In this document: positions 1-64,000 of the stretch, in pieces
Layout of the letters: each line of letters opens with the position of its first letter
Position numbering within the stretch: the first letter of the stretch is position 1
DNA from: a virus
Strand: one strand, 5' to 3'
Virus record (IMG/VR): IMGVR_UViG_3300021963_000035
Coordinates: 84,576 to 148,575 of that record
Length of the DNA: 64,000 bases
Made by a program: the position numbers and the translations under genes
The notes under the pieces: generated by a model
Seen by the model: the letters and a program-made list of their open reading frames with translations, nothing else
The model's database searches: none
What the model was told of the DNA's origin: nothing

Positions 1-1
1 A

Positions 2-3000
2 AACAGAAGTTATCTCCTAGCAGAGTCAACTGCCTACATACAGAATCAAATTTCTAATAATGTTCCTGCTTTTGTAGGATTTAATTATGATCCAGTGAAG
101 TGCCAAAGAGACACTGGATATGTGATTGATGCATATCTTAATGATCTACGTTACGGCGGTAACAGGCAGACTAGAGAAGTAGTATCTTATTATTGGGATG
201 GTACTACTCCTCAAATCGGAGGCACAAGAGCACCAGAGATAGCAGTTTACAATTGGTTAATTGGTGTTATAAACACATACATATTAACCAAAACTCTAGC
301 ACCTTCATATCAATTTTCTGTAGTACAGACAACAACAGGTTCGGCAGCTGAGGGCGGAGCTTCTGCAAGACTTACGACACTGAATACTATCACAGTTAAT
401 GTTATTACTAATGGACTATCTTCTTTGCCTGCATTGGTAAATGGTGTAGGAACATTAAAGATCCCAGAAAAGATCGATCTCGAAAATTTCTTATTGATCT
501 CTAATGTAACAAAAAATGCTATCATGTATGATTTCACTGATCCTACAGTGGGAATTACGGTTGATATCAAAGCATCTAAAGATGAAAATTTTCCTACTGC
601 TTTACAAGGTAACGATGGATTTACAGTTGTACATTTTGTAACAGATACTTCGACCTATTCTTCGGACGACGAGATACAGATATTTGTAGAGAATAAAGAA
701 CAGATCACAAGACCTTGGAATTTTGGTACAGATGCGATCGAACGTATGCGTGTAGCTGCTCCACAGGCTATGATTGACGCTGACTTTGAATATGGATTAC
801 AGCCGACTAAGTGGCAGGCTATTACATCAAACAGAGGATATCCATCTACATTTGAAATTCCAGGTAGCGATTTAATTGTTACCGATGTTAGAACAGACGC
901 TTCAACAGGATCTAATAATATTGGACCTAGTCTAATCACCGTTACAACCAGCTCCCCTCACTTTTTGATTGCGGGCCAACCTATTACCATTAAAGCATTA
1001 GCATCAACTGTTTTAGGTTTTAGTCGAGCTGAAGGTACTTTTATTGTTAACACAGTACCTACTGCAACAAGCTTTACATATTATGCAAAATCTAAAGTAG
1101 GAACAGTTGATCAGGAAGTTGTAGCAACATCATACACTCAGCTAAGACGTGCAGGTTTTTACACTGGTGCTAGCTTAGGATCGGCTGCATTTACGGTTGA
1201 TAGTCCCGGCAGCAGTGGTACAATCACTGCCAGTTTAAATGTTCCATCGGGAGCCAGCATTATTCCGTTTACTGGCACAGCGCCTCCCGTTAATGCTCCT
1301 ATTACTTCGGCAACGAATATTACTGCTGGTACTCAGTTTACATCTATATTAGGAAGTGGCGGCACAGTAACTACTAAAACTATCGCAGAAAATAGCCAGA
1401 TAGGTGATAATAGTATTACAATAGATAATGTTACCAATGTTCAAACTGGTCTAGTGGTTAACAACGGAACAGGATCTTCCGCAGCAGTTACTAGCGTGGT
1501 GGGAAATGTTGTGACACTTAATTCACCGATCACTGCATTTAGACAAGGTATTAGCGGAACATATACTGGAATTTCTGGTACCAGCATAGGTACTCTAGGA
1601 ACAGGATTAAGCCTTAACTTGTATAATTCTGCTGGAACGTATTCACTATTAACTTTTAATAATCAAGGAACAGGTTATTCTGTTAACGATGTATTGGAGA
1701 TTTCCGGTACTTCTGTTAATGTGTATGAAACTACTCAGTTGTTAATGCACTTTGACGGCGGTAATAATTCTACAGTATTCTTAGATGAGACTGGAAAAAC
1801 TTTTACATTATTCGGAAATGCTGTAGTATCTACTACTCAGAGCGTTTTTGGGGGTTCTAGTTTTAGAGTTAATAATACTCTAGGAGCAACACCGGCCGCC
1901 GGTTATATTACTACTGCTACAACAAATAAATTACGATTAGGTATTAGTGATTACACCATTGAATTTAGAATAAGAATAACTACCGGTGGAAATGATCAGG
2001 CTATTTTAGATTTTAGATCACAGGCAGTCGATAACGCTTTATTAATTGGATTAACAAATTCTAACGCGGTATATGTATATTCTAACGGTGCAATAGTTGC
2101 CCAAGGTGGCTCTGCTCTAGCCCTAAATACTTGGTATCATGTAGCAGTAAGCAGAGCCAACGGTGACATTACTATTGCGCTTAATGGAGCTAACGACAAT
2201 TTAGCTGGCCCATATACTGATACAAACAATTATAATATAGATGTTCCTTTAAGAATTGGTGCCGATTACAGCGGACAGTATGGTGCCGCAGCATTCGTAG
2301 ACGAAGTCAGAATTACCTTAGGTGTAACTAGATATCCAACATATCCGTTTACAATTCCAGCAAGTGCGTTTGGCCCAGATTCAGTTGGTACTACCAGCAA
2401 TGGTGCTATCATCAGAGTAACCGGAATAGGCCCATCTGGAGAAGTTGCTACTATACAGACATTGAATACTGGCACCGCACCAGGAAATAGTGGTCAAGAA
2501 TACTATTACCTAAGTCCAACCCCGATACCTGGTCAAGGTTCAGGTGCGGTCTTTACAGTTAGAAGACAATCAGGAACATATTCTGTAGTAGCAGTAACTA
2601 CTCCAGGTACTAATTATCAATCAAACAATAAAATACGAGTGTTAGGTACTGCTCTAGGAGGAGCAACCCCGGCGAACGATTTAGTCATTGAAGTTGGAGT
2701 AGTTCTAGGTACAGGAGTTTCTACTGCTAGTGCATTTAGCGGAACAGCATCAACCACAGGCACTTCTTTAGCATTTTTATCGTCGGTGTCATTGAATGCC
2801 GTAACAACTGGTGCTATTACCAGTGGGGCAACGATCACTTACGGTTCTCTAGCAAGAATACTAGTAAGTCTAGGATCAGCTCACGGGTTATTGCCAGGAA
2901 ACGCTATTTCTACAGTTATTACATCCGCCGGAACAAATCATCAATTAGCAGCCGGACCTTTCTTTGTTGAAGAAGTGCCTAATCCTCAGACATTGAAATA

Positions 3001-5401
3001 TAGTTGTAGAACTACCGGTACAGTTCAGGCTGGTTTAACTGGAATACTTTATCCTAGATCAGACGGATTCTTCGTACATAGACCTTACGACGGTGGTGTT
3101 CAATTAGGTACCGGTGGCCCACAACACGGCGCACAGGCGATTCGTATGAGTAAAAAATACATACGTTACCAGTCTGGTAAGGGAGCTATGTATAACACTG
3201 GTGCATTATTTGCTCCGAGCTATGATCTAAGATCCGCAACGGCTAGTGGATTAACAATAGGAAGTACTATAACATTTGTAGTAGATGATAATGATCACGG
3301 ATTACAAGTTGGCGCTATAATTAATGTAACAGGAATAGTGAGTTTAGGATATAATGGAACATATACAGTTTCAGAAATTATAGATGAAAGAACTTTTAGA
3401 GTTATTACTTCTACAACCTTAAGAACTACTAGCGCAGTGTTGGGAGCTCAAAGTCAGATTTCTTGTAAATTCTGGCACGGATCAGTTGTTCGTTCTGGAC
3501 CGTTTGACGATCAAAATGGTATTTTCTTTGAATATGACGGAACCCAGCTAGCAGTTGTTAAAAGGTCTAGCACTTTCCAGTTAGCAGGTACTGCTTCTAT
3601 AAATGTAGATTCGAACTCATTGATCGGAACCAATACTCGTTTTCTAGATCAACTAAAAGTTGGTGATAGAATCGTTATTAAAGGAATGACTCACGTAGTT
3701 AGCCAGGTTAATAGTCAGACCAACATAGCGGTTACTCCTGATTACAGGGGAACATCAAATGCTGTTAATGCCAAAATCTGTCTAACACAAGATCTTAAGA
3801 TCCCTCAGAGTCAATGGAATCTTGATCGTTGTGACGGAACTGGTCCTAGCAGATATGTCGTAGATGTTACAAAAATGCAGATGATCGGCATACAGTTTAG
3901 CTGGTATGGTGCTGGTTTTATTGATTGGATGTTTAGAGGTCCAAAAGGAGACTACGTATTCTGCCATAGACTAAAAGGCAACAACGTTAATACTGAAGCA
4001 TATATGCGTACTGGTAACTTGCCTGTACGTTATGAAGTTCTTAATGAAGGTGCTAGAACTAGATTAGCCAGTGCAATGACTAACAGTCAAACTACTATGT
4101 CATTAGAAGATGGATCATTCTTCCCTAATGTTGGAACTGTGTATTGTGAAAACGAATTGATTAGTTATAGTGCTAAATCTGGAAATACACTTACAGGGTT
4201 AGTTAGATCGGCTAGCTTAACTAACTTTGCAGCAGGTGCTCAAAGATCTTATACAGCAGGTCCGGCTGCTACTCACGCTGTAAATTCGGGAGTTATTTTA
4301 GCATCAGTTACTAACAGTCCACTGATTAGCCACTGGGGTAGTGCTTACCTAATTGACGGTGGATTTGATAGCGATCGTGGATATCTGTTTAACTATCAGT
4401 TAACATCTTTCAGTGCTACAACCGCTAAACAGTGTGCATTCCTTATTAGGTTAGCTCCTAGTGTTTCTAATGCAGTGCCGGGAGATTTAGGTGAACGTGA
4501 ATTACTTAATCGTTCTCAGTTATTGCTAAAATCAATTGAGGTTATTGGCGGTACTAGCGGCCAGACAATTGTTGTTGAAGGTGTATTAAATCCACAAAAT
4601 TACCCAACTAACAGTGCGGTATTTACAGGTTCAATCAGCGGAACAACATTAACTGTAACAGCAATGAACAGTGGTGTTATCGTTGTAGGTCAAACATTAA
4701 CTGGTGGCGGCAGCCCTTCTATTACCCCAACATTGACAATAACAGCATTGGGTACTGGATCGGGTGGAGTCGGAACATATACTGTTTCGTCTAGCCAAAC
4801 AGTTGGTATTGGAACAATATTTGCAAGTCCATCAACTGTAAACTGGTTTGCCCTGAACAACGCAGCGCAAGGTGGTCTACCGTCGTTCTGTCAAATCGCA
4901 TTGGGATCTGATACAAGTTTTGAAGGTGCTGGAACTACTGTTACCGCAGCATTAACGAGTAACTTGCAAAGTGGTAGAACTACAGCTCAGTTCTCTAATG
5001 CATCGGTGGCAGCTGTACAGGTTGGTTGGACAGCAACATCGGCTGCAAGCATACCATCTGGTACTGCGGTAACTAGAGTTCAGATCGATACTCCAACTTC
5101 GGGCACCACATCTATCACACTTAGCAAAGCGGCAACTGGCACCATAACATCGACTACAAACTTTTCATTTAGTGCTCCGGGATATGCGAACCCAGGTGAA
5201 CAGGTATTTGCGTTCGCTGCTAACACAGGTGACCGTCAGATTCTAGAATTATCAGATTTGAAAGAATTAACTAACTCTGCGGTTGGTGGTAGAGGAGCGT
5301 TCCCGAATGGTCCAGACGTATTGGCTATTAATGCTTTCGTCACTAGCGGTGCAGCAAACACTGTGTCGTTGTTGCTACGTTGGTCAGAAGCTCAAGCTTG
5401 A
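2..5401 (+). CDS. Large virion structural / tail-fibre-like protein (5' truncated) with LamG/ConA-like domain
   Basis: Frame open from window start; G/T/S-rich; LLMHFDG...WYHVAVSR...DEVRIT LamG-like motif; next to neck/tail genes. Confidence 0.75.
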   Translation, partial: NRSYLLAESTAYIQNQISNNVPAFVGFNYDPVKCQRDTGYVIDAYLNDLRYGGNRQTREVVSYYWDGTTPQIGGTRAPEIAVYNWLIGVINTYILTKTLAPSYQFSVVQTTTGSAAEGGASARLTTLNTITVNVITNGLSSLPALVNGVGTLKIPEKIDLENFLLISNVTKNAIMYDFTDPTVGITVDIKASKDENFPTALQGNDGFTVVHFVTDTSTYSSDDEIQIFVENKEQITRPWNFGTDAIERMRVAAPQAMIDADFEYGLQPTKWQAITSNRGYPSTFEIPGSDLIVTDVRTDASTGSNNIGPSLITVTTSSPHFLIAGQPITIKALASTVLGFSRAEGTFIVNTVPTATSFTYYAKSKVGTVDQEVVATSYTQLRRAGFYTGASLGSAAFTVDSPGSSGTITASLNVPSGASIIPFTGTAPPVNAPITSATNITAGTQFTSILGSGGTVTTKTIAENSQIGDNSITIDNVTNVQTGLVVNNGTGSSAAVTSVVGNVVTLNSPITAFRQGISGTYTGISGTSIGTLGTGLSLNLYNSAGTYSLLTFNNQGTGYSVNDVLEISGTSVNVYETTQLLMHFDGGNNSTVFLDETGKTFTLFGNAVVSTTQSVFGGSSFRVNNTLGATPAAGYITTATTNKLRLGISDYTIEFRIRITTGGNDQAILDFRSQAVDNALLIGLTNSNAVYVYSNGAIVAQGGSALALNTWYHVAVSRANGDITIALNGANDNLAGPYTDTNNYNIDVPLRIGADYSGQYGAAAFVDEVRITLGVTRYPTYPFTIPASAFGPDSVGTTSNGAIIRVTGIGPSGEVATIQTLNTGTAPGNSGQEYYYLSPTPIPGQGSGAVFTVRRQSGTYSVVAVTTPGTNYQSNNKIRVLGTALGGATPANDLVIEVGVVLGTGVSTASAFSGTASTTGTSLAFLSSVSLNAVTTGAITSGATITYGSLARILVSLGSAHGLLPGNAISTVITSAGTNHQLAAGPFFVEEVPNPQTLKYSCRTTGTVQAGLTGILYPRSDGFFVHRPYDGGVQLGTGGPQHGAQAIRMSKKYIRYQSGKGAMYNTGALFAPSYDLRSATASGLTIGSTITFVVDDNDHGLQVGAIINVTGIVSLGYNGTYTVSEIIDERTFRVITSTTLRTTSAVLGAQSQISCKFWHGSVVRSGPFDDQNGIFFEYDGTQLAVVKRSSTFQLAGTASINVDSNSLIGTNTRFLDQLKVGDRIVIKGMTHVVSQVNSQTNIAVTPDYRGTSNAVNAKICLTQDLKIPQSQWNLDRCDGTGPSRYVVDVTKMQMIGIQFSWYGAGFIDWMFRGPKGDYVFCHRLKGNNVNTEAYMRTGNLPVRYEVLNEGARTRLASAMTNSQTTMSLEDGSFFPNVGTVYCENELISYSAKSGNTLTGLVRSASLTNFAAGAQRSYTAGPAATHAVNSGVILASVTNSPLISHWGSAYLIDGGFDSDRGYLFNYQLTSFSATTAKQCAFLIRLAPSVSNAVPGDLGERELLNRSQLLLKSIEVIGGTSGQTIVVEGVLNPQNYPTNSAVFTGSISGTTLTVTAMNSGVIVVGQTLTGGGSPSITPTLTITALGTGSGGVGTYTVSSSQTVGIGTIFASPSTVNWFALNNAAQGGLPSFCQIALGSDTSFEGAGTTVTAALTSNLQSGRTTAQFSNASVAAVQVGWTATSAASIPSGTAVTRVQIDTPTSGTTSITLSKAATGTITSTTNFSFSAPGYANPGEQVFAFAANTGDRQILELSDLKELTNSAVGGRGAFPNGPDVLAINAFVTSGAANTVSLLLRWSEAQA

Positions 5402-5658
5402 TTACAGAGAGATTCGAGTTGGTATCGAATCTCTCTTAATTTATGTCCATGTTCCTGGTGTTGTGGCATAAAGACCTTTATGTCACCGATGACCACGTTA
5501 TGGAAGAAATAATCTAGTTCTTTAGCCTGTGCTAAGAATTGATTATAAAGAGATTCTGCTTTATCTTTTATATTTTCGTCTGTACATTCTTGTATAAATT
5601 TTTTATACTTTTCACAGTCTCTTTCAAATAGTTTATTTCTAGAAATACTAGTCGACAT
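5392..5658 (-). CDS. Hypothetical protein
   Basis: 88-aa ORF overlapping the end of the upstream minus-strand gene. Confidence 0.6.
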   Translation of the reverse strand: MSTSISRNKLFERDCEKYKKFIQECTDENIKDKAESLYNQFLAQAKELDYFFHNVVIGDIKVFMPQHQEHGHKLREIRYQLESLCNQA

Positions 5659-6040
5659 AATTCCTACTCATTACTAATATAGTTTCAATTTTACTTCTGA
5701 TTAAAGAATTATTTAAGGTTGTTTTTAATCCCGTGTGTAGATTTTTAGGTAAATCGTCTAAGTCAGCCCAACATATAGTATTAATTTTAGTAGTCAAAAA
5801 TTCACAGTCTACTAAGCAGATGTAAGTACTGTATTCGAACCCTCGATCTTCACTCAAATAAAGTTCGATTGGTATTATCCTACCTTCGCTGCCCTTAAAG
5901 CTAACTATCAATTCTTTTGCATCATCAAGTAAATTTGATTGATGTTCAAATGTAGGAACAGTCCACTTTAGATTTTCGTGGATTAGCAGTATTCTTTGGG
6001 TTTGACTAGAAAGAAAAAGTATACCTGCACGTTTTTGCAT
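5648..6040 (-). CDS. Nudix-fold-like hypothetical protein (Nudix box degenerate)
   Basis: RAGILF...ILLI...W and W...LP..LH.GL pattern; TAAGTA-N5-ATG start. Confidence 0.45.
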   Translation of the reverse strand: MQKRAGILFLSSQTQRILLIHENLKWTVPTFEHQSNLLDDAKELIVSFKGSEGRIIPIELYLSEDRGFEYSTYICLVDCEFLTTKINTICWADLDDLPKNLHTGLKTTLNNSLIRSKIETILVMSRNYVD

Positions 6041-6051
6041 GTAGATACTTA

Positions 6052-7497
6052 TTAAGGATTCATAACAAAGCGCCAGTATCCGGCAGTGTATTCGCCTTCA
6101 AAACTCTTAAGCCACTGTTCCCCGTCCCACTTATACTGTATTCCAGTTGTAAGATTTTGAACATAAACCGGAGGAGTTAAATTATTACCTTGACTATTAA
6201 AGATTATAGTCCAGGAACTGCCATTCCATTCGATAATATCATTAGCGTTCGCACGTAGATTACCCCAGGCATATACTCCTGGCAACAAACTTTCGCCAGC
6301 GCCTGTCGGGACTCCATCTTGATCACTATCATAAAATCCTACTGAGGGATTAATATCTTCTAAGATTAAAAATCTCGTACCCACAGCCGATCCTCTCGGA
6401 TTAAATTTAATAGGATCGATAATAGCATCGATTGTAGTTCTTCCTGAAATAATAGTGTTAGATGGTTTATCTTCTATGGTCACAAGTAGATAGGTACTGT
6501 CAACTTCATTGATAACAAACGTTCCTCTTAATTCGTTACCGTTAGGTTGTAGGAAGAAGATCTGGCTAATTCCTGGTTGATAGGCTTCGTGTTGATCTAG
6601 GATTAGATGCCAATCTAGCCTATCTCCCATGCGTTGAGGAACATCTAATCCTAAATTCTTAACTGCTTCGTGAGCATCTAATAAACTCAAATCATAATCA
6701 TTAGATTGTCCATTGTTGCTTTTGAGTAACAATACACCAAAATTACTAGGTGTGGTGATAACTTTAGAGTTAGGGTTACCGTTATACACAAGATTGTTAA
6801 TGTTAATAACATCTCCATCCTCACTGAAGATATTCATTATAACACTCTTTACAACACCTAATTGTTTTACTTTTGCAGGGGGAGTGATGTATATAGGCAT
6901 AGAACAATCTATAGAGCAAATATCAATATCGTTTTCTGTACCTTGAGGAATAGTTCTGCTTGAAAAAATTATGCTGTTTAGATCAACAACACTAAGGCTA
7001 GTCCAATCTATGTAGTTGTCTGTGGTTTGTATTTCTAAACTAGGATTAAACAACACTAACATTTGTTCTAACAACTGTAATTTTTGATCAGTATTCGAAG
7101 TCCAAATATCTGCCTTCATTGATAGTTTGTAAGGAGTTGGCATTAATCGTTCAATGGTATAGTTTGCTCCTTGAGAATTTCCGTAAATAGGATCTCCATT
7201 ATTATCGAAACTATCATACTGCCTTTCTCGCAAATTCATCTTACTGACAAAACTAGCATCTGCTAGTCTTGACGTATCGAGTTCTAAATTACTGATGTAG
7301 CAGCTTATTCTCGGCACCGATGGCATCTTATTTTCTGAATTATCTTTGATTATCGACGCAACTGATCTAGATAAATCCCCGTACATTACAGGAACGTGGC
7401 GCAGCTCTCCATCGCCGGATTTATATTTGAAACCGATGAAAATACGCATAAACTGTGTTACGTATCTTCTTATTTGCCCGTCGTAAAAGAAATCCAT
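6052..7497 (-). CDS. Tail sheath stabiliser / tail terminator (T4 gp15-like) with C-terminal extension
   Basis: FFYD..IRRY..QF, VPVMYG, P.PY.L, QLLEQ.L..FNP motifs of gp15-like proteins. Confidence 0.75.
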   Translation of the reverse strand: MDFFYDGQIRRYVTQFMRIFIGFKYKSGDGELRHVPVMYGDLSRSVASIIKDNSENKMPSVPRISCYISNLELDTSRLADASFVSKMNLRERQYDSFDNNGDPIYGNSQGANYTIERLMPTPYKLSMKADIWTSNTDQKLQLLEQMLVLFNPSLEIQTTDNYIDWTSLSVVDLNSIIFSSRTIPQGTENDIDICSIDCSMPIYITPPAKVKQLGVVKSVIMNIFSEDGDVININNLVYNGNPNSKVITTPSNFGVLLLKSNNGQSNDYDLSLLDAHEAVKNLGLDVPQRMGDRLDWHLILDQHEAYQPGISQIFFLQPNGNELRGTFVINEVDSTYLLVTIEDKPSNTIISGRTTIDAIIDPIKFNPRGSAVGTRFLILEDINPSVGFYDSDQDGVPTGAGESLLPGVYAWGNLRANANDIIEWNGSSWTIIFNSQGNNLTPPVYVQNLTTGIQYKWDGEQWLKSFEGEYTAGYWRFVMNP

Positions 7498-8699
7498 TAA
7501 TTATCTGCCTTTGGTCTTAGTGCTTTGCTCAAGCTTTGTTTTTCATTGATTTGTTTACCATTGATCGTGTTTACTGTTGTGTTATTAATAAATGTTGATC
7601 GTTGATTAGTTCTTGTAGGTTTGCCCTCAAAGCGTTCTCCTGACACTACATCAGATGGTCCTAAGTTACTCATCGTAGTTCTTACACTATCTTCTACCTT
7701 GATCCAAATAGAGCCATTATATCGGAACAATCTATTAGGAAGATAATCTGTTCGTAAACAATAATCACCCGGTTGTGCAGTTAACGGAAATGAAATTCCA
7801 CTAGTAAATGGAGCACCATTGGGCGGAAAATCATTTCCAATCAGGTACCCATCATAACCTTGTTTTACTGCATTTTCTATAACAACACTGGCATCTAATG
7901 TACTTGATGAAGCATCTATAGTTTCGGCATCAGCAGTCAGCAGTTCGGGTCTACCGTCATCTCCAGTTTGCAATGTATAGAATTGAACAGTTTCATATCC
8001 GCTCAAAGGAGCATCCGCCTCAGCCTGATCTAAAACAGCTTTAGTGATCTGCATTTCTTTTTCGTAAGTAGACATAATGTCTCGAAGAGATTGAGTACTT
8101 CCCTCTTCGGCTGCACCATCTAAAATCTGTTTAAATTCTTGGCTGTCTACTAACGGTGTGCATTTTGCTCTGTATAAGTGAGGATACCATGTTGCCGAAA
8201 ATCCTTCAGCAGCTCTAGTTACATCTTGAATTACATAAAATCTCTTGAGAGCAAATTTAAAATCATTTAATGCATTGTAATCTTTTAAGTGTGGTAATTC
8301 AATAACATCACCACTCATAAGTTTTCTACCTATTTTTTCTACAGTATCGTTGATATGAAAAGTTATAAAAATCGTGTCGTTCTGCAAAAATAAACCAAAT
8401 TGACTTAGATTAAAATCTAAATCTTGTATGTTATAAACACCCCTTAACACATACACATCGGGAGAATATTTGCGATCTCTATTTTCTAAAAACAGTAGAT
8501 CTTGTATTTGAGTTTCTGTAGTATTTCCACCGTAATTTGGTATAGTGGGAGAATTTTCTCCCGCTGGAACGGCGCCCGGCCCTAAATACTTGTGTACAAA
8601 AACGTCAGTACCGCCCACCTGGAACATTTCCCAGATAGTTTTATCGAAAAATTTATAGTCGTTACCGCGTTCGGGGCGATATAATGAAAGTCTTGGCAT
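7497..8699 (-). CDS. Neck/head-completion protein (T4 gp14-like)
   Basis: Start reassigned to MPRLSLYRP, 7 nt after TAAATA; LSQFGLFL, GDVIELP motifs; divergent from gp13-like gene. Confidence 0.7.
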   Translation of the reverse strand: MPRLSLYRPERGNDYKFFDKTIWEMFQVGGTDVFVHKYLGPGAVPAGENSPTIPNYGGNTTETQIQDLLFLENRDRKYSPDVYVLRGVYNIQDLDFNLSQFGLFLQNDTIFITFHINDTVEKIGRKLMSGDVIELPHLKDYNALNDFKFALKRFYVIQDVTRAAEGFSATWYPHLYRAKCTPLVDSQEFKQILDGAAEEGSTQSLRDIMSTYEKEMQITKAVLDQAEADAPLSGYETVQFYTLQTGDDGRPELLTADAETIDASSSTLDASVVIENAVKQGYDGYLIGNDFPPNGAPFTSGISFPLTAQPGDYCLRTDYLPNRLFRYNGSIWIKVEDSVRTTMSNLGPSDVVSGERFEGKPTRTNQRSTFINNTTVNTINGKQINEKQSLSKALRPKADN

Positions 8700-8732
8700 A
8701 GTTATATATTTACCGCTACGATAAATACTTGT

Positions 8733-9491
8733 ATGAGCCAAATTGATCAAGACAAACAAGCGGTCTACGACTATTGCAAAGCCATGCTGGGCGACGGCAT
8801 GATCGATATAGAATTGGACCCAATCCATTATGAAACAGCACTTAGTCGTGCTCTAGCGGTTTTCCGTCAACGCAGCGATAATGCTGTAGAGGAAAGCATG
8901 GTATTTCTTACAATGGAAACGGACAAAAACGAGTACATACTTCCAAAAGAAATACAGCAAGTAAGACAAGTTTTTCGAAGAAGCATAGGCAGCAGAAGCG
9001 GTGGTGGCGGTGGTGGCACTGTATTTGAGCCGTTTAATTTGGCATACACTAACACCTATCTTTTAAGCTCTACTAACATGGGCGGACTTGCAACATATGA
9101 TCTATTTGCCCAGTATCAAGAACAAGTAGGTCGAATGTTTGGTTCTTTTATTAATTTTCACTGGATCCCTCAAAGTAGAAAATTAGTCATCCAGCAGCGT
9201 CCTAGGAGTAATGAAGAAATAATGCTATGGGTGTATAACACCAGACCTGATAGTGCTATAATACAAGACACTTACTCCGGACAATGGATCAAAGATTATG
9301 CACTGGCTAACTGTAAAATGATGCTAGGGCAAGCTCGTGAAAAGTTTGGTCAGATCGCTGGCCCACAAGGCGGAACACAATTGAACGGTGCTAGTTTAAA
9401 ACAAGAAGCACAAGCTGACCTCGAACGGCTGACCTTAGAGTTGGTAAATCTAGTTCCTGGCGGTATTGGTTATACATTCATTATCGGTTAA
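8733..9491 (+). CDS. Neck protein (T4 gp13-like)
   Basis: LG...IDIEL, WIKDYALA..K..LG..R.KF, PQGG..LNG motifs. Confidence 0.8.
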   Translation: MSQIDQDKQAVYDYCKAMLGDGMIDIELDPIHYETALSRALAVFRQRSDNAVEESMVFLTMETDKNEYILPKEIQQVRQVFRRSIGSRSGGGGGGTVFEPFNLAYTNTYLLSSTNMGGLATYDLFAQYQEQVGRMFGSFINFHWIPQSRKLVIQQRPRSNEEIMLWVYNTRPDSAIIQDTYSGQWIKDYALANCKMMLGQAREKFGQIAGPQGGTQLNGASLKQEAQADLERLTLELVNLVPGGIGYTFIIG

Positions 9492-9549
9492 TTCAGGTTT
9501 GACCTAACACAAATTTTTCTAGTATACTTACACTATCACTGGAGAATTT

Positions 9550-10245
9550 ATGATCATAGGTATTTGCGGATTTATTGGCAGCGGCAAAGACACAGTTGCC
9601 GACTATCTGGTTAACTTCCACGGATTTCGTAGAGAAAGCTTCGCTAACACATTAAAAGACGCGGTTGCAGCCGTTTTTGGTTGGGACCGCGTTCTCTTAG
9701 AAGGACGTACAAAAGAAGCTCGAGAGTGGCGAGAGCAAAAAGATGAATGGTGGAGCAATCGACTAGGCCGTGATATAACTCCTCGTTGGGTGTTACAATA
9801 CTGGGGCACCGAAGTGTGCCGCAGAGGATTCCACGACGATATTTGGATTGCTAGTTTAGAGAATAAACTACGTAATAGCAAAGACGATGTGGTAATTTCA
9901 GACTGCCGCTTTCCTAATGAAATTTCTGCTATCAAAAAAGCCAACGGAAAAGTAGTGCGAGTTATTCGAGGTGCAGAACCCGAGTGGTATCAGGATGCAG
10001 TTAATGTAAATGCTGGTCCTACTGGTAACATGGCCTGGGCATTGAGCAAAGACAAGCTTAATAAATTAGGCATTCACGCTAGCGAAACATCCTGGGTAGG
10101 AACTAAATTTGATCACATGCTAGACAATAATTCTACGATTGACGATCTGTTTAGGCAGGTTAGAAATCTGGTACAAGATCCCCTTGACGCCAGTGAATCC
10201 CCTCTTTATGTAACAGTCTCTGACAGTTTGCACATACAGTCTTAA
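9550..10245 (+). CDS. Deoxynucleoside monophosphate kinase (T4 gp1-like)
   Basis: GICGFIGSGKDT P-loop, PR..LQ.WGTE, ISDCRFPNE, HASE. Confidence 0.88.
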   Translation: MIIGICGFIGSGKDTVADYLVNFHGFRRESFANTLKDAVAAVFGWDRVLLEGRTKEAREWREQKDEWWSNRLGRDITPRWVLQYWGTEVCRRGFHDDIWIASLENKLRNSKDDVVISDCRFPNEISAIKKANGKVVRVIRGAEPEWYQDAVNVNAGPTGNMAWALSKDKLNKLGIHASETSWVGTKFDHMLDNNSTIDDLFRQVRNLVQDPLDASESPLYVTVSDSLHIQS

Positions 10246-10492
10246 GATTACTATAACGACAGTTGTTAAGATCCCCGTCCACATGAAATACCGCAAATAC
10301 TTCAGGATGGGGACTCTTAAACCCGCACTTATCACACTGGGTTTTTTTCTTATATCCAGCCCGCATCCATCTAGGTGTTGATACTTCTCCTTTATAAAGG
10401 CACTTTTCACAGAGCCTTCTATAAAAGGTCTTTCCATTTTTTCTATAATTAACGGCTGCTGGTCGCATACCGCACTTACAAAGCGGTCTCAT
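10160..10492 (-). CDS. Zn-binding HNH endonuclease-like protein
   Basis: CxxC pairs; HVDGDLNN...NL..VCANC; TAAATA-N5-ATG start. Confidence 0.7.
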   Translation of the reverse strand: MRPLCKCGMRPAAVNYRKNGKTFYRRLCEKCLYKGEVSTPRWMRAGYKKKTQCDKCGFKSPHPEVFAVFHVDGDLNNCRYSNLKTVCANCQRLLHKEGIHWRQGDLVPDF

Positions 10493-10598
10493 GCAAATAT
10501 TTACACCTTTTTGGCCCCTTTTAATCTAGTTCAAACAATGCATTTTTTCAAAATGCCGCTAAATATTATGAGTAGATTAATACCGGGAGATTTATCAG

Positions 10599-13500
10599 AT
10601 GGCAACATTAAATTCACCAGGCGTAGACGTAAGCGTAATTGACGAGAGTTTTTACACACCGGCTGAGCCAGGAACAGTTCCACTCATTGTAGTGGCTACC
10701 TCACAGAATAAGAAAAACGGTGCTGGCACAGGCACAGCATCGGGAACGACCAAAGCTAACGCAGGTAAAGCAATCAAAATTACTAGCCAAAGAGACCTTG
10801 TTGATCTCTACGGTGTACCGTTTTTTGAGAAGACAGTTAGCGGAACTCCAATTCACGGAAGTGAAAGAAATGAGTTCGGTTTATTAGCAGCATACAGCTT
10901 GTTAGGTGTATCAAACGCAGCATTTATTGTAAGAGCTGACGTAGACCTAGCACAATTAGAAGGCACAACAACAGCCCCGGGAGCGAATCCAAGTAACGGC
11001 GACTGGTGGTTAGATACAAAGAATTCTTTATTTGGTGTGTTTGAATGGAACGGATCAGCTGCATCGACAGTTGGCGGTCAGAAATTTACAAACAAGATTC
11101 CTCGTGTTTTAACATCAGATGACGCTATCAATGTATCAAACGGAGTACCAAAAGATTCATTTGGCACTATCGGAGAATATGCAGTAGTTGTAGAAACTAC
11201 AGATGCTTATTCTTCAACTAAAGAACCGGGTAGAATCTATTACAAGAGAGACACAGCTACGCTAGGCGTATCTGGCGCTTGGGTATTATTAGGTTCAAAC
11301 GATTGGTATCGTTCACATCCTACCGTTAAAGGTACTGTTCAATCTCCAACAATTACCGCAACCAACACATTCTATATCAATGGAACAATGATCACAGCCA
11401 GCGGCACAACTGCTACTTCGTTAGTTTCTGATATTAATACTGTTATGAATGCACAAGGTGTTTATGCAGTTCGTGTGAGTGATAGGATTTATCTATATCA
11501 AAATGCAGATATTGATTCAGCAGCAGTAGATTCATCAAAGAGCAATGCTATTGTTATCACAGCAGGCACAGGACCGATCTTAACTAATATCGGTATTCCA
11601 GCAGGAACATATTATGGACCAGAATTACAAATGAGTCCACATTACACTGTTCCTGAGTTCAAGTCAGACGATACTACTCCGCGCCCAACAGGGTCTGTAT
11701 GGGTTAAGACTACTGATGCAAATCTAGGAGCTAAGTGGAGCTTGAAGCGTTGGAACGGAACTACTCTGTTATGGGAATTAGTCGATGCTCCGTTGTATTC
11801 TAGCACACACTCTGCACTATATGGATTAGATCGTACAGGTGGCGGAAAGAACATTGCACAAAATAAAGCATTTGTTCAGTACAACTATTCAGAAGATATT
11901 GGTTACGATTCTACTCCACAGACTGCAACATTCAGAATCTGGAGAAGAAAGTCAACAAGCTCTACAGTGATTACTTCTGAGCCAATTACAGCTTCTACAT
12001 TTACCGCAGGTTCTAATAATTTTAAAATGAGAGAAAGTAAGTCAGGTGCATCTGTTCTTAGTTCTCCGGCTGTACAGAGCGGAGATAGCTCATTGGTAAC
12101 TTTTAGTCCAACTGGTGCTGTAGCTGATGCTGACAGATTAGCAAGTGCTATTAATGCTAGAGGCTACACTAACGTTGAAGCTAGCGTTACTACTGACAAT
12201 AGAGTTGTTATTACTCACAAACTAGGCGGCGACATTAGATTTACTGACGGATTAAACAGCCCGTTAGGTGCAATCTTTACAGCGTTTAATCTAAACACAC
12301 TAGAAGGCACCGCAAATCTTTATGATATGCCAGCGGGAGATGGTGGAACTTTCTTAGCTACTAATTGGATTCCATTAGCTGCAACAGATGTTAACTGGTC
12401 TGCTAAGTCTAGTGCTCCTAAGAACGAACCAGATGATGGACAACTATGGTACAATCCTTCTTTCAGTGATGTAGATATCATGGTCCATAATGGAACATTC
12501 TGGAAGGGTTATAGAAACGTATATCCTAACACAAATCCAACCGGTCCAATTGTTGCTGCAACAGCACCAACAACACAAACTGATGGTACTGCATTAGTTG
12601 ATAAAGATCTTTGGATTAGCACTGCTGATACAGAGAACTTCCCAACAATTTACAAGTACGACGATAATAACAAGAAGTGGGTGTTAGTTGATAAGACTGA
12701 TAATACTTCAGAAGAAGGCGTACTGTTTGCTGATGCACGTTATGGTTCCGACGGTACTACAGGAAATACAGCAGCATCGATTGAAACATTGACACAAAAT
12801 GATTTCTTAGATCCAGATGCTCCAGATCCTGCTAACTATCCGAGAGGAATCCTGTTATACAATACAAGACGTAGCAGCGGCAATGTTAAGAAATATAGAA
12901 ACAGCTATGTTGATACTACAGCATTGAATACTAGATACAATGGTACTAATGGTATTGCTAGTACAATCGGCGACGGCCAGTCAATGGCATTATATGCAAC
13001 TGATCGTTGGGTAACTGCAAGCGGTAACCAGGATGACGGTTCCGGTACATTTGGCCGCAGAGCACAACGTCAAGTTGTAATCCAAGCGATGAAGAGTGTA
13101 GTAGACACTAGCCAAGAAATCCGTGACGAAGAACGTCGTAACTTTAACTTAATTGCTTGCCCAGGTTATCCAGAGCTATTGAGCAACTTAGTTAACTTGA
13201 ATATCGATCGTGGTATTACAGCGTTCGTTATTGGCGACTCACCGCTAAGATTAAAGAGCGATGCAACAACATTAACTAACTGGGGTACAAATGCCAACGG
13301 TGCATTAGATAACGGCGATACCGGAATCGTAACATACGACGAATATACCGCAGTGTTCTATCCAAATGGATTTACAACTGACTTAGGCGGTGTTAACGCA
13401 GTTGTTCCGGCAAGTCACATGATGCTAAGAACTTTTGCATTGAGTGATCAGGTTAGCTATCCTTGGTTTGCACCAGCAGGTACAAGAAGGGGTGCTATAA

Positions 13501-13988
13501 CAAACGCAACAGCGGTAGGTTATATTGATGCATCAACAAACGAGTTCCAGCAAGTGGCATTGAATGAAGGTCAAAGAGATACTTTGTATAACATCAAAGT
13601 AAATCCGATCGCATTCTTTAACGGTGTTGGTCACGTAAACTACGGTCAGAAGACTCGTGCTAAAAACTCTAGTGCATTAGATCGTATTAATGTAGCACGT
13701 TTAGTTGTTTACTTAAGAAGTCAACTTTCTAAACTAGCAAGACCGTTCGTGTTTGAACCAAACGATAAAATCACTAGAGACGAGATTAAACAAGCTTGCG
13801 ATAGCCTGTTACTCGAACTAGTAGGTTTACGAGCAATTTATGACTTCTCTGTTGTATGTGATACAAGCAACAACACACCAGCAAGAATTGATCGTAACGA
13901 GTTGTATGTAGATATTGCGATTGAACCAGTGAAGGCCATTGAGTTTATCTACATTCCACTACGTATTAAGAATACAGGGGAGATTTAA
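10599..13988 (+). CDS. Contractile tail sheath protein (T4 gp18-like)
   Basis: SPGVDVSVIDES N-terminus; PWFAPAG..RG, LDRINV.RL, FEPND..TR, CD.SNNT C-terminal sheath motifs. Confidence 0.95.
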   Translation: MATLNSPGVDVSVIDESFYTPAEPGTVPLIVVATSQNKKNGAGTGTASGTTKANAGKAIKITSQRDLVDLYGVPFFEKTVSGTPIHGSERNEFGLLAAYSLLGVSNAAFIVRADVDLAQLEGTTTAPGANPSNGDWWLDTKNSLFGVFEWNGSAASTVGGQKFTNKIPRVLTSDDAINVSNGVPKDSFGTIGEYAVVVETTDAYSSTKEPGRIYYKRDTATLGVSGAWVLLGSNDWYRSHPTVKGTVQSPTITATNTFYINGTMITASGTTATSLVSDINTVMNAQGVYAVRVSDRIYLYQNADIDSAAVDSSKSNAIVITAGTGPILTNIGIPAGTYYGPELQMSPHYTVPEFKSDDTTPRPTGSVWVKTTDANLGAKWSLKRWNGTTLLWELVDAPLYSSTHSALYGLDRTGGGKNIAQNKAFVQYNYSEDIGYDSTPQTATFRIWRRKSTSSTVITSEPITASTFTAGSNNFKMRESKSGASVLSSPAVQSGDSSLVTFSPTGAVADADRLASAINARGYTNVEASVTTDNRVVITHKLGGDIRFTDGLNSPLGAIFTAFNLNTLEGTANLYDMPAGDGGTFLATNWIPLAATDVNWSAKSSAPKNEPDDGQLWYNPSFSDVDIMVHNGTFWKGYRNVYPNTNPTGPIVAATAPTTQTDGTALVDKDLWISTADTENFPTIYKYDDNNKKWVLVDKTDNTSEEGVLFADARYGSDGTTGNTAASIETLTQNDFLDPDAPDPANYPRGILLYNTRRSSGNVKKYRNSYVDTTALNTRYNGTNGIASTIGDGQSMALYATDRWVTASGNQDDGSGTFGRRAQRQVVIQAMKSVVDTSQEIRDEERRNFNLIACPGYPELLSNLVNLNIDRGITAFVIGDSPLRLKSDATTLTNWGTNANGALDNGDTGIVTYDEYTAVFYPNGFTTDLGGVNAVVPASHMMLRTFALSDQVSYPWFAPAGTRRGAITNATAVGYIDASTNEFQQVALNEGQRDTLYNIKVNPIAFFNGVGHVNYGQKTRAKNSSALDRINVARLVVYLRSQLSKLARPFVFEPNDKITRDEIKQACDSLLLELVGLRAIYDFSVVCDTSNNTPARIDRNELYVDIAIEPVKAIEFIYIPLRIKNTGEI

Positions 13989-13991
13989 TAA

Positions 13992-14645
13992 ATGGCAATT
14001 ACCTCATTAAACAAATATACAGTACCTTTAGCTAGTAACCAGTCTAGCACCACACAAGGTCTGTTAATGCCAAAACTAAAGTATCGCTTTAGAGTGATAC
14101 TACAAGGTTTTGGTGCTAATGGTTCAATTTCAACAGAATTGACCAAGCAGGTATCAGATGTAACAAGACCAAAAGTGTCTTTTGAAGAGATCGAAGTTCC
14201 TGTGTACAACAGCAAGGTATTCCTTGCAGGTAAGTACACCTGGGAACAAATGACTCTAACACTACGCGATGATGCTAGCGGAAACGTGCAGCGTTTAGTC
14301 GGTGAACAGATTCAGAAACAATTCGATTTCATGGAGCAAGCATCAGCACGTTCTGGTATTGACTATAAGTTCACTACTAAGATTGAAGTACTAGACGGCG
14401 GCAACGGTGCTAATCAACCAAGCATTTTAGAAACTTATGAGTGCTACGGTTGTTTCATTCAAAATGCAGACTACGGCGACTTGAACTACGGTACTAATGA
14501 ACCAGCTACAGTGGCTCTAACAATCCGCTTTGATAATGCTATCCAATACAAAGGTGGCTCAATTGATGGAATTGGTCGTTCTATTGGTGCAAGAGTTGCT
14601 GCTGCCGCAGGCGGTACCGGTGGTGGTGCTGCAACAGTCGGTTAA
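13992..14645 (+). CDS. Tail tube protein (T4 gp19-like)
   Basis: Directly after sheath; PK..YRFRV, AGK.TW, .T.RFDNA. Confidence 0.88.
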   Translation: MAITSLNKYTVPLASNQSSTTQGLLMPKLKYRFRVILQGFGANGSISTELTKQVSDVTRPKVSFEEIEVPVYNSKVFLAGKYTWEQMTLTLRDDASGNVQRLVGEQIQKQFDFMEQASARSGIDYKFTTKIEVLDGGNGANQPSILETYECYGCFIQNADYGDLNYGTNEPATVALTIRFDNAIQYKGGSIDGIGRSIGARVAAAAGGTGGGAATVG

Positions 14646-14661
14646 TAGTTTTATTACTATC

Positions 14662-14690
14662 AAAAAAGCCCAGATTAACCTGGGCTTTTT
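14662..14690 (+). terminator. Intrinsic terminator
   Basis: AAGCCCAG-attaac-CTGGGCTTTTT hairpin plus T-run after tube gene. Confidence 0.85.
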
Positions 14691-14708
14691 TATTGGATAA
14701 ATATTTGT

Positions 14709-15872
14709 ATGGCAGATAAATTCACTCGTTTCCTCGGCGAAGTATTAGGCGGTGCTCTTGCTCCTAAGGGCAACATGGCCAATTGGCAACACGCCACACG
14801 ATTGTTTGTTGATAACAATTATGCTTTCGCTCCTAGAACCAAGTTCATGTACTATGTGTACTTTGAATTGGATGCATCCGTAGCAGGAGCTACCCAGTTT
14901 AAAGCTAGACACGGAGACATGGTAGGCATGTTGGTCAAAAGTTTAGACTTACCTAAGTATACTTTTGAACATATAGTTAAGAATCAGTATAATAAAAAGA
15001 AAATTTGTTATAAAGATATTAAGTACGATCCCGTGAACATAGCGTTTCACGATGATAATACTGGCGTAGTAAATGCTTTGTGGGCATTATACTATGGAAC
15101 TTACGTAGCAGATAGACACTTAGACAAGATAGCATTTGCAACTAATGAATTATATTCTTCCGGTAAGGGTTATGCATATGGATTTGATACTGGACGTTGG
15201 GGAGATTTTATTCGTTCAGTAACGTTATATACTATGAGTCGACAACGATATAATGGTTATACTTTAGTTAATCCTAAAATTTTGTCCTGGCAACACGGAA
15301 CAATGGGCAGTAGCGAAACGGGAGTAGCGGAAAGCACTATGCAACTCGGTTACGAAGCAGTTCTATATTCATCTGGTGTAGTAAAACAAGGACTGCCGGA
15401 TGGATTCGGTAATAACTACTACGACAAAACACCTAGTCCTCTTACTATCGGTGGTGGAGGCACAGCCAGTATATTCGGTGAAGGTGGTACACTAGCAGGT
15501 GTTTCTACAGTATTTGGAAATATTTCTGATGGCACTGCATTTAACAGTTTTGGTGGATTTTTAAGTACAACAGTTGCGGCAATTAATACAGCAAAGAATT
15601 TCGAAGCTGCAAAAGCAAATTTTAAAAACGAAGCTCTTAACATCATAACTTCACCGGCGGCTATCGACGGAGCACTTAATGTGGTCAGCGGATTACCAGG
15701 CACATTATTTCCAAAAAATACTAATGTTACTCCGGATGTAAATGGTGCAGCTATTCCTGCATATAAAGGTGCAGACGTGCCTACAAATGTATTTTCGAAT
15801 CCTGACGCAGCAGCAGGTGGAGGCTTGCCTCAGAGAACATTCCCCTCAGCAGGAGGTGAAAATCAAGGATGA
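14709..15872 (+). CDS. Tail-tube-fold baseplate/tube initiator protein (gp54/gp48-like)
   Basis: VK..DLP, Y.PV.I.FHDD, L.YE tube-fold pattern; position. Confidence 0.6.
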   Translation: MADKFTRFLGEVLGGALAPKGNMANWQHATRLFVDNNYAFAPRTKFMYYVYFELDASVAGATQFKARHGDMVGMLVKSLDLPKYTFEHIVKNQYNKKKICYKDIKYDPVNIAFHDDNTGVVNALWALYYGTYVADRHLDKIAFATNELYSSGKGYAYGFDTGRWGDFIRSVTLYTMSRQRYNGYTLVNPKILSWQHGTMGSSETGVAESTMQLGYEAVLYSSGVVKQGLPDGFGNNYYDKTPSPLTIGGGGTASIFGEGGTLAGVSTVFGNISDGTAFNSFGGFLSTTVAAINTAKNFEAAKANFKNEALNIITSPAAIDGALNVVSGLPGTLFPKNTNVTPDVNGAAIPAYKGADVPTNVFSNPDAAAGGGLPQRTFPSAGGENQG

Positions 15873-16237
15873 GAACCAACCTACCATCACCTACAGACTA
15901 TGATAGTTCCACAGGTACTAAATTATTTTTTGATAGTTATGGTCAAGCCCCGTTAGAGTTTGGAGCTAACGAAGTCAATTCAACAGTAGCATTTTTTCAA
16001 GAAAAAGGATTTGATGTCGATGCAGCATCAGTAACTGCGGCTGTTTTATTAAAACAGGCTAAGATCGACAACGTTCCTATTTTTCAAGTGCTAGATGGGA
16101 TAAAAAATCTCGATCAAGTTAAGCTAAGTGCGCTAGTTACAGAAATTCTAAATAATAATAGATCTATCACTTCAACTCTAGGTTATAGAACCAAAGATGT
16201 TTCTAACGTACTGATAACCAGAAATATATTACCGTAA
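15869..16237 (+). CDS. Hypothetical virion protein
   Basis: Translationally coupled ORF in the tail operon. Confidence 0.6.
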   Translation: MRTNLPSPTDYDSSTGTKLFFDSYGQAPLEFGANEVNSTVAFFQEKGFDVDAASVTAAVLLKQAKIDNVPIFQVLDGIKNLDQVKLSALVTEILNNNRSITSTLGYRTKDVSNVLITRNILP

Positions 16238-16677
16238 TGGGAAGATTTGCACAGGGGATCTTCGAAATGAAGAACCCAGACAAGTACATAGGAAAAAAGA
16301 AACCACTGGCTCGCAGCAGCTGGGAATTTATCTTTATGAAAATGTTAGATGAACATCCTGGCGTAGAAAGTTGGGCCAGCGAAAGCATACAAATTCCTTA
16401 TCGTGATCCATTGACTGGAAAATACACAATTTATGTTCCTGACTTTTTCGTTGTATACAACGACAAGAATGGCAAAAAACATGCCGAGGTCGTTGAGGTA
16501 AAACCAGAAAATCAAACCCTAAGAGAAAAGGTAGGCAAGCACCCTTACAATCAAGCACAGTACATAAAAAACTTAGCTAAATGGGAAGCTGCTGTATCTT
16601 GGTGTAAACAACAGGGAATACGATTTAGAGTAGTCAACGAAGGCGATATTTTTCATACAGGCTCAAAAAGACGATAA
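16237..16677 (+). CDS. Head completion nuclease (T4 gp4-like, TnsA-type PD-(D/E)xK)
   Basis: NP.KY.G, RSSWE, WASE...IPY, Y.PDF, EVKP, N.AKW.AA. Confidence 0.88.
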   Translation: MGRFAQGIFEMKNPDKYIGKKKPLARSSWEFIFMKMLDEHPGVESWASESIQIPYRDPLTGKYTIYVPDFFVVYNDKNGKKHAEVVEVKPENQTLREKVGKHPYNQAQYIKNLAKWEAAVSWCKQQGIRFRVVNEGDIFHTGSKRR

Positions 16678-16685
16678 GTAATGTT

Positions 16686-17153
16686 ATGACTAAAAAATTA
16701 GAAGATCTATTCAATTTAGCTGACAAAGAGGAAGTTCCTGAGGTTCCCGTAAAGGAACACGAGGACGTAAAAGATCTTGATAACAGCTACAAGCAAGTAG
16801 AAGAAATTACTAAAAGTCTGCCCGTTATCCCCGAGCTAGATAATTTAGATGAGAAAGAATTAGATGACTTATCTAAAAAAGCTGAGGACGCATACGATGA
16901 TCTAATGGATCTAGGCATGAATGTTGAAGTGCGTTATGCTGGACGTATCTTTGAAGTAGCTGGCACAATGATGAAAAATGCTATTGATGCAAAAGCAGCA
17001 AAGATCGATAGAAAATTAAAAGCAGTTGATCTTCAACTTAAGAAGTATAAGATCGACAAAGAAAATACCGGAGAGGATGATGTGCTACAAGGGCAAGGAT
17101 TTGTAATAACAGATCGAAATGAGCTCATTAAAAAACTCAGCGGAAAGGAATAA
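16686..17153 (+). CDS. Probable terminase small subunit
   Basis: Helical 155-aa protein upstream of TerL; R.FEVA..M, DRNELIK tail. Confidence 0.5.
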   Translation: MTKKLEDLFNLADKEEVPEVPVKEHEDVKDLDNSYKQVEEITKSLPVIPELDNLDEKELDDLSKKAEDAYDDLMDLGMNVEVRYAGRIFEVAGTMMKNAIDAKAAKIDRKLKAVDLQLKKYKIDKENTGEDDVLQGQGFVITDRNELIKKLSGKE

Positions 17154-17161
17154 ATATAGAT

Positions 17162-17734
17162 ATGAAAACATTTAAAGAATATCTAACAGAAAGCCAAAAA
17201 ACCTGGTCTTTTAAGATCAAAGTTGCTGGCCCACTTCCAGAAAATTTTGAATCTACTGTCAAAGAGAGACTGGAAAAATTTGGTGTTGCTAAATTTGAAA
17301 AAGCAGCACAAACACCCATTCAAAAAAATGCTGTAGACTTTCCTCAATTATCAAATGTAGAAGTTACAGTATTTGAGGTAGAAACAAACTACCCAACTAC
17401 ACCTCCAGAAATACATACGATCGTAAAAGGATCTAATCTAATCAAAGAAGAATATGTGCTAGTTAGATACGCTACAGAAGAATTGGCAGCATTAGATGTT
17501 GAACCAACTTCAAAAGCACTATTATCAGATTCTAACTACTCAGAACAAGAAAAGATCAAACACAAAGATTATTTCGGGGACGAGTATAACAACAGTTTCT
17601 TAAAAGATCTTAGCAAAGCTGCTAAGGCACGTAAAAAAGAACTAGGACAAGACAAGGGAAAACCAGACGTGTTAGGTTCTGCGCTCAAAAATAAACAAGA
17701 CAAATCTGGCGCAAAAAGTGCCATAGGGAGTTAA
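17162..17734 (+). CDS. Putative internal head protein
   Basis: N-terminus MKTFKEYLTE resembles the T4 capsid-targeting sequence. Confidence 0.55.
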   Translation: MKTFKEYLTESQKTWSFKIKVAGPLPENFESTVKERLEKFGVAKFEKAAQTPIQKNAVDFPQLSNVEVTVFEVETNYPTTPPEIHTIVKGSNLIKEEYVLVRYATEELAALDVEPTSKALLSDSNYSEQEKIKHKDYFGDEYNNSFLKDLSKAAKARKKELGQDKGKPDVLGSALKNKQDKSGAKSAIGS

Positions 17735-17735
17735 A

Positions 17736-18443
17736 ATGGATTTTCATCAGTTGTTAGCAAGAATGAAAGAAATAAATCAACCGACTACAGAGTCTACGGT
17801 TGATGAGTGTGGGGAGCCAATGGGCATGCCTGGACCATCTGCTCCAGAGACCCCTCCTCCTACAGTTAGTATTAACATGAATGCACAAGGTGTTGAAAAT
17901 ATTTCTAGCCTAATGCAGTTATTAATGAAAGTTAATCCAGATCTAGGTCCAAAGGCAGGAGCAATGGCTAAGCCTGCAATGACTGATCCTGTTATTGCTA
18001 TTGGTACTACAGACGACGAACAAGATTTTAGTCTAGGTAAAGACATGGATAGTGACGACGACTTAGACGGAGAAATTGATCCAGAAGGCGCAGATCAAGA
18101 TGGTGGGTATGGAAATGAACCAGATGAAAAGTACGCCGATATTGATGACGTAACTAAAAATGCAGGTGGAGGAATGAATGGTCCTAAGAACCCAAAAGAT
18201 CTTAGAATCAAAGATCCCTCACCGTACGAAAACGAAGCATACGCTAATGAGCCAGATGAGGAATACGAAGATCATTTAAAAATGATCAAGCATTTAGCAG
18301 GTGGCATGAATAAAGAAAAAGAAATGGTCAAACACGGTTATCAGCAAGGCGATAATCCTAAGTCCATGAAAGAGAGCGATGATCCTTTGGCACAAATTAA
18401 AAATGATCTATACGCTCGACTACAAGAATTTAAATCACGCTAA
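17736..18443 (+). CDS. Acidic, low-complexity putative head/scaffold-associated protein
   Basis: Repeated Y(G/A)NEPDE.Y...AGGMN motif; lies between head genes. Confidence 0.45.
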   Translation: MDFHQLLARMKEINQPTTESTVDECGEPMGMPGPSAPETPPPTVSINMNAQGVENISSLMQLLMKVNPDLGPKAGAMAKPAMTDPVIAIGTTDDEQDFSLGKDMDSDDDLDGEIDPEGADQDGGYGNEPDEKYADIDDVTKNAGGGMNGPKNPKDLRIKDPSPYENEAYANEPDEEYEDHLKMIKHLAGGMNKEKEMVKHGYQQGDNPKSMKESDDPLAQIKNDLYARLQEFKSR

Positions 18444-18458
18444 TTAAGGATTGACCCC

Positions 18459-20045
18459 ATGGGCAAAAGTCTCGACGGGGTCTTGATCAAAAAGGCCCAT
18501 AAACCCCAACGTTATACAATAGAAGAAGTCCGACACTTGGAAAAGTGTATGGATCCTGTTGACGGTCCTTTGTATTTCTGCAGAAACTTTCTTAAGATAC
18601 AACACCCGGTAAGAGGCGCAATTGATTTTGTACCATATGATTATCAGGAAAGATTAATAGAAGCGTACCATAATAACAAACAATGCATTGCTATGTTGCC
18701 TCGTCAGATGGGTAAGACAACATGTGCCACAGGATATCTATTATGGTATACGATGTTTGTGCCAGAAGCACAGGTTTTGATCGCTGCTCACAAGTACGAA
18801 GGTGCGCAGGATATTATGAATCGTTATCGGTATGGTTATGAAAACTTACCTGACTTTATTCGTGCTGGTGTGTATTCGTATAACAGAAACACTATTGAAT
18901 ATGATAACGGTGCTCGTATTCAGGCAACCACTACTACAGAAAACACAGGTCGTGGTAAATCTTTATCATTAATTTATTGTGATGAGTTTGCGTTTGTGCA
19001 ACCTCCAGAGAAAGCCAAAGAATTTTGGACCGCCTTAAGTCCTACATTATCAACAGGCGGTAAATGTATAATAACTTCTACACCTAATTCAGATGAAGAC
19101 CAGTTTGCTCTTATCTGGACTGAAGCTAACAAAAAGTTCGATGAATACGGCAACGAACAAAAACTAGGAACTAATGGTTTCTACAGTTACTTTGCACATT
19201 GGAGTGAGCATCCAGATAGAGATGAGGATTGGGCCAAAGTAGAAAGAGCAAAGATTGGTGAAGAACGGTTTCGCAGAGAATTTGATTGTGAATTTTTAAT
19301 CTTTGATGAAACCCTAATCAACGCAGTACGTCTTGCAGAATTAAAAGGTAGTGATCCAGTATTAACAATGGGTCAAACAAGGTGGTATAAAGATATCGAT
19401 CCGCGATGTACATACCTAGTAGCATTAGATCCTAGCCTTGGAACAGGCGGAGACTACGGTGCTATCCAGGTATTTGAAATGCCTAGTATGACGCAAGTAG
19501 CGGAATGGCATCACAATCTTACTCCGGTGCAAGCACAAGTAAAACACCTACGAGAGATTTGTAAGTACATACACGATCGGGGTGAAGAGTTAGGCGCTGC
19601 ACCTCAAATTTACTATTCGATTGAAAACAATACTCTAGGCGAAGCTGCTTTAGTTACTATTAGAGATATTGGTGAAGAAAATATACACGGACTGTTCCTT
19701 AGCGAACCTATACGTAAAGGTCATGTTCGTAAGTTCCGTAAAGGTTTTAACACAACACATAAAACAAAGATAACTGCTTGTTCAAAATTAAAACAATTAT
19801 TAGAAATGCAACAGATGAAAATCAGCTCAAAGCCTTTGATTTCGGAATTAAAAACATTCGTAGCACACGGAGTAGGATTTGGAGCAAAAACGGGAGAACA
19901 CGACGATCTCGTATCTGCTTCATTATTAATTGTTAGAATGGCAAATGTGCTGGCAGATTGGGATCCAAAAATCTATGAAAAAATGACGGATAGATTAACC
20001 GAAGAGCAGTTGCCTATGCCAATTTTTATAAGTACAGGTTTTTAA
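18459..20045 (+). CDS. terL: Terminase large subunit (T4 gp17-like)
   Basis: PRQMGKT Walker A, LIYCDEFAF Walker B, STPN, ALDPS and HDDLV nuclease motifs. Confidence 0.95.
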   Translation: MGKSLDGVLIKKAHKPQRYTIEEVRHLEKCMDPVDGPLYFCRNFLKIQHPVRGAIDFVPYDYQERLIEAYHNNKQCIAMLPRQMGKTTCATGYLLWYTMFVPEAQVLIAAHKYEGAQDIMNRYRYGYENLPDFIRAGVYSYNRNTIEYDNGARIQATTTTENTGRGKSLSLIYCDEFAFVQPPEKAKEFWTALSPTLSTGGKCIITSTPNSDEDQFALIWTEANKKFDEYGNEQKLGTNGFYSYFAHWSEHPDRDEDWAKVERAKIGEERFRREFDCEFLIFDETLINAVRLAELKGSDPVLTMGQTRWYKDIDPRCTYLVALDPSLGTGGDYGAIQVFEMPSMTQVAEWHHNLTPVQAQVKHLREICKYIHDRGEELGAAPQIYYSIENNTLGEAALVTIRDIGEENIHGLFLSEPIRKGHVRKFRKGFNTTHKTKITACSKLKQLLEMQQMKISSKPLISELKTFVAHGVGFGAKTGEHDDLVSASLLIVRMANVLADWDPKIYEKMTDRLTEEQLPMPIFISTGF

Positions 20046-20056
20046 CTAAATATAAT

Positions 20057-22378
20057 ATGGACTCACAAAAAAGCATTAGTACAGATTTATTTTTCAAGAT
20101 ACGCAGCCGTTTTCAAGGACTGAAGCTGGGCGAATCCGCCGGTGCTATAACTATCAATCCAGAAGACGCAGTTTTCTTTGATTTTGACTATCTAGATGAA
20201 GAGCAAGTATTAGGGCATGTTTCTATAAGCCTAGCTGAACCAACATCTATGAAGGTGTATTTCAGCACAGGTATTGCGGAAAATATGAACCCTGTCCAAA
20301 AACAACGTTGGTATGATTTTCTTTATGAACTAAGATTATTTGCCAAGAGAAGATTAATGAGCTTTGACACAAGAGATGTGGCCAAAGACAATCTCGATAA
20401 GCGAGATTTTGAATTTTTAAGTCAATATAATAAACCAAAGCAGCCAGAGGAAAACGCTATGAATGAAAGCGCACTATACGGAACAAAGACCGTAAGCTAT
20501 CAAAAATTAGAAGATACAAGACTGATCATTAAGCATAGTCAAGCACTATCAGATGACATGCAGCCGGGAGCAAGGAGCAGAAATATTTCTGCACTTTTTG
20601 TCGAAAATTCAGAAGGCGAACGATTTAAATATCCTTTCATTCATTTAGCTGGTGCAAGAGCAATGCAACGACATGTAGCAAACGGTGGCGCACCGTACGA
20701 TGCTATTGGAGAAAGTATTATTAAGATGAGCGAAGAAATCGCTCAACTAAGAGGCTTTGGTAATTATGTTGTTAGAAACGATTTAATGAATTCTGATACA
20801 AATTCAATAGTAGAAAGAAGCACAGAGGCACTTAATAGATTAAGAGAACAGATCACCAAGCTGTCAAAACAGAGCCATTACGAGGCATATAGAGATTCTT
20901 TCCAGGCACAACAACCGATGGAAGTCCCACAAGATGTAGTAGAAGATTTTACAGAAAAATTTACAGTTAAAAACTTCAAAGAGGATATTAAGTCTGTATT
21001 CCCAGTGTTATATAGACTTATGAAGGAAGAATCCAAGCCCATAGGCTACGACGACATAGTCGCTTTAACAAATACACAAGAACAAAAAGTCGATGAAGAA
21101 TCGGCTGTTCAAGATCCATTCGAACAGTTTGAAGATTGGGTTTTAACCTTAGGCGAAGAAGCAATAGAAGAAAACGATACAGTAGTAGTAGAAGACTCAA
21201 AAGATCCAGATCATGAGTTCGAGGAAGTTGATTTAACTGTAGAAGTTTATTGGCAAACTGAACCGGAACTTAAGATTACTAGCGTAAAATTAGGAGATTC
21301 AGAGATACTTCCAGTAGTGTATCCCGAATATATCGAGCAAATGATTGAAGCGATACAATCAGGGGACATGACTGAGCAAGGATCAGAATTTGAAATGATC
21401 GAAAACGTTGGTGTTGACTACGAATACGAAGAAGCACAAAGAGGCTCAAGAGAAAGAGGTACAGGCTTACAGCTAGAACCAGATTATCCAGAATCATACA
21501 CAATTACGGCTGCTTATATTTCACAAAATGGCAAGACTGTAGAAGTTGAGTTACCACAACATACTATCGATTGGATGGAAGAAAAGTTAGCAGATGACAA
21601 CGCCGGCAGCGGATATGATGATTACGATTACGATGATTATTATGATCGTAGAGGTGATTATGAAGAAGCTAGCGATCCTACACATCCAGAATATGACAAG
21701 GCCGATGATTATGATCTTCCTCCTAGCAAAAGAGGTAAAGGCACAGATCAATACAAGTTACCAGATTATGAAAAACACGATTCAAGACACAAGAGAGACT
21801 TCCAAAAACGTGCAGGCACATACAAAGATGAAAGTCTAGATCTAAAAGAAGTCGCAAGATTTATCTATAGTTTCTTTGACCGCGTCAATGAATCATTCCC
21901 TAAAGGCAATGAAGGTGTAGCCATAATGGTTGGTAAAAAATTTGGTCCACGAGCAGAAATGATTGCACGTGAAATGATCGAAAGGCTAGCACCACAGCAA
22001 GATACAGCACATATGGTAACAGATTCTGGCGATAATCAAATGCAACCAGAAACATTAGAATCTTCAGATGTTAAAGAAGGTCCAATGTGGGATAAAATTA
22101 AAGGCATCGGATCAAAAATTTCTAGCTTTGCAGACAAGCATTTAAATGATCCTAACTATGCAAATCTAGACGATCCTAAAGTACAGCCAGTAGTGGGCAA
22201 AGACGGCTATGTAACACATTACGTTAAGAATGGTAAGGTAGTACATAGAGTTCCTCCAGGCCGTAAAACTCTTAGCGGAGCCCAATCTCAAAGAGACTGG
22301 GAAGCCAGAAAAGCACAGCGTCCAGCGTCTGAATCCAGTGATGAATTGGCAAGAATCAAATCTTTATCAGGCCTATAA
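20057..22378 (+). CDS. Large acidic putative internal head protein
   Basis: 773 aa; C-terminal ELARIKSLSGL; D/E/Y-rich central insert; TAAATA-N4-ATG. Confidence 0.55.
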   Translation: MDSQKSISTDLFFKIRSRFQGLKLGESAGAITINPEDAVFFDFDYLDEEQVLGHVSISLAEPTSMKVYFSTGIAENMNPVQKQRWYDFLYELRLFAKRRLMSFDTRDVAKDNLDKRDFEFLSQYNKPKQPEENAMNESALYGTKTVSYQKLEDTRLIIKHSQALSDDMQPGARSRNISALFVENSEGERFKYPFIHLAGARAMQRHVANGGAPYDAIGESIIKMSEEIAQLRGFGNYVVRNDLMNSDTNSIVERSTEALNRLREQITKLSKQSHYEAYRDSFQAQQPMEVPQDVVEDFTEKFTVKNFKEDIKSVFPVLYRLMKEESKPIGYDDIVALTNTQEQKVDEESAVQDPFEQFEDWVLTLGEEAIEENDTVVVEDSKDPDHEFEEVDLTVEVYWQTEPELKITSVKLGDSEILPVVYPEYIEQMIEAIQSGDMTEQGSEFEMIENVGVDYEYEEAQRGSRERGTGLQLEPDYPESYTITAAYISQNGKTVEVELPQHTIDWMEEKLADDNAGSGYDDYDYDDYYDRRGDYEEASDPTHPEYDKADDYDLPPSKRGKGTDQYKLPDYEKHDSRHKRDFQKRAGTYKDESLDLKEVARFIYSFFDRVNESFPKGNEGVAIMVGKKFGPRAEMIAREMIERLAPQQDTAHMVTDSGDNQMQPETLESSDVKEGPMWDKIKGIGSKISSFADKHLNDPNYANLDDPKVQPVVGKDGYVTHYVKNGKVVHRVPPGRKTLSGAQSQRDWEARKAQRPASESSDELARIKSLSGL

Positions 22379-22395
22379 TTTATAGAAACTAATAC

Positions 22396-22422
22396 AAGGG
22401 CACTTAGGTGCCCTTTTATTTT
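22396..22422 (+). terminator. Intrinsic terminator
   Basis: AAGGGCAC-ttag-GTGCCCTT followed by T-rich run. Confidence 0.85.
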
Positions 22423-22500
22423 GGATAAAATAAATTTAACTTTTCTGTCAACCAGTAGTCTAACCGAAACGTTATTATATTATGTTAGGAGAGAACTACT

Positions 22501-22797
22501 ATGAAGAAGTTACTAGCAATTACGTTTGCTGGTCTGATGTCAGTGACGACAGTAAGCCAGGCAAATCCTTATCACAGGCATCATCATGGACATCACAATC
22601 GTTACGACTGGGTTGCTCCGCTTGTGATAGGAGGCGTAGTGACGTATGCACTCACGAGACCGCAACCAGTTATAGTACAACAACCTCCGGTAGTATATTA
22701 TCCTAACCCGCAACCACCTGCACCATTCGGTTATCATTACGAGCAAATACTCGACGCTAACTGTCAATGTTACAGACTGGTACTTGTTTCAAACTAA
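22501..22797 (+). CDS. Secreted His/Pro-rich protein
   Basis: AGGAGA RBS, signal peptide, His cluster, PPVVYY/PPAP. Confidence 0.7.
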   Translation: MKKLLAITFAGLMSVTTVSQANPYHRHHHGHHNRYDWVAPLVIGGVVTYALTRPQPVIVQQPPVVYYPNPQPPAPFGYHYEQILDANCQCYRLVLVSN

Positions 22798-22813
22798 CCT
22801 TAAAGGAAATAAA

Positions 22814-23011
22814 ATGAAATTAATCGCAACTCTAGTAGCATCATTGTTCGCAGTAACCGCTTTCGCAGCAGAACCTGCCAAGAAAGAAGAAAAGAAGGTA
22901 GAAGCCAAGCCAGCAGCAGCCGCACCAGCAGCATCAGCAGCCAAGGCCCCTGCCACTAAAAGTGACAAGAAGGACGCACCAAAGGCTGACGCAAAGCCAG
23001 CCACTAAGTAA
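22814..23011 (+). CDS. Small secreted Ala/Lys/Pro-rich protein (acid-shock-protein-like)
   Basis: AAGGAA RBS; MKLIATLVASLFAVTAFA signal peptide; AEPAKK/KPA repeats. Confidence 0.7.
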   Translation: MKLIATLVASLFAVTAFAAEPAKKEEKKVEAKPAAAAPAASAAKAPATKSDKKDAPKADAKPATK

Positions 23012-23318
23012 TCGAAACTTAGAAGACAGTGACTTTATCGTTGACGACGAAGTCACTTTTGGACGTAATCTAAGAGCTAACAAATATGGCAAAATCGTCC
23101 AGGATGATTTATCAGATTATGTGAAGTTTAGATTATGGCTAGCAAGACAATTAGCACTAGCTAAGTATCGAGAAAAATGGGCTGCATAAGCCCTTTTTCT
23201 TTGGTTAAAAAAGTCGCAAATAGTGTTGTTTTTTATTGACATTGCTAAATAAAAAACGCATAATAAACATTGTGCGATAGGCATACATTTTAAGGCAAAT
23301 TATAGGAGGCAAATTAAA

Positions 23319-24290
23319 ATGGCAACATTAGCAGAAATCCGTGCGAAACTTCAAGAAGCACAAACAAAATCCACAGGCCAGAACACTGGCGGCGACAACG
23401 CAATTTATCCCCACTGGAACATGCAAGAAGGTAAAGAAGCTATCCTTCGTTTCTTACCTGACGGTGATTCAAACAACACATTCTTCTGGGTAGAACGTGC
23501 GATGATTAAATTAGAATTTGCTGGCATCAAAGGCGAGTCAGAATCTAAGAAAACAATCGTACAAGTACCTTGTGTAGAAATGTATGGACCAAACGAAGTA
23601 TGTCCAATTCTTAGCGAAGTACGTGGGTGGTTCAAGGACAAATCGTTAGAGGAAAAAGGTCGTCAATATTGGAAGAAGCGTTCATACATCTTCCAAGGCT
23701 TTGTCACTGATGATCCTTTGAAAGAAGATAGTCCACCAGAAAATCCAATCCGTAGATTTATCATTGGTCCTCAGATCTATCAGATCATCCGTGGCGCATT
23801 GATGGATCCAGAATTGGAAGAATTGCCAACAGACGCATTACGTGGAGTTGATTTCCGTATTGTAAAGACTAGCAAAGGTGGTTTTGCTGATTACTCTACT
23901 TCTAAGTGGAGCCGTCGTGAGCGTTCGCTTACTGATGTCGAACAAGCTGCTATTGAAAAATATGGTTTGTTTAATTTGAAAGATTTCTTACCTAAGAAAC
24001 CAACTGATGTTGAACTTAAGGTTATTAAAGAAATGTTTGAAGCATCAGTTAATGGTGAAGCATACGATCCAACTCGTTGGAGTCAGTATTACAAGCCAGC
24101 AGGCATCGGAAGCCAAACTGGTGATCCTTTAAAACAATCTGCATCTAGAGATGATGACCATGCAGACGATGAGCCAGCATCTGCTCCAAAGGCAGCTCCT
24201 GCTCCTCAAGCATCGTCAGCAGCATCTGGTGACAGTAGCAGTCGTGCGCAAGACATCCTTGCCATGATTCGCAATCGTCAGAAACAATAA
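23319..24290 (+). CDS. Single-stranded DNA-binding protein (T4 gp32-like)
   Basis: A.LRFLPD, CP, G.DF...K..KGG.ADY..S motifs; upstream TTGACA/CATAAT promoter and GGAGG RBS. Confidence 0.88.
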   Translation: MATLAEIRAKLQEAQTKSTGQNTGGDNAIYPHWNMQEGKEAILRFLPDGDSNNTFFWVERAMIKLEFAGIKGESESKKTIVQVPCVEMYGPNEVCPILSEVRGWFKDKSLEEKGRQYWKKRSYIFQGFVTDDPLKEDSPPENPIRRFIIGPQIYQIIRGALMDPELEELPTDALRGVDFRIVKTSKGGFADYSTSKWSRRERSLTDVEQAAIEKYGLFNLKDFLPKKPTDVELKVIKEMFEASVNGEAYDPTRWSQYYKPAGIGSQTGDPLKQSASRDDDHADDEPASAPKAAPAPQASSAASGDSSSRAQDILAMIRNRQKQ

Positions 24291-24347
24291 TAATAAACAA
24301 AGAGTACGGGTTAATCCCGTACTCTCTTGTCAACAAAGGAGATCAAC

Positions 24348-24539
24348 ATGGCAAAATTAACAAAGTTAGCGAAAGTAAACGAACAGATCACCATTAATCG
24401 TTATGATAACGGTTGGATGGTAGAGATTGGCGGCCGCGATAAGAAAGAAGAATGGAAAAACACAAAGACAATGTGTAATACCGAGGAAGATGTTATCGCT
24501 GTAATTAAAGAGTGGAATTCAATGGAGTTAGATCAATAA
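24348..24539 (+). CDS. Hypothetical protein
   Basis: AGGAG RBS before MAKLTK; coupled to uvsX. Confidence 0.65.
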   Translation: MAKLTKLAKVNEQITINRYDNGWMVEIGGRDKKEEWKNTKTMCNTEEDVIAVIKEWNSMELDQ

Positions 24540-25618
24540 TGACTAAAGCATTTGATATTTCTAAATTCAGAAAGTCGATTACTAAGAGTATTGAAGGTCT
24601 TAGTATTGGCTTTAATGATCCTACTGATTGGGTCAGCACAGGCAATTATGCCCTTAACTATTTGATCAGCGGAGATTTCCATAAAGGAGTTCCGTTAGGT
24701 AAAGTAACTGTGTTTGCTGGTGAATCAGGTGCGGGTAAAAGTTATATCTGCTCTGGTAATTTGATCCGTCACGCACAAGAACAGGGCATCTATCCTATTC
24801 TAATTGATTCAGAAAATGCTCTAGATGAAGATTGGTTAAAAGCACTTGGTGTTGACACTAGTGAAGATAAACTCTTAAAATTAAACATGGCAATGATCGA
24901 TGATGTTGCTAAAACAATAAATGAGTTTATGACTGAATACAAAGCAATGCCAGAAGACAATCGTCCTAAAGTGTTATTTGTTATTGATTCACTTGGTATG
25001 TTGTTAACACCTACAGATGTTAATCAATTCGAAGCAGGTGATTTGAAAGGTGACATGGGTCGTAAGCCTAAGGCATTGACAGCACTTGTTCGTAACTGTG
25101 TAAACATGTTTGGTAGCAATAATGTAGGATTGGTAGCAACTAATCACACATATGCTAGCCAGGATATGTTTGACCCAGACGATAAGATCAGCGGTGGTCA
25201 AGGTTTTATCTATGCATCAAGTATCGTTGTTGCTATGAAGAAACTAAAACTTAAAGAAGATGACGATGGCAATAAGATCTCAGAAGTACGTGGTATCCGT
25301 GCTGCTTGTAAGGTTATGAAAACACGTTATGCTAAGCCATTCGAAAGTGTACAAGTGAAGATTCCTTATGAAACAGGTATGAATCCGTATAGCGGACTGG
25401 TCGATCTGTTTGAAGCTAAAGAGATGCTCAAGAAAGAAGGTAACAGTCTTGTATATGTAACATCTGATGGTGAGATTATCAAACAATTCCGCAAAGCCTG
25501 GGAACGCAATGATAATCAAGGACTTGACAAACTAATGGCAGACGTAGGATCAAAAGATGGCGAAATTTCTAGATCTGAGATAATTAACAGTATTGAACCG
25601 GAGACTGTTGCAGAATGA
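24539..25618 (+). CDS. uvsX: RecA-like recombinase UvsX
   Basis: GESGAGKS, IDSE.A, VIDSLG, NHTY, SGG.G..YASS motifs. Confidence 0.93.
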   Translation: MTKAFDISKFRKSITKSIEGLSIGFNDPTDWVSTGNYALNYLISGDFHKGVPLGKVTVFAGESGAGKSYICSGNLIRHAQEQGIYPILIDSENALDEDWLKALGVDTSEDKLLKLNMAMIDDVAKTINEFMTEYKAMPEDNRPKVLFVIDSLGMLLTPTDVNQFEAGDLKGDMGRKPKALTALVRNCVNMFGSNNVGLVATNHTYASQDMFDPDDKISGGQGFIYASSIVVAMKKLKLKEDDDGNKISEVRGIRAACKVMKTRYAKPFESVQVKIPYETGMNPYSGLVDLFEAKEMLKKEGNSLVYVTSDGEIIKQFRKAWERNDNQGLDKLMADVGSKDGEISRSEIINSIEPETVAE

Positions 25619-25857
25619 AAGAAGACCTTATCGCCGATATCTGGAATTTGATGATCGAGCATATTCCAGAAAAATCTCGTAAAGACGTTGCTAGCGATTT
25701 TATCAATACTTTGTTAGATTATGGAATCAAAGATTCTACTATCGAAAGTTTGTTAGGAATCGATCCATATCTCGACGACGCTATTAGTTATTCTATAGAC
25801 GGAGAAGAGATCATGGATGAGTATGATGATGACAACTATAACGAAGATGACGAATGA
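25615..25857 (+). CDS. Acidic hypothetical protein
   Basis: Coupled ORF between uvsX and uvsY. Confidence 0.65.
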   Translation: MKEDLIADIWNLMIEHIPEKSRKDVASDFINTLLDYGIKDSTIESLLGIDPYLDDAISYSIDGEEIMDEYDDDNYNEDDE

Positions 25858-26309
25858 GTTGGTACGAAAAAGTTTCTAAAGATATCTCTTACATTCCAGA
25901 TGCTGTAGCATTCTATGAAAAAGAATTGTTAGATGCAAAACTGGAATGTAAGATCTTTGGCAACATTGAAAAAGCGTCGGCAAATATGCCGGGTGTAGTA
26001 GAGAATCGTTTTAATCAATTACAAGAGATAGAAGCGATTCTTGAATACCTTAACATAGAATTACGTAGGCTAAAGAGCCAACATTTTCGCAAATATCTAG
26101 AAAACTATCAGAGGGCACTCAGTAGTAGAGATTGCGAAAAATTTGTTGACGGGGAAGCGGATGTCGTTGATTTTGAAAAGATTATTAACGAATTTGCATT
26201 ACTTAGAAACAAATGGTTAGGTATTATTAAATCATTAGATCAAAAACAATGGCATCTAACTAATATCATTAAACTGCGAATAGCAGGAATGGAAGACGCA
26301 ACCATTTAA
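25854..26309 (+). CDS. uvsY: Recombination mediator UvsY
   Basis: Coiled-coil; K..DQKQW.L.NI.KLR.AG C-terminus; position after uvsX. Confidence 0.75.
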   Translation: MSWYEKVSKDISYIPDAVAFYEKELLDAKLECKIFGNIEKASANMPGVVENRFNQLQEIEAILEYLNIELRRLKSQHFRKYLENYQRALSSRDCEKFVDGEADVVDFEKIINEFALLRNKWLGIIKSLDQKQWHLTNIIKLRIAGMEDATI

Positions 26310-26346
26310 CAAAGGTCCCCAGGGACCTTTCTTTATAAATATCGCT

Positions 26347-27090
26347 ATGAAAATAGTACTAGTAACAGGTGGGTTTGATCCACTTCATAGCGGCCACATC
26401 GAATACTTTAAAGCAGCAGCAAAATTAGGAGATACTCTATTAGTCGGAGTAAACTCTGATGAATGGTTGCAACGTAAAAAGGGTGCAGCATTCATGCCTT
26501 GGGCCGAACGTGCTGAAATAATACGAAATCTAAAAATGGTAAGCGGTGTAATATCGTTCAATGACGACGATAATACTGCGATTGATGCTATATTAAAAGT
26601 AAGAGAAGTTTATTTCGGAGATACTATTATCTTTGCCAACGGCGGAGATAGAACCAAAGACAACATACCTGAAATGGGGATAGCAGATCCTGATTTATTT
26701 TTTGCATTCGGAGTGGGTGGAGAAGATAAAAGGAATTCTAGCAGTTGGATACTAAATGAATGGAAATCTCCTAAAACTGTAAGACCTTGGGGATATTATC
26801 GTGTGTTACATACTGTGGGACGAAATGTAAAAGTTAAAGAATTAACAGTTGATCCTGGAAAATCTTTAAGTATGCAAAGACACAAGTATCGCACAGAATT
26901 ATGGTTTGTAGCAGAGGGCGAAGCCGATACAAATTGGAATCCAGGCCATACTAAAATAAAAGAATTTAAGACTGAAGTTATTAGGGCTGGCGAATGGCAT
27001 CAGTTACATAACACAACGGACGATCCATTAAAGATTATAGAAATACAATACGGCGAAGTCTGCGACGAGGAAGATATAGAAAGAAAATGA
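26347..27090 (+). CDS. Cytidylyltransferase-family nucleotidyltransferase fused to cupin (PMI type II-like)
   Basis: TGGFDPLHSGH (HIGH-type), FANGGDR; RPWG, SLSMQRH..R.E.W cupin. Confidence 0.85.
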   Translation: MKIVLVTGGFDPLHSGHIEYFKAAAKLGDTLLVGVNSDEWLQRKKGAAFMPWAERAEIIRNLKMVSGVISFNDDDNTAIDAILKVREVYFGDTIIFANGGDRTKDNIPEMGIADPDLFFAFGVGGEDKRNSSSWILNEWKSPKTVRPWGYYRVLHTVGRNVKVKELTVDPGKSLSMQRHKYRTELWFVAEGEADTNWNPGHTKIKEFKTEVIRAGEWHQLHNTTDDPLKIIEIQYGEVCDEEDIERK

Positions 27091-27773
27091 AAGACATAAT
27101 TCCTATTTTTATCGGTTATGATCCGAGAGAAGCTATCGCTTATCATACATGTGCTAACAGCATTATTAGAAATTCAAGTAGGCCTGTTAGCATAGTTCCA
27201 GTAGCTCTAAATTTATTTAAAGACTATACTGAGACACATACCGACGGTAGCAATCATTTTATCTATACAAGATTCCTTGTGCCTTGGATGATGAGTTGGG
27301 CTGGACATGCTATATTCATTGATGGAGACATGATAGTTAGAGGTGACATAGCAGAATTATGGGCATTAAGAGAAACAGGTAAAGATGTCCAGGTAGTCAA
27401 ACACGATTACAAAACTAAAATGCCTGTGAAATATCTTGGAGCAAAGAATGAAGACTATCCTAGAAAAAATTGGTCTAGTGTTATTTTGTGGAATTGTAAT
27501 AGCTTTCCTAACAGGAAACTTACCCCTGAATTTATCCAACAATCCAGCGGCAGTTTCCTCCACCGCTTCTCGTGGTTAGACGACGAGCGCATAGGTGAAT
27601 TACCTAAAGAATGGAACTGGTTGCCAGACGAATATGGTCCTAATCCCGATGCTAAGTTATTGCATTATACTTTAGGTACTCCTTGCTTTCATGAATTCGC
27701 CAACACACCAATGGGTGACGAATGGCATCGTGAACGCATATTAACTGAATATTGTCAACAAAGAAATATATGA
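27087..27773 (+). CDS. GT-A glycosyltransferase (GT8-like)
   Basis: IFIGYD.RE, F.DGDM DxD, YPRKNWSS, LHYT.G.P. Confidence 0.8.
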   Translation: MKDIIPIFIGYDPREAIAYHTCANSIIRNSSRPVSIVPVALNLFKDYTETHTDGSNHFIYTRFLVPWMMSWAGHAIFIDGDMIVRGDIAELWALRETGKDVQVVKHDYKTKMPVKYLGAKNEDYPRKNWSSVILWNCNSFPNRKLTPEFIQQSSGSFLHRFSWLDDERIGELPKEWNWLPDEYGPNPDAKLLHYTLGTPCFHEFANTPMGDEWHRERILTEYCQQRNI

Positions 27774-28570
27774 ATTGGATATTTCTAGATAACACAGAAA
27801 AATCACAATATGTAGAACTATTTGCAAAAAGTGCCGGGAAACTTATTACTCCTTACGAGAATTTTGTCTATGCGGATAGCAACGATCCGTTAGTTATCAG
27901 AGGAATTCTTAAAAATAAATTAATAAAACAATGTTGGAAAGACAATCGAACATTTTATTATTTTGATACTGGATATGTAGGCAACGACGTTTATCAATCT
28001 AATCCTAACGGTTACAAATACTGGCATAGAATAGTTAAGAACGATCTGCAACACGGAAAAATAATTCCTAGACCAGACGATCGCTGGCGAAAACTAAACA
28101 AAACAATTAAGCCCTGGAAACGATCAGGCAGCAGAATAATAATAGCTGCACCGGACGAAAAACCCTGTAAGTTCTACGGAATAGAACTAGAGCAATGGTT
28201 AACAAACTTAGTCGACGAGTTAAAAAAATATACCGATCGTTCTATTGTAGTACGTCGCCGTCCTGCTAATAGAATGGACAGAAAACAAAATATCCCTTTA
28301 GTTCAAGAATTAGAAAATGATGTTCACGCATTGATTACATTTAATAGTATTGCTGCAACTGAAGCAATAATAAATGGCATTCCCGCATTTACTCTTGCAC
28401 CCACAAATGCTGCTAGTCCTGTTAGTTTACAAGATATAAGTAGTATAGAGAATCCGTACTATGCTGACCCCGAAAAAGTGTATGCTTGGGCCTGTCATCT
28501 AGCCTACGGACAATTTCATACTGAAGAATTGAAAAACGGTACGGCATTAAACATTTTATATAATGACTAG
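27770..28570 (+). CDS. KpsS/KpsC-like GT-B sugar transferase, paralogue 1
   Basis: TDR.IVVR.RP; NS..A.EAI..GIP. Confidence 0.6.
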   Translation: MNWIFLDNTEKSQYVELFAKSAGKLITPYENFVYADSNDPLVIRGILKNKLIKQCWKDNRTFYYFDTGYVGNDVYQSNPNGYKYWHRIVKNDLQHGKIIPRPDDRWRKLNKTIKPWKRSGSRIIIAAPDEKPCKFYGIELEQWLTNLVDELKKYTDRSIVVRRRPANRMDRKQNIPLVQELENDVHALITFNSIAATEAIINGIPAFTLAPTNAASPVSLQDISSIENPYYADPEKVYAWACHLAYGQFHTEELKNGTALNILYND

Positions 28571-29510
28571 CATAGCAGTATATCACAAATCTGTCCCTAA
28601 TGGTAAGAATCAAGAAAAAATTGATATCTTGAGATTCTTCTCTCTCGGAGCAAAAGTTAAAGGTGAGGCTGTGATAGACGTTGACAGTTATACTTTACAA
28701 AATCCCGAGGTTGCTGTTATACAGGGTTGGGTAGCAGATGATCAGCCATTGACTCCGCACGGAGATCTTAGAGCACGAGTTATTAAACATCAACTACAAT
28801 GGAACAAATATGTCGTAGGAGTTGACAGCAATCTATTTTTGTATGCTAACACAGAAAATCCTTTACATTATCTAAGATATAGTTTCAACGGAATATTTCC
28901 AACAACTGGAATATATTGTGACGATCAACCAAATCCAGATAGATGGAAATCTATCAAACAAGATTTAAATTTAGAATTAAAAGACTATAGAACATCGGGC
29001 AATCATATATTATTGTGTATGCAGCGCAATGGCGGGTGGAGCATGCAAGGCCTTGATAATCAAGAGTGGGCTATTAAAACTATCGCAGAAATAAGAAAAT
29101 ATACAGATAGGCCAATAGTGGTAAGACTGCATCCAGGAGATAAAGAAACTAAAAGAATTGTTAAATCAGGTGGTCCTCTTTGTAAAATAAAATTTGATTA
29201 CGGAGTTATTCTAAGCCAGAATGATAATCTTTTAGACGATCTTAAAGGGTGTTGGGCAGCAGTCAATCATAATTCTAGTCCTGTAGTAGGTGCAGCAATT
29301 GAAGGCTATCCTATCTTTGTAACTGATCCTAATAACAGTCAATGCAAAGACATAGCCAATATCAATTTAGCCTATATTGAAAAACCGAGATTACCTGATA
29401 GACAAGCCTGGGTCGAACGTATATCAATGTTCCATTGGAAGTTCGACGAACTTAAATCTGGTGAGTGTTGGGAACACATGAAGAAATATGTTAAATTGAA
29501 TTATGATTGA
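28563..29510 (+). CDS. KpsS/KpsC-like GT-B sugar transferase, paralogue 2
   Basis: ILLCMQ, TDRPIVVRLHPG, NSS...AAI.G.P. Confidence 0.65.
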   Translation: MTSIAVYHKSVPNGKNQEKIDILRFFSLGAKVKGEAVIDVDSYTLQNPEVAVIQGWVADDQPLTPHGDLRARVIKHQLQWNKYVVGVDSNLFLYANTENPLHYLRYSFNGIFPTTGIYCDDQPNPDRWKSIKQDLNLELKDYRTSGNHILLCMQRNGGWSMQGLDNQEWAIKTIAEIRKYTDRPIVVRLHPGDKETKRIVKSGGPLCKIKFDYGVILSQNDNLLDDLKGCWAAVNHNSSPVVGAAIEGYPIFVTDPNNSQCKDIANINLAYIEKPRLPDRQAWVERISMFHWKFDELKSGECWEHMKKYVKLNYD

Positions 29511-30312
29511 TATACAGATTTTAAAGCAAGAAGAACAGGAATGGTATCACATTTATAATAACAATTATCGTGTGACTGTAATTGATGATTGGAAAAATGT
29601 TTCTACAGATGTGCCAGTAGTTTGCACCGGTAATCTTTTGTACGATAATGTTCAGCATTGGTTAACAAAACATCAGCCTGCTGTCTACTTTGCTAGAGGT
29701 TATGTAGGCAATCATTTGTACAAACACAAAAAATTTTGGAGATATTCTATCAATGGTTGGGCTAATACCAGACTATCAAACATTCCTTATTCTAGGTGGA
29801 ATGTACTAGGATTAGAAAGACATCCCTGGAAAGTTAAAGATGTAAAAAAAGTATTAATTGCTCCTAGTAAAATGACTGCAAGAATATGGACTCCGGAACT
29901 TGATACTCTGTGGCCAGAATCTATGTTAGATAAATTTCCAGGGGCAGAAGTTAGAATTAGAAGAAAAGAGCACAGACCTTGGTTAAGATGGAGCACTTTG
30001 TGGGATGACCTAGACTGGGCCGATCTTGTAGTATCCCAGAGCTCTGCCATAACAGCTGAAGCATTTTGGTATGGAAAGAAGGTCATCAGTTTAGAACCGT
30101 GTCCTACTTGGGCTGCAAAAAAATTTACTTTAGAAGACTGGCAAGATCCTAAAGAACCAGAACTCAGAGATCAATGGCACGAACATCTTGCTTGGTGTCA
30201 GTATACTGTAGATGAAATAGAATCCGGTTCAGTATTAGATCTTTTACAATTGTATTTTGGTAATTTGACTAATTATAAGTCCAAACAAAAGTATAATTTA
30301 ATTAGAAATTAA
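29503..30312 (+). CDS. KpsS/KpsC-like GT-B sugar transferase, paralogue 3
   Basis: SS....EA...GK.V; LAW.Q.T..E...G ending shared with paralogues. Confidence 0.55.
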   Translation: MIDIQILKQEEQEWYHIYNNNYRVTVIDDWKNVSTDVPVVCTGNLLYDNVQHWLTKHQPAVYFARGYVGNHLYKHKKFWRYSINGWANTRLSNIPYSRWNVLGLERHPWKVKDVKKVLIAPSKMTARIWTPELDTLWPESMLDKFPGAEVRIRRKEHRPWLRWSTLWDDLDWADLVVSQSSAITAEAFWYGKKVISLEPCPTWAAKKFTLEDWQDPKEPELRDQWHEHLAWCQYTVDEIESGSVLDLLQLYFGNLTNYKSKQKYNLIRN

Positions 30313-30884
30313 TTCTTTTCTAAATAGAAGACATGCTCAATATTATATTGAGTTGCCGTTTTTAAATCAAACTCAGTTTTATATTTTATATCGGGAAATT
30401 CTGAAATAATATTTAAAACTTCCGCTAATGGTAACGAAATATCAACCATGTTCTTTCCGGTATTACACCAGTTTTCATAAACTTTAATAATTTTTTCTTC
30501 TTCAAGGAATGGAGTAAAAATTGTCAACACTGCTCTCTTATTAAAACTTTTTAAAACATTTCTTAAGATAGGTCTCCACTCTTGATTATGTTCTAATACA
30601 TGTCGTATGTGTATGGCATCCACAGATGTAGTGTAAGTAACTAAATCTTCAATTTTATCAACAAACACAGATTCAGATCCGTCGACCCCAACATATGTTT
30701 GATGTTCTGCTACATATTTCTTAAATCCGCCAAACCCACATCCCCAATCTTCGATAGTTAAAATATCTTTTTGATTGAGCCACTTGCTGGCTAGATCTGC
30801 TGTATGTGGGTCTGAATATATTTTTCTTTTAGTTCTGCCTTTATAATATTCATTCCATAGTCCTACTTTAGATTCTGTATTCAT
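30309..30884 (-). CDS. Class I SAM-dependent methyltransferase
   Basis: DWGCGFG motif I; HVLEH. Confidence 0.8.
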   Translation of the reverse strand: MNTESKVGLWNEYYKGRTKRKIYSDPHTADLASKWLNQKDILTIEDWGCGFGGFKKYVAEHQTYVGVDGSESVFVDKIEDLVTYTTSVDAIHIRHVLEHNQEWRPILRNVLKSFNKRAVLTIFTPFLEEEKIIKVYENWCNTGKNMVDISLPLAEVLNIISEFPDIKYKTEFDLKTATQYNIEHVFYLEKN

Positions 30885-32404
30885 TTTTTTACCCTTAATA
30901 AATCTTCTATTGTGTATAATTTTTTCATAAACTTTGAAGGATCAGATAATACGCTAACCTCTAAATCTCCTTCTCTCCTTGGACCAACTTCGACATCGAA
31001 ATCTGCATCATTTACTTCTTTAAATATATCAACCATTTGTCGCACACTGGTACCAACTCCGTGGCCTAAGTTTTCAATTCTATTTGTAGACTTGTCAACT
31101 CCCCTAATGACTGCGTGACATATTTCATTTACGTGCGTGTAATCTCTGATGCAAGTACCATCTTCAGTATTATAATCATCACCAAATATTGTAAATTTCC
31201 CAGAGTCAATCGCAGCTATTAGGCTAGCAAACAGTCCGTCTGGATTTGTTGGATTTATTCCGTCGGCTCCAGTAACATTGTAAAATCTAAAAATAGTAAA
31301 AGGAATTTTATGATTCTTACAATACTCAAAAACAATGTCCTCCATTGCACGTTTACTAATACCGTATGGACTACCTAGTCCTGCTGCTGCTCCGGTAGAA
31401 GCAATCACTAATCTTTTTGTTTTTATTTTATTAAGAACATTTAATGTTCCGATAGTATTAGTTTGATAGTATAGTGTTGGAGTTATAACACTTCGTCCTA
31501 CAGCAACTTCTGCTGCAAGATGAATTACACAATCAAAAGTTTCTGTAATATTCCAGTCAGTATCTTCTGTAATGTTTTGTTTATAAAATTTATCCACAGG
31601 CAACAAAGGATCTTGTTTATCTAATCCGTATACAATCCAATCCCGATCTCTTTCAATCATTTGACAAAGATGACTACCGATGTATCCAGAATTACCTGTG
31701 ATCAAAACCTTTTTTGCTCGGTCATTTCCCCAGAAGTTATTCTTACCTCGTACTAGAGATTTTTTTCCGTCTTCGCCAATTAAAGCACGACCCATTATAT
31801 GACTATGTACTTGTATTTTTACAATTAGTGCTGTTATAGCATTGTCGGATGGTAGCCAAGTTTCTTTGTACATGTCAACTAACTTCTTTGCTGCCGCAGG
31901 AGTGATTGCATATCCTGGAGTACCTGGCATAGATCCTTGCCAATATTCTTCTGCACGTGGTTCACCGGTTGGATTGTCAAGATAATGCCAATATTTTGCT
32001 GCTTTAGTTTGATTTCCAAAAACAGTTATTAACACTTCTTCAAATTCTACGTCCTCATATGGCCTAGTAAAAATTACATCGTCCTCTAATATCATTATAG
32101 GTTCGTTTAGTTCTATGCATTTTTCCCAAAGTCTATAATGACTGTCAAAGCAGCCCATTTCACCAGGATTTTGTTGGTCATCTCTAAACTCTTCAGTAAA
32201 AGGATTCAGGGGCCCGTTTTTAAAATTCCAAGGATGATACCTGCGACCAGTTTCCTGATATCTTTTCTTTGTTTCGTCTCCATACGATCCCTCAAATAGT
32301 TCTGCATCCATTCCATATTCGTCAAGGGCTTCTTTGACTTTGAGTGCAGTGTCTAAAGAAGGTTTTATCTTAGACAAACAAATTATAAACGCTTTCATTT
32401 CCAA
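30881..32404 (-). CDS. GT25 glycosyltransferase fused to NAD-dependent epimerase (GalE-like)
   Basis: GEMGCFDSH..LW and ILEDD (GT25); ITGNSGYIGSH, YGISK, RDYTHV (SDR epimerase). Confidence 0.82.
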   Translation of the reverse strand: MEMKAFIICLSKIKPSLDTALKVKEALDEYGMDAELFEGSYGDETKKRYQETGRRYHPWNFKNGPLNPFTEEFRDDQQNPGEMGCFDSHYRLWEKCIELNEPIMILEDDVIFTRPYEDVEFEEVLITVFGNQTKAAKYWHYLDNPTGEPRAEEYWQGSMPGTPGYAITPAAAKKLVDMYKETWLPSDNAITALIVKIQVHSHIMGRALIGEDGKKSLVRGKNNFWGNDRAKKVLITGNSGYIGSHLCQMIERDRDWIVYGLDKQDPLLPVDKFYKQNITEDTDWNITETFDCVIHLAAEVAVGRSVITPTLYYQTNTIGTLNVLNKIKTKRLVIASTGAAAGLGSPYGISKRAMEDIVFEYCKNHKIPFTIFRFYNVTGADGINPTNPDGLFASLIAAIDSGKFTIFGDDYNTEDGTCIRDYTHVNEICHAVIRGVDKSTNRIENLGHGVGTSVRQMVDIFKEVNDADFDVEVGPRREGDLEVSVLSDPSKFMKKLYTIEDLLRVKK

Positions 32405-33204
32405 TAATCCTCTGTTCTGTTGATTTTTAAATCTGATCTTTTACTCTTACCTAACATTTTTCTATCGCCTTTGAGGTGATCAAGGTAAGCACCCCAGGCA
32501 CTGTTAATCAATGGATGACCTTCACCTGTTATTATTCCTTCACTCCAGTTAAGTTGTTCTAGAAACGGAAATTTTACTCGAACAGAATCAAAAACAAAAC
32601 TGTCGTGCCACTCATCTAGTAAAAATATTCCTGCTTCTGCACGGTCATACATTCTCTGGAACTCATTGAGGAAATTTCTAGTCATTTCTGATCTTAAATT
32701 TAAGGAGTATAGACCGCATTCACTATATTTGCCCTGACGTCCTAAATAACATAGGTCATAATTGTTAGGTATTAGATTTTCTATCTGTTCTAAGGTAATA
32801 GGGCTGTGACATACAGTGTCAGCATCCATCCATATTAAAATATCTGCGTCAGTTGTTTTTGCACAATGGAAAATTGCATAAACTTTATGTGCAAATCTTA
32901 CAGCATCCCACTTGAAAGGCTTATGACTGTCCTTCCTAGCGGCCAATCGGGGAAAACTTGATATATCTCCGTTGGCGTGTGGAATATTTTTCCATTTATC
33001 TTTAAATGCTATTAGATCTGGCACACTGGTTCTCATGTCAGTTAGCGTGATCTGCGTATGATCTGGTACTGCTGGATTTGTATCTTCGGGGTATAGATGT
33101 AATGTTACTTCCTTGGGCCAATTTTTACAAAAACTGTCAATCATACGCTGGCCATATGCTTTTAATCCCTTATCGTTAAACGTTGTTACCACAGCGTATT
33201 TCAT
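32395..33204 (-). CDS. GT-A glycosyltransferase
   Basis: RFAHKV.A, WMDAD DxD, EWHDS, DHLKG. Confidence 0.75.
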   Translation of the reverse strand: MKYAVVTTFNDKGLKAYGQRMIDSFCKNWPKEVTLHLYPEDTNPAVPDHTQITLTDMRTSVPDLIAFKDKWKNIPHANGDISSFPRLAARKDSHKPFKWDAVRFAHKVYAIFHCAKTTDADILIWMDADTVCHSPITLEQIENLIPNNYDLCYLGRQGKYSECGLYSLNLRSEMTRNFLNEFQRMYDRAEAGIFLLDEWHDSFVFDSVRVKFPFLEQLNWSEGIITGEGHPLINSAWGAYLDHLKGDRKMLGKSKRSDLKINRTEDYWK

Positions 33205-33599
33205 CGTTTGATCCTATATATGTAAAGAGTGTCTCTAGTTTCAGCTAACTCGTAATGATTTTTTTCTAATGCTCGATTTATCTTCTTAGAAGGTATGTCT
33301 TGCGAAACAACTATTATCGGAGTCGAGTTTTTATGGGCCATAGGTATAAAATTTCCAATTTCACAATGATACTTTTCTTCAACTACGATAAGATTTATAA
33401 AAGGTAGCAATTTTGTGTCGTCAAATCTTAATTTAGGAATAAGATTTTTTCTTTTAACTGAACATCCGTCCGGGTCATAAACAAAAACATTTTGAAAATC
33501 GGATAAAAGATCTTCTAATGCAAAAAATTCGCTACCTAGCACCACAGCATTGTCTACTCTAGTGAGATATGAAGATAACCGTTTAACAAATTTACTCAT
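33201..33599 (-). CDS. Hypothetical protein (possibly degenerate methyltransferase fold)
   Basis: Coupled first ORF of the minus-strand glyco operon. Confidence 0.5.
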   Translation of the reverse strand: MSKFVKRLSSYLTRVDNAVVLGSEFFALEDLLSDFQNVFVYDPDGCSVKRKNLIPKLRFDDTKLLPFINLIVVEEKYHCEIGNFIPMAHKNSTPIIVVSQDIPSKKINRALEKNHYELAETRDTLYIYRIKR

Positions 33600-33640
33600 C
33601 TTTTAAGAATTAAATACTGTGTTATTTATTTGAAGGTAAA

Positions 33641-34474
33641 ATGAAGGTCAAGCTATATAGACAGCACGGTGCCCTTGGTAGCAAAGAAGTTTACGATGCT
33701 GTTGAACAAGGGCTTAGATATCTTGGACACGAAATCGTCGAAGAAAATGAAGATTTGCCAGTGATCTGGAGTGTGTTGTGGCACGGAAGAATGCAACCAA
33801 ATCAACACATACATTACATTTCGAGAAAAAATAATAAACCGGTAATGATAATTGAAGTGGGCAGTCTTAAAAGAGGTACCACGTGGCGCATTAGTCTTAA
33901 CAACATTACTAGAGATGGAATTTTCCCTCAAATTTTGGACTTTGATAAAAACAGAGACAAAAAACTAGGAGTGTTCCTCAAAGATTTTAGAGAAAAAAGA
34001 AAAGACACAATTTTGTTGTTAGGTCAACACGACAAGAGTCTTCAATGGAATGGACTGCCTCCGATAAAAAATTGGATCGAAGAAAAAATCCAAGAAATTA
34101 GGAAATTTTCTGACCGTAAAATTGTTGTAAGGCCTCATCCTAGATGTTTCATACCTCAGTTGAATATCAAAAATGTAGAAATTGAAAATGTTCGACCTTT
34201 ACCTAATACCTATTCTGAATTTGATATAACATTTGATCATCATTGTGTAATAAACTATAACAGTAACACCACAGTACAGGCAGCAATAGCAGGAGCACCT
34301 ATTATTTGTGATCAAACTGGAATGGCATTCCCCGTTAGCAACAGATTAGACACCATTGAAGATATCAAAAATATAGATAGGGCCGAATGGTTTGAAAAAA
34401 TTGTCCATACCGAATGGACATTAGACGAATTAACCCAAGGCGATCCTATAAAAAACTTGATTTCTCTTGCTTAA
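33641..34474 (+). CDS. KpsS/KpsC-like GT-B sugar transferase, paralogue 4
   Basis: LLLGQ..D.S, DRKIVVRPHPR, NS...QAAIAG.P. Confidence 0.65.
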   Translation: MKVKLYRQHGALGSKEVYDAVEQGLRYLGHEIVEENEDLPVIWSVLWHGRMQPNQHIHYISRKNNKPVMIIEVGSLKRGTTWRISLNNITRDGIFPQILDFDKNRDKKLGVFLKDFREKRKDTILLLGQHDKSLQWNGLPPIKNWIEEKIQEIRKFSDRKIVVRPHPRCFIPQLNIKNVEIENVRPLPNTYSEFDITFDHHCVINYNSNTTVQAAIAGAPIICDQTGMAFPVSNRLDTIEDIKNIDRAEWFEKIVHTEWTLDELTQGDPIKNLISLA

Positions 34475-34491
34475 TATGTTAGAATATATCA

Positions 34492-35688
34492 ATGAGAAAT
34501 TCTGCCTACATCGAAGATATCTTTTTAGACTTTGCTCTGCTAACAATGACTGGGGCTGTAAACATACAGCCTCAAGATTCGTCACCTGTTAGTAGTTTTG
34601 AAAATGCTATAGTCCAATCTAAGAAATTAACGCAAGCACAGGCCAATTACATTTTAAAATTATTGACAAAATATAAATTTTCTGCGTTTCGTGCAGGATT
34701 AGATTATGACCAACATCTAAAAAATCCACAATGGAAAACCCCGTTTAGAGTATTGGACACTGCCAAGCGAATTTCTGTGGTAGAAACAGTCGATGGTGTT
34801 CAAATTTTAATAAAATTTCCATACAATCTTAAAGAGACATTTGACAAGGCATTCCCAGACCTTTCATCATCTTGGGACTCAGATGCCGGTGTTAGAAAGA
34901 TAGATGTCAATGATTGCAATGTTGTAGCACTAGCTGAATTTTGCCTCGAAAATGGCATAGAAGTTGACCAAACTTTTTCAGATTTACTATTACAGATTGA
35001 AGAAATTTGGAATCAAGAAAAAAATATTATTCCGCAATCTAAAATTTTAAATGATCAGGTTGTACTGATTAATGCTGATGAATATTGTCAAACATACTTT
35101 GATGAGCGTAAAAAAGATAAGGTAAATTTTGACCTATTTTTGGCAAAATCTATGGGATTTTTACTCAGTGATATATCGGCACCGTCAAACACATTTGAGA
35201 AGATAGCGACCAGTCCGACAAATATTTTCTGGGTAAAAGAAAATAAAACATTTTTTGATATCTACAAAAATTTAGAAGATAGTAAGATTGTATTTTTATT
35301 AGATCGTAACTGTGACTACTGCGAAGAGGCAAAAAAATTCGTAATTTCTGCGATGGAAAACGGCGTAGACAAATCAGATATTCGTGTTTGTTTTAGGCTC
35401 GATACTGAAGAAGAAAGAAAAAGGAATTTTAATAGTTGGGTCAAAGAGCAAGGTGTTAGTGGCGGTGTTGATGATGGTAAAATTTTCATATTTTTACATA
35501 AACCAGCTAAATGGTTGTTTTCTAAAAAGGTAGATGTTAAAATAATAGCTACAAATTCACTGTGGCCTAATACTACATTAGGCATTGTGAACTGGATCGA
35601 AAGTCATCCTTGTGCTGTTTACTTAGGGGATCATCGACCTTCACTAAAAACTAAAACAAAAAAGGAAAAAGGCGTTGTCGACTTGTAA
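34492..35688 (+). CDS. Hypothetical protein upstream of uvsW
   Basis: 398-aa ORF; TTGATT-N17-TAGAAT-N6-ATG. Confidence 0.65.
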   Translation: MRNSAYIEDIFLDFALLTMTGAVNIQPQDSSPVSSFENAIVQSKKLTQAQANYILKLLTKYKFSAFRAGLDYDQHLKNPQWKTPFRVLDTAKRISVVETVDGVQILIKFPYNLKETFDKAFPDLSSSWDSDAGVRKIDVNDCNVVALAEFCLENGIEVDQTFSDLLLQIEEIWNQEKNIIPQSKILNDQVVLINADEYCQTYFDERKKDKVNFDLFLAKSMGFLLSDISAPSNTFEKIATSPTNIFWVKENKTFFDIYKNLEDSKIVFLLDRNCDYCEEAKKFVISAMENGVDKSDIRVCFRLDTEEERKRNFNSWVKEQGVSGGVDDGKIFIFLHKPAKWLFSKKVDVKIIATNSLWPNTTLGIVNWIESHPCAVYLGDHRPSLKTKTKKEKGVVDL

Positions 35689-37132
35689 ATTAATCATTAA
35701 AGATGAAGTAAACATCAAAGCTGAAGGACTTGATTTAGAAACTAGGAGAAAACTGGTCAATAAATTTAAGTATACAGTCCCTTGGGCTAGACATCAGCCT
35801 TCATACAAACTAGGAAGATGGGATGGCACAGTAAGTTACTTTGGTCTAGGCGGAAACGGTTACTGTTCTCAACTGAATGAGATCGTCGAAATCATAACAT
35901 CCAGTGGTTATGAAATAGATGTTGAAGATCTCCGAACACCATTTGATCTTTCGTTTAACGAGATACTGCCTACCTATTGGGCCGACCGTGGCAAGGTATG
36001 GCCAGAAGGTCATAGATTTGCCGGTCAGCCTATTGTGTTACGTGATGACCAAACTGAAGTTGTTAATACTTTCTTAAAAAATCCACAATCATTGCAAGAA
36101 GTCGCTACTGGTGCAGGCAAAACTATTATGACTGCAACATTGGCACATATCTGTGAAAAGTTCGGACGTACAATCATTATTGTCCCCAATAAGGACTTAG
36201 TAACACAGACAGAAGAAGATTTTGTTAACGTAGACTTAGATGTAGGTGTTTATTACGGTGATAGAAAAATGCTGAATAAAACACACACAATCTGTACCTG
36301 GCAAAGTCTAAACATATTAGATAAGAAATCATTCGACGATGATGATGCGTTAACACTGGCAGAGTTTTTAGATGGGGTACAGACTGTAATAGTAGACGAA
36401 GTACACATGGCCAAGGCAGATGTGCTGAAAAGATTATTAACACAGAACATTTGTAATGCACCTATAAGATGGGGCCTCACTGGTACTATTCCTAAAGAAG
36501 ATTGGGAGTTTCAATCTATTCGTGCTTCACTGGGAGAAGTTGTTGGTCAAGTCACTGCTCATCAATTACAACAGCAAGGAATACTGGCACAATGCCATGT
36601 TAATATACTACAAACTGTAGAGATAAAAGTTTTTAGAACATATCACGAAGAATTGAAATATTTGGTCACTGATGAAGATCGAGTCAAATGGATCTCCAGT
36701 CTAATTAAGACTGTCGCAGAGAGTGGAAACACTCTTGTGCTGATAGATCGATTAGAAACAGGAAATATGTTAATGGACATGATCGATGAAGCAGTGTTTA
36801 TCAGCGGTGCTGTAAAATCAACAAAACGAAAGGAAAAATATCGTGAAGTTGCGACGAGTGATGACAAGATTATTGTGGCGACTTATGGTGTGGCCGCTGT
36901 GGGTATTAATATCCCTAGGATTTTTAATCTGGTTCTTGTGGAGCCCGGAAAAAGCTTTACTAGGGTTATACAATCAATTGGGCGAGGTATTAGAAAAGCG
37001 GACGACAAAGACTTCGTCCAGATCTGGGACCTAACAGGAGGTACAAAATATGCTAAGAAACACCTCACTGAAAGAAAAAAATTCTACAAGGATGCCCAAT
37101 ATCCTTTTAGTATAACAAAGGTAACTATATGA
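35675..37132 (+). CDS. uvsW: SF2 DNA helicase UvsW
   Basis: ATGAGKT, DEVH, GLTGT, QSIGRGIR motifs; TTG start. Confidence 0.9.
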   Translation: MSTCKLIIKDEVNIKAEGLDLETRRKLVNKFKYTVPWARHQPSYKLGRWDGTVSYFGLGGNGYCSQLNEIVEIITSSGYEIDVEDLRTPFDLSFNEILPTYWADRGKVWPEGHRFAGQPIVLRDDQTEVVNTFLKNPQSLQEVATGAGKTIMTATLAHICEKFGRTIIIVPNKDLVTQTEEDFVNVDLDVGVYYGDRKMLNKTHTICTWQSLNILDKKSFDDDDALTLAEFLDGVQTVIVDEVHMAKADVLKRLLTQNICNAPIRWGLTGTIPKEDWEFQSIRASLGEVVGQVTAHQLQQQGILAQCHVNILQTVEIKVFRTYHEELKYLVTDEDRVKWISSLIKTVAESGNTLVLIDRLETGNMLMDMIDEAVFISGAVKSTKRKEKYREVATSDDKIIVATYGVAAVGINIPRIFNLVLVEPGKSFTRVIQSIGRGIRKADDKDFVQIWDLTGGTKYAKKHLTERKKFYKDAQYPFSITKVTI

Positions 37133-37635
37133 GAATATTAACATTAAACAATACGGCATTCGATCTAAACGAATTGCCAGAAGAAGTGGAGGATGATACT
37201 AGATTCAGTGTATTAGATAATAGCAATCCGCAAGATCCTGATTTCTTTTTTATGCCATTGATCTTTTTAGAATCATTCAACAGTCCTGCAATTCTATTAA
37301 GGATAGGTGAAGACGAAGTACAAATGCCACTGGATTGGTGTATGGTAGTTGGAGACAAAGACTGCGGTATGGATCCAGAAGTATTGCCATTGACTAGTAT
37401 AAATGAACGTGGTTTTGATGCTATGTTGTTTAATCCTATTAAAGGGTTCAAGATAGACTACAAGCCAATTGAGATCATTAATATCTTTGCTGATGTTAGA
37501 TGGTATTTTCCTAAAATGAAAAACGGACAATTGTTAACTGTACCTATACGTGACGGTCATAATCCGCCGTGTGCATATTTTGTTAAAGAAGTCAGCAGGC
37601 AAAGTGAGATCCTGCAATTACATAAAATTCTGTAA
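37129..37635 (+). CDS. Hypothetical beta-rich protein
   Basis: Coupled to uvsW (ATGA overlap). Confidence 0.65.
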   Translation: MRILTLNNTAFDLNELPEEVEDDTRFSVLDNSNPQDPDFFFMPLIFLESFNSPAILLRIGEDEVQMPLDWCMVVGDKDCGMDPEVLPLTSINERGFDAMLFNPIKGFKIDYKPIEIINIFADVRWYFPKMKNGQLLTVPIRDGHNPPCAYFVKEVSRQSEILQLHKIL

Positions 37636-37638
37636 CAC

Positions 37639-37926
37639 ATGGGACAACTTAAACCAGGAGTCAAATATGTTTACGAAAGGCAAGACGGAACCGTCTATGC
37701 TAGAGAGTTTGGTGCTGACCCAAGCACAAGAGTAGCTGTTGGCTGGGATTGGGAACCAGAGAGTAATCCATCTAGAGTTCGAAGCGCCTCGAGAGAAAGT
37801 ATGTTAGAAAATCAACTTTGGTATGAAATTAGACAAGAAGCCAAAACTAACAAACCTTTGCAGGATGCCTTAGATCATGCTAAACTAATATATCACTTGA
37901 GTAAAAAAGAATGTCAGAAAATTTAA
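37639..37926 (+). CDS. Hypothetical protein
   Basis: 95-aa ORF in the replication operon. Confidence 0.6.
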   Translation: MGQLKPGVKYVYERQDGTVYAREFGADPSTRVAVGWDWEPESNPSRVRSASRESMLENQLWYEIRQEAKTNKPLQDALDHAKLIYHLSKKECQKI

Positions 37927-38387
37927 AATTAACAGAGATACTGGCAGCAGTTGATACTGACCAAAAAGAAATATGGGGCTTACTTGATGCACAACAACAA
38001 AAGGCATTAAAGAAAGACCTATGGAATTTAAATAGATATATCAGTAGCGCAAAAAGTCCTAAGAGAGAAGTACAAGAACACTTTGTTTTATTAGTAAATG
38101 AGTTTTACAACCGCCATTGGAATGACATCAAAGACCATCCAGGCTTACAATGGAAGTTGTTGTGTATGTGCAGTTACGAAACTAAAAAAGTTATGTTTCA
38201 CGAATGGATCAAACTAGTTCGTAAGGCAGAAGGTAGTTCGAAAAAAGCCAAGTTCTTAATGCAACTGTATCCCAACATGAAAATCGACGAAGTCGAAATG
38301 TTGGCAAAAATGACTAGCGATAAAGAAATGAAAGAACTGGCTAAAGATCACGGATTAGATGATAAGCAAATTAAAGAATTTCTATAA
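37911..38387 (+). CDS. Possible clamp-loader small subunit (T4 gp62-like)
   Basis: LNRY.S, N....LQW, H.WIK pattern; weak. Confidence 0.45.
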   Translation: MSENLKLTEILAAVDTDQKEIWGLLDAQQQKALKKDLWNLNRYISSAKSPKREVQEHFVLLVNEFYNRHWNDIKDHPGLQWKLLCMCSYETKKVMFHEWIKLVRKAEGSSKKAKFLMQLYPNMKIDEVEMLAKMTSDKEMKELAKDHGLDDKQIKEFL

Positions 38388-39061
38388 TGTACAAATGTGC
38401 ATATTGTAATAAAGACTTTGCCAAAGAAAAGACATTGGCAGTACATATCTGTGAGCAGAAAAGAAGACACTTGAGTAAAACAGAAAAGCATGTACAGGCA
38501 GGCTTACTCACGTATCAAAAATTCTTCCAGTTTGCACAGAAAAGTTCAAAGTCCAAAACATTTGATGATTTTGCAAGTAGTCCTTATTACACAGCTTTTG
38601 TAAAATTTGGTAGTTTTCTTGTAAACACTAATCCAGTATATCCTGAAAGATTTATTGAATTTGTAATCAAGTCGGGTGTTAAACTAGATCATTGGTGTAG
38701 TGATGACTTATATGGGTTATACGTTACTGAATTAGTAAAACAAGAACCAGCCGACGGTGCTGTACAAAGAACCATCAAAACTATGATAGAATGGGCAGAT
38801 GAAAAGAAAGCAGTTTGGGAGCATTATTTTTTGTATGTTAATTTAAATAGATTAACACACGATATAAAAGAAGGACTAGTAAGTCCTTGGCTAATTTTAA
38901 ATTTAGAATCAGGAAAAACAGCATTGCAAAAAATGAACGATGAGCAATTAGAAATCATAGGCACTATAATTGATCCTCCGTTCTGGCAACGAAAATTTAA
39001 AAATTATCCAGCAGATGTAGAGCTAATTAAGGATGTTATCCGAGAGGCAAATATTCAATGA
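38387..39061 (+). CDS. C2HC zinc-finger protein
   Basis: YKCAYCNK.F..EKTL.VH.C. Confidence 0.65.
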   Translation: MYKCAYCNKDFAKEKTLAVHICEQKRRHLSKTEKHVQAGLLTYQKFFQFAQKSSKSKTFDDFASSPYYTAFVKFGSFLVNTNPVYPERFIEFVIKSGVKLDHWCSDDLYGLYVTELVKQEPADGAVQRTIKTMIEWADEKKAVWEHYFLYVNLNRLTHDIKEGLVSPWLILNLESGKTALQKMNDEQLEIIGTIIDPPFWQRKFKNYPADVELIKDVIREANIQ

Positions 39062-39291
39062 GTATTAAAAAACGTAGAGACGAAGAAGAACCAGAATTAG
39101 AAGAACTGGCAGAAAATGAAGATCATATATCTAGAGATGATCTTGACATTGAGGTTGCACTTAGTGAGGAAGAGCCAGTTGTATATGTAAAATTTTCTGG
39201 ATTTGAAGATCATGAAGATGCTGAAGAATACGCAGACTTTCTAGCCAGCACATTGCCTTTATTGTTATTTGAAACTACGAGATTGCAATAA
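39058..39291 (+). CDS. Acidic hypothetical protein
   Basis: Coupled ORF, E/D rich. Confidence 0.6.
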   Translation: MSIKKRRDEEEPELEELAENEDHISRDDLDIEVALSEEEPVVYVKFSGFEDHEDAEEYADFLASTLPLLLFETTRLQ

Positions 39292-39869
39292 TGCCAGACA
39301 TTGATATCGACTTTCCTGATCGACAAGCAGCCTTGAGATTGTTTAAACATTCTCAAGCCAGTCGATTGGAAAACGAAAAATTAGTTCCGCATGCAACCGG
39401 TGTATATTTTCATCAGGTTCCTATAAATGCAAGAACTAATCTATGTGCTGTGCCGTATGATCGGGCAGAGGATCAAGGATTTTTTAAAGTAGATTTTTTG
39501 AATGTTGGAGTTTACAAAGGTGTAAGAGATGAAGCACATCTCATTCAACTAATGGAGACTGAACCGTTATGGGATCTATTGGAACAAGACGATTTCACAA
39601 ATTTACTATTCCACGTAAATGGTCATGGCTCATTGATGAGACAAATGAAACCACAGAGTATAGAACAGTTGGCAATGTGTCTCGCTTTGATCCGCCCAGG
39701 AAAGAGGTACCTAGTAGGGAAGACCTGGAACGAGATTGGGATGGAGATTTGGACGAAACCAGAGAATGGTGAATACTATTTTAAGAAGGCACACGCTGTA
39801 GCTTATGCAACTTCCATAGTGGTGCAGATAAATTTAATTTGTGAACAAATTAGCTACGGATATAGTTAA
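39291..39869 (+). CDS. Miniature DNA polymerase III alpha (DnaE, family C) palm-like protein
   Basis: PDIDIDF, H.TGV, KVDFL, ALIRPG, YF.KAHA.AYA motifs in DnaE order within 192 aa. Confidence 0.8.
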   Translation: MPDIDIDFPDRQAALRLFKHSQASRLENEKLVPHATGVYFHQVPINARTNLCAVPYDRAEDQGFFKVDFLNVGVYKGVRDEAHLIQLMETEPLWDLLEQDDFTNLLFHVNGHGSLMRQMKPQSIEQLAMCLALIRPGKRYLVGKTWNEIGMEIWTKPENGEYYFKKAHAVAYATSIVVQINLICEQISYGYS

Positions 39870-40237
39870 GATGGTCGTCTAACTAATACTATCGATTTTC
39901 TCTTAATACGTTTTGTTATTATCTGATTTAGGCTAACACAAGGCCCTAGCATTAATTTAACATCTTTAGTTGAAAAATTCCTAACTGCGTATCTAAACGG
40001 ATTTATCTCTTTTGCTAGGAAAATATTGATAGGTATTTGTCTGTTAGATTCCCACCACCACGCTTCGCCTAGCTCTAAAAATCTAGTTTTTTCATCATCA
40101 GATTTAAGTGCTTTGTAATCGTACATGCTAGTAACAGCAGCATCCTGATTTATGATAATACCCACGTATTCCTGATCAACGTAGTTTATTACGCTTATAA
40201 ATGGAAAATTTTGTTGTAAGTTTTCTGTTATTCTCAT
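39866..40237 (-). CDS. Hypothetical protein
   Basis: Start MRITENL; WWWESNR..PI motif. Confidence 0.65.
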   Translation of the reverse strand: MRITENLQQNFPFISVINYVDQEYVGIIINQDAAVTSMYDYKALKSDDEKTRFLELGEAWWWESNRQIPINIFLAKEINPFRYAVRNFSTKDVKLMLGPCVSLNQIITKRIKRKSIVLVRRPS

Positions 40238-40263
40238 CTTATAAATATACTTAAAGGACCAAT

Positions 40264-41040
40264 ATGCAATTAAATCCAAGTTATTTATACTCAAACAAAA
40301 TGGACGTCTTTAGCACACTTGGTACCTGGACTACTGAGAGGTATCGAAAAGTGTATCAACGTAACTTTAAAGTGTATCGTGGCGTCGACAACCGCTTAGA
40401 TTTCCAAATACGCAACTCGGATCAAAAACCACAGGATATGACTGGGTATTCTGTGATATTTAATCTTTTTACAAGAGAGAGTCAAGAATTGGTGACTGTT
40501 AGGACTTGTGAAGTACAAAGTTATAGCGGTGGAAAATTCTATGTGATTCTTAGCGAAGCAGACGTTCAAAATTTAGACACAGGGTATTATACTTTTAGTC
40601 TACATGCATTAGACTCAAATGGATTAAAAACAGCATTGTATGGCGACAGCCAATACGGTGCAACAGGAACTATTGATATTGTTGGCAGCACATATGCAGA
40701 ACCAATTGATAGTTTATCTGTATCTACATTTTCTTTATACGAATCTATCGTGCCTCCAGAAACTTACAGAGTAAGCGAAGTGTTAGATGCAAAACCACAA
40801 TTTAATTCTAATGCTGCACTGCATACGTTTGCTATGTACGGTAAGAACTTTGTTGGTGTTGCGACTGTGCAAGGAAGTTTAGATCCTTACAATTCAATCA
40901 CAAATTGGATAGATTTAGCAACTATTAATTTTAATTCAGATCCTATAAAATATCAAAATATCGAAGGTGTATGGAGTTATTTTAGAATCAAGCTAGATGT
41001 AACTTCGGGATCACTTGACAAAGTATTGTATAGATATTAA
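40264..41040 (+). CDS. Putative virion (baseplate/BppU-like) protein
   Basis: TATAAATA late promoter upstream; beta-rich; QGSL...W.D pattern. Confidence 0.45.
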   Translation: MQLNPSYLYSNKMDVFSTLGTWTTERYRKVYQRNFKVYRGVDNRLDFQIRNSDQKPQDMTGYSVIFNLFTRESQELVTVRTCEVQSYSGGKFYVILSEADVQNLDTGYYTFSLHALDSNGLKTALYGDSQYGATGTIDIVGSTYAEPIDSLSVSTFSLYESIVPPETYRVSEVLDAKPQFNSNAALHTFAMYGKNFVGVATVQGSLDPYNSITNWIDLATINFNSDPIKYQNIEGVWSYFRIKLDVTSGSLDKVLYRY

Positions 41041-41049
41041 AATTAGTCT

Positions 41050-42063
41050 ATGGCCTTAGTCATAGACATCTTACGAGATCTTATCCCATATAAGCGAAAA
41101 ACTACTCCTAGTGGTTGGACTAGTTTTGATGCCCCTTGCTGTCATCACAGAGGTCACAATCGTGACACTAAGATGAGGGCTGGCATAATGCTGAACAATG
41201 AATTTGTATATCACTGCTTCAATTGCGGATTTGCAACAGGTTGGAGTCCAGGTAACTCGATATCTCCAAAACTTAGAGATCTATGCAAATGGTTAGGTGC
41301 ATCAGACGACGATGTTAAACGATTAATTTTTGAAGCACTGAAAACTGAAGGCGATAATTACGTTGCTAAAGAACGAGAAATATCAGTAGACTTTCCGCCA
41401 AAAGATTTACCAGAATCATCTATGCCAATATCTAAATGGCTAGAAACGTATGACGACATGACGTCTGAATTTTTAAATCCTGTAATAGAATATCTGATCA
41501 ATAGAGGTTGTAATCCATTAAGTAATCATTTCTATTGGTCACCTGCAGAAGGTTATAGTGATCGTGTGATTATCCCTTTTAAGTATCAAGGAAGGATAGT
41601 AGGTAGTACAGGAAGAAAGATCACTAAAGGTAAACCAAAATATCTTTCTGATCAACATCCTAATTTCGTCTTTAATGTAGATGAACAATTAGATGACAGC
41701 AAATACGTATTTGTTGTTGAAGGTCCGTTTGATGCCTTAGCAATTGGAGGAGTTGCCCTATTAAGTAATAATATATCAGAGCAACAGGCTAAGATAATTA
41801 ATAGGCTACACAAACATGTGATCGTCATACCTGATCAGGATAAAGCTGGTCTAGATGTAATAGACAAGGCTAGAGATCTTGGTTGGTCTGTAGCGTTTCC
41901 TACTTGGGATAGCGATGTTAAAGATTGTTCCGATGCTGTTAATCGATACGGAAAATTGTTTGTAATAATGGATCTTATCAAGACTGCAACAGAAGGATCT
42001 ATAAAAATAAATCTCGCCAAAGGTCATATGAAAAGAAGGCTACAAAATGCGCAAACTAATTAG
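41050..42063 (+). CDS. DNA primase (Zn-binding domain + TOPRIM)
   Basis: YHCFNCG, YL..RG, R.IIPF, VEGPFDA, PDQDKAG, KD. Confidence 0.9.
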   Translation: MALVIDILRDLIPYKRKTTPSGWTSFDAPCCHHRGHNRDTKMRAGIMLNNEFVYHCFNCGFATGWSPGNSISPKLRDLCKWLGASDDDVKRLIFEALKTEGDNYVAKEREISVDFPPKDLPESSMPISKWLETYDDMTSEFLNPVIEYLINRGCNPLSNHFYWSPAEGYSDRVIIPFKYQGRIVGSTGRKITKGKPKYLSDQHPNFVFNVDEQLDDSKYVFVVEGPFDALAIGGVALLSNNISEQQAKIINRLHKHVIVIPDQDKAGLDVIDKARDLGWSVAFPTWDSDVKDCSDAVNRYGKLFVIMDLIKTATEGSIKINLAKGHMKRRLQNAQTN

Positions 42064-42160
42064 AATTATCTTTTTACCTTTTATACGAATAAGAGAAAAA
42101 TATCTGTATAAGAAGAGATTGAAAGAACTACGTAACAGGGATCCGTTTATCTACAAATGA
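42047..42160 (+). CDS. 37-aa basic peptide coupled to carbamoyltransferase (not in ORF track)
   Basis: MRKLIRIIFLPFIRIREKYLYKKRLKELRNRDPFIYK; stop overlaps next ATG (ATGA). Confidence 0.6.
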   Translation: MRKLIRIIFLPFIRIREKYLYKKRLKELRNRDPFIYK

Positions 42161-43614
42161 TTACTTGGGGAATATCTGCTAACAGCCACGACGCTGCACT
42201 AACCGTTTTCTTAGATGAAAAGATAGCCTTTGCTAGCCATAGTGAACGATTTAGTAAAATAAAAAATGATCCGGATCTAGATCGAGATCTAATAAATTAT
42301 GCGCTGCGATGGGGCGAACCTCAACGAATCTACTGGTACGAAAAACCTTTTAAAAAATCACTAAGGCAATTAATTGCAGGTCAGGGATTCAATTTTGCTG
42401 AAAATAATATTAAAGAATACTTAAGAAAATTTAATATTAAGCAACCGATCACTTATGTTGATCATCATTTAAGTCACGCCGCCGGAGGATACTATACCAG
42501 CGGATGGGACAGTGCTGCAATATTAGTCATTGATGCTATTGGAGAATTTACCACAGCAAGTATGTGGAGAGGACAAGGCAGAGATATAAAACCCTTGTGG
42601 AAAATGAAATATCCTAACAGCATTGGTCTGTTTTATTCCGCAGTTACAAAAGCTGTGGGATTAAAACCAAATCAGGACGAATACATATTAATGGGTATGG
42701 CAGCATACGGTGACCCTTACAAATTCTATGATCATTTCTTTGACAACTACATAAATCTAGATGATCTAACATTTAAGCAGAACTTCCATAGAGGTATCAG
42801 TGATCTCGAAAATTTAATCAAGACAGAAAAAGATAAATTTGATATCGCAGCCACAGCACAATTATTTTATGAAGATATGTTTGATAATCTTTTGTTAGAT
42901 CTGTATATCGAAACGAAAGAACGCAAACTGATTCTTAGCGGAGGCTGTGCATTAAATTGTTCTGCAAATAAACTAGCATTTCAGTGGTTTGATGATGTAT
43001 GGATAATGCCTAACCCGGGAGATGCTGGTAGTAGTTTAGGCTGTGTATTAGCACATAACAAATGGCACACCTATTGGCCCGGACCGTATTTAGGTTACAA
43101 CATACCCGGAGAGTATCCGGTGCAATCTATAATTAAAGAATTAGAAAACAACAAAATATGCGCAGTGGCTAGTGGCCCTGCAGAGTTTGGTCCAAGAGCA
43201 TTGGGCAATCGCAGTCTGTTAGCTGATCCGAGAGATCCCGGCATCAAAGATCGTGTTAATGATATCAAACAACGACAAAAGTTTAGACCATTTGCTCCTG
43301 TAATAATGGAACACTTAGCTGAGAAGTTTTTTGATATGCCTGCTAAAAGTACACCTTACATGCAGTTCACGGCTGTGTGTCGTGAGCCTAGCAAATATCC
43401 TAGTATCATCCACCAGGATGGTACTAGTCGTGTTCAAACAGTTAACAGAGATCAACATCCTGGATTATACGCTGTACTAGAACATATGTGGCATAAACAC
43501 GGTTGTGCAATGTTATTGAACACTAGTTTAAATGTCAAAGATCAACCAATGCTCAACGACTTAGTCGATGCCAAGAATTGGACCAGCCAATACGGTTTAC
43601 CTGTTATATCATAA
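42157..43614 (+). CDS. O-carbamoyltransferase (NodU/CmcH family)
   Basis: HDAA, ERFS..K, HH.SHAA, GGCALN, GDAG, EFGPRALGNRS, RPFAP, LNTS.N. Confidence 0.93.
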   Translation: MITWGISANSHDAALTVFLDEKIAFASHSERFSKIKNDPDLDRDLINYALRWGEPQRIYWYEKPFKKSLRQLIAGQGFNFAENNIKEYLRKFNIKQPITYVDHHLSHAAGGYYTSGWDSAAILVIDAIGEFTTASMWRGQGRDIKPLWKMKYPNSIGLFYSAVTKAVGLKPNQDEYILMGMAAYGDPYKFYDHFFDNYINLDDLTFKQNFHRGISDLENLIKTEKDKFDIAATAQLFYEDMFDNLLLDLYIETKERKLILSGGCALNCSANKLAFQWFDDVWIMPNPGDAGSSLGCVLAHNKWHTYWPGPYLGYNIPGEYPVQSIIKELENNKICAVASGPAEFGPRALGNRSLLADPRDPGIKDRVNDIKQRQKFRPFAPVIMEHLAEKFFDMPAKSTPYMQFTAVCREPSKYPSIIHQDGTSRVQTVNRDQHPGLYAVLEHMWHKHGCAMLLNTSLNVKDQPMLNDLVDAKNWTSQYGLPVIS

Positions 43615-43631
43615 GATGCTAAAATATTAAT

Positions 43632-45074
43632 ATGTCAGAATCAAGTTACGATTACGAAAAACAAAAACTATATCTCGAAATGATGTTATCAGATGCCGAG
43701 ACATTTGTCAGATGTCAAGGTATTTTTGATGCTAGTCTTTTTGATCGAAGATTAAAAGATGCGGCAGATTTTATCAACGAGTACACAAAACAATATTCAG
43801 TTCTCCCAGACTACGACATCGTCAATGCTAGTTGCCGAACAGAGTTGAGAGAACCTAAGAATCATCCAGAAGGTGCACAGAACTGGTTAATGGATGATTT
43901 TGAAAAATTTATTAGATACAAGAGTCTAGAACGTGCGATCATAGAATCAGCAGATCTATTAGACAAACACGACTATGGCGCTGTTGAAACAATGATCAAG
44001 CAGGCTGTACAAATAGGTCTAGCCAAAGACATGGGTACTGATTATTTTGCAGATCCTAGGTCACGATTAATGAGCCTCAAAGATAAAAACGGTCAGGTAA
44101 GTACTGGCTGGACTACAATGGATAAGAAACTGTTCGGTGGAATGAATCGAGGAGAGTTGAATATCTTTGCAGGTGGCTCAGGTGCAGGTAAATCTTTGTT
44201 CCTTGCGAACTTAGGTGTTAATTGGGCTACTGCTGGACTGAATGTAGTTTATCTAACATTAGAACTTTCAGAAGCATTAGTCAGTATGCGTATTGACAGT
44301 ATGCTAACTGGAGTTTCCACTAGAGATATTTTCAAGAACATTGATGATGTTGAAATGAAAGTTAGGATCGTTGGTAAGAAGTCCGGGGCACTACAGGTCA
44401 AGTATATGCCATCGGGTAAGAATGCTAACGATATCCGAGCATATCTAAAAGAATTTGAAATCAAGACTGGTCGCAAGGTAGATGTGTTATTAGTAGACTA
44501 CTTAGATCTATTGATGCCTATTAGTAAAAAAATCTCAGCAGAAAATTTGTTTATTAAAGATAAGTTTGTATCGGAAGAACTGCGAAATCTAGCAATGGAA
44601 TTGCAATGTGTGTTTGTAACAGCCAGTCAGTTAAATCGCGGGGCTGTTGAAGAAGTAGAATTTGATCACAGTCATATTTCAGGTGGCTTGAGTAAGATTC
44701 AAACTGCTGATAACGTGATTGGTATCTTTACTAGCCGTGCTATGCGTGAACGTGGTCGTTATCAATTACAACTAATGAAGACTCGCAGTAGCAGTGGAGT
44801 TGGACAGAAATTAGATCTTGAATTTAACATTGAAACACTGCGTATCACAGACTTGCCAGAAGATGAACAAGACAACGGCAGTGGATCAAGACCAGCGAAT
44901 AGCGTACTAGATGAAATTAAGCGTAAGGCAACAGTCAAGGCCAGTGTAGATCCGGATACAGGCGAGATCGATCAGGATCCTACTAAAGGTATAGCCGTTG
45001 GTAAAATCAAAGCCGCAGTAGAAGGTTCTAAGATGCGCGAGATTTTGGCCAATTTGAATAGAAATGAAGAATAG
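43632..45074 (+). CDS. Replicative helicase (T4 gp41/DnaB family)
   Basis: GGSGAGKS, LELSE, VDYLDL, TASQLNR. Confidence 0.92.
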   Translation: MSESSYDYEKQKLYLEMMLSDAETFVRCQGIFDASLFDRRLKDAADFINEYTKQYSVLPDYDIVNASCRTELREPKNHPEGAQNWLMDDFEKFIRYKSLERAIIESADLLDKHDYGAVETMIKQAVQIGLAKDMGTDYFADPRSRLMSLKDKNGQVSTGWTTMDKKLFGGMNRGELNIFAGGSGAGKSLFLANLGVNWATAGLNVVYLTLELSEALVSMRIDSMLTGVSTRDIFKNIDDVEMKVRIVGKKSGALQVKYMPSGKNANDIRAYLKEFEIKTGRKVDVLLVDYLDLLMPISKKISAENLFIKDKFVSEELRNLAMELQCVFVTASQLNRGAVEEVEFDHSHISGGLSKIQTADNVIGIFTSRAMRERGRYQLQLMKTRSSSGVGQKLDLEFNIETLRITDLPEDEQDNGSGSRPANSVLDEIKRKATVKASVDPDTGEIDQDPTKGIAVGKIKAAVEGSKMREILANLNRNEE

Positions 45075-45306
45075 GAAATATCAGTTAGTCGAATGGTACA
45101 CTGAAACTATACCTACATCTTTTGATGATTTTAATTGGGATAAAATACGTCAACTGGTAGGCAACGATCATATCGATTGGATAATGAATCGTCCTAAAAC
45201 ACAGTGTCAAATAATCTACGAAACAACCAATAGGATTTCTAGATTAGTAGCAGAATTCTATTGTGAACGCACAGAATTAGAGTACTGTTTAAAATGGGCT
45301 AAATAA
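45064..45306 (+). CDS. Hypothetical protein (small family ending ..LKW)
   Basis: Coupled ORF. Confidence 0.55.
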   Translation: MKNRKYQLVEWYTETIPTSFDDFNWDKIRQLVGNDHIDWIMNRPKTQCQIIYETTNRISRLVAEFYCERTELEYCLKWAK

Positions 45307-45325
45307 GCTAATTAACAGTACAATT

Positions 45326-46036
45326 ATGTGGCTAAGAGAATTTGATTCAAAATTAGGTATAGTTCGTGTAAACAAAAGCCTCAACCCTAGGATTTGGGAA
45401 GGTGGTGATCTCAAACCTGAAGTAGCAGCTAAACTAAAAGAAATCGCAGAAAAGTTCTATGATTTTATAGGTGTTGAGCTAGACGTTATAGACTATACTA
45501 TCACAGGCAGCAATGCCAACTATACATGGACCGAATACAGTGATCTGGACCTACATCTTATCGTTCCCGGTACGCCCTCGCCGGAACTACGTGAGCTTTT
45601 TAATGCTAAAAAAGCTCTTTGGGCCGAACAACACGAAATAACAATCAAAGGCTTACCTGTAGAAGTTTATGTACAGGGAGAAGATGAACCACATCATTCA
45701 ACTGGTGTATACAGTCTCAAAGACAGCAACTGGTTAACAGAACCCCGCAAAGTCAAACCCAAGGTAGATGATGCTGCTGTACAGGCCAAATACTACAGCG
45801 TTAAACACGATGTTGAAACTGCCATCATAGGCAACGATCTTGAACAATGTCAAAAAATCAAAGACAAAGTAACACAGATGCGCCGAGCAGGTTTAGCCAA
45901 AGCAGGCGAATGGTCAACAGAAAACCTGGTCTTCAAGTTATTGAGAAACCAGGGTCTGATTGATCGTCTTACTGAAAAAATACGTGATCTAGAAGATCAG
46001 GCGCTGAGCCTAGAACAGGCCCAGCAGTTGGATTAA
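45326..46036 (+). CDS. Pol-beta-superfamily nucleotidyltransferase
   Basis: ITGSNANY...SDLDLH...VEVYVQ (GS, DxD, third acid). Confidence 0.8.
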   Translation: MWLREFDSKLGIVRVNKSLNPRIWEGGDLKPEVAAKLKEIAEKFYDFIGVELDVIDYTITGSNANYTWTEYSDLDLHLIVPGTPSPELRELFNAKKALWAEQHEITIKGLPVEVYVQGEDEPHHSTGVYSLKDSNWLTEPRKVKPKVDDAAVQAKYYSVKHDVETAIIGNDLEQCQKIKDKVTQMRRAGLAKAGEWSTENLVFKLLRNQGLIDRLTEKIRDLEDQALSLEQAQQLD

Positions 46037-46731
46037 TCGTTATTCTTTACGCCAAACAATTGCAGCAGATTTAAGAATAGATTGATAAAGTCTAGGTACA
46101 GTGTTAGCGCACCAACGATTTCTACTTTACCGTCGCCTGTGTCTACTGAAACGATTTCACGGATCTGCTGTGTGTCATAAGCAGTAAATCCTAAAAAGAT
46201 CAGGATAGCGATCGCTGAAATAACCATTTGCATCACTGAACTGCCAATGAAAATATTAACGATGCTGGCAATGATGATAGCGATCAAACCCACAAACAAC
46301 AAGCTGCCTAATCCACTAAGGTCTTTCTTGGTAAAGTAACCATAGCCACTCATTACAGCAAATAATATAGCGCCTCCCATGAATGCTGAGAAGATGCTGG
46401 CTGCTGTATAGATCACGAAGATAGTGGCAAAGCTCAAACCCATTAGGGCAGCAAAACCGTGTAGGGCCAACTGTGCCTGTGATTTAGTCAAGCTTTCTAG
46501 TCCAAATGTCAAGGCTAGGATAGCTACCAGCGGTGCAAATATCACCACCCATTTCATTGCACCAGTAAAGAAAAACTGCACCAGTTCTGCGTTGAATCCC
46601 ACAAACATACTGACCAGCATCGAAGTCAAAACTGCTAGTGCCATGTGTCCATAGACACGGCCCATTGCTGAATTGATTTCAGTAGCTGAACGGTAAGTTA
46701 ATGCGTCTGCGCCATAACTTGTTCCAAACAT
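46033..46731 (-). CDS. Bax inhibitor-1 / YccA family membrane protein
   Basis: ~7 TM; TKKDLS, AYDTQ.I, GAL.LYLDFINLF..LL. Confidence 0.9.
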   Translation of the reverse strand: MFGTSYGADALTYRSATEINSAMGRVYGHMALAVLTSMLVSMFVGFNAELVQFFFTGAMKWVVIFAPLVAILALTFGLESLTKSQAQLALHGFAALMGLSFATIFVIYTAASIFSAFMGGAILFAVMSGYGYFTKKDLSGLGSLLFVGLIAIIIASIVNIFIGSSVMQMVISAIAILIFLGFTAYDTQQIREIVSVDTGDGKVEIVGALTLYLDFINLFLNLLQLFGVKNND

Positions 46732-46853
46732 AAGATACTCCTTGAAGTTTATATAATTTAATTATGCAGTCAACAGAATTAGTTGTCAAGATCTAGAAAA
46801 GTTGACATTTTCAATAAATACGCATATAATGTAACAAACTCCCGGAGCACGAA

Positions 46854-47369
46854 ATGTTAGAACGTATCACCGAACTTACCGAAGACCTAATCCGACTGAT
46901 CAAAGATGATCCGGTCCGTCCTGAAATCACCGCTGATTTCCGTGTCAAGGATGGCCGCGTGTATGTGCTGCGTGATGACGGTACTAACGAACCGCAGGCT
47001 GTGGTCTGTGTTAAATTCTGCCCGGAAATTCCCGATTCAGTAGAAAGCCTAGCCAATAGTATTAGTTCAGGCACTGCTGCGGTATTCTATACCATTTGGT
47101 CATATGCTGCGGGTGCTGGACAACGATTGATCAGTGAAGCTGCTGCGGACATCAAGAACAGTGAACCCACTGTACGAGAATATGTGACCTTGAGTCCAAA
47201 AACTGAAATGGCTCGCAGATTCCACCACAAAAATGGTGCCAGCACCTACAGAGAAAATAGTGATTCAGTTAACTATCGCTACACTGAAAAGATCAATCCA
47301 GCGTATAAATCACACGCGAATGATCAGGCCAGCGCAGCATCCACTGTAGACCGTGCAACTGGTCTCTAA
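46854..47369 (+). CDS. GNAT-fold protein resembling malonyl-CoA decarboxylase C-terminal domain
   Basis: AVFYTIWS..AGAG..LI...VTLSP; TTGACA-N17-TATAAT promoter upstream. Confidence 0.55.
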   Translation: MLERITELTEDLIRLIKDDPVRPEITADFRVKDGRVYVLRDDGTNEPQAVVCVKFCPEIPDSVESLANSISSGTAAVFYTIWSYAAGAGQRLISEAAADIKNSEPTVREYVTLSPKTEMARRFHHKNGASTYRENSDSVNYRYTEKINPAYKSHANDQASAASTVDRATGL

Positions 47370-47514
47370 ACAGCAGATACCAATCTAAAGGAATAGCCGC
47401 ATTGTAGTCCTGCGTATTGGCCCAGCTGCGTGGCCAATAATTGACCCACAACCGCCACTCGATCAGCAGTTCCTGTTGGGGTATCTGCAACTGTTCAGTG
47501 TAAACTACCAGCAT
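47293..47514 (-). CDS. Hypothetical Trp-rich protein
   Basis: TAAATA-N5-ATG puts the start at MLVVYTEQ. Confidence 0.5.
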   Translation of the reverse strand: MLVVYTEQLQIPQQELLIEWRLWVNYWPRSWANTQDYNAAIPLDWYLLFRDQLHGLQWMLRWPDHSRVIYTLD

Positions 47515-47790
47515 GCTAATATTTACTTTCTGGATTAAATATCTATGGAGGCAACAATGGCTAAAATCGCGATACTGTTGTATTTTTTCATAGCATTTAC
47601 TCTCAGCTTCAGGATAGGTCAGCCTGAGTTGGTAATGATATTGATACCTATTTGGGCCTGGTTGTTTAACTGGGCGGAAGAGATAGAGGACTAACATGGA
47701 CAGCAAAGAATTAGCCTGCCTATTGATCACGCTGGCCTGGGCACTGTTTATCGTCTGGGGACAATTTGGCGACGAAGATTAAATAAATGT

Positions 47791-48024
47791 ATGCACATAG
47801 AGTTCAACTTGCCAACAGGAGCGGGTGGACAATCAGCTCTATATTTCAACACCGTGCTAGACACAGAACTGGCAGAGTGGAGTGTTCAGTATAATGTGGA
47901 CTATCGCAAAACACTGACCTACTACAAAGCCTGGGTTTGGTTGCCCGAACCCCGAGATTACACACTGTTCGCTCTGACCTGGCGTTGGCCCACACCACGC
48001 TGGATTATTGAAGAAAGGGATTGA
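47791..48024 (+). CDS. Hypothetical protein (paralogue of 48503..48733)
   Basis: EF.LP.GAGG..A ... DY.LFA..W shared. Confidence 0.7.
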   Translation: MHIEFNLPTGAGGQSALYFNTVLDTELAEWSVQYNVDYRKTLTYYKAWVWLPEPRDYTLFALTWRWPTPRWIIEERD

Positions 48025-48319
48025 TATGTTACTAGGAGCGGTAGTAGTGGCCCTGAGCATAGGCTCAGTACAGGATCTAAGTTCAGCAGAATTGCAGCGT
48101 TATTATTGGGACTGTGACACACTGTTCATGCGGGGTGAACTAGGCGGACAGGATTTCCACAGTTGTCTAGCCATTACAGAAGAATTCAAAGAGCGAGTGT
48201 TTAAAAACGATCGAGAACTGTTTATGCAGTACTGGCGCAGACAAAACCTCACAGAATGGTACAAGAGAGGATTTACGCCTAGGGTAGAAGATCTGCCTCG
48301 ATATAGGCACCCACAATGA
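48008..48319 (+). CDS. Hypothetical secreted/membrane protein
   Basis: Hydrophobic N-terminus; coupled. Confidence 0.5.
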   Translation: MKKGIDMLLGAVVVALSIGSVQDLSSAELQRYYWDCDTLFMRGELGGQDFHSCLAITEEFKERVFKNDRELFMQYWRRQNLTEWYKRGFTPRVEDLPRYRHPQ

Positions 48320-48495
48320 AAGAGCTATGGAGTTTTGAGTTCGATCTAGAACAGCTGGAACGAGCGCACGACTATGTAAATACACACAGTGAAACCAACA
48401 TCACACGCATCATTGCAGTACACGAAATCCGTGACAGCTATATCACACTAGTACACTGCGACGAATCCACAGCGATCCTGCTGTATCTATTATAA
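48316..48495 (+). CDS. 59-aa hypothetical protein (not in ORF track)
   Basis: ATGA overlap with upstream gene; fills the gap. Confidence 0.5.
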   Translation: MKELWSFEFDLEQLERAHDYVNTHSETNITRIIAVHEIRDSYITLVHCDESTAILLYLL

Positions 48496-48502
48496 AAATA
48501 AC

Positions 48503-48733
48503 ATGAGATTAGAATTTACCTTGCCCCAGGGCGCGGGCGGAGCAGCAGCTGGCACAGCAGCAGAACGATTAAAACGACAGTTGAAGGATTGGTGCTATCA
48601 TCACGCAACCACCTGCACTACACGAGTCGACGGCTATAAATTGATCGTAGAATTGGCCCGCGAAGCTGACTACAGCCTGTTTGCCATCAGCTGGAATATT
48701 GAGCAGGGACTAAAGCCCCAGTATTGCCTATAA
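48503..48733 (+). CDS. Hypothetical protein (paralogue of 47791..48024)
   Basis: Shared motifs as above. Confidence 0.7.
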   Translation: MRLEFTLPQGAGGAAAGTAAERLKRQLKDWCYHHATTCTTRVDGYKLIVELAREADYSLFAISWNIEQGLKPQYCL

Positions 48734-48751
48734 ATACCCAGTAGCCCATAG

Positions 48752-48794
48752 AGCGCGAAGCGCAGCGCGGTTTTTTTAAAAAGCGCGAAGCGCA
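48752..48794 (+). repeat. Two copies of AGCGCGAAGCGCA (GAA mini-hairpin)
   Basis: Exact 13-mers at 48752-48764 and 48782-48794. Confidence 0.8.
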
Positions 48795-48834
48795 CAGCGG
48801 TAGAAATTTTTTAGCCATCATAGGAGCGGCCCGG

Positions 48835-49614
48835 ATGGATCCCGTAACACTGTTTGCACTGGCCAACGGAGCAGTCTCCGCAGTTAAGGCTGGCTGTAAA
48901 CTGTACAAAGACATCAAAGGTGCAGCGGGTGACGTCAAGGATGTGCTGAAAGATCTAGATCAGCAGTTCCATAACCTATACGAAGGTCGAGGCCGCAAAC
49001 CTCCACCTGAAGCTGTCAAACAGTTAAATGAAGAAAAAGCCCGTGTAAAGGATCTAAACAAACGTTCAAATGAAACTACCAATCTGTATCAGGAAATTGG
49101 CAATCACCTTGGCACTTACTATGACAACTACTATAAGTGTCTAGCTGTATTTGAAGAAGAAGAGCGACGCTCAAAAACCGAAGTATACACTGGTGATTCA
49201 AGTCTGGGTAAACGGGCTCTACAGCGTGTACTGATGCGCAAGCAGCTGGAAGCAATGAGCACAGAACTGCGTGAGCTAATGGTATATCAAAGTCCTAAAG
49301 AACTAGGAGCACTGTATACTGAAGTTGAAGAAATGATGAAGCAAATGGGCAAAGAGCAGAAAACTGCTATTGCTGAACAGATGCGTAGATCAATGCGTCA
49401 AGCTGAAATCGATCGTAGGCGCAGAGATCGCATAATACACAGATCGTTAGTGTTGGGTATTGTAGCTTTTAGCCTAGTGGTGATAGTTCTTATGTTTAGT
49501 ACAGTCGTAGAAAGCCGTATACGCAAATATCCAGAGTTGGGCAACTGTGCTGTGCCACGCGGCAGTTGGTTATACTACAAGTGGACTAGATTAGAGTGGG
49601 CAACCTGTCATTGA
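48835..49614 (+). CDS. Coiled-coil membrane-anchored protein
   Basis: AGGAG RBS; MDPVT.FA.A N-terminus; C-terminal TM helix. Confidence 0.7.
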   Translation: MDPVTLFALANGAVSAVKAGCKLYKDIKGAAGDVKDVLKDLDQQFHNLYEGRGRKPPPEAVKQLNEEKARVKDLNKRSNETTNLYQEIGNHLGTYYDNYYKCLAVFEEEERRSKTEVYTGDSSLGKRALQRVLMRKQLEAMSTELRELMVYQSPKELGALYTEVEEMMKQMGKEQKTAIAEQMRRSMRQAEIDRRRRDRIIHRSLVLGIVAFSLVVIVLMFSTVVESRIRKYPELGNCAVPRGSWLYYKWTRLEWATCH

Positions 49615-49912
49615 ACTAAACCGAGTCCGGGTGGGGGGTATATTGATAAAAGTCTTGCCCAAATGGGGGTACAGGGGTAAAAAAATTAGGGCGCAAAAAA
49701 ATTAAGGTTTAACTACTTTTTCATCATGGTGGTGATTCTGCTACCCCTTGTTGCGTTTTTACAACACTACACACATTACGCCCCCCACCCCCCTCCACCA
49801 TGCCTCACCCTCCCACCCCATCCTTCAGAAAAATCCCAGAATTCCTGAAATTACCTAAAAAACCTAATCTAGCCCTCAGGGGGGTAGGATAACCCTGATC
49901 CCCCCAGGGTCT
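49615..49912. other. Non-coding strand-switch region with G-runs then C-runs (candidate genome end or origin)
   Basis: No ORF; convergent transcription; homopolymer tracts. Confidence 0.45.
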
Positions 49913-49947
49913 TTCGGTGGTGAGAAAGGCGACAGCACAGGGGCTGT

Positions 49948-49982
49948 AAAAAAACACAGTGTTGCAGTAGCGCAACACTGTG
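49948..49982 (-). terminator. Intrinsic terminator built without GG/CC
   Basis: CACAGTGTTGC-N6-GCAACACTGTG followed by T7 on minus strand. Confidence 0.75.
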
Positions 49983-50006
49983 CAAAAATGCAGTGTTGTT
50001 AAAACA

Positions 50007-50588
50007 CTACACAGCAGTAATAGTTACAATGTTGTTAAGCGCAATAGTGCGGCAAATAGCATTGTGTGTAATGTTGTGTGTAACATTGTGCGTTTGTGTG
50101 TTGCGATTAAACAACTGTTGTGCTTGCGCAGGCGTTAAGTATTGTGCAACGTCTTGCTTAGTTGCAAGTGTGTTGTTAATAAAATACATTGTGCTAGTTT
50201 GTGCGTTGTTAAAAAGCGCATACAAGTATTGTGCTAGCGTTTGCTTGTGTTGCACTACGCTATAGCAGTTAGTATGCTCAAAATAGTTTTCCTGCGCTGT
50301 AAACGCTTGCACATTGTTAGCGTTGTTAGTGGGGATAGCACTAGCAGTTTGTTTAACTAGCGTTGTGTATTGTGCGTTACTGTTAGCGTATAGCGTTACT
50401 GTTGCTTGTGTAACTTTTTTAATAGTAACGTCTTTGCATTTTGCGCTTGTTTTTACATTTGTAACATATGTAATTTGTGCGTTTTGCTGTTGTGCGTTGT
50501 TTAACACATTTGCTACGCATAGCGCAGTGATGTGTTGCTGTTGTGCGTGTTGTTGCAGTGCTGTTTGTGCTGTGTGTAGTGTTAGCAT
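50007..50588 (-). CDS. Early protein of extreme composition (Q/T/N/A/H-rich; no G/W, only 2 D, 2 E, 2 P)
   Basis: Own promoter (TTGCAC..TGCTATACT), AAGGA RBS, terminator. Confidence 0.75.
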   Translation of the reverse strand: MLTLHTAQTALQQHAQQQHITALCVANVLNNAQQQNAQITYVTNVKTSAKCKDVTIKKVTQATVTLYANSNAQYTTLVKQTASAIPTNNANNVQAFTAQENYFEHTNCYSVVQHKQTLAQYLYALFNNAQTSTMYFINNTLATKQDVAQYLTPAQAQQLFNRNTQTHNVTHNITHNAICRTIALNNIVTITAV

Positions 50589-50971
50589 TTTGCTAGTCCT
50601 TTTTTTTGTTGCTACACAATGTTGTGTAGTGCAGTTAGTATAGCACCGTTTTGGCTGTGTGCAACAAATAATTTAATAACATATTTTCTCAAGGGTCTTT
50701 CTCGGATACGCCTACCCCGACGCAGCAGCTGAACATGTGTCCACGGGGTTAGGTGCTGTCCCGGCGCATGCAGCTCACATGTGCTGTCGGGGTTGCATGC
50801 CTTTTGTCCCTGTGCAGTGATGTTGTGCAGCAGGATCGCCCTGGGGCATGCGTCGTGCTGGCGTCCATCGAGGATCCTTGCGGGGAGGATAAAAAAAGCC
50901 CGCCGGGTCTATTCACCGGACGGGCCAAAGGGGGAGGAGTAAGCCCCCGAGCACACTACGCAAAAATCAAA

Positions 50972-51157
50972 TCATCTGCTGTCCAGCCATTCATCGTGGC
51001 GGATCATGACGGTCCCCACCCAGGCTATCAGAAGACCGCCTAGCGATATCAGCACGGCTCCTAGTAGCATTGTGTCGTTGAGGCTGTTCTCTACGCCCCC
51101 GACCCCGAACATGGTTACGATTAATCCTACGATGAAAACAAACATACCTCGCTTCAT
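50972..51157 (-). CDS. Small two-TM membrane protein
   Basis: Coupled to upstream gene; hydrophobic. Confidence 0.65.
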   Translation of the reverse strand: MKRGMFVFIVGLIVTMFGVGGVENSLNDTMLLGAVLISLGGLLIAWVGTVMIRHDEWLDSR

Positions 51158-51402
51158 ACCGCCTCCACTGCTTGAGTAAAATAATCTGTGTTGAGATAGT
51201 CGTAGACTTCCAGGAGGCTGTCATCGTCTAACTCTCGGATACGCTGCTTGATGGTTTCCAGGTCCCAGCCATCCTCATCGAGATTGATAACCCCGAGGTC
51301 GAAGTCGAGGGCATACTGGAGAGCATCCTCGTTAGCATCGTCCCAGTAGAGCTCTAGGATCTCTACCACGGTGTCCTGTATCCTGGTCTTGATGTCGCTC
51401 AT
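51154..51402 (-). CDS. Highly acidic early protein
   Basis: AGGAG RBS; GGTTGACA..TAAACT promoter. Confidence 0.75.
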   Translation of the reverse strand: MSDIKTRIQDTVVEILELYWDDANEDALQYALDFDLGVINLDEDGWDLETIKQRIRELDDDSLLEVYDYLNTDYFTQAVEAV

Positions 51403-51539
51403 CTTGTGCTCCTTTAATTAAACAGTATCTAGAGTTTAACAGATTTTTGGATCCTGTCAACCAAAATAGGCCGCTGTGTAGCGGGGTCTATGGTGGTGTT
51501 GCACTAGCGCAACAGTGTGCGCTAGTGCTGTGTTACAGT

Positions 51540-51872
51540 TTAAGTAAACAAACGCAATACAATGCTGTTTTGTGTTACTACAATTTGCGCATTGTGTTTT
51601 TTAGCAATTTGCGTTAATGCTAAACAAACGCTTGTTGTGTTGTAAATTGTAACAGTTGCAAAGCGTTTACGAAAATTAGTAAAAATACGCTTTGTAAAAT
51701 ATTGTGCTTGCGCTGCTAATGCTAATGCGCTTAACTGTGCGTGTTGCTGTGCAGTATACAAATTTGCATACTGCGCATTTTGCTGTTTAGCGTGTAGTAT
51801 AGTGCGCAATTTACTGCGTGTGTTTTGTGTGTGCTTTGTGTGCTGCACTTGCACTTGTGTTTGTGTTTGCAT
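51540..51872 (-). CDS. Basic early protein with no D, E, G, P or W
   Basis: Extended -10 TGTTATAGT upstream; downstream hairpin; 110-aa open frame. Confidence 0.65.
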   Translation of the reverse strand: MQTQTQVQVQHTKHTQNTRSKLRTILHAKQQNAQYANLYTAQQHAQLSALALAAQAQYFTKRIFTNFRKRFATVTIYNTTSVCLALTQIAKKHNAQIVVTQNSIVLRLFT

Positions 51873-51976
51873 AGTGTGTGCTGTTTAAGTTGCTGCATAA
51901 AATTATGCAGTAACTACACTATAACACAAATTTAAAAAACTTTAGCGTTTTTAGAAACTTATTTTCCGTAGGGTCT

Positions 51977-52180
51977 TTATTGCCACAACTGCTGCTGCCG
52001 CTGCCAGCATGAGGGATTGCTCTGGGGTGTGCCCTTGCAGTTGAGATTCCTGGATTGACGAGGGGGGACCTGTTCAAACAGTGCGTGGCCAGGCTCCGGA
52101 TCCATGTGGAACCTCTGAGGGGCGCAGCCGGCAAGGATCCCGACGAGGACCCCGATGGTGACCATGGATGAAATCTTCAT
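51977..52180 (-). CDS. Putative lipoprotein
   Basis: Signal peptide with LAGC lipobox. Confidence 0.65.
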   Translation of the reverse strand: MKISSMVTIGVLVGILAGCAPQRFHMDPEPGHALFEQVPPRQSRNLNCKGTPQSNPSCWQRQQQLWQ

Positions 52181-52401
52181 GAAGGTGTGTGGGGTTGGTT
52201 GATGACCGCCAGGCCACGTGCCCTGGCATCCGCTTTAAGATATCTCATTAGTGCTCTCTGGATTCTCTCTTCGACGAAAGCCGCTTCCGCTGCTGTGAGC
52301 TCGGTCTCGGGAAGTTCGTCGTTAAGGACTTTAAGGACCACAGCCTGGCGATCAGCTGCCAGTCCCTGTGGTGTGAAGGTACACTTGCGCCATGTAGTCA
52401 T
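52177..52401 (-). CDS. Hypothetical protein
   Basis: Coupled ORF. Confidence 0.6.
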   Translation of the reverse strand: MTTWRKCTFTPQGLAADRQAVVLKVLNDELPETELTAAEAAFVEERIQRALMRYLKADARARGLAVINQPHTPS

Positions 52402-52748
52402 GTTTTCATATACTCCGCGCCCAACTCCTGTGGAATCGTCACGTTGGTTCCGGTGGGGAATTTCTGTGCTATCAGCTGGATCAGTTGCTTGGGATCATTG
52501 TGTTGCCCCAGGAAGCGATCACTAGGATGTTCGTAGGCGTAAAGGGTGTCACCGTGCCGCTCGATCTTGACCGTGGCCTGTGCTTCAGGTTCGTCTTGTG
52601 ATTCGATGGCTGCTCTCAGCTTCTGCTCTAATTCCCGGGGATCGATTCCCGCGGCACGCAGCGCGGACTTCATCATAGATCTAATGACGATACCGTGTAC
52701 GGCCCAACCTAACCAGAATGCGAAAGCGAAAAGGATGATCAGTTCCAT
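52398..52748 (-). CDS. Membrane-anchored hypothetical protein
   Basis: TAAATA-N5-ATG; N-terminal TM; LYAY....FL.Q. Confidence 0.7.
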   Translation of the reverse strand: MELIILFAFAFWLGWAVHGIVIRSMMKSALRAAGIDPRELEQKLRAAIESQDEPEAQATVKIERHGDTLYAYEHPSDRFLGQHNDPKQLIQLIAQKFPTGTNVTIPQELGAEYMKT

Positions 52749-52849
52749 AATTGTATTTACTCCAGGTTGCTGCTGCCTTGCATGTAGCGGGGTCTATGTT
52801 CATAGTATAGCACACGACCTGCTCACCTGCAAGTCGTGTGCTGTTGTGT

Positions 52850-53170
52850 TTAAGCCACAGCGTATTGCCGCAATGCTTGCTCAACTGCTATTACTGCTAG
52901 TTTGCTTCGGCCGCCAACGTGCCAGTCTGTAATGTGCTGTTTAGCAAGCCCTGCTTCGCCGCAGTAATTTTTGCCATCTTTGTAATTGTAGATAGTTGCA
53001 ACAACGCCGTTGCTAAATTGCAACTCCCATTCTGCGTCCGTCTTGTAAGCGTCCCCCTCGCTGTGCTCTGGGCCAAACACGTCTACAAGTGTTGCGTAAT
53101 CTACATTAACATAACCCTGCAAGCTAGTGCCGTTTACTGCTTGCCATTTTGCTTGTTTAAAAGTTAGCAT
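52850..53170 (-). CDS. Early hypothetical protein
   Basis: AGGAGCG RBS; TTGACA..TATTAT promoter; L...FG.P, ATIY.YK, WHVGG motif. Confidence 0.8.
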   Translation of the reverse strand: MLTFKQAKWQAVNGTSLQGYVNVDYATLVDVFGPEHSEGDAYKTDAEWELQFSNGVVATIYNYKDGKNYCGEAGLAKQHITDWHVGGRSKLAVIAVEQALRQYAVA

Positions 53171-53235
53171 TTTGCGCTCCTGTTGTTCACTGCGTTATTG
53201 CAGTGTGTTTATAATAGCACCTGTTGTCCAAAATG

Positions 53236-53382
53236 TCAACCACGTAGACCCTGTAGATAACTCTCACGCAGGAGTCGACGCTGTTCTTTGTAGCGTAGCT
53301 GTCTGGCCAAAAAGCCCGGAGATTCAAACCAATCTTGTAGGCAATGACGGGTTTGTCGGCGACGCCTTGCTCTCATCTTCAT
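53236..53382 (-). CDS. 48-aa Arg-rich peptide (not in ORF track)
   Basis: AGGAGCGAAC RBS before ATG; MKMRARRRRQ... Confidence 0.55.
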   Translation of the reverse strand: MKMRARRRRQTRHCLQDWFESPGFLARQLRYKEQRRLLRESYLQGLRG

Positions 53383-53413
53383 GTTCGCTCCTTGTCTTTA
53401 ACTGTCAACCAAA

Positions 53414-53626
53414 TTAATATGCAGCTTCGTCTGGTGCACCCCAGGCGCACTCACGTTCCTGAGCGCGGATCATCTCCCACTGATCACGGATCACAAGCTT
53501 GGCCGCAGCCACGTCCCCGTTGCATTCTTCGAGGATGTCGTTATAATCTGCTGCGTCCCAGCACTCTACGATCCAATGACCGCCTGCTTCGTAGTTGTCC
53601 AGGGCATACTGATAAAGTTCGTTCAT
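53414..53626 (-). CDS. Acidic early hypothetical protein
   Basis: AGGAGCG RBS before MNELYQ; promoter upstream. Confidence 0.7.
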   Translation of the reverse strand: MNELYQYALDNYEAGGHWIVECWDAADYNDILEECNGDVAAAKLVIRDQWEMIRAQERECAWGAPDEAAY

Positions 53627-53682
53627 TTTGCGCTCCTTGTTGTGGAGTTCATATAATAACACATTTTGGGCTCAGTGCAACC

Positions 53683-53767
53683 AAAAAAAAAGGATAACCC
53701 TACGTGCTGTAAGGTTATCCTTGGAACTGCTACAGCTTCCCGGGAGCGAATCGGTTTAGGCCATAGC
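53683..53767 (-). ncRNA. Candidate 3'-UTR anti-Shine-Dalgarno hairpin plus terminator (copy 1)
   Basis: CCGATTCGCTCCCGGG identical to copy 2; outer stem GCUAUGGC/GCUGUAGC. Confidence 0.5.
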
Positions 53768-54049
53768 TGCTTCTTTGGCTGCTGCCTTAGAAGTCTTTGC
53801 GGGAGCGTACTTGCTCTCAACGTGTTCAATCGCGGACTGAACAGCGGCATTTCCCTGACCGTAGCCGATGCTGCGGAGATGGGCCACGATTTCAGCCTTG
53901 GTCATCTCGTGTGGGAGATTGATCAGGTCCACATCGTTGTGGCCGTTCTTTGCCAGGATCTTGATTCGCATCTGATCGTTGGCGAAGCGCAGCTTGGTCT
54001 TGCCATTAAGGGTTGAAACGCCTGCTACTGAAAAACGCTTGTCTGTCAT
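53756..54049 (-). CDS. Hypothetical protein
   Basis: GAGG RBS; TTGACA promoter; VAGVS..NG..K.RFAND. Confidence 0.75.
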   Translation of the reverse strand: MTDKRFSVAGVSTLNGKTKLRFANDQMRIKILAKNGHNDVDLINLPHEMTKAEIVAHLRSIGYGQGNAAVQSAIEHVESKYAPAKTSKAAAKEAAMA

Positions 54050-54145
54050 TTGAGTTACCTCTCTGTGTGTTTAAAAAAAGCACCAAACCATTTGGTACGT
54101 TATTATGTTAACACCGGTTTGGTTTGGTGTCAACCGTTTTTTTGC

Positions 54146-54337
54146 CTAATTTGGCAAAACTTGTATCGTAACGCTTTGGGTCTCTCCCAATGCGTTCACG
54201 AAAGCATCATCGTATACTAGTTCCTTGAAAGTCAGATCCAGCATCTCTTCAACCATCGCGAGATCAGCAGATCCATCTGATGCGCATTCGATCGTTAAAC
54301 GGAATTCATATGTTCTCATCGTTGCCAGCTTTCCCAT
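54146..54337 (-). CDS. Hypothetical protein
   Basis: ORF in the minus-strand run. Confidence 0.55.
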   Translation of the reverse strand: MGKLATMRTYEFRLTIECASDGSADLAMVEEMLDLTFKELVYDDAFVNALGETQSVTIQVLPN

Positions 54338-54597
54338 TTAAGAAGATACAGTGCCAATGCTTCTTCAGCCAGATACACACTGCTCTTTTCACTGTCCCAT
54401 GCCCACTTAGGTTGGGTCCCATCGAAGAAGTCAGGACGAGCAAATGCCAGCTCAGCACTGGGTCCAAACTGCATCCACAGCCAGTTACGGCTCTGGATCC
54501 ATTGATTCACCCTCTCGTCTCTACCGTAGAATTCTACCCTATGGCTGAATCTGCCATAGCCATCATATCTCCGGTCTAATTTAATAAGTTTCATCAT
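54316..54597 (-). CDS. Hypothetical protein (small family ending ..LKW)
   Basis: W.W.QFGPS.EL motif; start at MMKLIKL. Confidence 0.6.
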   Translation of the reverse strand: MMKLIKLDRRYDGYGRFSHRVEFYGRDERVNQWIQSRNWLWMQFGPSAELAFARPDFFDGTQPKWAWDSEKSSVYLAEEALALYLLKWESWQR

Positions 54598-54622
54598 ACA
54601 TGCACATGCGTAGTAGCGGGGT

Positions 54623-55282
54623 CTATGAGTTGACTGTGTTATGAGGATCGTATTCCCCAATCAGCCCTACAGACTTACGCTGTTCCGCACCTTCCTTAAC
54701 GAATGCATAGAGTTCTTCCTCCATGCGTTGCTCTTCTTCATACTCAGCGAGATACTCACTGATACCAAACATCTCGTCCAGCTCTTCTGGAAGGATATCA
54801 CGAGCCTCTTCACTGGTCTGCCATTCGGTCCAGCAGTTGTCCTCACCATCCTCATAGACTCCAGCGAAACACATGCCGGGCTCGTAATACATAGCGCGGA
54901 TCTTGTAGCCTTGCTCTTCCATGATGGGATAGATGTTCAAAGGCGGCGACCAGGCAGTATCAAAGTTCAGAACGATATTGTTCTCATCGATACGGCTGTC
55001 TCCTCCACGCTCGCCACAGTCCCACTTGGTTCCCCAGTTGCTGGTCTGCCAGTCATACCAATCCTTAGCGCCAAAATACTTGAGATTCAGTTGCTGTTTG
55101 AACTGATTCAGTTCCTCAGCATAACTGTCTCCCAGATAACCGGCCACGGTCTCGTGCAGTTCCTTAGGGCAAGGTTTGATGTAATCCAACATCCGCCCTT
55201 GTCTGAATGCACGACGTAGACCCGCGATCTTGCGAGGATCTTCGTGGCTGACTTCCAAATGATTGTTGCACCAATTAGGCAT
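54623..55282 (-). CDS. DUF1281/YubB ferredoxin-like family protein
   Basis: MPNWCNN, WYDW...NWGTKW, FDTAWSPP, YYEPGM.F.G. Confidence 0.8.
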   Translation of the reverse strand: MPNWCNNHLEVSHEDPRKIAGLRRAFRQGRMLDYIKPCPKELHETVAGYLGDSYAEELNQFKQQLNLKYFGAKDWYDWQTSNWGTKWDCGERGGDSRIDENNIVLNFDTAWSPPLNIYPIMEEQGYKIRAMYYEPGMCFAGVYEDGEDNCWTEWQTSEEARDILPEELDEMFGISEYLAEYEEEQRMEEELYAFVKEGAEQRKSVGLIGEYDPHNTVNS

Positions 55283-55318
55283 AACTCGCTCCTTTCAAAG
55301 TATGCGTATATTATACGC

Positions 55319-55543
55319 TCATCTTTTCAAAATGTCAACCAATTTCTGGTTCTGCATATCCTGATAGTTGCGAGCCATCAGTTCGTCGAAACGATCGATC
55401 ATGCGATCTTCGATACGACGTGCATTCATGTCAAAGATCTGACCAACCGTCTTAAGGATCTTGTGCTGTGCCATGAGTGTTGTGCCGGGATCCTCAAGCA
55501 CTGCCATGGCCCGTTGAATGTATTCAAACTCTTGAGGTGTCAT
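55319..55543 (-). CDS. Hypothetical protein
   Basis: Coupled ORF. Confidence 0.6.
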   Translation of the reverse strand: MTPQEFEYIQRAMAVLEDPGTTLMAQHKILKTVGQIFDMNARRIEDRMIDRFDELMARNYQDMQNQKLVDILKR

Positions 55544-55971
55544 ACGGGGAGATCTCCCTTGTTGATTCGCCGCAGCAGACAGGTAAGAGTAAAGTCTCGA
55601 TTGACCATGAACTTCTTAGGCCAGTCACGGATCTCCCAATCATCCAAGTTCATGGTCTGGTGACGCTTGACTTTGCCACGAGGACCAACAACCTGGATTT
55701 CCCAAAGTTTGCTGTTTCGGCCAATGCCACCCATCTTGGCCGTCACGACATTGTTCTGATGTTTCACAGTGTAGGTCTTGGTCTTGGGATCGTAGGAATG
55801 TTCATAAGCCATCAACTGATCACTGATGGCCTTCTGTGCATTGCGGATCTGTTGATTGCGTAATCGATTGCCAATGCTGGTCAGATCGTTGTGTGTGAGG
55901 CCGTAGAGTCCTGCCATCATCAGGATCTTCTCTTTGGCTTCCTTCTTGGCCTGTTTCTCTTGCAAGTCCAT
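55540..55971 (-). CDS. Hypothetical protein
   Basis: AAGGAA RBS; promoter upstream. Confidence 0.7.
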   Translation of the reverse strand: MDLQEKQAKKEAKEKILMMAGLYGLTHNDLTSIGNRLRNQQIRNAQKAISDQLMAYEHSYDPKTKTYTVKHQNNVVTAKMGGIGRNSKLWEIQVVGPRGKVKRHQTMNLDDWEIRDWPKKFMVNRDFTLTCLLRRINKGDLPV

Positions 55972-56019
55972 GTCTGTTCCTTTGTGCTAATAATAACAGG
56001 GCCCTAAGGCCCTGTCAAC

Positions 56020-56388
56020 TCAATCAACTACATGCACTTCCTTAAAGCTCTCGTAGCCGTATTTCTTTTCCCACGCGGCAATAAAGTCCCCGTCTACGTC
56101 TAAGCTAACGTAGTTGTCTCCCTGCATGCCCTGCTCGCTGTAGTCTGCTTCCGCAAGGCCCTGTTCTGCGAGGAATGCGTTAAGCTCTACTAAAAAGTTG
56201 CTGTCTGTGTAAATTAGTCCGTCTTCGTTAACGTCCCAATCGTCTGTGTTAAAATACACGCACAGCTCGCCAAAGTCTTTGTCGTCTACAACATAGCCCA
56301 AGTCTATGCCTGTAATACGCACTGCCTTAGACACTTTGCTCCAGTAGCCGTCGCCAGCAGTGTTAAAAGTTGCTCTCACTGTTTGCAT
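56020..56388 (-). CDS. Acidic early protein lacking Pro
   Basis: AGGAGCGAA RBS; own promoter. Confidence 0.8.
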   Translation of the reverse strand: MQTVRATFNTAGDGYWSKVSKAVRITGIDLGYVVDDKDFGELCVYFNTDDWDVNEDGLIYTDSNFLVELNAFLAEQGLAEADYSEQGMQGDNYVSLDVDGDFIAAWEKKYGYESFKEVHVVD

Positions 56389-56455
56389 TGTTTCGCTCCT
56401 GTGTGTTAATGTTCAAATAGTATAACAGGGCCCTAAGGCCCTGTCTACCAAAATA

Positions 56456-56818
56456 TTAAATACCCTGGAACTTTGAAAGGACTTCTTGTGCGCTTTCATC
56501 TAGCATAACTGCGTCCATAGCCTTGCGCTTCTCAATGTCAAGCTCTGCGCGGTATGCTTCCATAGCCAGCTTCTTTGCTTCCATTGCGGGCCAAACTACA
56601 TCTTGCGGGTTGAGGTAAGGACCTGTATAATCTTCCTTTTCCTCTTTAAGTGTGATCTCGCCTGCTTTAATTGCTGCGAACACTTGTCCCCAGGTAGGCT
56701 GTTGAGGACGACCGCTAGGACCAAAAAGTTCTACAGCCTTAGACTGTAGTTTATCTGCAACGATCTCCTCCAAACGGCGGATGAAGTAAGAACGTTGTTC
56801 TGTGGACATTGCTTGCAT
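56456..56818 (-). CDS. Hypothetical protein
   Basis: AGGAGCG RBS; promoter. Confidence 0.75.
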   Translation of the reverse strand: MQAMSTEQRSYFIRRLEEIVADKLQSKAVELFGPSGRPQQPTWGQVFAAIKAGEITLKEEKEDYTGPYLNPQDVVWPAMEAKKLAMEAYRAELDIEKRKAMDAVMLDESAQEVLSKFQGI

Positions 56819-56881
56819 ATTGCGCTCCTAAGTTTCACTGCACATCGCAGTATCATTAGTATAGCACCTGCAGGGTTTGGG

Positions 56882-57157
56882 TCAACCGTTTTTTTCAATA
56901 CCCGACTTAGTTATAGGGTTTCTCTTGCGGGCTTTCTTTCGGGCGGGCCTGCGTTCCTTGAACTCGTTAGCCACATACCACGCGACCAGTTGCCGTTGGA
57001 TCATCGTGACCAGATCGCCGAAGTCATCTGGAACTACAAAACGGACCGGACACTTGCCCCAGGTATTGTGCTTGACGAATTCTGCATAATACCTACGATG
57101 CTGTTTATTGCTAGCATCGAATGCTACAAAAGGGCGGCCGGTCAGTTCTAGTTTCAT
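56882..57157 (-). CDS. Hypothetical protein
   Basis: FD..N..HR..Y..F.....WG.CP.RF motif. Confidence 0.7.
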   Translation of the reverse strand: MKLELTGRPFVAFDASNKQHRRYYAEFVKHNTWGKCPVRFVVPDDFGDLVTMIQRQLVAWYVANEFKERRPARKKARKRNPITKSGIEKNG

Positions 57158-57288
57158 TTTGTGGTTTCTTTAATAACCCCTGTGGCCACAGCGTTGGTTG
57201 TATCAACGGCACGGCCGAATAGTTCTTTGGTCACTGCGGGGTACAGTACGGCCAAAGTTAAGATCACTCCTAAAAGAATTTTGCCCAT
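57154..57288 (-). CDS. 44-aa membrane peptide (not in ORF track)
   Basis: GGAGG RBS; MGKILLGVILTLAVLYP; ATGA overlap. Confidence 0.55.
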   Translation of the reverse strand: MGKILLGVILTLAVLYPAVTKELFGRAVDTTNAVATGVIKETTK

Positions 57289-57289
57289 G

Positions 57290-57667
57290 TTAGGCCTCCT
57301 GTGTGTGTGAGTTAGCGATCGTTAGCAAGAACAATTTACGACCGAGCTTTCGGGCTTCGGACTTAGCTTCATTCAATGCTTCCCATATTATATCATCAAT
57401 CATTCCGTCTGTCAATACATCTTTGGAATCCTCATAGAGCATGCCCCCAAGGTGAGCCTCTCCTAAGACATATTTGTCAAACACGCAACGGACTCTCAAC
57501 ATAAACCAATCGAGATCGCCCCGATCGATCTGTCTGCAGATATCCTCTATATCATACACGGAGTCATCGAATAAGTCTCCGGGGTGTGCATCTTCCCAGC
57601 TCTTTTCCACGACTACAGTGAATCCTTCACGATCGAGTCTTGCCAGTTGTTCCCAATGACGTTGCAT
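57290..57667 (-). CDS. Hypothetical protein
   Basis: AGGAGGAGCGAAC RBS before MQRHWE. Confidence 0.75.
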   Translation of the reverse strand: MQRHWEQLARLDREGFTVVVEKSWEDAHPGDLFDDSVYDIEDICRQIDRGDLDWFMLRVRCVFDKYVLGEAHLGGMLYEDSKDVLTDGMIDDIIWEALNEAKSEARKLGRKLFLLTIANSHTQEA

Positions 57668-57735
57668 GTTCGCTCCTCCTAAGTAACTACAGTATAGCAC
57701 AAAAGAAAACCCTACTCAGTGTAGGGTTTTGTGTC

Positions 57736-57926
57736 TTACTCCTTGAATTCAATGTTAATATCGAGATCACGTGCCAGTGCGTACTGTTCTACGACGTCCA
57801 TGTCGTAGTCATTGAGAACCAGCAGCGTGTTGCCTGTGAACATGACATCTAGGATGTCAAGTCCTTCGAGATCTTCTAGGATCTCGCGTTGTTTAGAAAT
57901 CGTCATCATTGTCATACCAGTGCTCC
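57736..57926 (-). CDS. Acidic hypothetical protein (start uncertain)
   Basis: Overlaps the end of the upstream acidic peptide. Confidence 0.5.
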
Positions 57927-58054
57927 GGAAGGTTTGCATCTTGTTCGTCTGCCCACTCGTTGTATTCCTCCTGGAACTCTGCATATTCCTCAGGAGTCAT
58001 CTCGTAGTGTGCGGGAATGAATTCATCGCTTTGAATGCTATCAAAAGGACCCAT
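57893..58054 (-). CDS. 53-aa extremely acidic peptide (not in ORF track)
   Basis: AGGAGAGCGAA RBS and own promoter; 18 D/E, 0 K/R. Confidence 0.7.
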   Translation of the reverse strand: MGPFDSIQSDEFIPAHYEMTPEEYAEFQEEYNEWADEQDANLPEHWYDNDDDF

Positions 58055-58125
58055 TTCGCTCTCCTAGTTAACTGCACATCGCAGTAATCAAATAATAACA
58101 GGGCCCGAAAGCCCTGTCAACCAAA

Positions 58126-58473
58126 TTAACCCTCCAGCTGGTAGGGTTTATTCCACTGCCCAATGTTCACATCAATGTACCAGCCTACGTCAAAGTAATC
58201 TGTCTGCGCATCGCTGCGATCGTGGTTACCGTCATTCATCGCTGGGATTAGCTCCTTGAGCAGCTCCAGGGGCCGTCCAGTGAAGTGCTCGTGATACCAG
58301 TAAGGGTTGACCTGGATGCGATCGCCTCCGAAGTCGATGGATCCCTTGCTGATGTTCACCACTAGGGTGCTGTGGTTACGTACCGCGATCGAGCCCTTGA
58401 CCCCGTGCTTCTTGAGGATGGTCTTGATCGCAGGTGCCAGCTTGGCTTTCTTTTCCTGACTCATGTATGCCAT
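58126..58473 (-). CDS. Hypothetical protein
   Basis: GGAGA RBS before MAYMSQ; D.SD.QTDYFDVGWY...IG.W.KPY motif. Confidence 0.75.
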   Translation of the reverse strand: MAYMSQEKKAKLAPAIKTILKKHGVKGSIAVRNHSTLVVNISKGSIDFGGDRIQVNPYWYHEHFTGRPLELLKELIPAMNDGNHDRSDAQTDYFDVGWYIDVNIGQWNKPYQLEG

Positions 58474-58492
58474 GATTCTCTCCTGTGTGTGT

Positions 58493-58675
58493 TCAGCTAT
58501 TTTGCAATGCCTGCATCTCTTTGTCAACCAAATAACTGGCCAGGTTCAGGGCCATCATTGCCGCTGTGATGGCCGCTACTCGCTCCCCACCTGTGTGCAG
58601 CATGCACCAGTCGATGAGATCCTGCGAGGTTGTGGGTGTGTCAAACAGACTGCTGTTGGGGATTGGGTTTTGCAT
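58493..58675 (-). CDS. Hypothetical protein
   Basis: AGGAGCGAAC RBS; promoter. Confidence 0.7.
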   Translation of the reverse strand: MQNPIPNSSLFDTPTTSQDLIDWCMLHTGGERVAAITAAMMALNLASYLVDKEMQALQNS

Positions 58676-58844
58676 GGTTCGCTCCTTGCTGTTGATCGTA
58701 CAGCTAGTATAGCACCTATTTTGGCTCCTGCAAGAGAATCTTTTTAAATATTTTGGTTGACAGGCTGTCCAAAAAAACGCATACTGTAGGTATGCGTTCG
58801 ATCGGGCAGTCCGGGGGTGGACGGCGAGGCTGCGCGAGTGGTTC

Positions 58845-59054
58845 TTAAAACCCCGCGGCGGCTTCCAGCTGCTGCTGAAGGGACTTGAGAGAGTCGAAGG
58901 CGGCCTTATAATGCGGGTCGATCTCTTTGTTGGGGGTGAACTGCTGATCTTGTCCTGCTATCATGCCTACGGCCCAGATAGCTCTGTTGACTGCTTCTCT
59001 ACGGACGTTTAGTATTTCTTCTGCTGTTGGCGGTGTTTTATCTTGTGCGGTCAT
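58845..59054 (-). CDS. Hypothetical protein
   Basis: Coupled to upstream methyltransferase-like gene. Confidence 0.55.
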   Translation of the reverse strand: MTAQDKTPPTAEEILNVRREAVNRAIWAVGMIAGQDQQFTPNKEIDPHYKAAFDSLKSLQQQLEAAAGF

Positions 59055-59596
59055 TTGTGTCCAATCTTCATATAACGGGTAAATCCCCATGTAGGGTATT
59101 TAAACGATTTCTCGCCCGTATATAAAGATTGTGACATAGGCCAACAGTTGCTGAACTCGTCTATGCTAGTGTAGCAGTGTACGTGATCATCATGGGGCAT
59201 GTCATTGCCCTGTAGCGCGATCAGTGTCCCGTTGGGAATGCGATCGTACCACTCGCGGGAATCAATGTGTTCCACGCTGGTGTTGATGATTAGATCAGGA
59301 GCAGTAGTCCAGGTCAGCTGATTAACATCTGCGGTTACTGCTGTAAACTCACCCTGCCAGTGCCACAGACGGTTCACGTGTATGGCCGTGCTTTCGCAGC
59401 TAGGATCTATGTCGTAGCTGGTAACATGTTGTATGGGTAGAGTGTTCTGTGTGCGCAACAGCAGGTTGGTAGTACAATACCAGCCCGCAAGTACATGTAT
59501 GCGTAAGGGTTGCAGCGGGGTCAATACCTGTGCTAGTGTCTCCCCGAGCCAGAGCTTGGATCCTATCTGGCCTGAGGAGAAACTATCCCAATTCAC
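59051..59596 (-). CDS. SAM-dependent methyltransferase-like protein
   Basis: VLAGWY, SYDIDP, DLIINTS.EH motifs. Confidence 0.65.
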   Translation of the reverse strand: MNWDSFSSGQIGSKLWLGETLAQVLTPLQPLRIHVLAGWYCTTNLLLRTQNTLPIQHVTSYDIDPSCESTAIHVNRLWHWQGEFTAVTADVNQLTWTTAPDLIINTSVEHIDSREWYDRIPNGTLIALQGNDMPHDDHVHCYTSIDEFSNCWPMSQSLYTGEKSFKYPTWGFTRYMKIGHK

Positions 59597-60825
59597 CCTT
59601 CTAGATTCTCGTAGATAACAGTCTGTCCAAAGGGTGCTTCTGCAGAAGTATTGCCCTTGACGATGAACAGGGTTTCACAGTATTCTTCGTCACCCCAACC
59701 ACCGCAGGGATAACCATCTGTGAACATAATGAACTTCTTCGGACGGAGATCACGCTCTTTCATGTATTCCCAATTGACTTCGAAGTCTGTGCCGCCGCCA
59801 CCTTGAGGTTCATAGCTCAACAATGCGTCACCGTCGTCGTGCGTGAAGCGTTGTGGGTTATAGATGTCTGTGTCAAAGCACCAGATGTCAATAGCGTAGT
59901 CCTGATACTGATCCATGATGCCTTTAACCTCTGACAGGAATGCAGTTGCATCCTCAGTGCCAATTGAACCTGACATATCAATGCCGATGGCCACGTCAAT
60001 GGTCTCATCGTTCTTCATTCCAGGAAGGATAGCGCCACTGTGCCAGCTCTTGCGATTAGGACGGGTGAATGCGTAGTCATTACGCACGATGCTCTGGATG
60101 TTCATCTGCAGAACATCACGCCAGTTCATCTTAGGTTCAGTCAAGTCCTTGAGCAGACGTTGCACACCTGCGGGCACCTTGCCAGCACCTGCGGCCGCGG
60201 CACTCTGGATCATTGCTTCTTTGATCTCGTCACGCAGTTTCTCTGCTTCTTCCTTGGTTAGTGTAGGCTTTGAACTTACACCCTGGCCACTCTTGCCTTG
60301 TTTATCGCCGCCTGCACCAGGACCCTCTTCTTCGTTGATATGTTCATCAAGCAGGTCGCCCAGTTGCTTGAGCAGTTGGCTCATAGGAATCTTCTCAGCC
60401 TGCTCCCAGAGCTTGTCGTAGATCTCTTCCCAGGCCATGCCACGATACTTATTGTCCTGGCAGATCTTGACTTCAGTAATACGCTCGCCGATGCGATCAT
60501 CTACGAGGATCTGATTCACAGCGTAGTCCTGCGCGATGTTGCTGAGCTGACGATCACGGCTACCAACACGGCCAAAGTGATCAAAGACACAATGCAGGAT
60601 CTCGTGTGCGAACAAGAACTCCAGCTTCTTGGTGTTGAGCTTCTTGACAAACTCAGTGTTGTAAAAGAAATTACGCCCGTCAGTTGCGGCAGTAGGGCAC
60701 CAGTCGTCTGCACAACGGATCTGCATACGGGTGGCCATGTTGCCAAAGAAGGGAGCCTTGAGTAGCAGTCCTACACGGGCTGTGATTAACTTTTCTTCGA
60801 TTGCTTTGTCTACGGTAACGGGCAT
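59593..60825 (-). CDS. Metallopeptidase-like (HExxH) plus vWA domain protein (DUF2201-type)
   Basis: TAATDG, HEILH; DMSGS MIDAS, GGGT.F, FTDG. Confidence 0.85.
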   Translation of the reverse strand: MPVTVDKAIEEKLITARVGLLLKAPFFGNMATRMQIRCADDWCPTAATDGRNFFYNTEFVKKLNTKKLEFLFAHEILHCVFDHFGRVGSRDRQLSNIAQDYAVNQILVDDRIGERITEVKICQDNKYRGMAWEEIYDKLWEQAEKIPMSQLLKQLGDLLDEHINEEEGPGAGGDKQGKSGQGVSSKPTLTKEEAEKLRDEIKEAMIQSAAAAGAGKVPAGVQRLLKDLTEPKMNWRDVLQMNIQSIVRNDYAFTRPNRKSWHSGAILPGMKNDETIDVAIGIDMSGSIGTEDATAFLSEVKGIMDQYQDYAIDIWCFDTDIYNPQRFTHDDGDALLSYEPQGGGGTDFEVNWEYMKERDLRPKKFIMFTDGYPCGGWGDEEYCETLFIVKGNTSAEAPFGQTVIYENLEG

Positions 60826-60939
60826 TTCGCTCTCCTAGTTGCTCAGTGTCTTTACAGTATATAGTCGCAGATTAGTTCTGTCAACCAAAAAGGTGGGAGG
60901 GGAACCCTGAGCAAGCCCCCCTCCCTAGCGCACGAGGTC

Positions 60940-62016
60940 TTAGTTCTCCATTGCGCTCAAAACATACTTGCCAAAACGCTTGTGGAACTCGTCAAAGTTC
61001 TTGAGCTTGGTGGCATCCAAGGGCAAGTTGTAATTGGTAAGGGCTGTCTTGGCACCCATAACCACCAACTCAGTTGGGAAGCAGTCCATCATGTAGCGGA
61101 AGAAGTTGTCTGCCTTGGCATCCCAGTCCTTGACCTTCTTGTCTGCCATGTCCTTGAGCTCATAGCAGAGGCTAACGGTCAAAGAATACATCGCCGACAC
61201 TTCTTTGATAGCCAAGTCCTTGACCTTGCCTTCGAGGATGTCGATGGCCTTGGGCAATTTGCCTGCGATCTTGCGGTGTGCCATAAACTTGTGTGCAAGT
61301 CCATCACCCACAGCGCCTGCGATCAGATCAGTCAGCGTGGCTTCGTCAGTGTCATCGTCCTGTAGCAGATCGCTTACGAACGACCAGGAGCGAGGCGTAG
61401 CGAATGCGTGGCTGGCGCTCTTAGGATCAAAGTCATACAAGTCCTGCTTGGCGAAACCAACATAACCAACGACCTGCTCGTGGATACGATTCAGGGTGGC
61501 CCAGTCTTGCCAGTCGTCGAAGTCCACTTTGGCTTCCAAGTGCAGGAATCGATTAGCCAATGGCTTAGGCATACGATAAGTCACGCCACGGTCACCATCG
61601 CGGTTACCAGCGGCAACGATATCTACACCCTTAGGTAGCACATAAGTGCCAACACGACGGTTCAGCACCAACTGGTATGCCGCGGCTTGGACTGCGGGTG
61701 GAGCAGAGTTCAGCTCATCCAGGAAGATGATCGCACGGCTGTCTGGATCCTGCGGCAGTTCTGCGGGAGGAGCCCACACCATGGTCTTGGTGTCTGCGTT
61801 GTAATAAGGGATACCCTTGATGTCGGTGGGTTCCCAAAGGGGTAGTCGAACATCGATCACTTCACGACCGGTGTCATCACCGATCTGCTTGACGATATCA
61901 CTTTTGCCAATGCCTGGAGGGCCCCACAGGAACACAGGACGGCGCTTTTGGATGGCCTTCAGGATAGCCTTCTTGGCTTTCTTAGGACCTACGGTACGGA
62001 TTGATTTGTCGCTCAT
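60940..62016 (-). CDS. MoxR-like AAA+ ATPase
   Basis: GPPGIGKS, IIFLDELN, AAGN, LANRF, TPRSW. Confidence 0.9.
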   Translation of the reverse strand: MSDKSIRTVGPKKAKKAILKAIQKRRPVFLWGPPGIGKSDIVKQIGDDTGREVIDVRLPLWEPTDIKGIPYYNADTKTMVWAPPAELPQDPDSRAIIFLDELNSAPPAVQAAAYQLVLNRRVGTYVLPKGVDIVAAGNRDGDRGVTYRMPKPLANRFLHLEAKVDFDDWQDWATLNRIHEQVVGYVGFAKQDLYDFDPKSASHAFATPRSWSFVSDLLQDDDTDEATLTDLIAGAVGDGLAHKFMAHRKIAGKLPKAIDILEGKVKDLAIKEVSAMYSLTVSLCYELKDMADKKVKDWDAKADNFFRYMMDCFPTELVVMGAKTALTNYNLPLDATKLKNFDEFHKRFGKYVLSAMEN

Positions 62017-62096
62017 TTAAGACCTCGTAAAGTTGAAAAAACATTACCTCGCTCAGTTGCTCAGTGTCTTTATTATGCCGCCAAACAGTGGACCTG

Positions 62097-62720
62097 TCAA
62101 GCGATTTTAACGTAATTTAATTGTGTTGTTTTATCGCCACGCTGGCTCTTGATCTTGCCTTTGACAGTCACAGTGCCCTTGATATCCTTGGGATACCAGA
62201 AGTCCACGTAGCTTTCACCCATGCGAGCGAAGATGCGATACTTCATGTATTGTTCACTGAAGTAGCTGCGGTAGACTTCTGCGCTGCCCACCACACGATC
62301 TCCCTCGTTGCCCGCTAGCTGCTCTGAATCCCGGATGCTGGCATCGATACCCTTCTTGAGGATGTCTCTACGCTGCGCTTCGGGGAGGCTGCTGATGATG
62401 GCAAAGTCCAGCATGTCACGGCCCGTGAACTCGTCCTTCTGCGCGATCTTGAGTACACTGCGCTCGAAGTCGTTGATCTTCCCGCTGAGTTCTTTCAGCA
62501 GCAGACCCTTGAAGTAGTGGCGCACTTCAGCACCCTTTTCTAGATCACCCTCTTGCAGCACAGAGAAATCATTGGCCTGCAGCCAGGACTTGACCATGCT
62601 CTTGTTCTCACGTGTGGCGATCTCGCCCGTGGCCTGATCGTGTACAGGATATTTGTAGTATCCCTGATTGATGCGATCTGCTGCGACCGCCAGTGCCCAA
62701 ACCTGATCTGCTGTAAACAT
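62097..62720 (-). CDS. Hypothetical protein with C-terminal OB-fold-like region
   Basis: AGGAGCG RBS; ends KGKIK...TQLNYVK. Confidence 0.7.
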   Translation of the reverse strand: MFTADQVWALAVAADRINQGYYKYPVHDQATGEIATRENKSMVKSWLQANDFSVLQEGDLEKGAEVRHYFKGLLLKELSGKINDFERSVLKIAQKDEFTGRDMLDFAIISSLPEAQRRDILKKGIDASIRDSEQLAGNEGDRVVGSAEVYRSYFSEQYMKYRIFARMGESYVDFWYPKDIKGTVTVKGKIKSQRGDKTTQLNYVKIA

Positions 62721-62778
62721 GTCACGCTCCTTTGTGTAAGTATCTACACTATAGCATCAGTATTTAGATGCTGCAACC

Positions 62779-62853
62779 AAAAAGAAAGGGCTGCGACGGC
62801 TAAGTGCAGCCCCTTCCAAAACCCGCCCCGGGAGCGAATCGGATTGGATTTTG
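62779..62853 (-). ncRNA. Candidate 3'-UTR anti-Shine-Dalgarno hairpin plus terminator (copy 2)
   Basis: Same 16-mer as copy 1; outer stem CAAAAUCC/GGGUUUUG. Confidence 0.5.
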
Positions 62854-62866
62854 TACGCTAACTCAA

Positions 62867-63112
62867 TTAAGCGAAGATCTGCTTGCGCTCACCGTTAACA
62901 TCGCGAGATGAAACAGTGTACTGGGCGCGGCCTTCAGTGTTCTTGTACTTGCGTACACGAAGTCCTGCTTGGCGGAACTCAGTCATGCGAGCACGAAGGT
63001 TCATGATGCCGTAGGTAGCAGCAGCCTGGGCTGAGCTCAAGCTATTGCCTGTACCGCGAAGATAGCCTTCGAGAAATTCTTTTTGAGTTGTTTTAAGAGT
63101 AGTAAATGCCAT
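62867..63112 (-). CDS. Winged helix-turn-helix DNA-binding protein
   Basis: LS.AQA...YGI.NLRAR..E.R.AG..V. Confidence 0.75.
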   Translation of the reverse strand: MAFTTLKTTQKEFLEGYLRGTGNSLSSAQAAATYGIMNLRARMTEFRQAGLRVRKYKNTEGRAQYTVSSRDVNGERKQIFA

Positions 63113-63204
63113 TTTTAAAGTTTCCTTAATTAACGGCTGTTGTTCAACAGCGTGAGTTAATTATAGTATAACCCTGGGAGCTGGTCAACTCCCAGGTTTA
63201 CCAA

Positions 63205-63414
63205 TCACTTCTTGACCGTGACCTCTGTCTTGAGATAGGTTCCGATGACCACCACGGCTAACCAGGTCCAAAACGTGTACTGGATAGCCAGCACGGGGAA
63301 CAGTGTATTAAGTGCCCAGATAACCACCCAGGGGAACAGGACCACCCAGATCAACAGTGCCAGGATGATACCAATGGCACCCAAACGAGTTAACAGATTA
63401 AACATATCATGCAC
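63205..63414 (-). CDS. Small membrane protein
   Basis: Hydrophobic; IWALNTLFP..AI.Y...TWLA. Confidence 0.7.
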   Translation of the reverse strand: MHDMFNLLTRLGAIGIILALLIWVVLFPWVVIWALNTLFPVLAIQYTFWTWLAVVVIGTYLKTEVTVKK

Positions 63415-64000
63415 CTTTCATGCAGGTTACTTCAGCCATACTCCGCCAGTTGTCAGGAAAGCTCTTGCGCAGATCTGACACCTTCAACACCATGCGCAGG
63501 CTGAGTTCGCGCATACGTTGTTTATTATCAGTGATGAATTCGACCACCTCATCGCGGACGGATTCTTCGAACTCATATGAATCCAGCATACCATCCTCTA
63601 CGATCTGGCGGATGCGCAACATCTTCTCACGTTCCGTGTCCATGGTCAGGTCCAGATAGTGACAGCGACTTTCCAGGGCCTCGAGGTGATCACGTAGCTT
63701 CTTTGAACGAACGTGTTCAAACTTGATGTTAGTGATGAAGATAGCACCCGCTTTAAACTCAAACTTGTCAGGTACGCCCTCATTACGTAGCACCCTAGAA
63801 TCAGTGTTCCAGCTAATGGTACGCTTCTTACTACTGTCCAAGGCCGCCTTCAAGATGTTCAAGCTGAGATCATCCAGCAGGATTGAGTCACAGTCATCGA
63901 ACACGATAACGTTACCCTTCTCTGAATACTTGTACAATTGCGAGTAAAGACCCACAGCACTCATGGCGCCCTTGATCACTTCGTACTTGGGCTTGCGTTG
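63407..64000 (-). CDS. AAA-type ATPase (5' truncated by window)
   Basis: IVFDDCD Walker B, LKAALDS, IFITN, ALESR. Confidence 0.75.
   Translation of the reverse strand, partial: QRKPKYEVIKGAMSAVGLYSQLYKYSEKGNVIVFDDCDSILLDDLSLNILKAALDSSKKRTISWNTDSRVLRNEGVPDKFEFKAGAIFITNIKFEHVRSKKLRDHLEALESRCHYLDLTMDTEREKMLRIRQIVEDGMLDSYEFEESVRDEVVEFITDNKQRMRELSLRMVLKVSDLRKSFPDNWRSMAEVTCMKGA

Follow-up and report, generated by a model that had tools for sequence, protein, structure and literature searches.

Promoter-early stem-loops (PeSLs) have been described in the T4-type phages RB49/phi1, T4/PST and KVP40/nt-1 (Arbiol et al. 2010, PMC2839356; Comeau et al. 2014, PMC4122927). They combine a sigma-70 promoter, an AT-rich upstream tract and a variably placed stem-loop, which often consists of runs of G and runs of C (PMC2839356, PMC4122927). 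They start at the stop codon of the upstream gene and are found in hyperplastic ORFan regions, where they mediate indels and replacements (PMC2839356, PMC4122927).

The locus studied here comes from a freshwater giant phage, uncultured and ~351 kb in size; its terminase shares only 54% identity with the terminase of PA5oct-type phages. The stretch analyzed (64 kb, hereafter the window) is part of a 148.6-kb contig. From ~49.9 to 64 kb, all genes lie on the minus strand and consensus-like promoters are found at most junctions, ~24 junctions being present among ~35 small ORFs without Pfam or PHROG matches. Nucleotide searches of the region against deposited phages, near and distant, gave no match, and a search of Rfam with the 46-64 kb segment returned nothing beyond one sub-threshold match. 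Some transcription units of this array, the islands of Table 1, are depleted of GR/YC dinucleotides (GA, GG, TC or CC). We examined the word GGGTCTWT, which the original prediction had placed at the borders of these islands as a polar motif, and we propose that it is probably the arm of a PeSL-type junction element separating single-gene early units, i.e. an ordinary cassette seam.

The claimed cluster of seven same-strand copies in 4.7 kb was recovered in full: on the plus strand, GGGTCTWT occurs at 49907, 50693, 50905, 51484, 51971, 52790 and 54619, and the minus strand of the window holds a single copy, at 63946. The complete contig contains 9 copies, 8 on the plus strand and 1 on the minus strand, and 7 of the 8 plus-strand copies are inside 49907-54626. 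As a null model, 3000 second-order Markov simulations of the local 18 kb were run and same-strand copies were counted per 4.8 kb; the largest simulated cluster held 3 copies, versus 7 observed. Across 1.27 Mb of related loci, the density of the word was 0.042 per kb (both strands) versus ~0.049 expected, so that no enrichment was found. In gene sense (minus strand) the word reads AWAGACCC, and it is polar because the whole gene array is co-oriented. A role as a polar, genome-wide guide, comparable to Chi, KOPS or an injection-stop signal, had been suggested, and the single orientation of the seven copies speaks for it. However, 9 copies in 148.6 kb, 7 of which sit in one 4.7-kb patch, make up no genome-wide distribution or skew, and their orientation is simply that of the early genes. 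We consider such a guide hardly credible, and the same holds for a cluster formed by pure chance, which is ruled out by the simulations and by conservation in L136 (see below).

The seven copies are not a single element but a composite, made of two longer repeat families and one chance copy. Class A (AAAGACCCT) and class B (ATAGACCCCGCTAC, a 15/16-mer) each account for 3 of them. The exact 15-mer reported to be common to three copies corresponds to class B, where identity is 16/16 between 51477 and 52783, and 15/16 at 54612. In viral contigs, this 15-mer gave 37 single matches, none of them homologous by blastn; only two gave translated matches, which were unrelated and elsewhere in the genome, and we read the 37 matches as chance. 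The remaining copy, at 50905, sits in a terminator loop, and the orthologous place in L136 has neither the 50890-50925 terminator nor the copy.

Class A proved to be the upstream arm of an element of ~55 nt with ~100 occurrences in related freshwater phage contigs. In its canonical form, the preceding gene's stop codon comes first, then the arm AAWRACCCT, a 9-nt spacer, a second arm AGGGTCTTT, GG, the -35 hexamer TTGACA, 17 nt and the -10 hexamer TATAAT. A second, related family, class B, starts with GACCCCGCT. The element was searched for with the downstream arm and the -35 box, the upstream arm being left unconstrained, and 81 stretches of viral contigs were retrieved, corresponding to 74 distinct instances. 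A correctly spaced TATAAT was present in 64 of the 74 (17 nt after TTGACA), and CC occupied positions -13/-12 in 68, therefore the 9-nt spacer is fixed. The upstream arm has AAWRACCCT as its consensus, often with the TAA or TGA of the preceding gene inside it, and in the window the stops of genes 51977-52180 and 54623-55282 are likewise inside the word. L118 carries a hairpin made of arm, 9-nt spacer and arm ahead of an early promoter, L122 carries two, and at least 7 further relatives have such a hairpin as well; for L118 and L122, fold energies were -19 and -22 kcal/mol, with z-scores of -4.5 and -5.4. Another repeat family of the window (55989-56028) also associates a stem-loop with a promoter.

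Conservation was assessed in L136, a syntenic locus on a 351-kb contig with 70-95% amino-acid identity. The word was expected to be conserved at island borders in relatives, and L136 keeps five exact copies, at the places matching 54619, 52790, 51971, 50693 and 49907, and one approximate copy, at 51484. Five of the six orthologous 8-mers are identical, in non-coding DNA of ~80% identity, and conservation above this background suggests a constraint on the sequence itself.

Table 1. Position, strand and context of the recombinase gene, the depleted islands and the copies of the word
Feature	Position	Strand	Context
RecA/UvsX-like recombinase gene	24512..25618	+	plausible short-homology exchange machinery, with gp32-like gene
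Class A copy, downstream of island 1	49906..49914	-	upstream arm of array-closing hairpin, by homology
Island 1, GR/YC-free transcription unit	49943..50686	-	promoter, ORF 50007-50588, terminator
Class A copy, solitary arm	50692..50700	-	27 nt upstream of -35 of island 1's promoter
Chance copy in intrinsic-terminator loop	50905..50912	-	terminator 50890-50925, after gene 50972-51157
Class B 16-mer, downstream of island 2	51477..51492	-	upstream arm of weak hairpin plus T-run
Island 2, GR/YC-free transcription unit	51496..51953	-	ORF 51540-51872
Class A copy, overlapping stop codon of gene 51977-52180	51970..51978	-	24 nt upstream of island 2's promoter region
Class B 16-mer, downstream of island 3	52783..52798	-	right after putative extended -10 promoter, gene 52398-52748
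Island 3, YC missing from sense strand only (GR from + strand only)	52792..53246	-	ORF 52850-53170
"Inverted" copy: downstream arm and -35/-10 of island 3's promoter, in gene sense	53211..53252	-	slightly diverged canonical junction element
Class B copy, overlapping stop codon of gene 54623-55282 and preceding gene 54316-54597	54612..54627	-	borders no island
Island 4	55989..56457	-	ORF 56020-56388; a copy of a different promoter-with-hairpin repeat on either side
Degenerate fourth class B copy	59511..59526	-	502-nt spacer after HNH endonuclease gene

Of the seven copies, most amount to solitary arms or weak hairpins in the window, and no partner arm accompanies the class A copies upstream of islands 1 and 2 or the class B copies at 52790 and 54619. 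At the L136 site orthologous to 49907 (15650-15676), two 8-bp arms form a perfect hairpin around a 9-nt spacer; in the window, the second of these arms is decayed, and other bases pair in the minimum-energy fold. By homology, this copy is probably the upstream half of the hairpin found at the close of the early gene array. The solitary arm upstream of island 1 is identical in L136, where homology runs ~25 nt further upstream, and the site of the arm upstream of island 2 is occupied in L347 by the common arm variant. The hairpin downstream of island 2 is followed by the TTGACA promoter of gene 51154-51402, an arrangement that has homologues in L173 and L348. Around the copy downstream of island 3, L136 has an identical 20-nt block, set between an upstream cassette and a downstream leader that are both different; in L067, a related word accompanies the same gene (homologue of 52398-52748). 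The arm upstream of island 3 is not conserved in L136 and lies inside ORF 53236-53382. Finally, the copy at 54619 has a 13-nt core conserved in L136, and is within an insertion relative to L086 and L065, whose two genes abut.

The flanking position of the copies around three islands was borne out: the word is 0-6 nt from five of the six edges of islands 1 to 3, and 29 nt from the sixth. Each island has its own promoter and terminator. The right borders of islands 1 and 2, already noted to be alike, have a 29-nt segment in common (79% identity), and their left borders a 39-nt terminator segment (82% identity), for which no other occurrence was found in viral contigs. Paralogy between islands 1 and 2 was not detectable, and no relative of the island-2 protein was found in viral contigs. 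The orthologous island genes of L136 have 83-86% amino-acid identity and are also GR/YC-depleted, less strictly. The word would bracket the islands because each of them is one transcription unit, the arm being the first ordinary junction sequence outside; such a unit would extend from ~50-70 nt upstream of the predicted start site to the terminator. In two phages, depletion starts within a few bases of the arm, and its extent resembles an RNA polymerase footprint plus the transcribed DNA. Two other candidate signals were dropped, as they were not conserved in L136: an inverted repeat of 14 nt that lies beyond the direct repeats of island 1, regarded as an "empty-site hairpin", and the sequence GGTGGTG beside two left borders (at island 1 for the latter).

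GR avoidance might in principle be explained by 7-deazaguanine of the DpdA type. The word, suggested earlier to be a boundary signal for a modifying or protecting enzyme, could mark where an enzyme acting on GR/YC steps loads or stops, and so delimit unmodifiable islands. The avoided steps do represent 3 of the 5 dinucleotides of the word, on either strand, and depletion begins 0-6 nt from it at most edges in two phages. However, any ordinary sequence adjoining a depleted unit has GR/YC steps, such a signal is not needed for the geometry, and the junction element mostly flanks non-depleted genes in relatives. The fourth depleted gene (56174-56427) has a different repeat at its flanks, not GGGTCTWT, and the depleted genes of the more distant relatives L066, L057, L134 and L215 have no such word at their borders. 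Moreover, the 148-kb fragment, ~42% of the genome, yielded no TGT/DpdA-like or QueC gene. We give this modification signal a very slight probability.

Comparison of related phages for gain or loss of modules, as initially recommended, revealed ORF swaps with several breakpoints at or beside the word (L136, L348). The slot before gene 52398-52748 holds the island-3 gene in the window and the homologue of the island-4 gene (77%) in L136, and the reverse pair is found in slot 56456/55540, between conserved promoter-hairpin repeats. In L348, a near-identical strain, a different ORF comes after the same class B word, promoter and start codon, and three close relatives have three different genes in this slot. 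Upstream of the gene 52398 homologue, three phages have a cassette (window, L136 and L067) and all three have the class B word, which is missing from the four without a cassette there (L086, L057, L066 and L138). As to the breakpoints, L136 homology begins exactly at two copies, the one upstream of island 2 and the one at 54619, and stops at the word downstream of island 2, but several exchanges break at the promoter, the Shine-Dalgarno sequence or the start codon, not at the word.

Part of these data might suit an att- or integron-like site-specific system, of which the 8-9-mer would be the core, and which would move depleted cassettes and leave direct repeats behind. Direct repeats surround island 1 (9 bp, perfect) and island 2 (7/8), the two islands have homologous ends around unrelated ORFs, and one L136 homology breakpoint is exactly at the word. 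Yet no recombinase gene for such a system was found in the 148-kb fragment (~42% of the genome), where integrase, resolvase, Y1 transposase and GIY-YIG genes (Phage_integrase, Resolvase, Y1_Tnp) were looked for. In addition, each cassette comes with a promoter, islands 1 and 2 occupy matching places in L136, with no mobility seen for them, the observed swaps break at promoters and start codons, and the word is part of a longer promoter-linked element in relatives. A site-specific system of this kind is very unlikely. From the earlier proposal of cassette recombination sites, we retain the cassette borders, on the grounds of L136 conservation, moved ORFs and breakpoints, but not a dedicated site-specific recombination system; the evidence points to short-homology exchange at repeated promoter/stem-loop junctions instead.

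Another question is whether the hairpin matters as such. The word could be the recognition site of a sequence-specific phage or host protein (operator, insulator, nuclease or nickase), with an incidental hairpin, an explanation that we take seriously and nevertheless hold to be unlikely. In a more precise version, for which our confidence is similarly low, a dimer would bind the palindromic box, whose 9-nt spacer and distance to the -35 are both fixed, and a monomer the solitary arm. Arms and spacer length are conserved while spacer sequence is free (25 distinct sequences among 26 well-matched instances), and arm changes are one-sided, no compensatory change being seen; these features fit a protein site no less well than they fit a terminator. 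The window and L136 have conserved solitary arms in common, among them the 20-nt class B block, which covers the predicted start site of gene 52398 between diverged flanks. Class B words also form short arrays in non-coding DNA of L148 (4 copies), L118 (2) and L296 (2), and a search for a conserved RNA fold of class B found none. Against a protein site, no candidate binding protein was identified, class B has no constant place with respect to promoters (it follows the -10, precedes the -35 or stands where there is no promoter), and the class A arm is not equally far from the -35 in the window and in L136 (27 versus 15 nt at island 1, 24 versus 17 nt at island 2). Conservation could also reflect the recent recombinational spread of one element. 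A bolder variant, in our opinion distinctly improbable, makes the box, at its fixed distance from the -35 of ~100 early promoters, an operator or insulator for a dimeric DNA-binding protein and not an RNA hairpin, and the solitary arms fences at the edges of GR/YC-free units. If true, the word would be part of a mechanism setting GR/YC-free immediate-early units apart, and may mark the stop of a GR-directed DNA modification or scanning activity.

Under the preferred reading, that of an arm of a PeSL-type junction element, a composite of stem-loop and sigma-70 early promoter would separate autonomous early transcription units, and most copies of the window would be solitary arms remaining at the seams of single-gene units. 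When intact, the stem-loop may act as an attenuator or a terminator. From the gene content, with a gp32-like gene (23319-24290) in addition to the RecA/UvsX-like gene, we infer that UvsX/gp32-type recombination would replace, insert or delete ORFs at short homologies, and such homologies would be available because the elements recur between unrelated ORFs and across phages.

Several consequences follow from this reading. The special "border motif" account of the depleted islands can be removed, since the motif would be a standard promoter/stem-loop cassette seam. The problem of the islands themselves is sharpened, each depleted zone being one transcription unit that begins ~50-70 nt ahead of the predicted start site; a relative whose proteins are 14-17% diverged has retained the trait, which came at the cost of amino-acid changes. 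The comparisons also supply concrete recent cases of single-ORF replacement among near-identical wild phages. A promoter/stem-loop cassette system is now documented in a large group of uncultured freshwater giant phages; the family is new, the kind is known.

Among known systems, Chi and KOPS are also 8-mers in one orientation, but they are over-represented chromosome-wide with a replication-linked skew, whereas the present word is confined to a 4.7-kb patch of early genes. Integrons and their attC sites are closer, with single-ORF cassettes that have conserved ends and unrelated contents and are arranged head-to-tail in one orientation. Here, in contrast, no integrase was found (148-kb fragment, ~42% of the genome), cassettes carry their own promoters, ends are direct repeats and not imperfect inverted repeats of the attC type, and exchange points are in promoter and start-codon homology. 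Compared to PeSLs, the differences are that this phage is not strictly T4-like, that the sequence of the stem-loop is conserved with a fixed 9-nt spacer, and not the structure alone, that many copies are solitary arms without hairpin, and that some units are devoid of GA, GG, TC or CC, which is not described for PeSL cassettes. In both systems, repeated composite elements lie between small ORFan early genes, with an upstream stop codon, an AT-rich tract, a near-consensus sigma-70 promoter and a strong Shine-Dalgarno sequence. The position of the stem-loop is variable, here upstream of the -35 or in the spacer (55989-56028), related phages differ by insertions, deletions and ORF replacements at the elements, and this phage too has T4-like recombination genes.

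All seven same-strand copies of the octamer GGGTCTWT (hereafter the word; AWAGACCC in the sense of the genes) announced in the original prediction are present on the + strand (see table), and the - strand of the window holds a single one, at 63946. The contig as a whole has 9 copies, 8 on the + strand and the other on the - strand, and 7 of the 9 lie within 4.7 kb. In 3000 second-order Markov simulations, modelled on the local, G+C-richer 18 kb, the biggest same-strand cluster per 4.8 kb had 3 copies, against 7 observed. Together with the conservation of the word in a close relative (see below), these simulations rule out a chance origin of the cluster. The observation is thus correct and non-random. 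A polar signal of the Chi or KOPS type, or an injection signal, was rejected for this contig, since the word is not distributed genome-wide.

The cluster is composite, and not one element. It comprises two repeat classes, A and B, and a stray copy at 50905, treated as chance given its place in a terminator loop and its lack of a counterpart in the closest relative. In two copies the stop codon of the gene before falls within the word (stops at 51977 and 54623). The 15-mer said to be common to three copies is real; as a 16-mer it is exact at 51477 and 52783, matches at 15/16 positions at 54612, and is degenerate at 59511. Islands 1 and 2 indeed have similar right borders (29 nt in common, 79%) and a 39-nt terminator segment common to their left borders (82%); the inverted hexamer at 53246 is present.

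Positions of the copies of the word, of the depleted islands and of the alternating tracts
Feature	Position	Strand (gene sense)	Remark
Class A (AAAGACCCT in gene sense)	49907, 50693, 51971	-	repeat class of the word
Class B (ATAGACCCCGCTAC in gene sense)	51484, 52790, 54619	-	repeat class of the word
Stray copy	50905	-	loop of intrinsic terminator; without counterpart in the closest relative
Island 1	49943-50686	-	GA, GG, TC and CC nearly absent, both strands
Island 2	51496-51953	-	GA, GG, TC and CC nearly absent, both strands
Island 3	52792-53246	-	TC and CC absent from sense strand only
Island 4	56174-56427	-	TC and CC absent from sense strand only
Alternating pyrimidine-purine tracts	window 54598-54622, 59480-59505; L118 40-60; L148 2100-2600		

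The window is the final 64 kb of one viral contig of 148,575 bp, a fragment (completeness estimate 42%) of a myovirus-like giant phage encoding a tail sheath and a T4-type terminase, the latter sharing 54% identity with its counterpart from PA5oct-type phages. Between 49.9 and 64 kb, the minus strand carries all genes, among them about 35 small ORFs without family hits. The junctions between them, about 24, carry near-consensus sigma-70 promoters, AGGAGCG-type ribosome sites and hairpins. At the strand switch between the + strand replication genes and this early array (window 49615-49905; 15680-15930 in the related locus L136), long G-runs, C-runs and A/T-runs are found, about 81% conserved in L136; this stretch may act as an origin or in regulation. 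Upstream of island 1, the G+C-rich non-coding spacer (50700-50890) contains tandem imperfect palindromes (ACCCCG ... CATG ... CGGGGT), and akin units are present in L136 (13560-13600, 14740-14880) and in locus L138. Among the replication genes (window 30881-33204 and 42157-43614) are a glycosyltransferase-epimerase fusion, a second glycosyltransferase and a carbamoyltransferase, whose targets could be DNA or surface sugars.

Freshwater viromes hold hundreds of related contigs. The public metagenome contig L347 has sequencing-adapter sequence at both ends (1-60 and 590-649). The most useful relative was L136, 20.6 kb from a 351,068-bp metagenome contig, which is syntenic with the window at 70-95% amino-acid identity. 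There, the word is kept at the counterparts of 54619, 52790, 51971, 50693 and 49907, and approximately at that of 51484; the counterparts of the 50905 copy and of the inverted copy are not conserved. In L136, the genes orthologous to those of islands 1 and 2 (identities of 86% and 83%) are also depleted, if less strictly, and the word brackets the depleted zones there too, so that the conservation at island borders on which the original prediction hung is borne out for one close relative. More distant loci (L066, L057, L134, L215) have depleted genes without this word at their edges.

What class A represents was suggested by the relatives. In L136, a perfect hairpin made of an arm, a 9-nt spacer and a second arm lies downstream of island 1; the same arrangement, followed by an early promoter, is found after the island-3 homologues in L118 and L122, and in at least 7 more relatives, with strong predicted folding in L118 and L122. 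A search with the downstream arm and the -35 hexamer, leaving the upstream arm unconstrained, yielded 81 stretches, or 74 distinct instances. TATAAT stood at the right distance in 64 of the 74. Nearly all have an upstream arm 9 nt away, a constant spacing (CC at -13/-12 in 68/74); its consensus is AAWRACCCT, and it often includes the stop codon (TAA or TGA) of the gene before. Class A is accordingly the upstream arm of this canonical junction element, and the "inverted" copy at 53246, in gene sense, is a downstream arm fused to the promoter of island 3.

Most window copies, at the same time, lack a partner arm and do not fold, and 5 of the 6 orthologous octamers are nevertheless identical in L136, for a non-coding identity of about 80%. 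Moreover, the arms vary on one side and never in a compensatory way, the spacer is fixed in length and free in sequence, and the class B copy at 52790 lies in a 20-nt block identical to L136 with diverged flanks. These points speak for the word being the site of a sequence-specific protein, a proposal that we consider rather unlikely and that would be compatible with a role at cassette borders.

Class B is the start of a second family of junction elements. In the non-coding DNA of relatives, GACCCCGCT with a G or A after it is found repeatedly in sense orientation, often with a hairpin and a TTGACA promoter (L067, L144, L150, L173), and sometimes in short arrays (L148, L118 and L296). Perfect alternating pyrimidine-purine tracts of 15-18 nt, a type of sequence prone to form Z-DNA, often precede or follow class B words; in L148, four units of class B and tract are arrayed in 450 nt.

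Reading class A as an arm bears on why the word brackets the islands. Each of the four islands is one gene and one transcription unit. At the upstream edges of islands 1 and 2, depletion begins 3-17 nt past the arm, and the distance from arm to -35 region is 27 and 24 nt in the window (15 and 17 nt in L136). A canonical downstream arm with its TTGACA hexamer contains five avoided dinucleotides; in its place the islands have GR/YC-free text, and the -35 hexamer of island 1 is TTGCAC. The pressure that acted on the genes would also have rewritten the islands' own junction elements, leaving as sole remnant the arm outside the depleted zone. On the downstream side, past the terminator, the next ordinary sequence is the arm of the following element. 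The word brackets the islands because each is one transcription unit with arms just outside; no special boundary function is needed, and the proposed modification boundary is unnecessary. The main value of these results lies in their bearing on the depleted islands.

Several observations concern the depletion itself. The island-1 protein (ORF 50007-50588) has a 46%-identical homologue encoded by a gene of normal composition in L134 (5001-5540), relative to which the window copy shows Glu to Gln and Asp to Asn replacements and losses of Gly and Ser. Removal of GA, GG, TC and CC thus came at the cost of amino-acid changes, and looks like selection rather than simple deamination bias, since a G has to become a C for Glu to turn into Gln. 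A separate gene of L134, with its start near 6127, is fully depleted. Depletion is regional, not island-like, in the L118 phage, where a 2-kb run (3438-5432) of at least 6 consecutive early genes and their promoters has a sense strand almost without TC and CC. In L215 (766-1083; also L216-L220), a homologue of the island-2 protein (54%) has a sense strand poor in GA and GG, not in TC and CC, a polarity opposite to that of islands 3 and 4. Depletion strength varies between close lineages, as the orthologous islands of L136 (13601-14000, 14901-15600, 12296-12664) have 1.5-4.3 GR/YC per 100 nt, versus 0-1.4 in the window, and its relative of the island-3 gene shows no depletion.

The junctions are also seams of exchange. 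In the slot ahead of gene 52398-52748, the window has the island-3 gene and L136 a homologue (77%) of the island-4 gene; in the slot flanked by genes 56456 and 55540, the window has the island-4 gene and L136 a relative (37%) of the island-3 gene. Both slots have conserved promoter and hairpin flanks, and the ORF alone differs. The near-identical strain L348 matches the window across island 2, the class B word, the promoter that follows and the start codon; from there on it has a different ORF instead of gene 51154-51402, where L136 holds yet other genes. Two starts of homology between window and L136 coincide exactly with the word, one upstream of island 2 and one at 54619; at the word downstream of island 2, homology stops. 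The 54619 word lies inside an insertion relative to loci L086 and L065, where two genes abut, and upstream of gene-52398 homologues the class B word is found in 3/3 phages with a cassette there and 0/4 without. As to local detail, L348 568-864 aligned with window 51380-51540 has its ORF fully replaced from 5 nt into the next gene, and a clustered 4-nt change (ACAC to GTAT) in the loop adjoining the class B word. The gene-52398 promoter has a hairpin within its spacer (window 52806-52840; L136 12680-12712), with compensatory changes in its stem between the two phages (CACGAC/GTCGTG versus CAGGG/CCCTG).

The idea of cassette borders holds in substance, with ORF swaps between slots and several breakpoints at the word; its integron-like version is unlikely, no site-specific recombinase being found in the 148,575-bp fragment (about 42% of the genome). 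RecA/UvsX-like and gp32-like proteins are encoded by the phage. Exchange at these junctions would be of a kind already known from the promoter-early stem-loops (PeSLs) of T4-type phages, both the phage group and the element family being new here. PeSLs consist of an upstream stop codon, an AT-rich tract, a sigma-70 promoter and a variably placed stem-loop, often built from G-runs and C-runs, and lie in plastic ORFan regions as mediators of modular shuffling (PMC2839356; PMC4122927). As found among the early promoters of the relatives of this phage, the element described here has the same architecture.

Follow-up and report, generated by a model that had tools for sequence, protein, structure and literature searches.

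Selection has rewritten an early-gene cassette of an uncultured giant phage until the whole transcribed unit, read on either DNA strand, is almost free of the step 5'-GR-3' (GA and GG). For this recoding the gene has paid with its Asp, Glu, Gly, Pro and Trp residues and with a normal Shine-Dalgarno site. The cassette encodes a protein of 193 amino acids (ORF193). It lies in the window, by which we mean the whole 64,000-nucleotide stretch that was analysed, the last 64 kb of a linear IMG/VR contig of 148,575 bp with an estimated completeness of 42%. The source phage is related to the Pseudomonas jumbo phage PA5oct, its nearest cultured relative, with which it shares a large terminase at 54% identity. 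Searches of cultured phages with megablast and tblastn found no ORF193 homologue.

A cassette recoded from promoter to terminator

The ORF193 unit is a genuine early-gene cassette, made up of a sigma-70-type promoter, a 5' hairpin, a CDS and an intrinsic terminator. Its elements, and the neighbouring features referred to below, are as follows.

49944-50686, no strand assigned: GR/YC-depleted island, one whole early cassette, about 17 GA/GG/TC/CC in 743 bp
50659-50664, minus strand: putative -35 element TTGCAC, no GA (consensus TTGACA)
50637-50642, minus strand: -10 element TATACT, as read from the sequence, with a 16-nt spacer that holds one CC and one GG
50612-50629, minus strand: leader 5' stem-loop CTACACAACATTGTGTAG; similar 5' hairpins occur in the cassettes of related loci L012 and L014
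50597-50601, minus strand: minimal ribosome-binding site AAGGA (by sequence), among the few GG/GA kept
50007-50588, minus strand: CDS, 193 aa, phage-only family, predicted alpha/beta fold with a small beta-barrel (AlphaFold model from a 46-sequence alignment, pLDDT 96.2, pTM 0.89)
49948-49983, minus strand: intrinsic terminator, a 13-bp stem without GG/CC/GA/TC (hairpin 49954-49983), then a T-run
50693-50700, minus strand: AAAGACCC motif immediately upstream of the cassette (GGGTCTTT on the plus strand), from the motif copies
49907-49914, minus strand: AAAGACCC motif immediately downstream of the cassette, with CACCACC before the motif, from the motif copies
51496-51953, minus strand: second full island, with a 110-aa gene (ORF110, 51540-51872) of an unrelated family, from the depletion scan
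52766-53304, minus strand: half island, gene 52850-53170, mRNA strand without TC/CC only (plus strand GA 2, GG 3 versus TC 22, CC 28)
55937-56467, minus strand: half island, acidic 122-aa gene 56020-56388, mRNA strand without TC/CC, from dinucleotide counts

The earlier note had counted 5 GG, 3 GA, 4 TC and 1 CC in the CDS by eye, and this tally is exact. It amounts to 13 of the 581 dinucleotides, where 113.5 would be expected from the base composition of the CDS itself (the by-eye estimate had been about 100). Across the window these four steps make up a fraction of 0.197 per position. On the mRNA strand of the CDS there are 8 YC steps (TC or CC) against 68.5 expected. The island keeps its G and C in another context: every G has C or T after it, every C has A or G before it, the GC dinucleotide is enriched 2.5-fold and G+C stays at 40%. 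All three codon phases are depleted, codon junctions included, so this is a rule about nucleotides and not about codons. Explanations at the level of tRNAs or codons were set aside, since the codon junctions and the non-coding parts follow the rule too.

The bounds of the island are sharp. Dense GR/YC clusters flank it on both sides from the first base outside, and its edge lies 4 nt past the T-run of the terminator. When the whole 148,575-bp contig is scanned in 200-nt windows, only this island, which sits 13 kb from the contig end, and the one at 51496-51953 fall below 0.05 GR/YC; the first percentile is 0.105. The earlier note took the location as a hint that this may be first-injected DNA. 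The AAAGACCC motif occurs in seven copies, all in one orientation, between 49907 and 54626.

The promoter, AAGGA site and GG/CC-free terminator that had been claimed for this gene were all located, with the promoter as the inferred part: TTGCAC-16-TATACT (50664-50637) is a candidate that is absent from the output of the consensus promoter scan. The TTGCAx type of -35 element also heads full islands in five related loci (L003, L007, L009, L012 and L014) and the tRNA promoters of PA5oct. Most of the other full-island genes that were inspected have no ribosome site containing GG or GA. Among the early genes nearby, the majority have the consensus promoter TTGACA and contain GR at normal levels, so the rule is gene-specific and not common to all early genes. 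Recoding that runs from promoter through terminator, with the protein included, implies an agent in the infected cell that reads or marks exactly these steps, which relatives use freely.

Normal and depleted members of the ORF193 family

ORF193 is a real gene under selection. When the island was resampled 1000 times with Markov models of first or second order, no reading frame of this length arose (p about 0.001). Long shadow ORFs lie on the opposite strand. Relatives were sought exhaustively and without a profile, which gave 151 at E<=1e-3 and, among these, 108 at E<=1e-10, nearly all of 150-240 aa, and the family is restricted to phages, where it forms about 150 clusters. The protein had been described as free of Gly and Trp, with two each of Asp, Glu and Pro, and rich in Asn, Gln, His, Thr and Ala; the computed counts match (no G or W; two each of D, E, P and R; T 30, A 26, Q 25, N 24 and H 8).

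A good illustration of what was changed is the homologue in locus L002 (IMGVR_UViG_3300002307_000092, positions 5998-6540), which is 46% identical to ORF193 (E 5e-49). Its GR/YC fraction of 0.155 is normal, as are its contents of D, E, G, K and R. In the L002 cassette (about 5900-6600) the promoter is TTGACA-17-TATACT, the ribosome site GGAGAGA and the terminator is built on CCC/GGGG, whereas the cassette in the window has TTGCAC-16-TATACT, AAGGA and a 13-bp hairpin without GR/YC, so that every element has been rewritten. Among 133 full-length representatives of the family, the summed content of D, E, G, P and W is normal (>=0.14) in 79 and almost nil (<=0.04) in 15. The substitutions in depleted members are D to N, E to Q, T or A, G to N, K or S, P to A, and W to Y, S or H. 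The earlier note had asked whether homologues carry D, E or G where this protein has N, Q or A, and they do: relatives have D, E, G, P and W where ORF193 has N, Q, T, A, K, S and Y.

Many of these replacements require transversions, and together with the retained G+C this points to selection and not to a footprint of deamination. A mutational origin through a deaminase was accordingly rejected, since the contents of G and C are maintained. On a quick, noisy family tree, with 17 depleted members, the depleted state was gained or reverted about 12 times. The depleted members are scattered over this tree; compositional attraction would, if anything, have clustered them.

It is scarcely credible that no selection acted on the step, and that we are looking at a mutational footprint, an assembly artefact, non-coding DNA of low complexity or DNA acquired from a donor with an odd composition. 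The sequence does look low in complexity, and the shadow ORFs opposite the gene are long. That said, G and C are kept and merely re-contexted, the family is conserved and confidently folded, and the depleted state arose or reverted repeatedly, as far as the noisy tree can be read. A donor genome wholly without D, E, G, P and W could not exist. Independent assemblies also show the same rule. An assembly artefact, which had been named as one outcome that would overturn the claim, is unlikely, since the depleted homologue P0001 was assembled on five contigs; the four of these that were examined come from four different samples, and their GR/YC is 0-0.2%.

Searches of Pfam and PHROG gave no match for ORF193 or its normal-composition homologues, and no usable one for about 18 neighbouring proteins. 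Foldseek, run with the ORF193 model against the PDB, returned nothing at E<=0.001, and BFVD and the ESM Atlas, searched by features and by shape, gave only uncharacterised phage proteins. A structure-only comparison with VIA-align gave Z scores of 5-6 to WYL/Sm-like small barrels over 60-76 residues, a range typical of common arrangements; the small-barrel matches are PafBC, BrxR, DriD, Hfq and YaeO. The best-conserved residues of the family (A49, K58, Y74, V78, F96, H105, Y121, L122, T152, S154, N168, H175 and R180) are all 13 kept in ORF193, and none of them needs a forbidden codon. ORF193 is a small basic protein that probably binds a ligand or a nucleic acid, with a function that tolerates recoding.

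The suggestion that the few retained acidic residues may be functional holds in part. E99 and E103 (in QENYFEH) align with the commonest acidic columns of the family; fully depleted homologues replace both (AQANYFTH in P0001), so these residues are preferred but not essential. The lack of similarity to the 51540 gene was borne out, with a pairwise E of 0.29. The earlier note had further proposed one rule shared by non-homologous genes, and indeed several related phages carry the two families together, each in depleted form. In L002 a depleted homologue of the 110-aa gene adjoins the normal homologue of ORF193.

Full islands, half islands and two tiers of the rule

Islands are present in four of six related IMG/VR contigs (G000, G001, G003 and G005), always around the ORF193 gene cluster. 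Completeness is just 25-45% for the contigs that bear islands, and no island was found in G002 (62% complete) or G004 (94% complete). Full islands extend over as much as 2.9 kb and take in several unrelated small genes in related contigs (L012, L007, L015 and L003), and G001 carries one of 1.8 kb. PA5oct has no large island. It does have short GR/YC-free stretches (264.9-265.2 kb and 267.25-267.56 kb), at gp099 and in an unannotated stretch of 300 bp, the latter holding three tandem TTGCAA-17-TATAAT promoters upstream of a tRNA cluster. When contigs with and without islands were compared for their gene content, no candidate effector emerged. In the literature we found no published description of GR/YC-free islands.

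The rule has two tiers: YC on the mRNA strand is the primary and absolute one, and GR on the mRNA strand is the second. This hierarchy was counted over 476 crudely called ORFs from this contig and ten related loci, in which promoter calls are equally crude and the contigs are fragments. TC and CC alone are missing from the mRNA strand (which equals GA and GG missing from the template) in 18 of the 476, and both pairs are missing in 12. By contrast with these, the five apparent ORFs in which only mRNA-strand GA and GG are missing are all shadow ORFs or borderline full cases. Single-strand half islands thus outnumber full ones, and ORF193 belongs to the minority that obeys both tiers. In half-island genes, GA and GG are about two-fold down overall where their use is optional (codon phases 2-3 and 3-1), and hardly reduced there in the two half-island genes of the window.

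The two kinds of island also differ in where the rule starts. In half islands the 5'UTRs contain no YC where 31 would be expected, and the core promoters contain 13 where 28 would be expected, so the absolute rule begins at the transcription start. Full-island promoters are purged as well, with a -35 element that reads TTGCAx and not TTGACA; CC or GG in the spacer is tolerated in two first-in-cluster promoters, that of ORF193 included. Within the first 60 nt past the stop codon of full-island genes, terminator stems included, there are 6 YC against 80 expected and 1 GR against 72. The sense strands of full islands are 38% A, 23% C, 22% T and 17% G, and the antisense strands are equally free of YC.

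These observations bring in the main rival explanation, which is evasion of Rho. UC and CC are the dinucleotides of Rho primary sites, and an early transcript with poor ribosome cover that is stripped of them would escape premature termination. The 5'-YC specificity of the primary binding sites is established (PMC12360218), and composition-based avoidance of Rho shapes whole bacterial genomes and biases their coding strand towards purines (PMC13323073). Evasion of Rho would fit with mRNA-strand YC being the primary, commonest and absolute tier, and with a half-island rule that begins at the transcription start. The Shine-Dalgarno site is missing in most full-island genes, which would expose the RNA, and the ORF193 barrel resembles Sm-like folds that include the Rho inhibitor YaeO (Z 5.5), although this is a weak lead only.

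What Rho leaves unexplained is the loss of GA and GG from the mRNA, which is paid for in Asp, Glu, Gly, Trp and the Shine-Dalgarno site. For this, a second reader that is the exact reverse complement of the first would be needed, or some benefit from an antisense RNA to which Rho is blind. Full-island mRNAs have more C than G (23% versus 17%) and no purine bias. In full islands the purge is no less strict in terminator stems and 5' hairpins, where Rho should not care, than in the rest of the transcript, and the near-zero tolerance surpasses what is needed to blind a multi-site rut. For the full island we therefore regard evasion of Rho as possible but on the unlikely side.

The half islands also bear on avoidance of restriction sites or CRISPR PAMs on duplex DNA (GATC, GGCC, CCGG, TCGA, NGG, CC, TTC and others). 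Removing GA, GG, TC and CC from both strands would delete many known sites and PAMs of these kinds. Any cut kills the genome, yet merely 1.3 of the 148.6 kb are protected, and the bounds of the islands match transcription units. Furthermore, half islands are strand-specific relative to transcription, to which a reader of duplex sites is blind. We consider this explanation very improbable.

Candidate agents and related systems

For the full island, the agent that we favour is a DNA chemistry that targets guanine at 5'-GR, with a probability of about 0.35. In its simplest form this would be a GA/GG-specific guanine hypermodification of the lineage's own. With no GR on the template of half islands, and none on the two strands of full islands, these cassettes would then stay plain DNA when injected, and the unmodified host RNA polymerase could recognize the -35 box and read the plain cassette unhindered at time zero.

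Several phages offer a precedent for such chemistry. The DpdA enzymes of CAjan, which targets GA and GGC (PMC7544227), and of iggy, which targets GA (PMC10484667), insert 7-deazaguanines. DNA of PA5oct resists EcoRI, BmrI, XbaI and BsaI, which its authors read as modified G in GA and/or GG (PMC12191111); that reading is loose, since the ApaLI site contains no GA or GG. The banned step, a G with a purine after it, coincides with the motifs that these three papers give for the modification. A reader of GR on each DNA strand would explain the mirror symmetry, the template-first hierarchy, the GA-free -35 box and the tolerated spacer. In favour of the chemistry, the -35 hexamer of full islands avoids GA even though it is not transcribed, and the uncontacted spacer tolerates CC and GG. 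Among 4-bp palindromes in this contig, the four that contain GR are not avoided and the seven most avoided are all GR-free, and in the island-less G004 this pattern is reversed; the support is weak and post hoc.

Other results count against guanine chemistry. The palindrome signature is absent in G001, G003, G005 and PA5oct. We found no TGT/DpdA, QueC, C5-methylase, TET or deaminase in this contig or its relatives, with the TET result uninformative because its control matched nothing anywhere. DpdA/TGT, FolE, QueD, QueE and QueC are missing from this 42%-complete contig and from G001, G003 and G005, and searches for radical SAM and thymidylate-synthase-like proteins showed no association with the islands. 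FolE and QueD are confined to two genomes with weak islands or none, PA5oct and G002, and G001 lacks both at the spot syntenic with PA5oct despite its full island. With contigs of 25-45% completeness, the absence of these genes is no proof against the chemistry. Most early genes are GR-rich and have TTGACA; if they lie on modified DNA, then modified DNA must be transcribable. Finally, a reader at the RNA level would account equally well for the half-island rule, which sets in where transcription begins.

A further explanation is a self-immune counter-defence cassette, for which a host enzyme, or a shut-off enzyme of the phage itself, would cut, deaminate or ADP-ribosylate YC or GR steps exposed by transcription. 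In a variant, a modification-dependent nuclease cuts near modified GR, and genes needed during the attack are written without the target. END nucleases do sense hypermodified phage DNA, and PA5oct has an inhibitor of them (PMC12191111). Counter-defence would account for a rule that is gene-specific and not common to all early genes, and that clusters in a few small early genes, including those for acidic, DNA-mimic-like proteins. The near-zero tolerance fits one-hit inactivation, and the ordinary DNA between islands argues that expression is protected and not genome integrity.

Bacterial deaminases that prefer YC exist; no enzyme with a GR/YC dinucleotide specificity was found. DarT1 was considered as a GR-directed guanine ADP-ribosyltransferase and dropped, as it has no consensus motif. 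The lack of Pfam or PHROG matches for ORF193, its homologues and its neighbours means that none is identifiable as anti-defence, and an attacker of RNA alone would need two mirror-image specificities. Counter-defence is doubtful on this balance. We give a similarly low rating to its general form, in which GR/YC-free cassettes would be the "self-immune first-responder" genes of phages, untouchable by a GR-directed process on DNA or RNA and hence functional during that process. The countermeasures would be the proteins that they encode, namely those of the ORF193 and ORF110 families together with the acidic neighbours. The process could be the phage's own guanine hypermodification in combination with host nucleases able to sense it; alternatively, it could be a host enzyme acting on transcribed YC/GR. 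If this were true, the banned word would be a direct read-out of an enzyme's specificity.

The organization of these cassettes has a counterpart in T4-type phages, where promoter-early stem-loop (PeSL) cassettes were reportedly described by Arbiol, Comeau and Krisch in 2010. In both, every small early gene is bordered by a sigma-70 early promoter that is fused to a stem-loop, and the units are repeated. The units studied here also appear to be shuffled among related phages, as in PeSLs. PeSL-like joins are seen in L003, where a terminator stem holds the next -35 box, and in L002, where the promoter is repeated after the terminator. To our knowledge no dinucleotide ban has been described for PeSLs.

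Avoidance of short motifs is common among viruses, from restriction sites in phages to the depletion of CpG, UpA and TC in animal viruses. As in those cases, selection here removes a short word that some factor reads. Unlike them, it acts on one transcription unit and not on the genome, it involves two mirror-image dinucleotide pairs, and five amino acids are lost.

The phage 7-deazaguanine systems (CAjan, iggy and PA5oct) resemble the islands in that a G-then-purine step is read on each DNA strand, and PA5oct also has its short GR/YC-free promoter stretches. Unlike those systems, the island-bearing contigs have no detected DpdA, QueC, QueD or FolE. Islands of motif-free genes are not described in PMC7544227, PMC10484667 or PMC12191111. 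Avoidance of Rho (PMC13323073, PMC12360218) is similar in that UC and CC are kept off the mRNA from the transcription start, with effects on codon and amino-acid usage. However, the removal here is local and near-absolute, it includes GA and GG on the same strand, and the mRNA is C-rich and not purine-biased.

In summary, a conserved, well-folded protein and its whole cassette obey a two-letter DNA rule, which is an unusually clean footprint of a strong selective agent. Natural matched pairs of normal and recoded cassettes within one family make this agent directly testable. Any such agent would add a new axis to the conflict between phages and their hosts, be it a new enzyme with dinucleotide specificity, a guanine hypermodification that host polymerase cannot read, or Rho in the role of a barrier against phages. 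The signature would also help to locate the genes that a phage needs first.

Composition and neighbours of the early region

Across the final 18 kb of the contig (window 46000-64000) the G+C content climbs from 0.35-0.41 to 0.45-0.53. This is the early region, made up of small minus-strand genes, and all of the islands lie inside it, including two half islands, in which the mRNA strand is without TC and CC only. The features considered here are:

52766-53304, half island (mRNA strand without TC/CC only)
55937-56467, half island (mRNA strand without TC/CC only), encoding a 122-aa protein
59593-60825, minus strand, DUF2201 metallopeptidase/VWA protein, adjoining the next gene
60940-62016, minus strand, MoxR-like AAA ATPase

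The 122-aa protein is very acidic (D+E+G+W = 32%) and is devoid of Pro. It has a relative at 14146-14451 of the related locus L012, which is likewise encoded by a half island, and it could be a DNA-mimic-like early protein.

Repeated motifs and promoters

The motif GGGTCTWT, which reads A[AT]AGACCC along the strand of the genes, occurs seven times in window 49907-54626, always in one orientation, against 2.9 copies expected. Pairs of it bracket both full islands, the cassettes that are nearly free of GA/GG/TC/CC on both strands, and after the hairpins of both it is preceded by CACCACC. Three of the copies share the longer form ATAGACCCCGCTAC, and some lie within terminator stems or at a transcription start.

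In related loci from other contigs (L003 2056-2138 and L002 6540-6640), the stem-loop that terminates one early gene also contains the −35 box for the promoter that comes next, and a second copy of the promoter follows the terminator. We take this overlap and promoter repeat to be the promoter-early stem-loop (PeSL) architecture of T4-type phages.

Palindrome avoidance and a radical-SAM-like ORF

In the whole contig the most avoided 4-bp palindromes are CGCG (0.53) and CATG (0.63), and the four that contain GA or GG show no avoidance. In the island-less relative G004 the most avoided are GGCC (0.58) and 6-mers containing GA or GG (0.75). One further ORF of the contig lies outside the window:

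9153-10520 of the whole contig (G000:C1), radical-SAM-like ORF of 455 aa with a CxxxCxxC motif

Its match to Pfam Radical_SAM (22.6 bits) is under the cut-off, and a homologue is absent from the Pseudomonas jumbo phage PA5oct and from the five related contigs.

Depleted stretches in PA5oct

PA5oct (NC_071039.1), the nearest cultured relative, has an unannotated 300-bp stretch (267254-267557) that is nearly without GA/GG/TC/CC. It carries three tandem TTGCAA-17-TATAAT promoters with repeated leaders and is directly followed by the tRNA cluster. The annotated gene gp099 (264942-265154) has a single TC/CC dinucleotide, against 17.5 expected. PA5oct is thus a cultured phage in which the GA/GG/TC/CC rule could be tested.

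Follow-up and report, generated by a model that had tools for sequence, protein, structure and literature searches.

Gene cassettes without YC and GR dinucleotides in a T4-related giant phage: selection on nucleic acid at the expense of protein composition

Introduction

Why would a phage write a complete gene, from promoter to 3' hairpin, almost without GA, GG, TC or CC, when the encoded protein thereby forgoes five amino acids? The question is raised by a 457-nt stretch from an uncultured giant phage related to T4, which has a genome of about 350 kb and carries a T4-type large terminase and a tail sheath; the stretch lies among the small genes of a variable region. The virus contig at hand measures 148,575 bp (42% complete according to CheckV), and coordinates below refer to its last 64 kb, a 64,000-nt stretch that we call the window. 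A first-pass annotation had read this locus as a transcription unit in which 5'-GR (GA and GG) and its complement 5'-YC (TC and CC) are avoided on both strands through a constraint on nucleic acid, and had proposed a modification-proof, first-expressed gene. Here we ask how far the avoidance extends, on which strand it acts, what it costs the proteins, and which agent could have imposed it.

Results

Two Cassettes Lack Four Dinucleotides on Both Strands

Full island 2 (Table 1) contains a single GA and no GG, TC or CC in its 457 nt, where 83.5 such steps are expected from its own base composition and 85 from the genome-wide rate; across 20,000 mononucleotide shuffles the count never falls below 57 (P(≤1) ~4e-35), bearing out the scarcity first noted for this stretch. 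The sole exception, a GA at 51671, arises where the message strand passes from one codon to the next at TTT|CGT. A dinucleotide scan over the whole 148,575-bp contig, the check suggested in the first-pass annotation, finds both-strand depletion in full islands 1 and 2 only, and two further stretches, which we call one-strand islands, are without GA and GG on the plus strand only. All four depleted stretches of the 148.6 kb fall inside one 6.5-kb block of small minus-strand genes, and their neighbours on that strand show no depletion, their content being normal or even enriched. The purine content of the full islands is not raised (C 0.227, G 0.175), total C is elevated in the islands (0.20-0.23 versus 0.18) with every C placed in AC and GC, TT is enriched at an observed/expected ratio of 1.47, and NCA and GCA codons outnumber NCT.

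The noncoding parts, the codon junctions and the synonymous sites of the cassettes all obey the ban, and the constraint therefore acts on nucleic acid, as had been claimed from island 2. Codon or tRNA effects were considered as a cause and rejected, because codon junctions obey the rule too. Exclusion of the four dinucleotides leaves the basic 110-aa product of island 2, P0002 (K7, R6, H5), without Asp, Glu, Gly, Trp and Pro, an absence that its translation confirms.

Island 2 reads as a complete cassette, and the features first described for it, an extended -10 element with no recognisable -35, a CDS without a Shine-Dalgarno sequence and a rule-obeying 3' stem, are all found again. The putative -10 element, which our two-hexamer promoter scan missed, is kept at the orthologous locus of a syntenic 351-kb metagenome contig (L086), and transcription would start near 51911. 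Since the leader has neither GG nor GA, P0002 is left without a Shine-Dalgarno sequence. The leader hairpin is missing from the L086 orthologue owing to a 39-nt deletion; there the ATG lies only 6 nt after the -10 element (L086:9950-10010), suggesting a nearly leaderless mRNA. Just outside island 2, the terminator-like hairpin breaks the rule and holds both YC and GR (CC and GG).

The octamer GGGTCTWT brackets both full islands and marks the start of one one-strand island, with plus-strand copies at 49907, 50693, 50905, 51484, 51971, 52790 and 54619. Seven of the eight copies in the window thus lie on one strand within 4.7 kb, ~3 being expected in the whole window, and the octamer may be a cassette border or recombination motif. 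T4 late promoters (TATAAATA), also searched for, occur at chance-level frequency in the window.

Table 1. Features of the depleted cassettes in the window (promoters, hairpins and border motifs were read from the sequence)
Feature	Position	Strand	Remarks
Full island 1	49942-50687	-	Same layout as island 2; leakier: 10 YC + 8 GR on the message strand
Island 1 putative promoter, TTGCAC-16-TATACT	50664-50637	-	
P0001 CDS, 193 aa	50007-50588	-	Preceded by a 5' hairpin and AAGGA
Island 1 putative terminator	49954-49983	-	
Full island 2	51497-51953	-	Complete cassette: promoter, 5' hairpin, CDS, 3' hairpin
Putative extended -10, TGtTATAGT	51926-51918	-	No recognisable -35
Predicted leader hairpin, CTGCATAA/TTATGCAG	51910-51893	-	
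P0002 CDS, 110 aa	51872-51540	-	ATG at 51872; no Shine-Dalgarno sequence
Predicted 3' hairpin, 11-bp stem GCACTAGCGCA/TGCGCTAGTGC	51528-51501	-	Four dinucleotides absent; no U-run
Intrinsic terminator-like hairpin, CCGCTACACAGCGG + CCTATTTTGG	51484-51462	-	T-run; just outside island 2
Border motif GGGTCTAT	51484-51491	+	3' edge of cassette
Border motif GGGTCTTT	51971-51978	+	5' edge of cassette
One-strand island	52796-53275	-	Message strand almost without TC/CC; GA/GG retained
CDS, 106 aa	52850-53170	-	Putative promoter TTGACA-17-TATTAT at 53239-53211
One-strand island	55956-56465	-	CDS 56020-56388, 122 aa, 6 YC

The Island Genes Are Genuine and Recur in Independent Assemblies

The cassette recurs, with its gene order preserved, in four independent assemblies, two of them NCBI metagenome contigs (351 kb, JACCDU010065255.1 with 351,065 bp, and 101 kb) and two of them Logan run assemblies, and the chimeric or contaminant insert that had been raised as a concern is not what this locus represents. 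P0001 and P0002 are real genes under strong purifying selection: dN/dS amounts to 0.098 for P0002 and its L086 orthologue (dS about 1.3) and to 0.197 for P0001 and its orthologue on the 351-kb relative (dS about 0.56), the P0001 ORF exceeds Markov chance (221 codons versus 89 +/- 22), and we find 42 homologues of P0001 and homologues of P0002 at 28-85% identity. Assemblies do tend to break here, nine of the 23 IMG/VR contigs with a P0001 homologue (L005, L007, L011, L014, L015, L018, L020, L022 and L023) ending ~3.3 kb or less upstream of it, and this could hint at a chimera, a contaminant or noncoding low-complexity DNA; given the four assemblies, the homologues in 23 contigs and dN/dS values of 0.1-0.2, we assign such an artefact a negligible probability.

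Three of the nine contigs start inside the P0001 homologue and none ends within 3 kb downstream. These contig ends represent either assembly breaks at repeated cassette borders or a physical genome end.

AlphaFold2 models of both proteins are confident (pLDDT 90 for P0001 and 84 for P0002) despite the lack of D, E, G, W and P, such that the cassette proteins appear as natural folds built without these residues. Neither protein, searched together with eight neighbouring ones, belongs to a Pfam or PHROGs family, and an ESM Atlas search gave no usable match. For the P0001 model Foldseek returned no match and a VIA-wide search returned noise-level small Sm/SH3-like barrels, including the WYL domain of PafBC (Z 6.9), the Rho inhibitor YaeO (Z 5.8) and Hfq (Z 5.7); the top matches of the P0002 model in a fold search are generic alpha/beta sandwiches, likewise at noise level (Z about 7). 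At the nucleotide level, megablast of the islands and a 12-kb core block against GenBank phages gave no match.

The Primary Rule Is a Message-Strand YC Ban Limited to Transcription Units

The bias is kept in homologues. At 13 of 23 IMG/VR loci with a P0001 homologue the gene has 0-3% forbidden steps, compared with 15-25% in its flanks, and depleted stretches at these loci reach 3-6 kb (up to 5.9 kb); the first reading thus survives its own check on homologues, in which normal dinucleotide content would have counted against it. When 538 ORFs are classified by strand, 37 are without both YC and GR, 27 are without message-strand YC only, many of these with exactly zero YC and normal GR, and eight are without GR only. 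Of these eight, the two that were inspected turn out to be spurious ORFs that run antisense to acidic genes on the opposite strand. The primary rule in this phage group is thus the absence of TC and CC from the message strand. About 40% of YC-free genes retain GA and GG, and the one-strand islands of the window keep GA at an observed/expected ratio of 0.78 while YC is missing. A discrete subclass, including both full islands, is also without GA and GG because the YC step has been purged from the complementary strand too. The symmetric GR/YC ban originally proposed therefore stands for the subclass to which island 2 belongs and fails as the general rule.

Counted over 999 ORFs, the density of message-strand YC peaks at 6-7 per 100 nt, and 26 ORFs form a second, isolated spike at exactly 0; among the YC-poor ORFs GR is bimodal, at 0-2 or 8-16 per 100 nt. 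The ban stops at the limits of the transcription unit: YC-rich hairpins and motifs return in the short spacers between cassettes, immediately past one terminator and immediately before the next promoter. Counts of both steps in the DNA that precedes predicted start sites rested on noisy promoter calls, and in packed arrays the DNA upstream of a promoter belongs to the preceding cassette.

Rho alone, to our knowledge, has a documented preference for 5'-YC on nascent RNA. The cassettes could encode Rho-blind transcripts, YC-free messages that cannot load Rho and so finish even before ribosomes shield them. The step avoided on the message strand is exactly the 5'-YC ligand of Rho's primary binding site (PMC12360218), the ban is message-strand-specific, limited to transcription units and extends over untranslated leaders, and Rho avoidance shapes coding-strand composition elsewhere (PMC13323073). 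Moreover, the most YC-rich 120 nt of the 148.6-kb contig (49786-49905 on the plus strand, 40 YC) are intergenic at a convergent junction directly beside island 1 (C 41% and G 11% over 49770-49900) and, as read from their composition, look like a Rho loading site on plus-strand transcripts. Both here and in published Rho avoidance, selection on message-strand nucleotides overrides the choice of codons and amino acids (PMC13323073; PMC12360218). The published pattern is, however, a genome-wide, graded purine bias (PMC13323073), whereas the depletion described here is absolute, confined to a few cassettes, accompanied by raised C and mirrored on the other strand in the strict subclass. Of the features expected from Rho, a YC-depleted message strand including its untranslated parts is present, and graded depletion with purine richness or with C below G is absent; in the full islands C exceeds G. 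Rho loads only where several YC fall within about 80 nt; depletion below a threshold would therefore suffice, yet we observe a spike at exactly zero, bought with the loss of proline. Furthermore, Rho leaves the mirror-image removal of GA and GG unexplained, the cassettes are short and closed by intrinsic terminators, and Rho is a near-universal housekeeping factor, whereas the rule changes even among close relatives. Overall, we consider evasion of Rho a rather unlikely cause of the ban.

Genes in one-strand islands of related loci (L013:1585-1998, 2150-2449 and 3434-3850; L004:4834-5358) encode small, very acidic proteins (D+E about 17%), which by their composition recall DNA-mimic anti-restriction proteins; several of these genes are paralogues arranged in tandem, and their promoter and terminator modules are almost the same.

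Selection Rather than Mutation Shaped the Cassettes

Comparison with relatives shows that purifying selection on nucleic acid, not mutation or artefact, shaped the cassettes. Islands are absent altogether from G002, a complete relative of 364 kb, and the orthologues of the CDS at 56020-56388 hold 25 YC in G002, 6 in the window and 0 in G004, at similar GR counts (58, 58 and 50, respectively); changes relative to the G002 orthologue include the codon replacements TTC to TTT and TCA to AGC, and Ala, Val or Gly in place of Pro. At aligned columns of the P0001 family, Glu in normal homologues gives way in depleted ones to Thr, Gln or Ala, Asp to Asn, Ala or Gln, Gly to Asn, Ser or Ala, Pro to Ala, and TCN-coded Ser to AGY-coded Ser, Asn or Ala. 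The earlier proposal that the protein pays for a nucleic-acid rule is upheld by these replacements, which differ from the products of deamination (E to K, P to L, S to F).

YC is the preferred context of known DNA cytosine deaminases. A YC-specific enzyme of this type (APOBEC- or DddA-like) could in principle have erased YC and GR without any selection, and its action on both strands would yield the mirror symmetry of the full islands. Such a mutational footprint is nonetheless highly improbable: the replacements are conservative (E to Q or T rather than K, P to A rather than L or S, TCN-Ser to AGY-Ser), NCA and GCA codons exceed NCT, C is raised rather than lowered, and the ORFs are intact under strong purifying selection.

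Among guanines, those followed by a purine oxidise most readily, and TC and CC are hot spots of UV (6-4) photoproducts. Oxidation and UV chemistry thus single out the very steps that are avoided, and genes that are transcribed first, while the virion DNA is still unrepaired, might be proofed against damage, with the G/C runs that bracket the islands possibly acting as sinks for oxidative damage. However, with so few lesions in any one gene, selection would fall far short of the strength needed to cost a protein five amino acids. The islands are enriched in TT, where most UV dimers form, and the template strand of the one-strand islands retains TC and CC; we therefore hold damage-proofing to be very unlikely. 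Cisplatin-like adduct chemistry, which targets AG and not GA, was rejected.

The agent of selection differs over short evolutionary distances. In the P0001 tree depleted and normal states are interleaved, with at least three changes needed, and a relative with 83% amino-acid identity is leakier, with 9 YC and 9 GR compared with 1 and 0.

Searches for a DNA Mark of the Phage's Own

Strand polarity, both-strand clearance and lineage differences would all be covered if the phage modified G (or the paired C) at GR/YC throughout its genome. Host RNA polymerase would then read injected, fully marked DNA, early genes would keep their template strand free of sites, and the strict class and the promoters would clear both strands; one blocking lesion would stop a transcript, whence selection site by site. 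Dinucleotide-scale motifs of this kind exist, as the DpdA system of phage CAjan reads G at this scale and installs preQ0 at GA and GGC (PMC7544227). Unlike in CAjan, dpdA and queC were not found in the related records and trait-carrying contigs searched, a trait-carrying contig being one with depleted cassettes. We know of no modification-site-free region described for CAjan.

In particular, PF01702 (TGT/DpdA) has no match in 11 related records (G000-G005 and G010-G014), which include about 1 Mb of trait-carrying contigs, the controls having matched in 14 of 14 genomes and the trait-carrying contigs being fragments that are 13-45% complete. PF06508 (QueC) has no match at E ≤ 0.01 in the trait-carrying G000, G001, G003 and G005, one scored candidate in G005 failing this limit, and its sole match, a marginal one, falls in the trait-free G002. 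PF00145 (C5-methyltransferase) has no match in five records, and PF10715 (RegB) none in the trait-carrying contigs, in a search run without a positive control. PF00383 (dCMP deaminase) matches only in G002, and PF00303 (thymidylate synthase family) in G002 and G005. No gene that tracks the trait emerged when the gene content of trait-carrying contigs was set against that of trait-free ones, a result that reflects the fragmentary state of the trait-carrying contigs; together, these fragments touch most 20-kb bins of the complete relative. In addition, palindromes with GR/YC steps are no more spared from avoidance than in a trait-free related genome, and nondepleted early genes sit between the islands.

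A 485-aa carbamoyltransferase (Pfam Carbam_trans_N/C) is encoded at 42157-43614 on the plus strand, between the primase and DnaB-like helicase genes. The family has been shown to turn 5hmC into 5-carbamoyloxymethyl-cytosine in phage DNA (PMC8670742), the published enzyme having no context preference, and the gene suggests that the phage may carry hypermodified cytosine, which lends a mark of its own some plausibility. The enzyme is present in G005 and L086, and absent from G002 and from the replication modules of G001 and G006; with these two trait-carrying records lacking it and the published enzyme indifferent to context, it leaves the YC rule unexplained. The dpdA-type guanine mark proposed in the first-pass annotation thus finds no support in the records searched, and we judge any own-mark explanation to be about as improbable as evasion of Rho.

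Discussion

The depleted cassettes imply a strong agent that acts site by site, and its specificity matches none of the described agents with which we compared it. Our tentative preference, held with well under even confidence, is an enzyme that strikes single-stranded 5'-YC sites one at a time; we favor it because Rho fits poorly (zero counts, C above G, the mirror purge and variation among relatives) and the mark gained no support. The target would be nucleic acid rendered single-stranded through transcription, that is, mRNA or the displaced nontemplate DNA strand, and the candidates are dinucleotide-specific nucleases, ADP-ribosyltransferases and deaminases, which might come from a host defence that varies between strains or from the host shut-off of the phage itself. 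Each YC would be a potential target, and if a single strike ruins a transcript, selection would act site by site, consistent with the spike at exactly zero YC. Site-free transcripts would keep yielding protein while all else is attacked, and the cassette products are probably take-over or counter-defence proteins. The sigma-70-like promoters, our one indication of timing, suggest that these genes are expressed early, in keeping with the first-expressed role originally proposed. Given the normal content of adjoining same-strand genes, the agent would need to be neutralised before those genes are needed.

Two observations speak against the single-strand enzyme. An agent that attacks mRNA exclusively leaves the mirror purge of GR unexplained, unless there are also antisense transcripts, both DNA strands become accessible or a second agent is at work; if the enzyme exists, the both-strand-cleared subclass means that both strands of those cassettes are exposed or transcribed. 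Furthermore, the hairpin stems of the cassettes obey the rule, although double-stranded RNA should escape a single-strand-specific enzyme. The phage fragments yielded no candidate enzyme, and we know of no enzyme with pure YC specificity for RNA. MazF reportedly leaves ACA-less mRNAs translatable while it cuts other mRNA, which is the principle of single-protein production. That case involves a trinucleotide and engineered genes, whereas the ban described here is natural, concerns a dinucleotide and forces a 15-amino-acid alphabet.

The CmdTAC system provides a further parallel, as its toxin CmdT ADP-ribosylates GA in the single-stranded mRNA of T-even phages (bioRxiv 10.1101/2024.02.24.581662). 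CmdT is a dinucleotide-specific anti-phage enzyme, a single strike of which blocks translation, and GA is absent from the mRNA of island 2; the general rule here is, however, YC, the one-strand islands keep most of their GA, and CmdT itself is triggered late, by the capsid protein. Restriction-site avoidance in early phage DNA shares local motif avoidance until counter-defence proteins are made, but concerns duplex sites of 4-8 bp (PMC12455610), whereas the present avoidance concerns a strand-specific dinucleotide confined to transcription units. The classical signature of restriction-site avoidance is absent, the depletion being a local, mostly strand-specific dinucleotide effect with palindrome classes that behave alike. 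McrBC-type restriction, which targets R-mC, a context that the islands retain, and avoidance of CRISPR PAMs, for which shielding only part of a genome would be useless, were both rejected.

In their layout the islands resemble PeSLs, promoter/stem-loop cassettes around variable small ORFs in the hyperplastic regions of T4-like phages (PMC2839356; PMC4122927), with which they share a predicted early-type promoter of their own, a stem-loop, a small ORF without known function and repeated border motifs; the islands have no sequence identity to published PeSLs. PeSLs are shuffled between relatives, which accounts for the movement of cassettes but not for their dinucleotide content, and no report ascribes a compositional ban to PeSLs.

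Avoidance of motifs is an established strategy, and a dinucleotide-level form of it that is limited to transcription units and recodes proteins is new; our literature search found no publication that describes such islands. The avoided word has two letters and the ban is absolute, an arms-race-type footprint that strips five amino acids from proteins that are still predicted to fold. Possibly, though we would not wager on it, a host or giant-phage enzyme new to science acts at bare YC, and the genes needed first answer it with 12 dinucleotides and 15 amino acids. Discovery of the agent could bring to light a defence or host shut-off of a new kind, directed at nucleic acid, or else show Rho or DNA marks in a role new to early phage expression.

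Additional Gene Content

In the structural region of the contig, outside the window (G000:C1:25410-38768, minus strand), a single ORF encodes 4,452 amino acids and has homologues at 27-35% identity in G002, G003, G005 and G009. Two minus-strand genes of the window are unusual phage cargo, one encoding a Bax1-I membrane protein of the BI-1 family (46033-46731, E 1.6e-51) and the other a DUF2201 metallopeptidase/VWA protein (59593-60825); at locus L086, a gene with weak AAA-family matches adjoins the DUF2201 gene.

Follow-up and report, generated by a model that had tools for sequence, protein, structure and literature searches.

An early phage cassette with a message strand purged of 5′-YC-3′ in an uncultured T4-type jumbo phage

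The minus-strand segment 52812-53239 was found to be a self-contained early expression cassette whose message strand is purged of 5′-YC-3′ (TC and CC). The same class of cassette recurs in a clade of T4-type jumbo phages. The window, meaning the whole 64,000-nt stretch of DNA that was analysed, covers the final 64 kb of an IMG/VR virus record of 148.6 kb (CheckV completeness 42%). Domain searches revealed a T4-type terminase, a tail sheath, and a gp15-like protein in the record, and the terminase shares ~54% identity with that of Pseudomonas phage PA5oct and ~50% with its counterparts in jumbo phages of Sinorhizobium and Agrobacterium. The T4-type genes and the kinship of the terminase point to an uncultured T4-type jumbo phage, probably with a proteobacterial host.

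A megablast search of positions 50000-56500 against the phage collection gave no match. Homologues of the gene in this cassette (gene C) and of a sister gene (gene D) were collected from IMG/VR and confirmed by tblastn, at 16 loci for gene C and in 99 stretches for gene D, of which 80 were kept. Many of these homologues sit in islands that are YC-poor on the coding strand and reach up to 1.7 kb. Such arrays hold 0-10 YC in total over four to six small genes, usually with one consensus promoter each. Two complete relatives, G001 (355 kb) and G002, are normal in overall composition, and G001 carries a YC-free gene D. Two stretches were rejected as AT-rich non-coding DNA with no YC-free gene, namely an “island” at 3085-3344 of G002 and a GR-poor stretch in locus L013.

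Architecture of the unit and its one-strand depletion

The sequence-only reading had reported that the + strand, the template for gene C, carries only about five GA or GG dinucleotides (GR) between 52793 and 53246, including the UTR and promoter. Counting bears this out: the 454-nt interval contains five GR (GA at 52816 and 52991; GG at 52909, 53070, and 53071), against about 38 expected, and mononucleotide shuffles gave 38.3 ± 4.2 with a minimum of 23 in 20,000. Segments of 454 nt taken across the 148.6-kb record contain a mean of 43 GR, and outside the four islands described below none has fewer than 17. By part, the 3′ flank holds one GR, the CDS four, and the 5′-UTR and promoter none; the inferred 393-nt transcript of gene C contains five YC. 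It had also been noted that the coding strand keeps its GA and GG, and this is correct. The interval has 50 GR on the coding strand (equivalently, 50 YC on the + strand), and the depletion is therefore restricted to one strand. Within the CDS, 36 coding-strand GR were observed versus 37.5-42.6 expected, which amounts to no depletion.

The elements of the unit are listed in the table below, where the 5′ leader rests on a transcription start inferred from the position of the -10 hexamer. The promoter spacer, ttttggacaacaggtgc, has zero YC on the message strand, and the sole YC of the 3′ flank sits inside the stem of the 3′ hairpin.

Together with islands A, B, and D, island C belongs to a set of four, the only such islands in the 148-kb record; A and B are depleted on two strands, and C and D on one. 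In coding-strand YC density, the four island genes are the four lowest of 151 ORFs (0.3-1.6%), the next being at 3.7% and the median at 7.4%. The message of island A is C-rich and G-poor (C 24.7%, G 14.8%). The difference C minus G is +0.10 in message A and +0.07 in message B, and -0.06 and -0.09 in messages C and D, in both of which purines make up 59%. A family that is often the first gene in the arrays of the relatives likewise has a message strand without GA and GG, as in islands A and B.

Features of island C and its sister islands (positions are those of the window)
Feature	Position	Strand	Details
Gene C, sigma-70-type promoter	53211..53239	-	TTGACA, 17-nt spacer, TATTAT; TG before -10; 11/12 consensus matches
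Gene C, leader stem-loop CACTGC/GCAGTG	53188-53205	-	
Gene C, inferred 5′ leader	53171..53204	-	0 GR on + strand
Gene C, AGGAG Shine-Dalgarno	53177-53181	-	
Gene C, CDS (106 aa)	52850..53170	-	4 YC on coding strand vs 23.7 expected from local codon usage
Gene C, 3′ hairpin CACACGAC/GTCGTGTG	52812..52840	-	Begins 10 nt past stop codon
Next, non-depleted gene, weak candidate promoter	52832-52804	-	TTGCAG, 17 nt, TATACT; overlaps 3′ hairpin; read by eye, absent from the list of the promoter scan
Island D	56020..56447	-	Depleted on one strand (+ strand GR)
Island D, promoter	56447-56419	-	TAGACA-17-TATACT; followed by leader
Island D, ORF (122 aa)	56020-56388	-	6 YC vs 27.1 expected
Island B	51488..51964	-	Both strands depleted of GR and YC
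Island B, ORF (110 aa)	51540-51872	-	CDS with 1 YC, 0 GR
Island A	49943..50652	-	Depleted on both strands
Island A, ORF (193 aa)	50007-50588	-	
Island A, intrinsic terminator	49954-49983	-	Followed by T-run

Selection on the nucleic acid and the extent of the YC-free zone

The YC depletion reflects selection on the nucleic acid, because codon resampling fails to reproduce it, codon junctions are purged, and the encoded proteins have been remodelled. Codon shuffling had been proposed as a control by the sequence-only reading, and was carried out on the gene C CDS. Synonymous resampling from the usage of neighbouring early genes gave 23.7 ± 3.8 YC, compared with four observed, and none of 20,000 resamples was as low; local codon usage does not reproduce the depletion. 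When codons were drawn from the genome-wide usage of long genes, 11.3 YC were expected (z = -2.5). Permutation of the gene's own synonymous codons gave 5.9 YC (P = 0.10), a control that is uninformative because the codon set is already without NYC and TCN. All four serines are encoded by AGC and all three phenylalanines by TTT, whilst GCC is used for none of 13 alanines, ACC for none of six threonines, and GTC for none of 11 valines; proline occurs once.

Among the + strand genes of the relatives' loci, the YC density is bimodal, with a main peak at ~8% and a group of 43 distinct small early genes below 2%. The depletion in these 43 genes is limited to TC and CC, with odds ratios of 0.13 and 0.10, versus 0.89 and 0.85 in other genes. 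AC and GC increase in absolute terms, the C content stays at 18-21%, and codons in which the final C follows a purine (GAC, AAC, AGC, GGC) are commoner. For TT and CT, the odds ratios in island genes are 1.39 and 1.23, versus 1.04 and 1.08. YC is reduced 8- to 11-fold in all three codon phases, and the codon junctions hold 31 YC versus 249 expected; a tRNA- or codon-level cause was rejected, since the three phases and the junctions are depleted alike. Proline accounts for 0.3% of residues versus 3.4%, and 95% of the serine codons are AGY. The codons GCC, ACC, ATC, GTC, and TTC are almost gone, mostly in favour of A-ending synonyms, such that GCA rises from 36% to 62% and GCT falls from 30% to 22%. 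C-to-T hypermutation was likewise rejected, as NYC is replaced mainly by NYA. Families that are depleted in some phages are normal in others at 45-75% protein identity, indicating that the protein does not dictate the bias.

The YC-free zone starts at the -35 hexamer and ends exactly at the stop codon. Normal YC levels are found in the 40 nt upstream of the -35. The 17-nt spacer is free of YC in 18 of 20 distinct promoters of first or solo island genes, compared with 25% of 254 non-island promoters (P = 1e-8), and within one cassette type the comparison is 14 of 14 island promoters versus 27 of 51 (P = 0.001). Within the spacer, an A/T-tract element reads TTTGG 14 times and CCAAA once in island promoters, versus 61 to 41 in the others. 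At the opposite end, 32 distinct last or solo island genes maintain 0.2-1.4% YC per 20-nt bin over the final 120 nt of the CDS. The final 40 nt have 0.4% YC and the first 20 nt after the stop codon 6.7%, often as a “TAA CCC” that opens the terminator stem, and the YC past the stop codon lie mostly in terminator stems. A GGGTCT motif seen in the relatives is an arm of such stems (AGACCC...GGGTCT).

For ~41 of the 43 genes, the zone either opens at a promoter or continues on from another island gene. The membrane-protein gene at 4703-4927 of locus L001, which overlaps the end of a gene-D homologue and shares its transcript, has 4.4% YC and is unprotected. Residual YCs are distributed evenly along the genes, with no 3′ enrichment, and are more often followed by T. 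Their predicted pairing probability is 0.72, versus 0.66 for simulated random YCs (P = 0.003), a small effect that may lend weak support to a per-site attack on RNA.

Gene-D homologues range continuously from 0% to 10% YC, with 21 of 59 below 2% and 25 of 59 at 4% or more, and the homologue in the cultured Xanthomonas phage BUDD is undepleted (10.8%). Among gene-C homologues, the values lie between 0.8% and 7.8%. The gene-D phylogeny, built by maximum likelihood, requires at least 12 changes to or from the state below 2%, seven of which are forced by well-supported branches. The YC-free state has thus been gained and lost repeatedly among close relatives, a patchy distribution that fits a variable agent, for example a defence or accessory system.

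Possible readers of the missing dinucleotide

The exclusion, maintained by selection in the relatives, implies that TC and CC have a reader in the infected cell. Sequence alone cannot separate a DNA-level from an RNA-level reader, because a GR on the template and a YC on the message are the same letters. The reading that we tentatively place first is one in which each single-stranded YC in the message would expose the RNA to cleavage or blockage by a factor of the infected cell. An endoribonuclease-like effector is envisaged, either of host defence or of the phage's own shut-off, and a single hit in the leader or ORF would ruin the message, so that the few genes needed while the factor is active would have been rewritten without YC. 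Past the stop codon and in hairpin stems, YC would be tolerated. We infer the RNA target, the site-by-site action, and the identity of the reader from the pattern described above. A purge that is near-absolute and sacrifices amino acids speaks for a heavy penalty on every site, and the absence of the motif over the whole leader and ORF, with tolerance outside, is the pattern of an interferase-immune message. Two-letter motifs exist among mRNA interferases, as an archaeal MazF cuts at U|GN (PMC13107127). A search for the RegB family was uninformative, as the control genomes too were without a match. We know of no bacterial or phage ribonuclease specific for YC, and the analysis identified no candidate for one.

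Several observations argue against per-site attack. Cutting within the unprotected downstream membrane-protein gene of L001 would leave the protected ORF without its 3′ hairpin. The YC-free spacer lies outside its own transcript, and an RNA-only model needs a conserved promoter subclass or the inheritance of cassettes. The loss of message-strand GR in islands A and B is left unexplained; with that in the first-gene family of the relatives, it is accounted for by none of the three ranked mechanisms. Moreover, YC abounds in most of the other phage genes, neighbours with strong sigma-70 promoters among them, and the factor would therefore have to be active in a limited period or condition only.

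Evasion of Rho is a possible explanation, which we place second. The primary sites of Rho read 5′-YC on nascent RNA, and a YC-free message could not load Rho; hence, transcription of the early genes would not be cut short when the ribosomes trail the polymerase. The closest terminases are those of Pseudomonas, Sinorhizobium, and Agrobacterium phages, and such proteobacterial hosts have Rho. It is the message strand that is depleted, purines make up 59% of messages C and D, in which G exceeds C, and few YC remain on the RNA strand (5 in 393 nt; odds ratios of 0.10-0.13 in the 43 genes). The layout is polar, with a zone that extends from the promoter in ~41 of 43 genes and leaves downstream cistrons unprotected. 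No cellular reader of exactly UC and CC other than Rho is well established (PMC12360218; PMC13323073), Rho sites are described as “a series of up to six CC or UC dinucleotides”, and Rho avoidance shapes the composition of coding strands (PMC13323073). However, Rho loads over tens of nucleotides and acts downstream, and YC in the last ~100 nt of a short gene before an intrinsic terminator should be harmless. The 3′ relaxation expected on this account was not found, as YC remains at 0.2-1.4% in the last 120 nt and jumps only past the stop codon. The near-total exclusion and the loss of proline go far beyond the modest shift towards purines that Rho causes in genomes (PMC13323073), and messages A and B are rich in C and poor in G (+0.07 to +0.10), a composition usually tied to Rho targets. 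Rho is widespread in such hosts, yet the YC-free state is patchy in close relatives and absent in the Xanthomonas phage homologue, and Rho leaves the depletion of the promoter spacer unexplained. What the present analysis adds, namely the precise limits of the zone, the depletion of the promoter spacer, the lability of the state on the tree, and a negative search for deazaguanine genes (see below), together weakens a Rho-only reading without establishing an alternative.

A block on the template strand, ranked third and rather unlikely, would involve a mark or damage on the G of 5′-GR-3′ (a modification, an adduct, or a nick) that stops host RNA polymerase from binding or passing, and genes in need of transcription would keep their template GR-free from promoter to stop codon. 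This account fits the boundaries best, given a zone that runs from the -35 hexamer to the exact stop codon; it also fits the polar, promoter-proximal layout, and the near-absolute exclusion is as expected of a block at each site. To our knowledge, however, deazaguanine-modified phages are transcribed normally. DpdA sets a precedent for GR-like targets: the sites at which it incorporates preQ0 are GA and GGC in phage CAjan (PMC7544227) and GA in Pseudomonas phage iggy (PMC10484667), and this preference for G followed by a purine matches the template-strand reading. A TGT/DpdA gene was found neither in the record nor in six fragments that bear islands, and the complete G001 (355 kb) has none either; PMC7544227 contains no passage on motif-free genes in DpdA phages. 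The domain PF01702 (TGT/DpdA) had no match in G000 (42% complete), the complete G001 and G002, or G003, G004, and G006-G010, with the search controls matched in 14 of 14 genomes; PF06508 (QueC) had none in G000, G003, G006, G007, and G008, all of which are fragments. The absence of DpdA and QueC genes from these searches leaves unsupported the proposal of the sequence-only reading that a modified G stalls the polymerase. Its broader claim, that template GR is under selection, stands in that selection is real and the boundaries from -35 to stop codon fit, but is at odds with neighbours that have equally good sigma-70 promoters and a normal or raised template GR; the mRNA-level YC target, which it had offered as the alternative, is at least as likely. 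These neighbours, with consensus promoters (12/12 at 55338-55310) and raised YC (z = +3 to +9), would be unreadable under a template block. Strand asymmetry in the double-stranded spacer is hard to produce by steric hindrance, and may reflect a conserved promoter subclass, and the preference of residual YCs for predicted RNA helices is not foreseen by such a block.

It is improbable that the coding strand itself is the target, left unpaired during heavy early transcription and hit by a single-strand-specific cytosine deaminase or nuclease with TC/CC preference. APOBEC-type single-strand deaminases classically act on TC and CC, the depletion affects the non-template strand, and TT and CT are somewhat enriched in island genes (see above). 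However, such damage would be equally harmful elsewhere in the genome, which makes gene-specific avoidance hard to explain. GCC, ACC, and GTC give way mainly to GCA, ACA, and GTA, with a falling share of GCT, instead of the C-to-T changes expected; C stays at 18-21% with AC and GC up, and the promoter spacer is depleted even though it is not unpaired. Least probable by far is the absence of any function, with the bias a by-product of protein composition, codon usage, a recent transfer from a donor of odd composition, or chance. Part of the gene C deficit does come from amino-acid choice, genome-wide resampling gave only z = -2.5, and promoter and leader cassettes are common to several island genes, which are therefore not independent observations. 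This explanation is already contradicted by the controls: none of the 20,000 local-usage resamples was as low, the depletion extends to codon junctions and non-coding parts, a given family can be depleted or normal at 45-75% protein identity, and no donor biased throughout its genome was seen, G001 and G002 (both complete) being normal in composition. Known effectors were also considered. McrBC, which reads R-mC, and avoidance of a CRISPR PAM were both rejected, since a cut at any site kills the phage and RC is enriched and not avoided. DarT2 (motif TNTC) was rejected as well, given that CC is lost to the same degree as TC, and DarT1 is without a defined motif. The probability left over from the ranked readings includes something not yet thought of.

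A more general possibility, itself doubtful but rated slightly above any one of the mechanisms, is that the islands form a privileged expression class. An early factor, made by phage or host, would disable every YC message or GR template, and only a handful of cassettes free of YC/GR from promoter to stop codon would be expressed; the rapid gain and loss of the YC-free state would then track an arms race with the factor.

Known systems and the encoded proteins

Avoidance of short motifs in the face of a trans-acting factor is already known from restriction sites, ACA-less messages, and Rho-driven purine bias. mRNAs without ACA are immune in MazF-expressing cells. Like the islands, these messages lack a short motif over the whole ORF, face a penalty per site, and make up a privileged set. 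The islands differ in being natural early genes of phages, in excluding a degenerate dinucleotide, and in reaching into the promoter spacer, and no cognate nuclease is known or was found. APOBEC3 footprints in animal viruses consist of a moderate, genome-wide depletion of TC and CC by C-to-T change; the islands share the contexts and the strand asymmetry, but differ by their A-ending replacements and gene specificity. Coding strands that avoid rut sites and Rho (PMC12360218; Dierksheide et al. 2026, PMC13323073) involve the same words, UC and CC, on the same strand, and a composition that shields the gene from a trans-acting factor. Rho avoidance is a mild, genome-wide purine bias, whereas the islands comprise a handful of genes with near-total exclusion and protein remodelling; they show no 3′ relaxation, include two C-rich, G-poor messages, and are patchy among relatives. 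Literature searches returned no report of YC-free phage genes, and no published example in which entire expression units of a phage exclude a degenerate dinucleotide and give up amino acids such as proline to do so.

Should Rho be the reader, the islands would be the most extreme natural case of Rho-proof coding and would provide a design rule for polarity-resistant genes. If it is a nuclease or a DNA mark, they would be the footprint of a new effector with two-letter specificity, and would pick out phage genes that act while the effector is active, likely counter-defence or take-over genes. A privileged class, if real, would be the natural counterpart of the engineered “single-protein production” trick. 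The sharp boundaries from -35 to stop codon make the question accessible to simple recoding.

The proteins encoded in the islands were also characterized. Pfam and PHROG scans of the four proteins gave nothing significant, and none of 139 homologues of the gene C protein has a Pfam domain. The predicted models of proteins C and D are confident (pLDDT 93 and 90, respectively). For protein C, a profile search of solved structures gave no match, Foldseek and VIA returned only a mitoribosomal protein (Z 8.9) and generic alpha/beta domains, and the matches among viral structure models are all uncharacterised. The best Z for protein D was 4.1, with no Foldseek match, and its only lead, from the Atlas, was DUF4313 (score 0.88). 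Among the structural searches, neither protein matched a nuclease or inhibitor fold, and these model-based comparisons yielded no family or structural match that would imply a function for protein C or D.

In their arrangement, the islands resemble the PeSL cassettes of T4-type phages (PMC2839356, PMC4122927), which are described as small early ORFs in a variable region, each flanked by a stem-loop that overlaps a sigma-70 early promoter, with a gene order shuffled between relatives. That work deals with cassette architecture and mobility, and dinucleotide exclusion is absent from the text searched. The same architecture was found here in two composites of hairpin and promoter, one at 56445-56419 and one, read by eye, at 52840-52804, and the relatives have the same layout.

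Early-gene codon usage in the window

When expectation is set by codon usage in the long genes, most of which are structural, ordinary minus-strand early genes (window 50700-64000) show a large excess of YC (TC or CC), with z = +3 to +9. This excess indicates that the phage's early genes differ in codon usage from its late genes, and the YC-free genes are therefore even more conspicuous. A carbamoyltransferase gene of the NodU/CmcH type, also in the window, adjoins the replicative helicase gene; the substrate of its product may be a glycan, a nucleotide or DNA.

Depletion on both strands and its limits

Islands A and B are early units that lack GA/GG (GR) and TC/CC on either strand. In both, the message is rich in A and C (C 23-25%, G 15%), and the encoded proteins, of 193 and 110 aa, respectively, contain hardly any D, E, G, P, or W residues. 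None of the models considered accounts for the additional GR deficit on the message strand of these two islands. A similar depletion of both strands (YC 0-3%, GR 3-5%) was found in the genes of a small protein family, with the N-termini MFTNCIA.../MQTNCTLYAKL..., which usually open the YC-free arrays of related phages. In four related loci, a conserved small membrane protein gene lies directly 3′ of, or overlaps, the homologue of gene D (the 122-aa ORF of island D). Its YC content is intermediate (2.8-5.8%), which places it outside the protected set, even though it is co-transcribed with the gene-D homologue.

Promoter and border elements of the early units

Some early promoters, in the window as well as in relatives, are embedded in hairpins, the arms of which bracket the −35 element and the spacer (e.g., CAGGGCC-TTAG-GGCCCTG), and share the conserved leader aacacttagcaacaaagga. 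These are promoter-terminator composites resembling the promoter-early stem-loop (PeSL) cassettes of T4-type phages, and cassette shuffling is probably mediated by such composites. Most window copies of GGGTCTWT, located at the island borders, appear to be half-sites that lack a pairing partner; the counterpart in related phages comprises both arms of an intrinsic terminator, AGACCC-loop-GGGTCT, followed by a T-run. A further element, TTTGG/CCAAA, sits immediately 3′ of the −35 element in the promoter spacers of related loci L001-L096. Ordinary early promoters there carry it in both orientations (TTTGG 61 versus CCAAA 41), and in the YC-free cassettes it is nearly always TTTGG (14 versus 1).

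Coordinates of the features in the window and in related loci (L-numbers)
Feature	Location	Strand or orientation	Pfam E-values
Island A	window 49943-50652	−	
Island B	window 51488-51964	−	
Hairpin-embedded early promoters	window 56445-56419, 56018-55990		
GGGTCTWT	window 49907, 50693, 51484, 51971, 52790	+	
GGGTCTWT	window 53246	inverted	
NodU/CmcH-type carbamoyltransferase	window 42157-43614	+	2.5e-48, 1.6e-43
MFTNCIA.../MQTNCTLYAKL... family	L021 2357-2590; L092 3787-4011; L067 3967-4218; L041 1775-2047		
Small membrane protein	L001 4703-4927; L021 3807-4052; L041 5357-5593; L092 5329-5553
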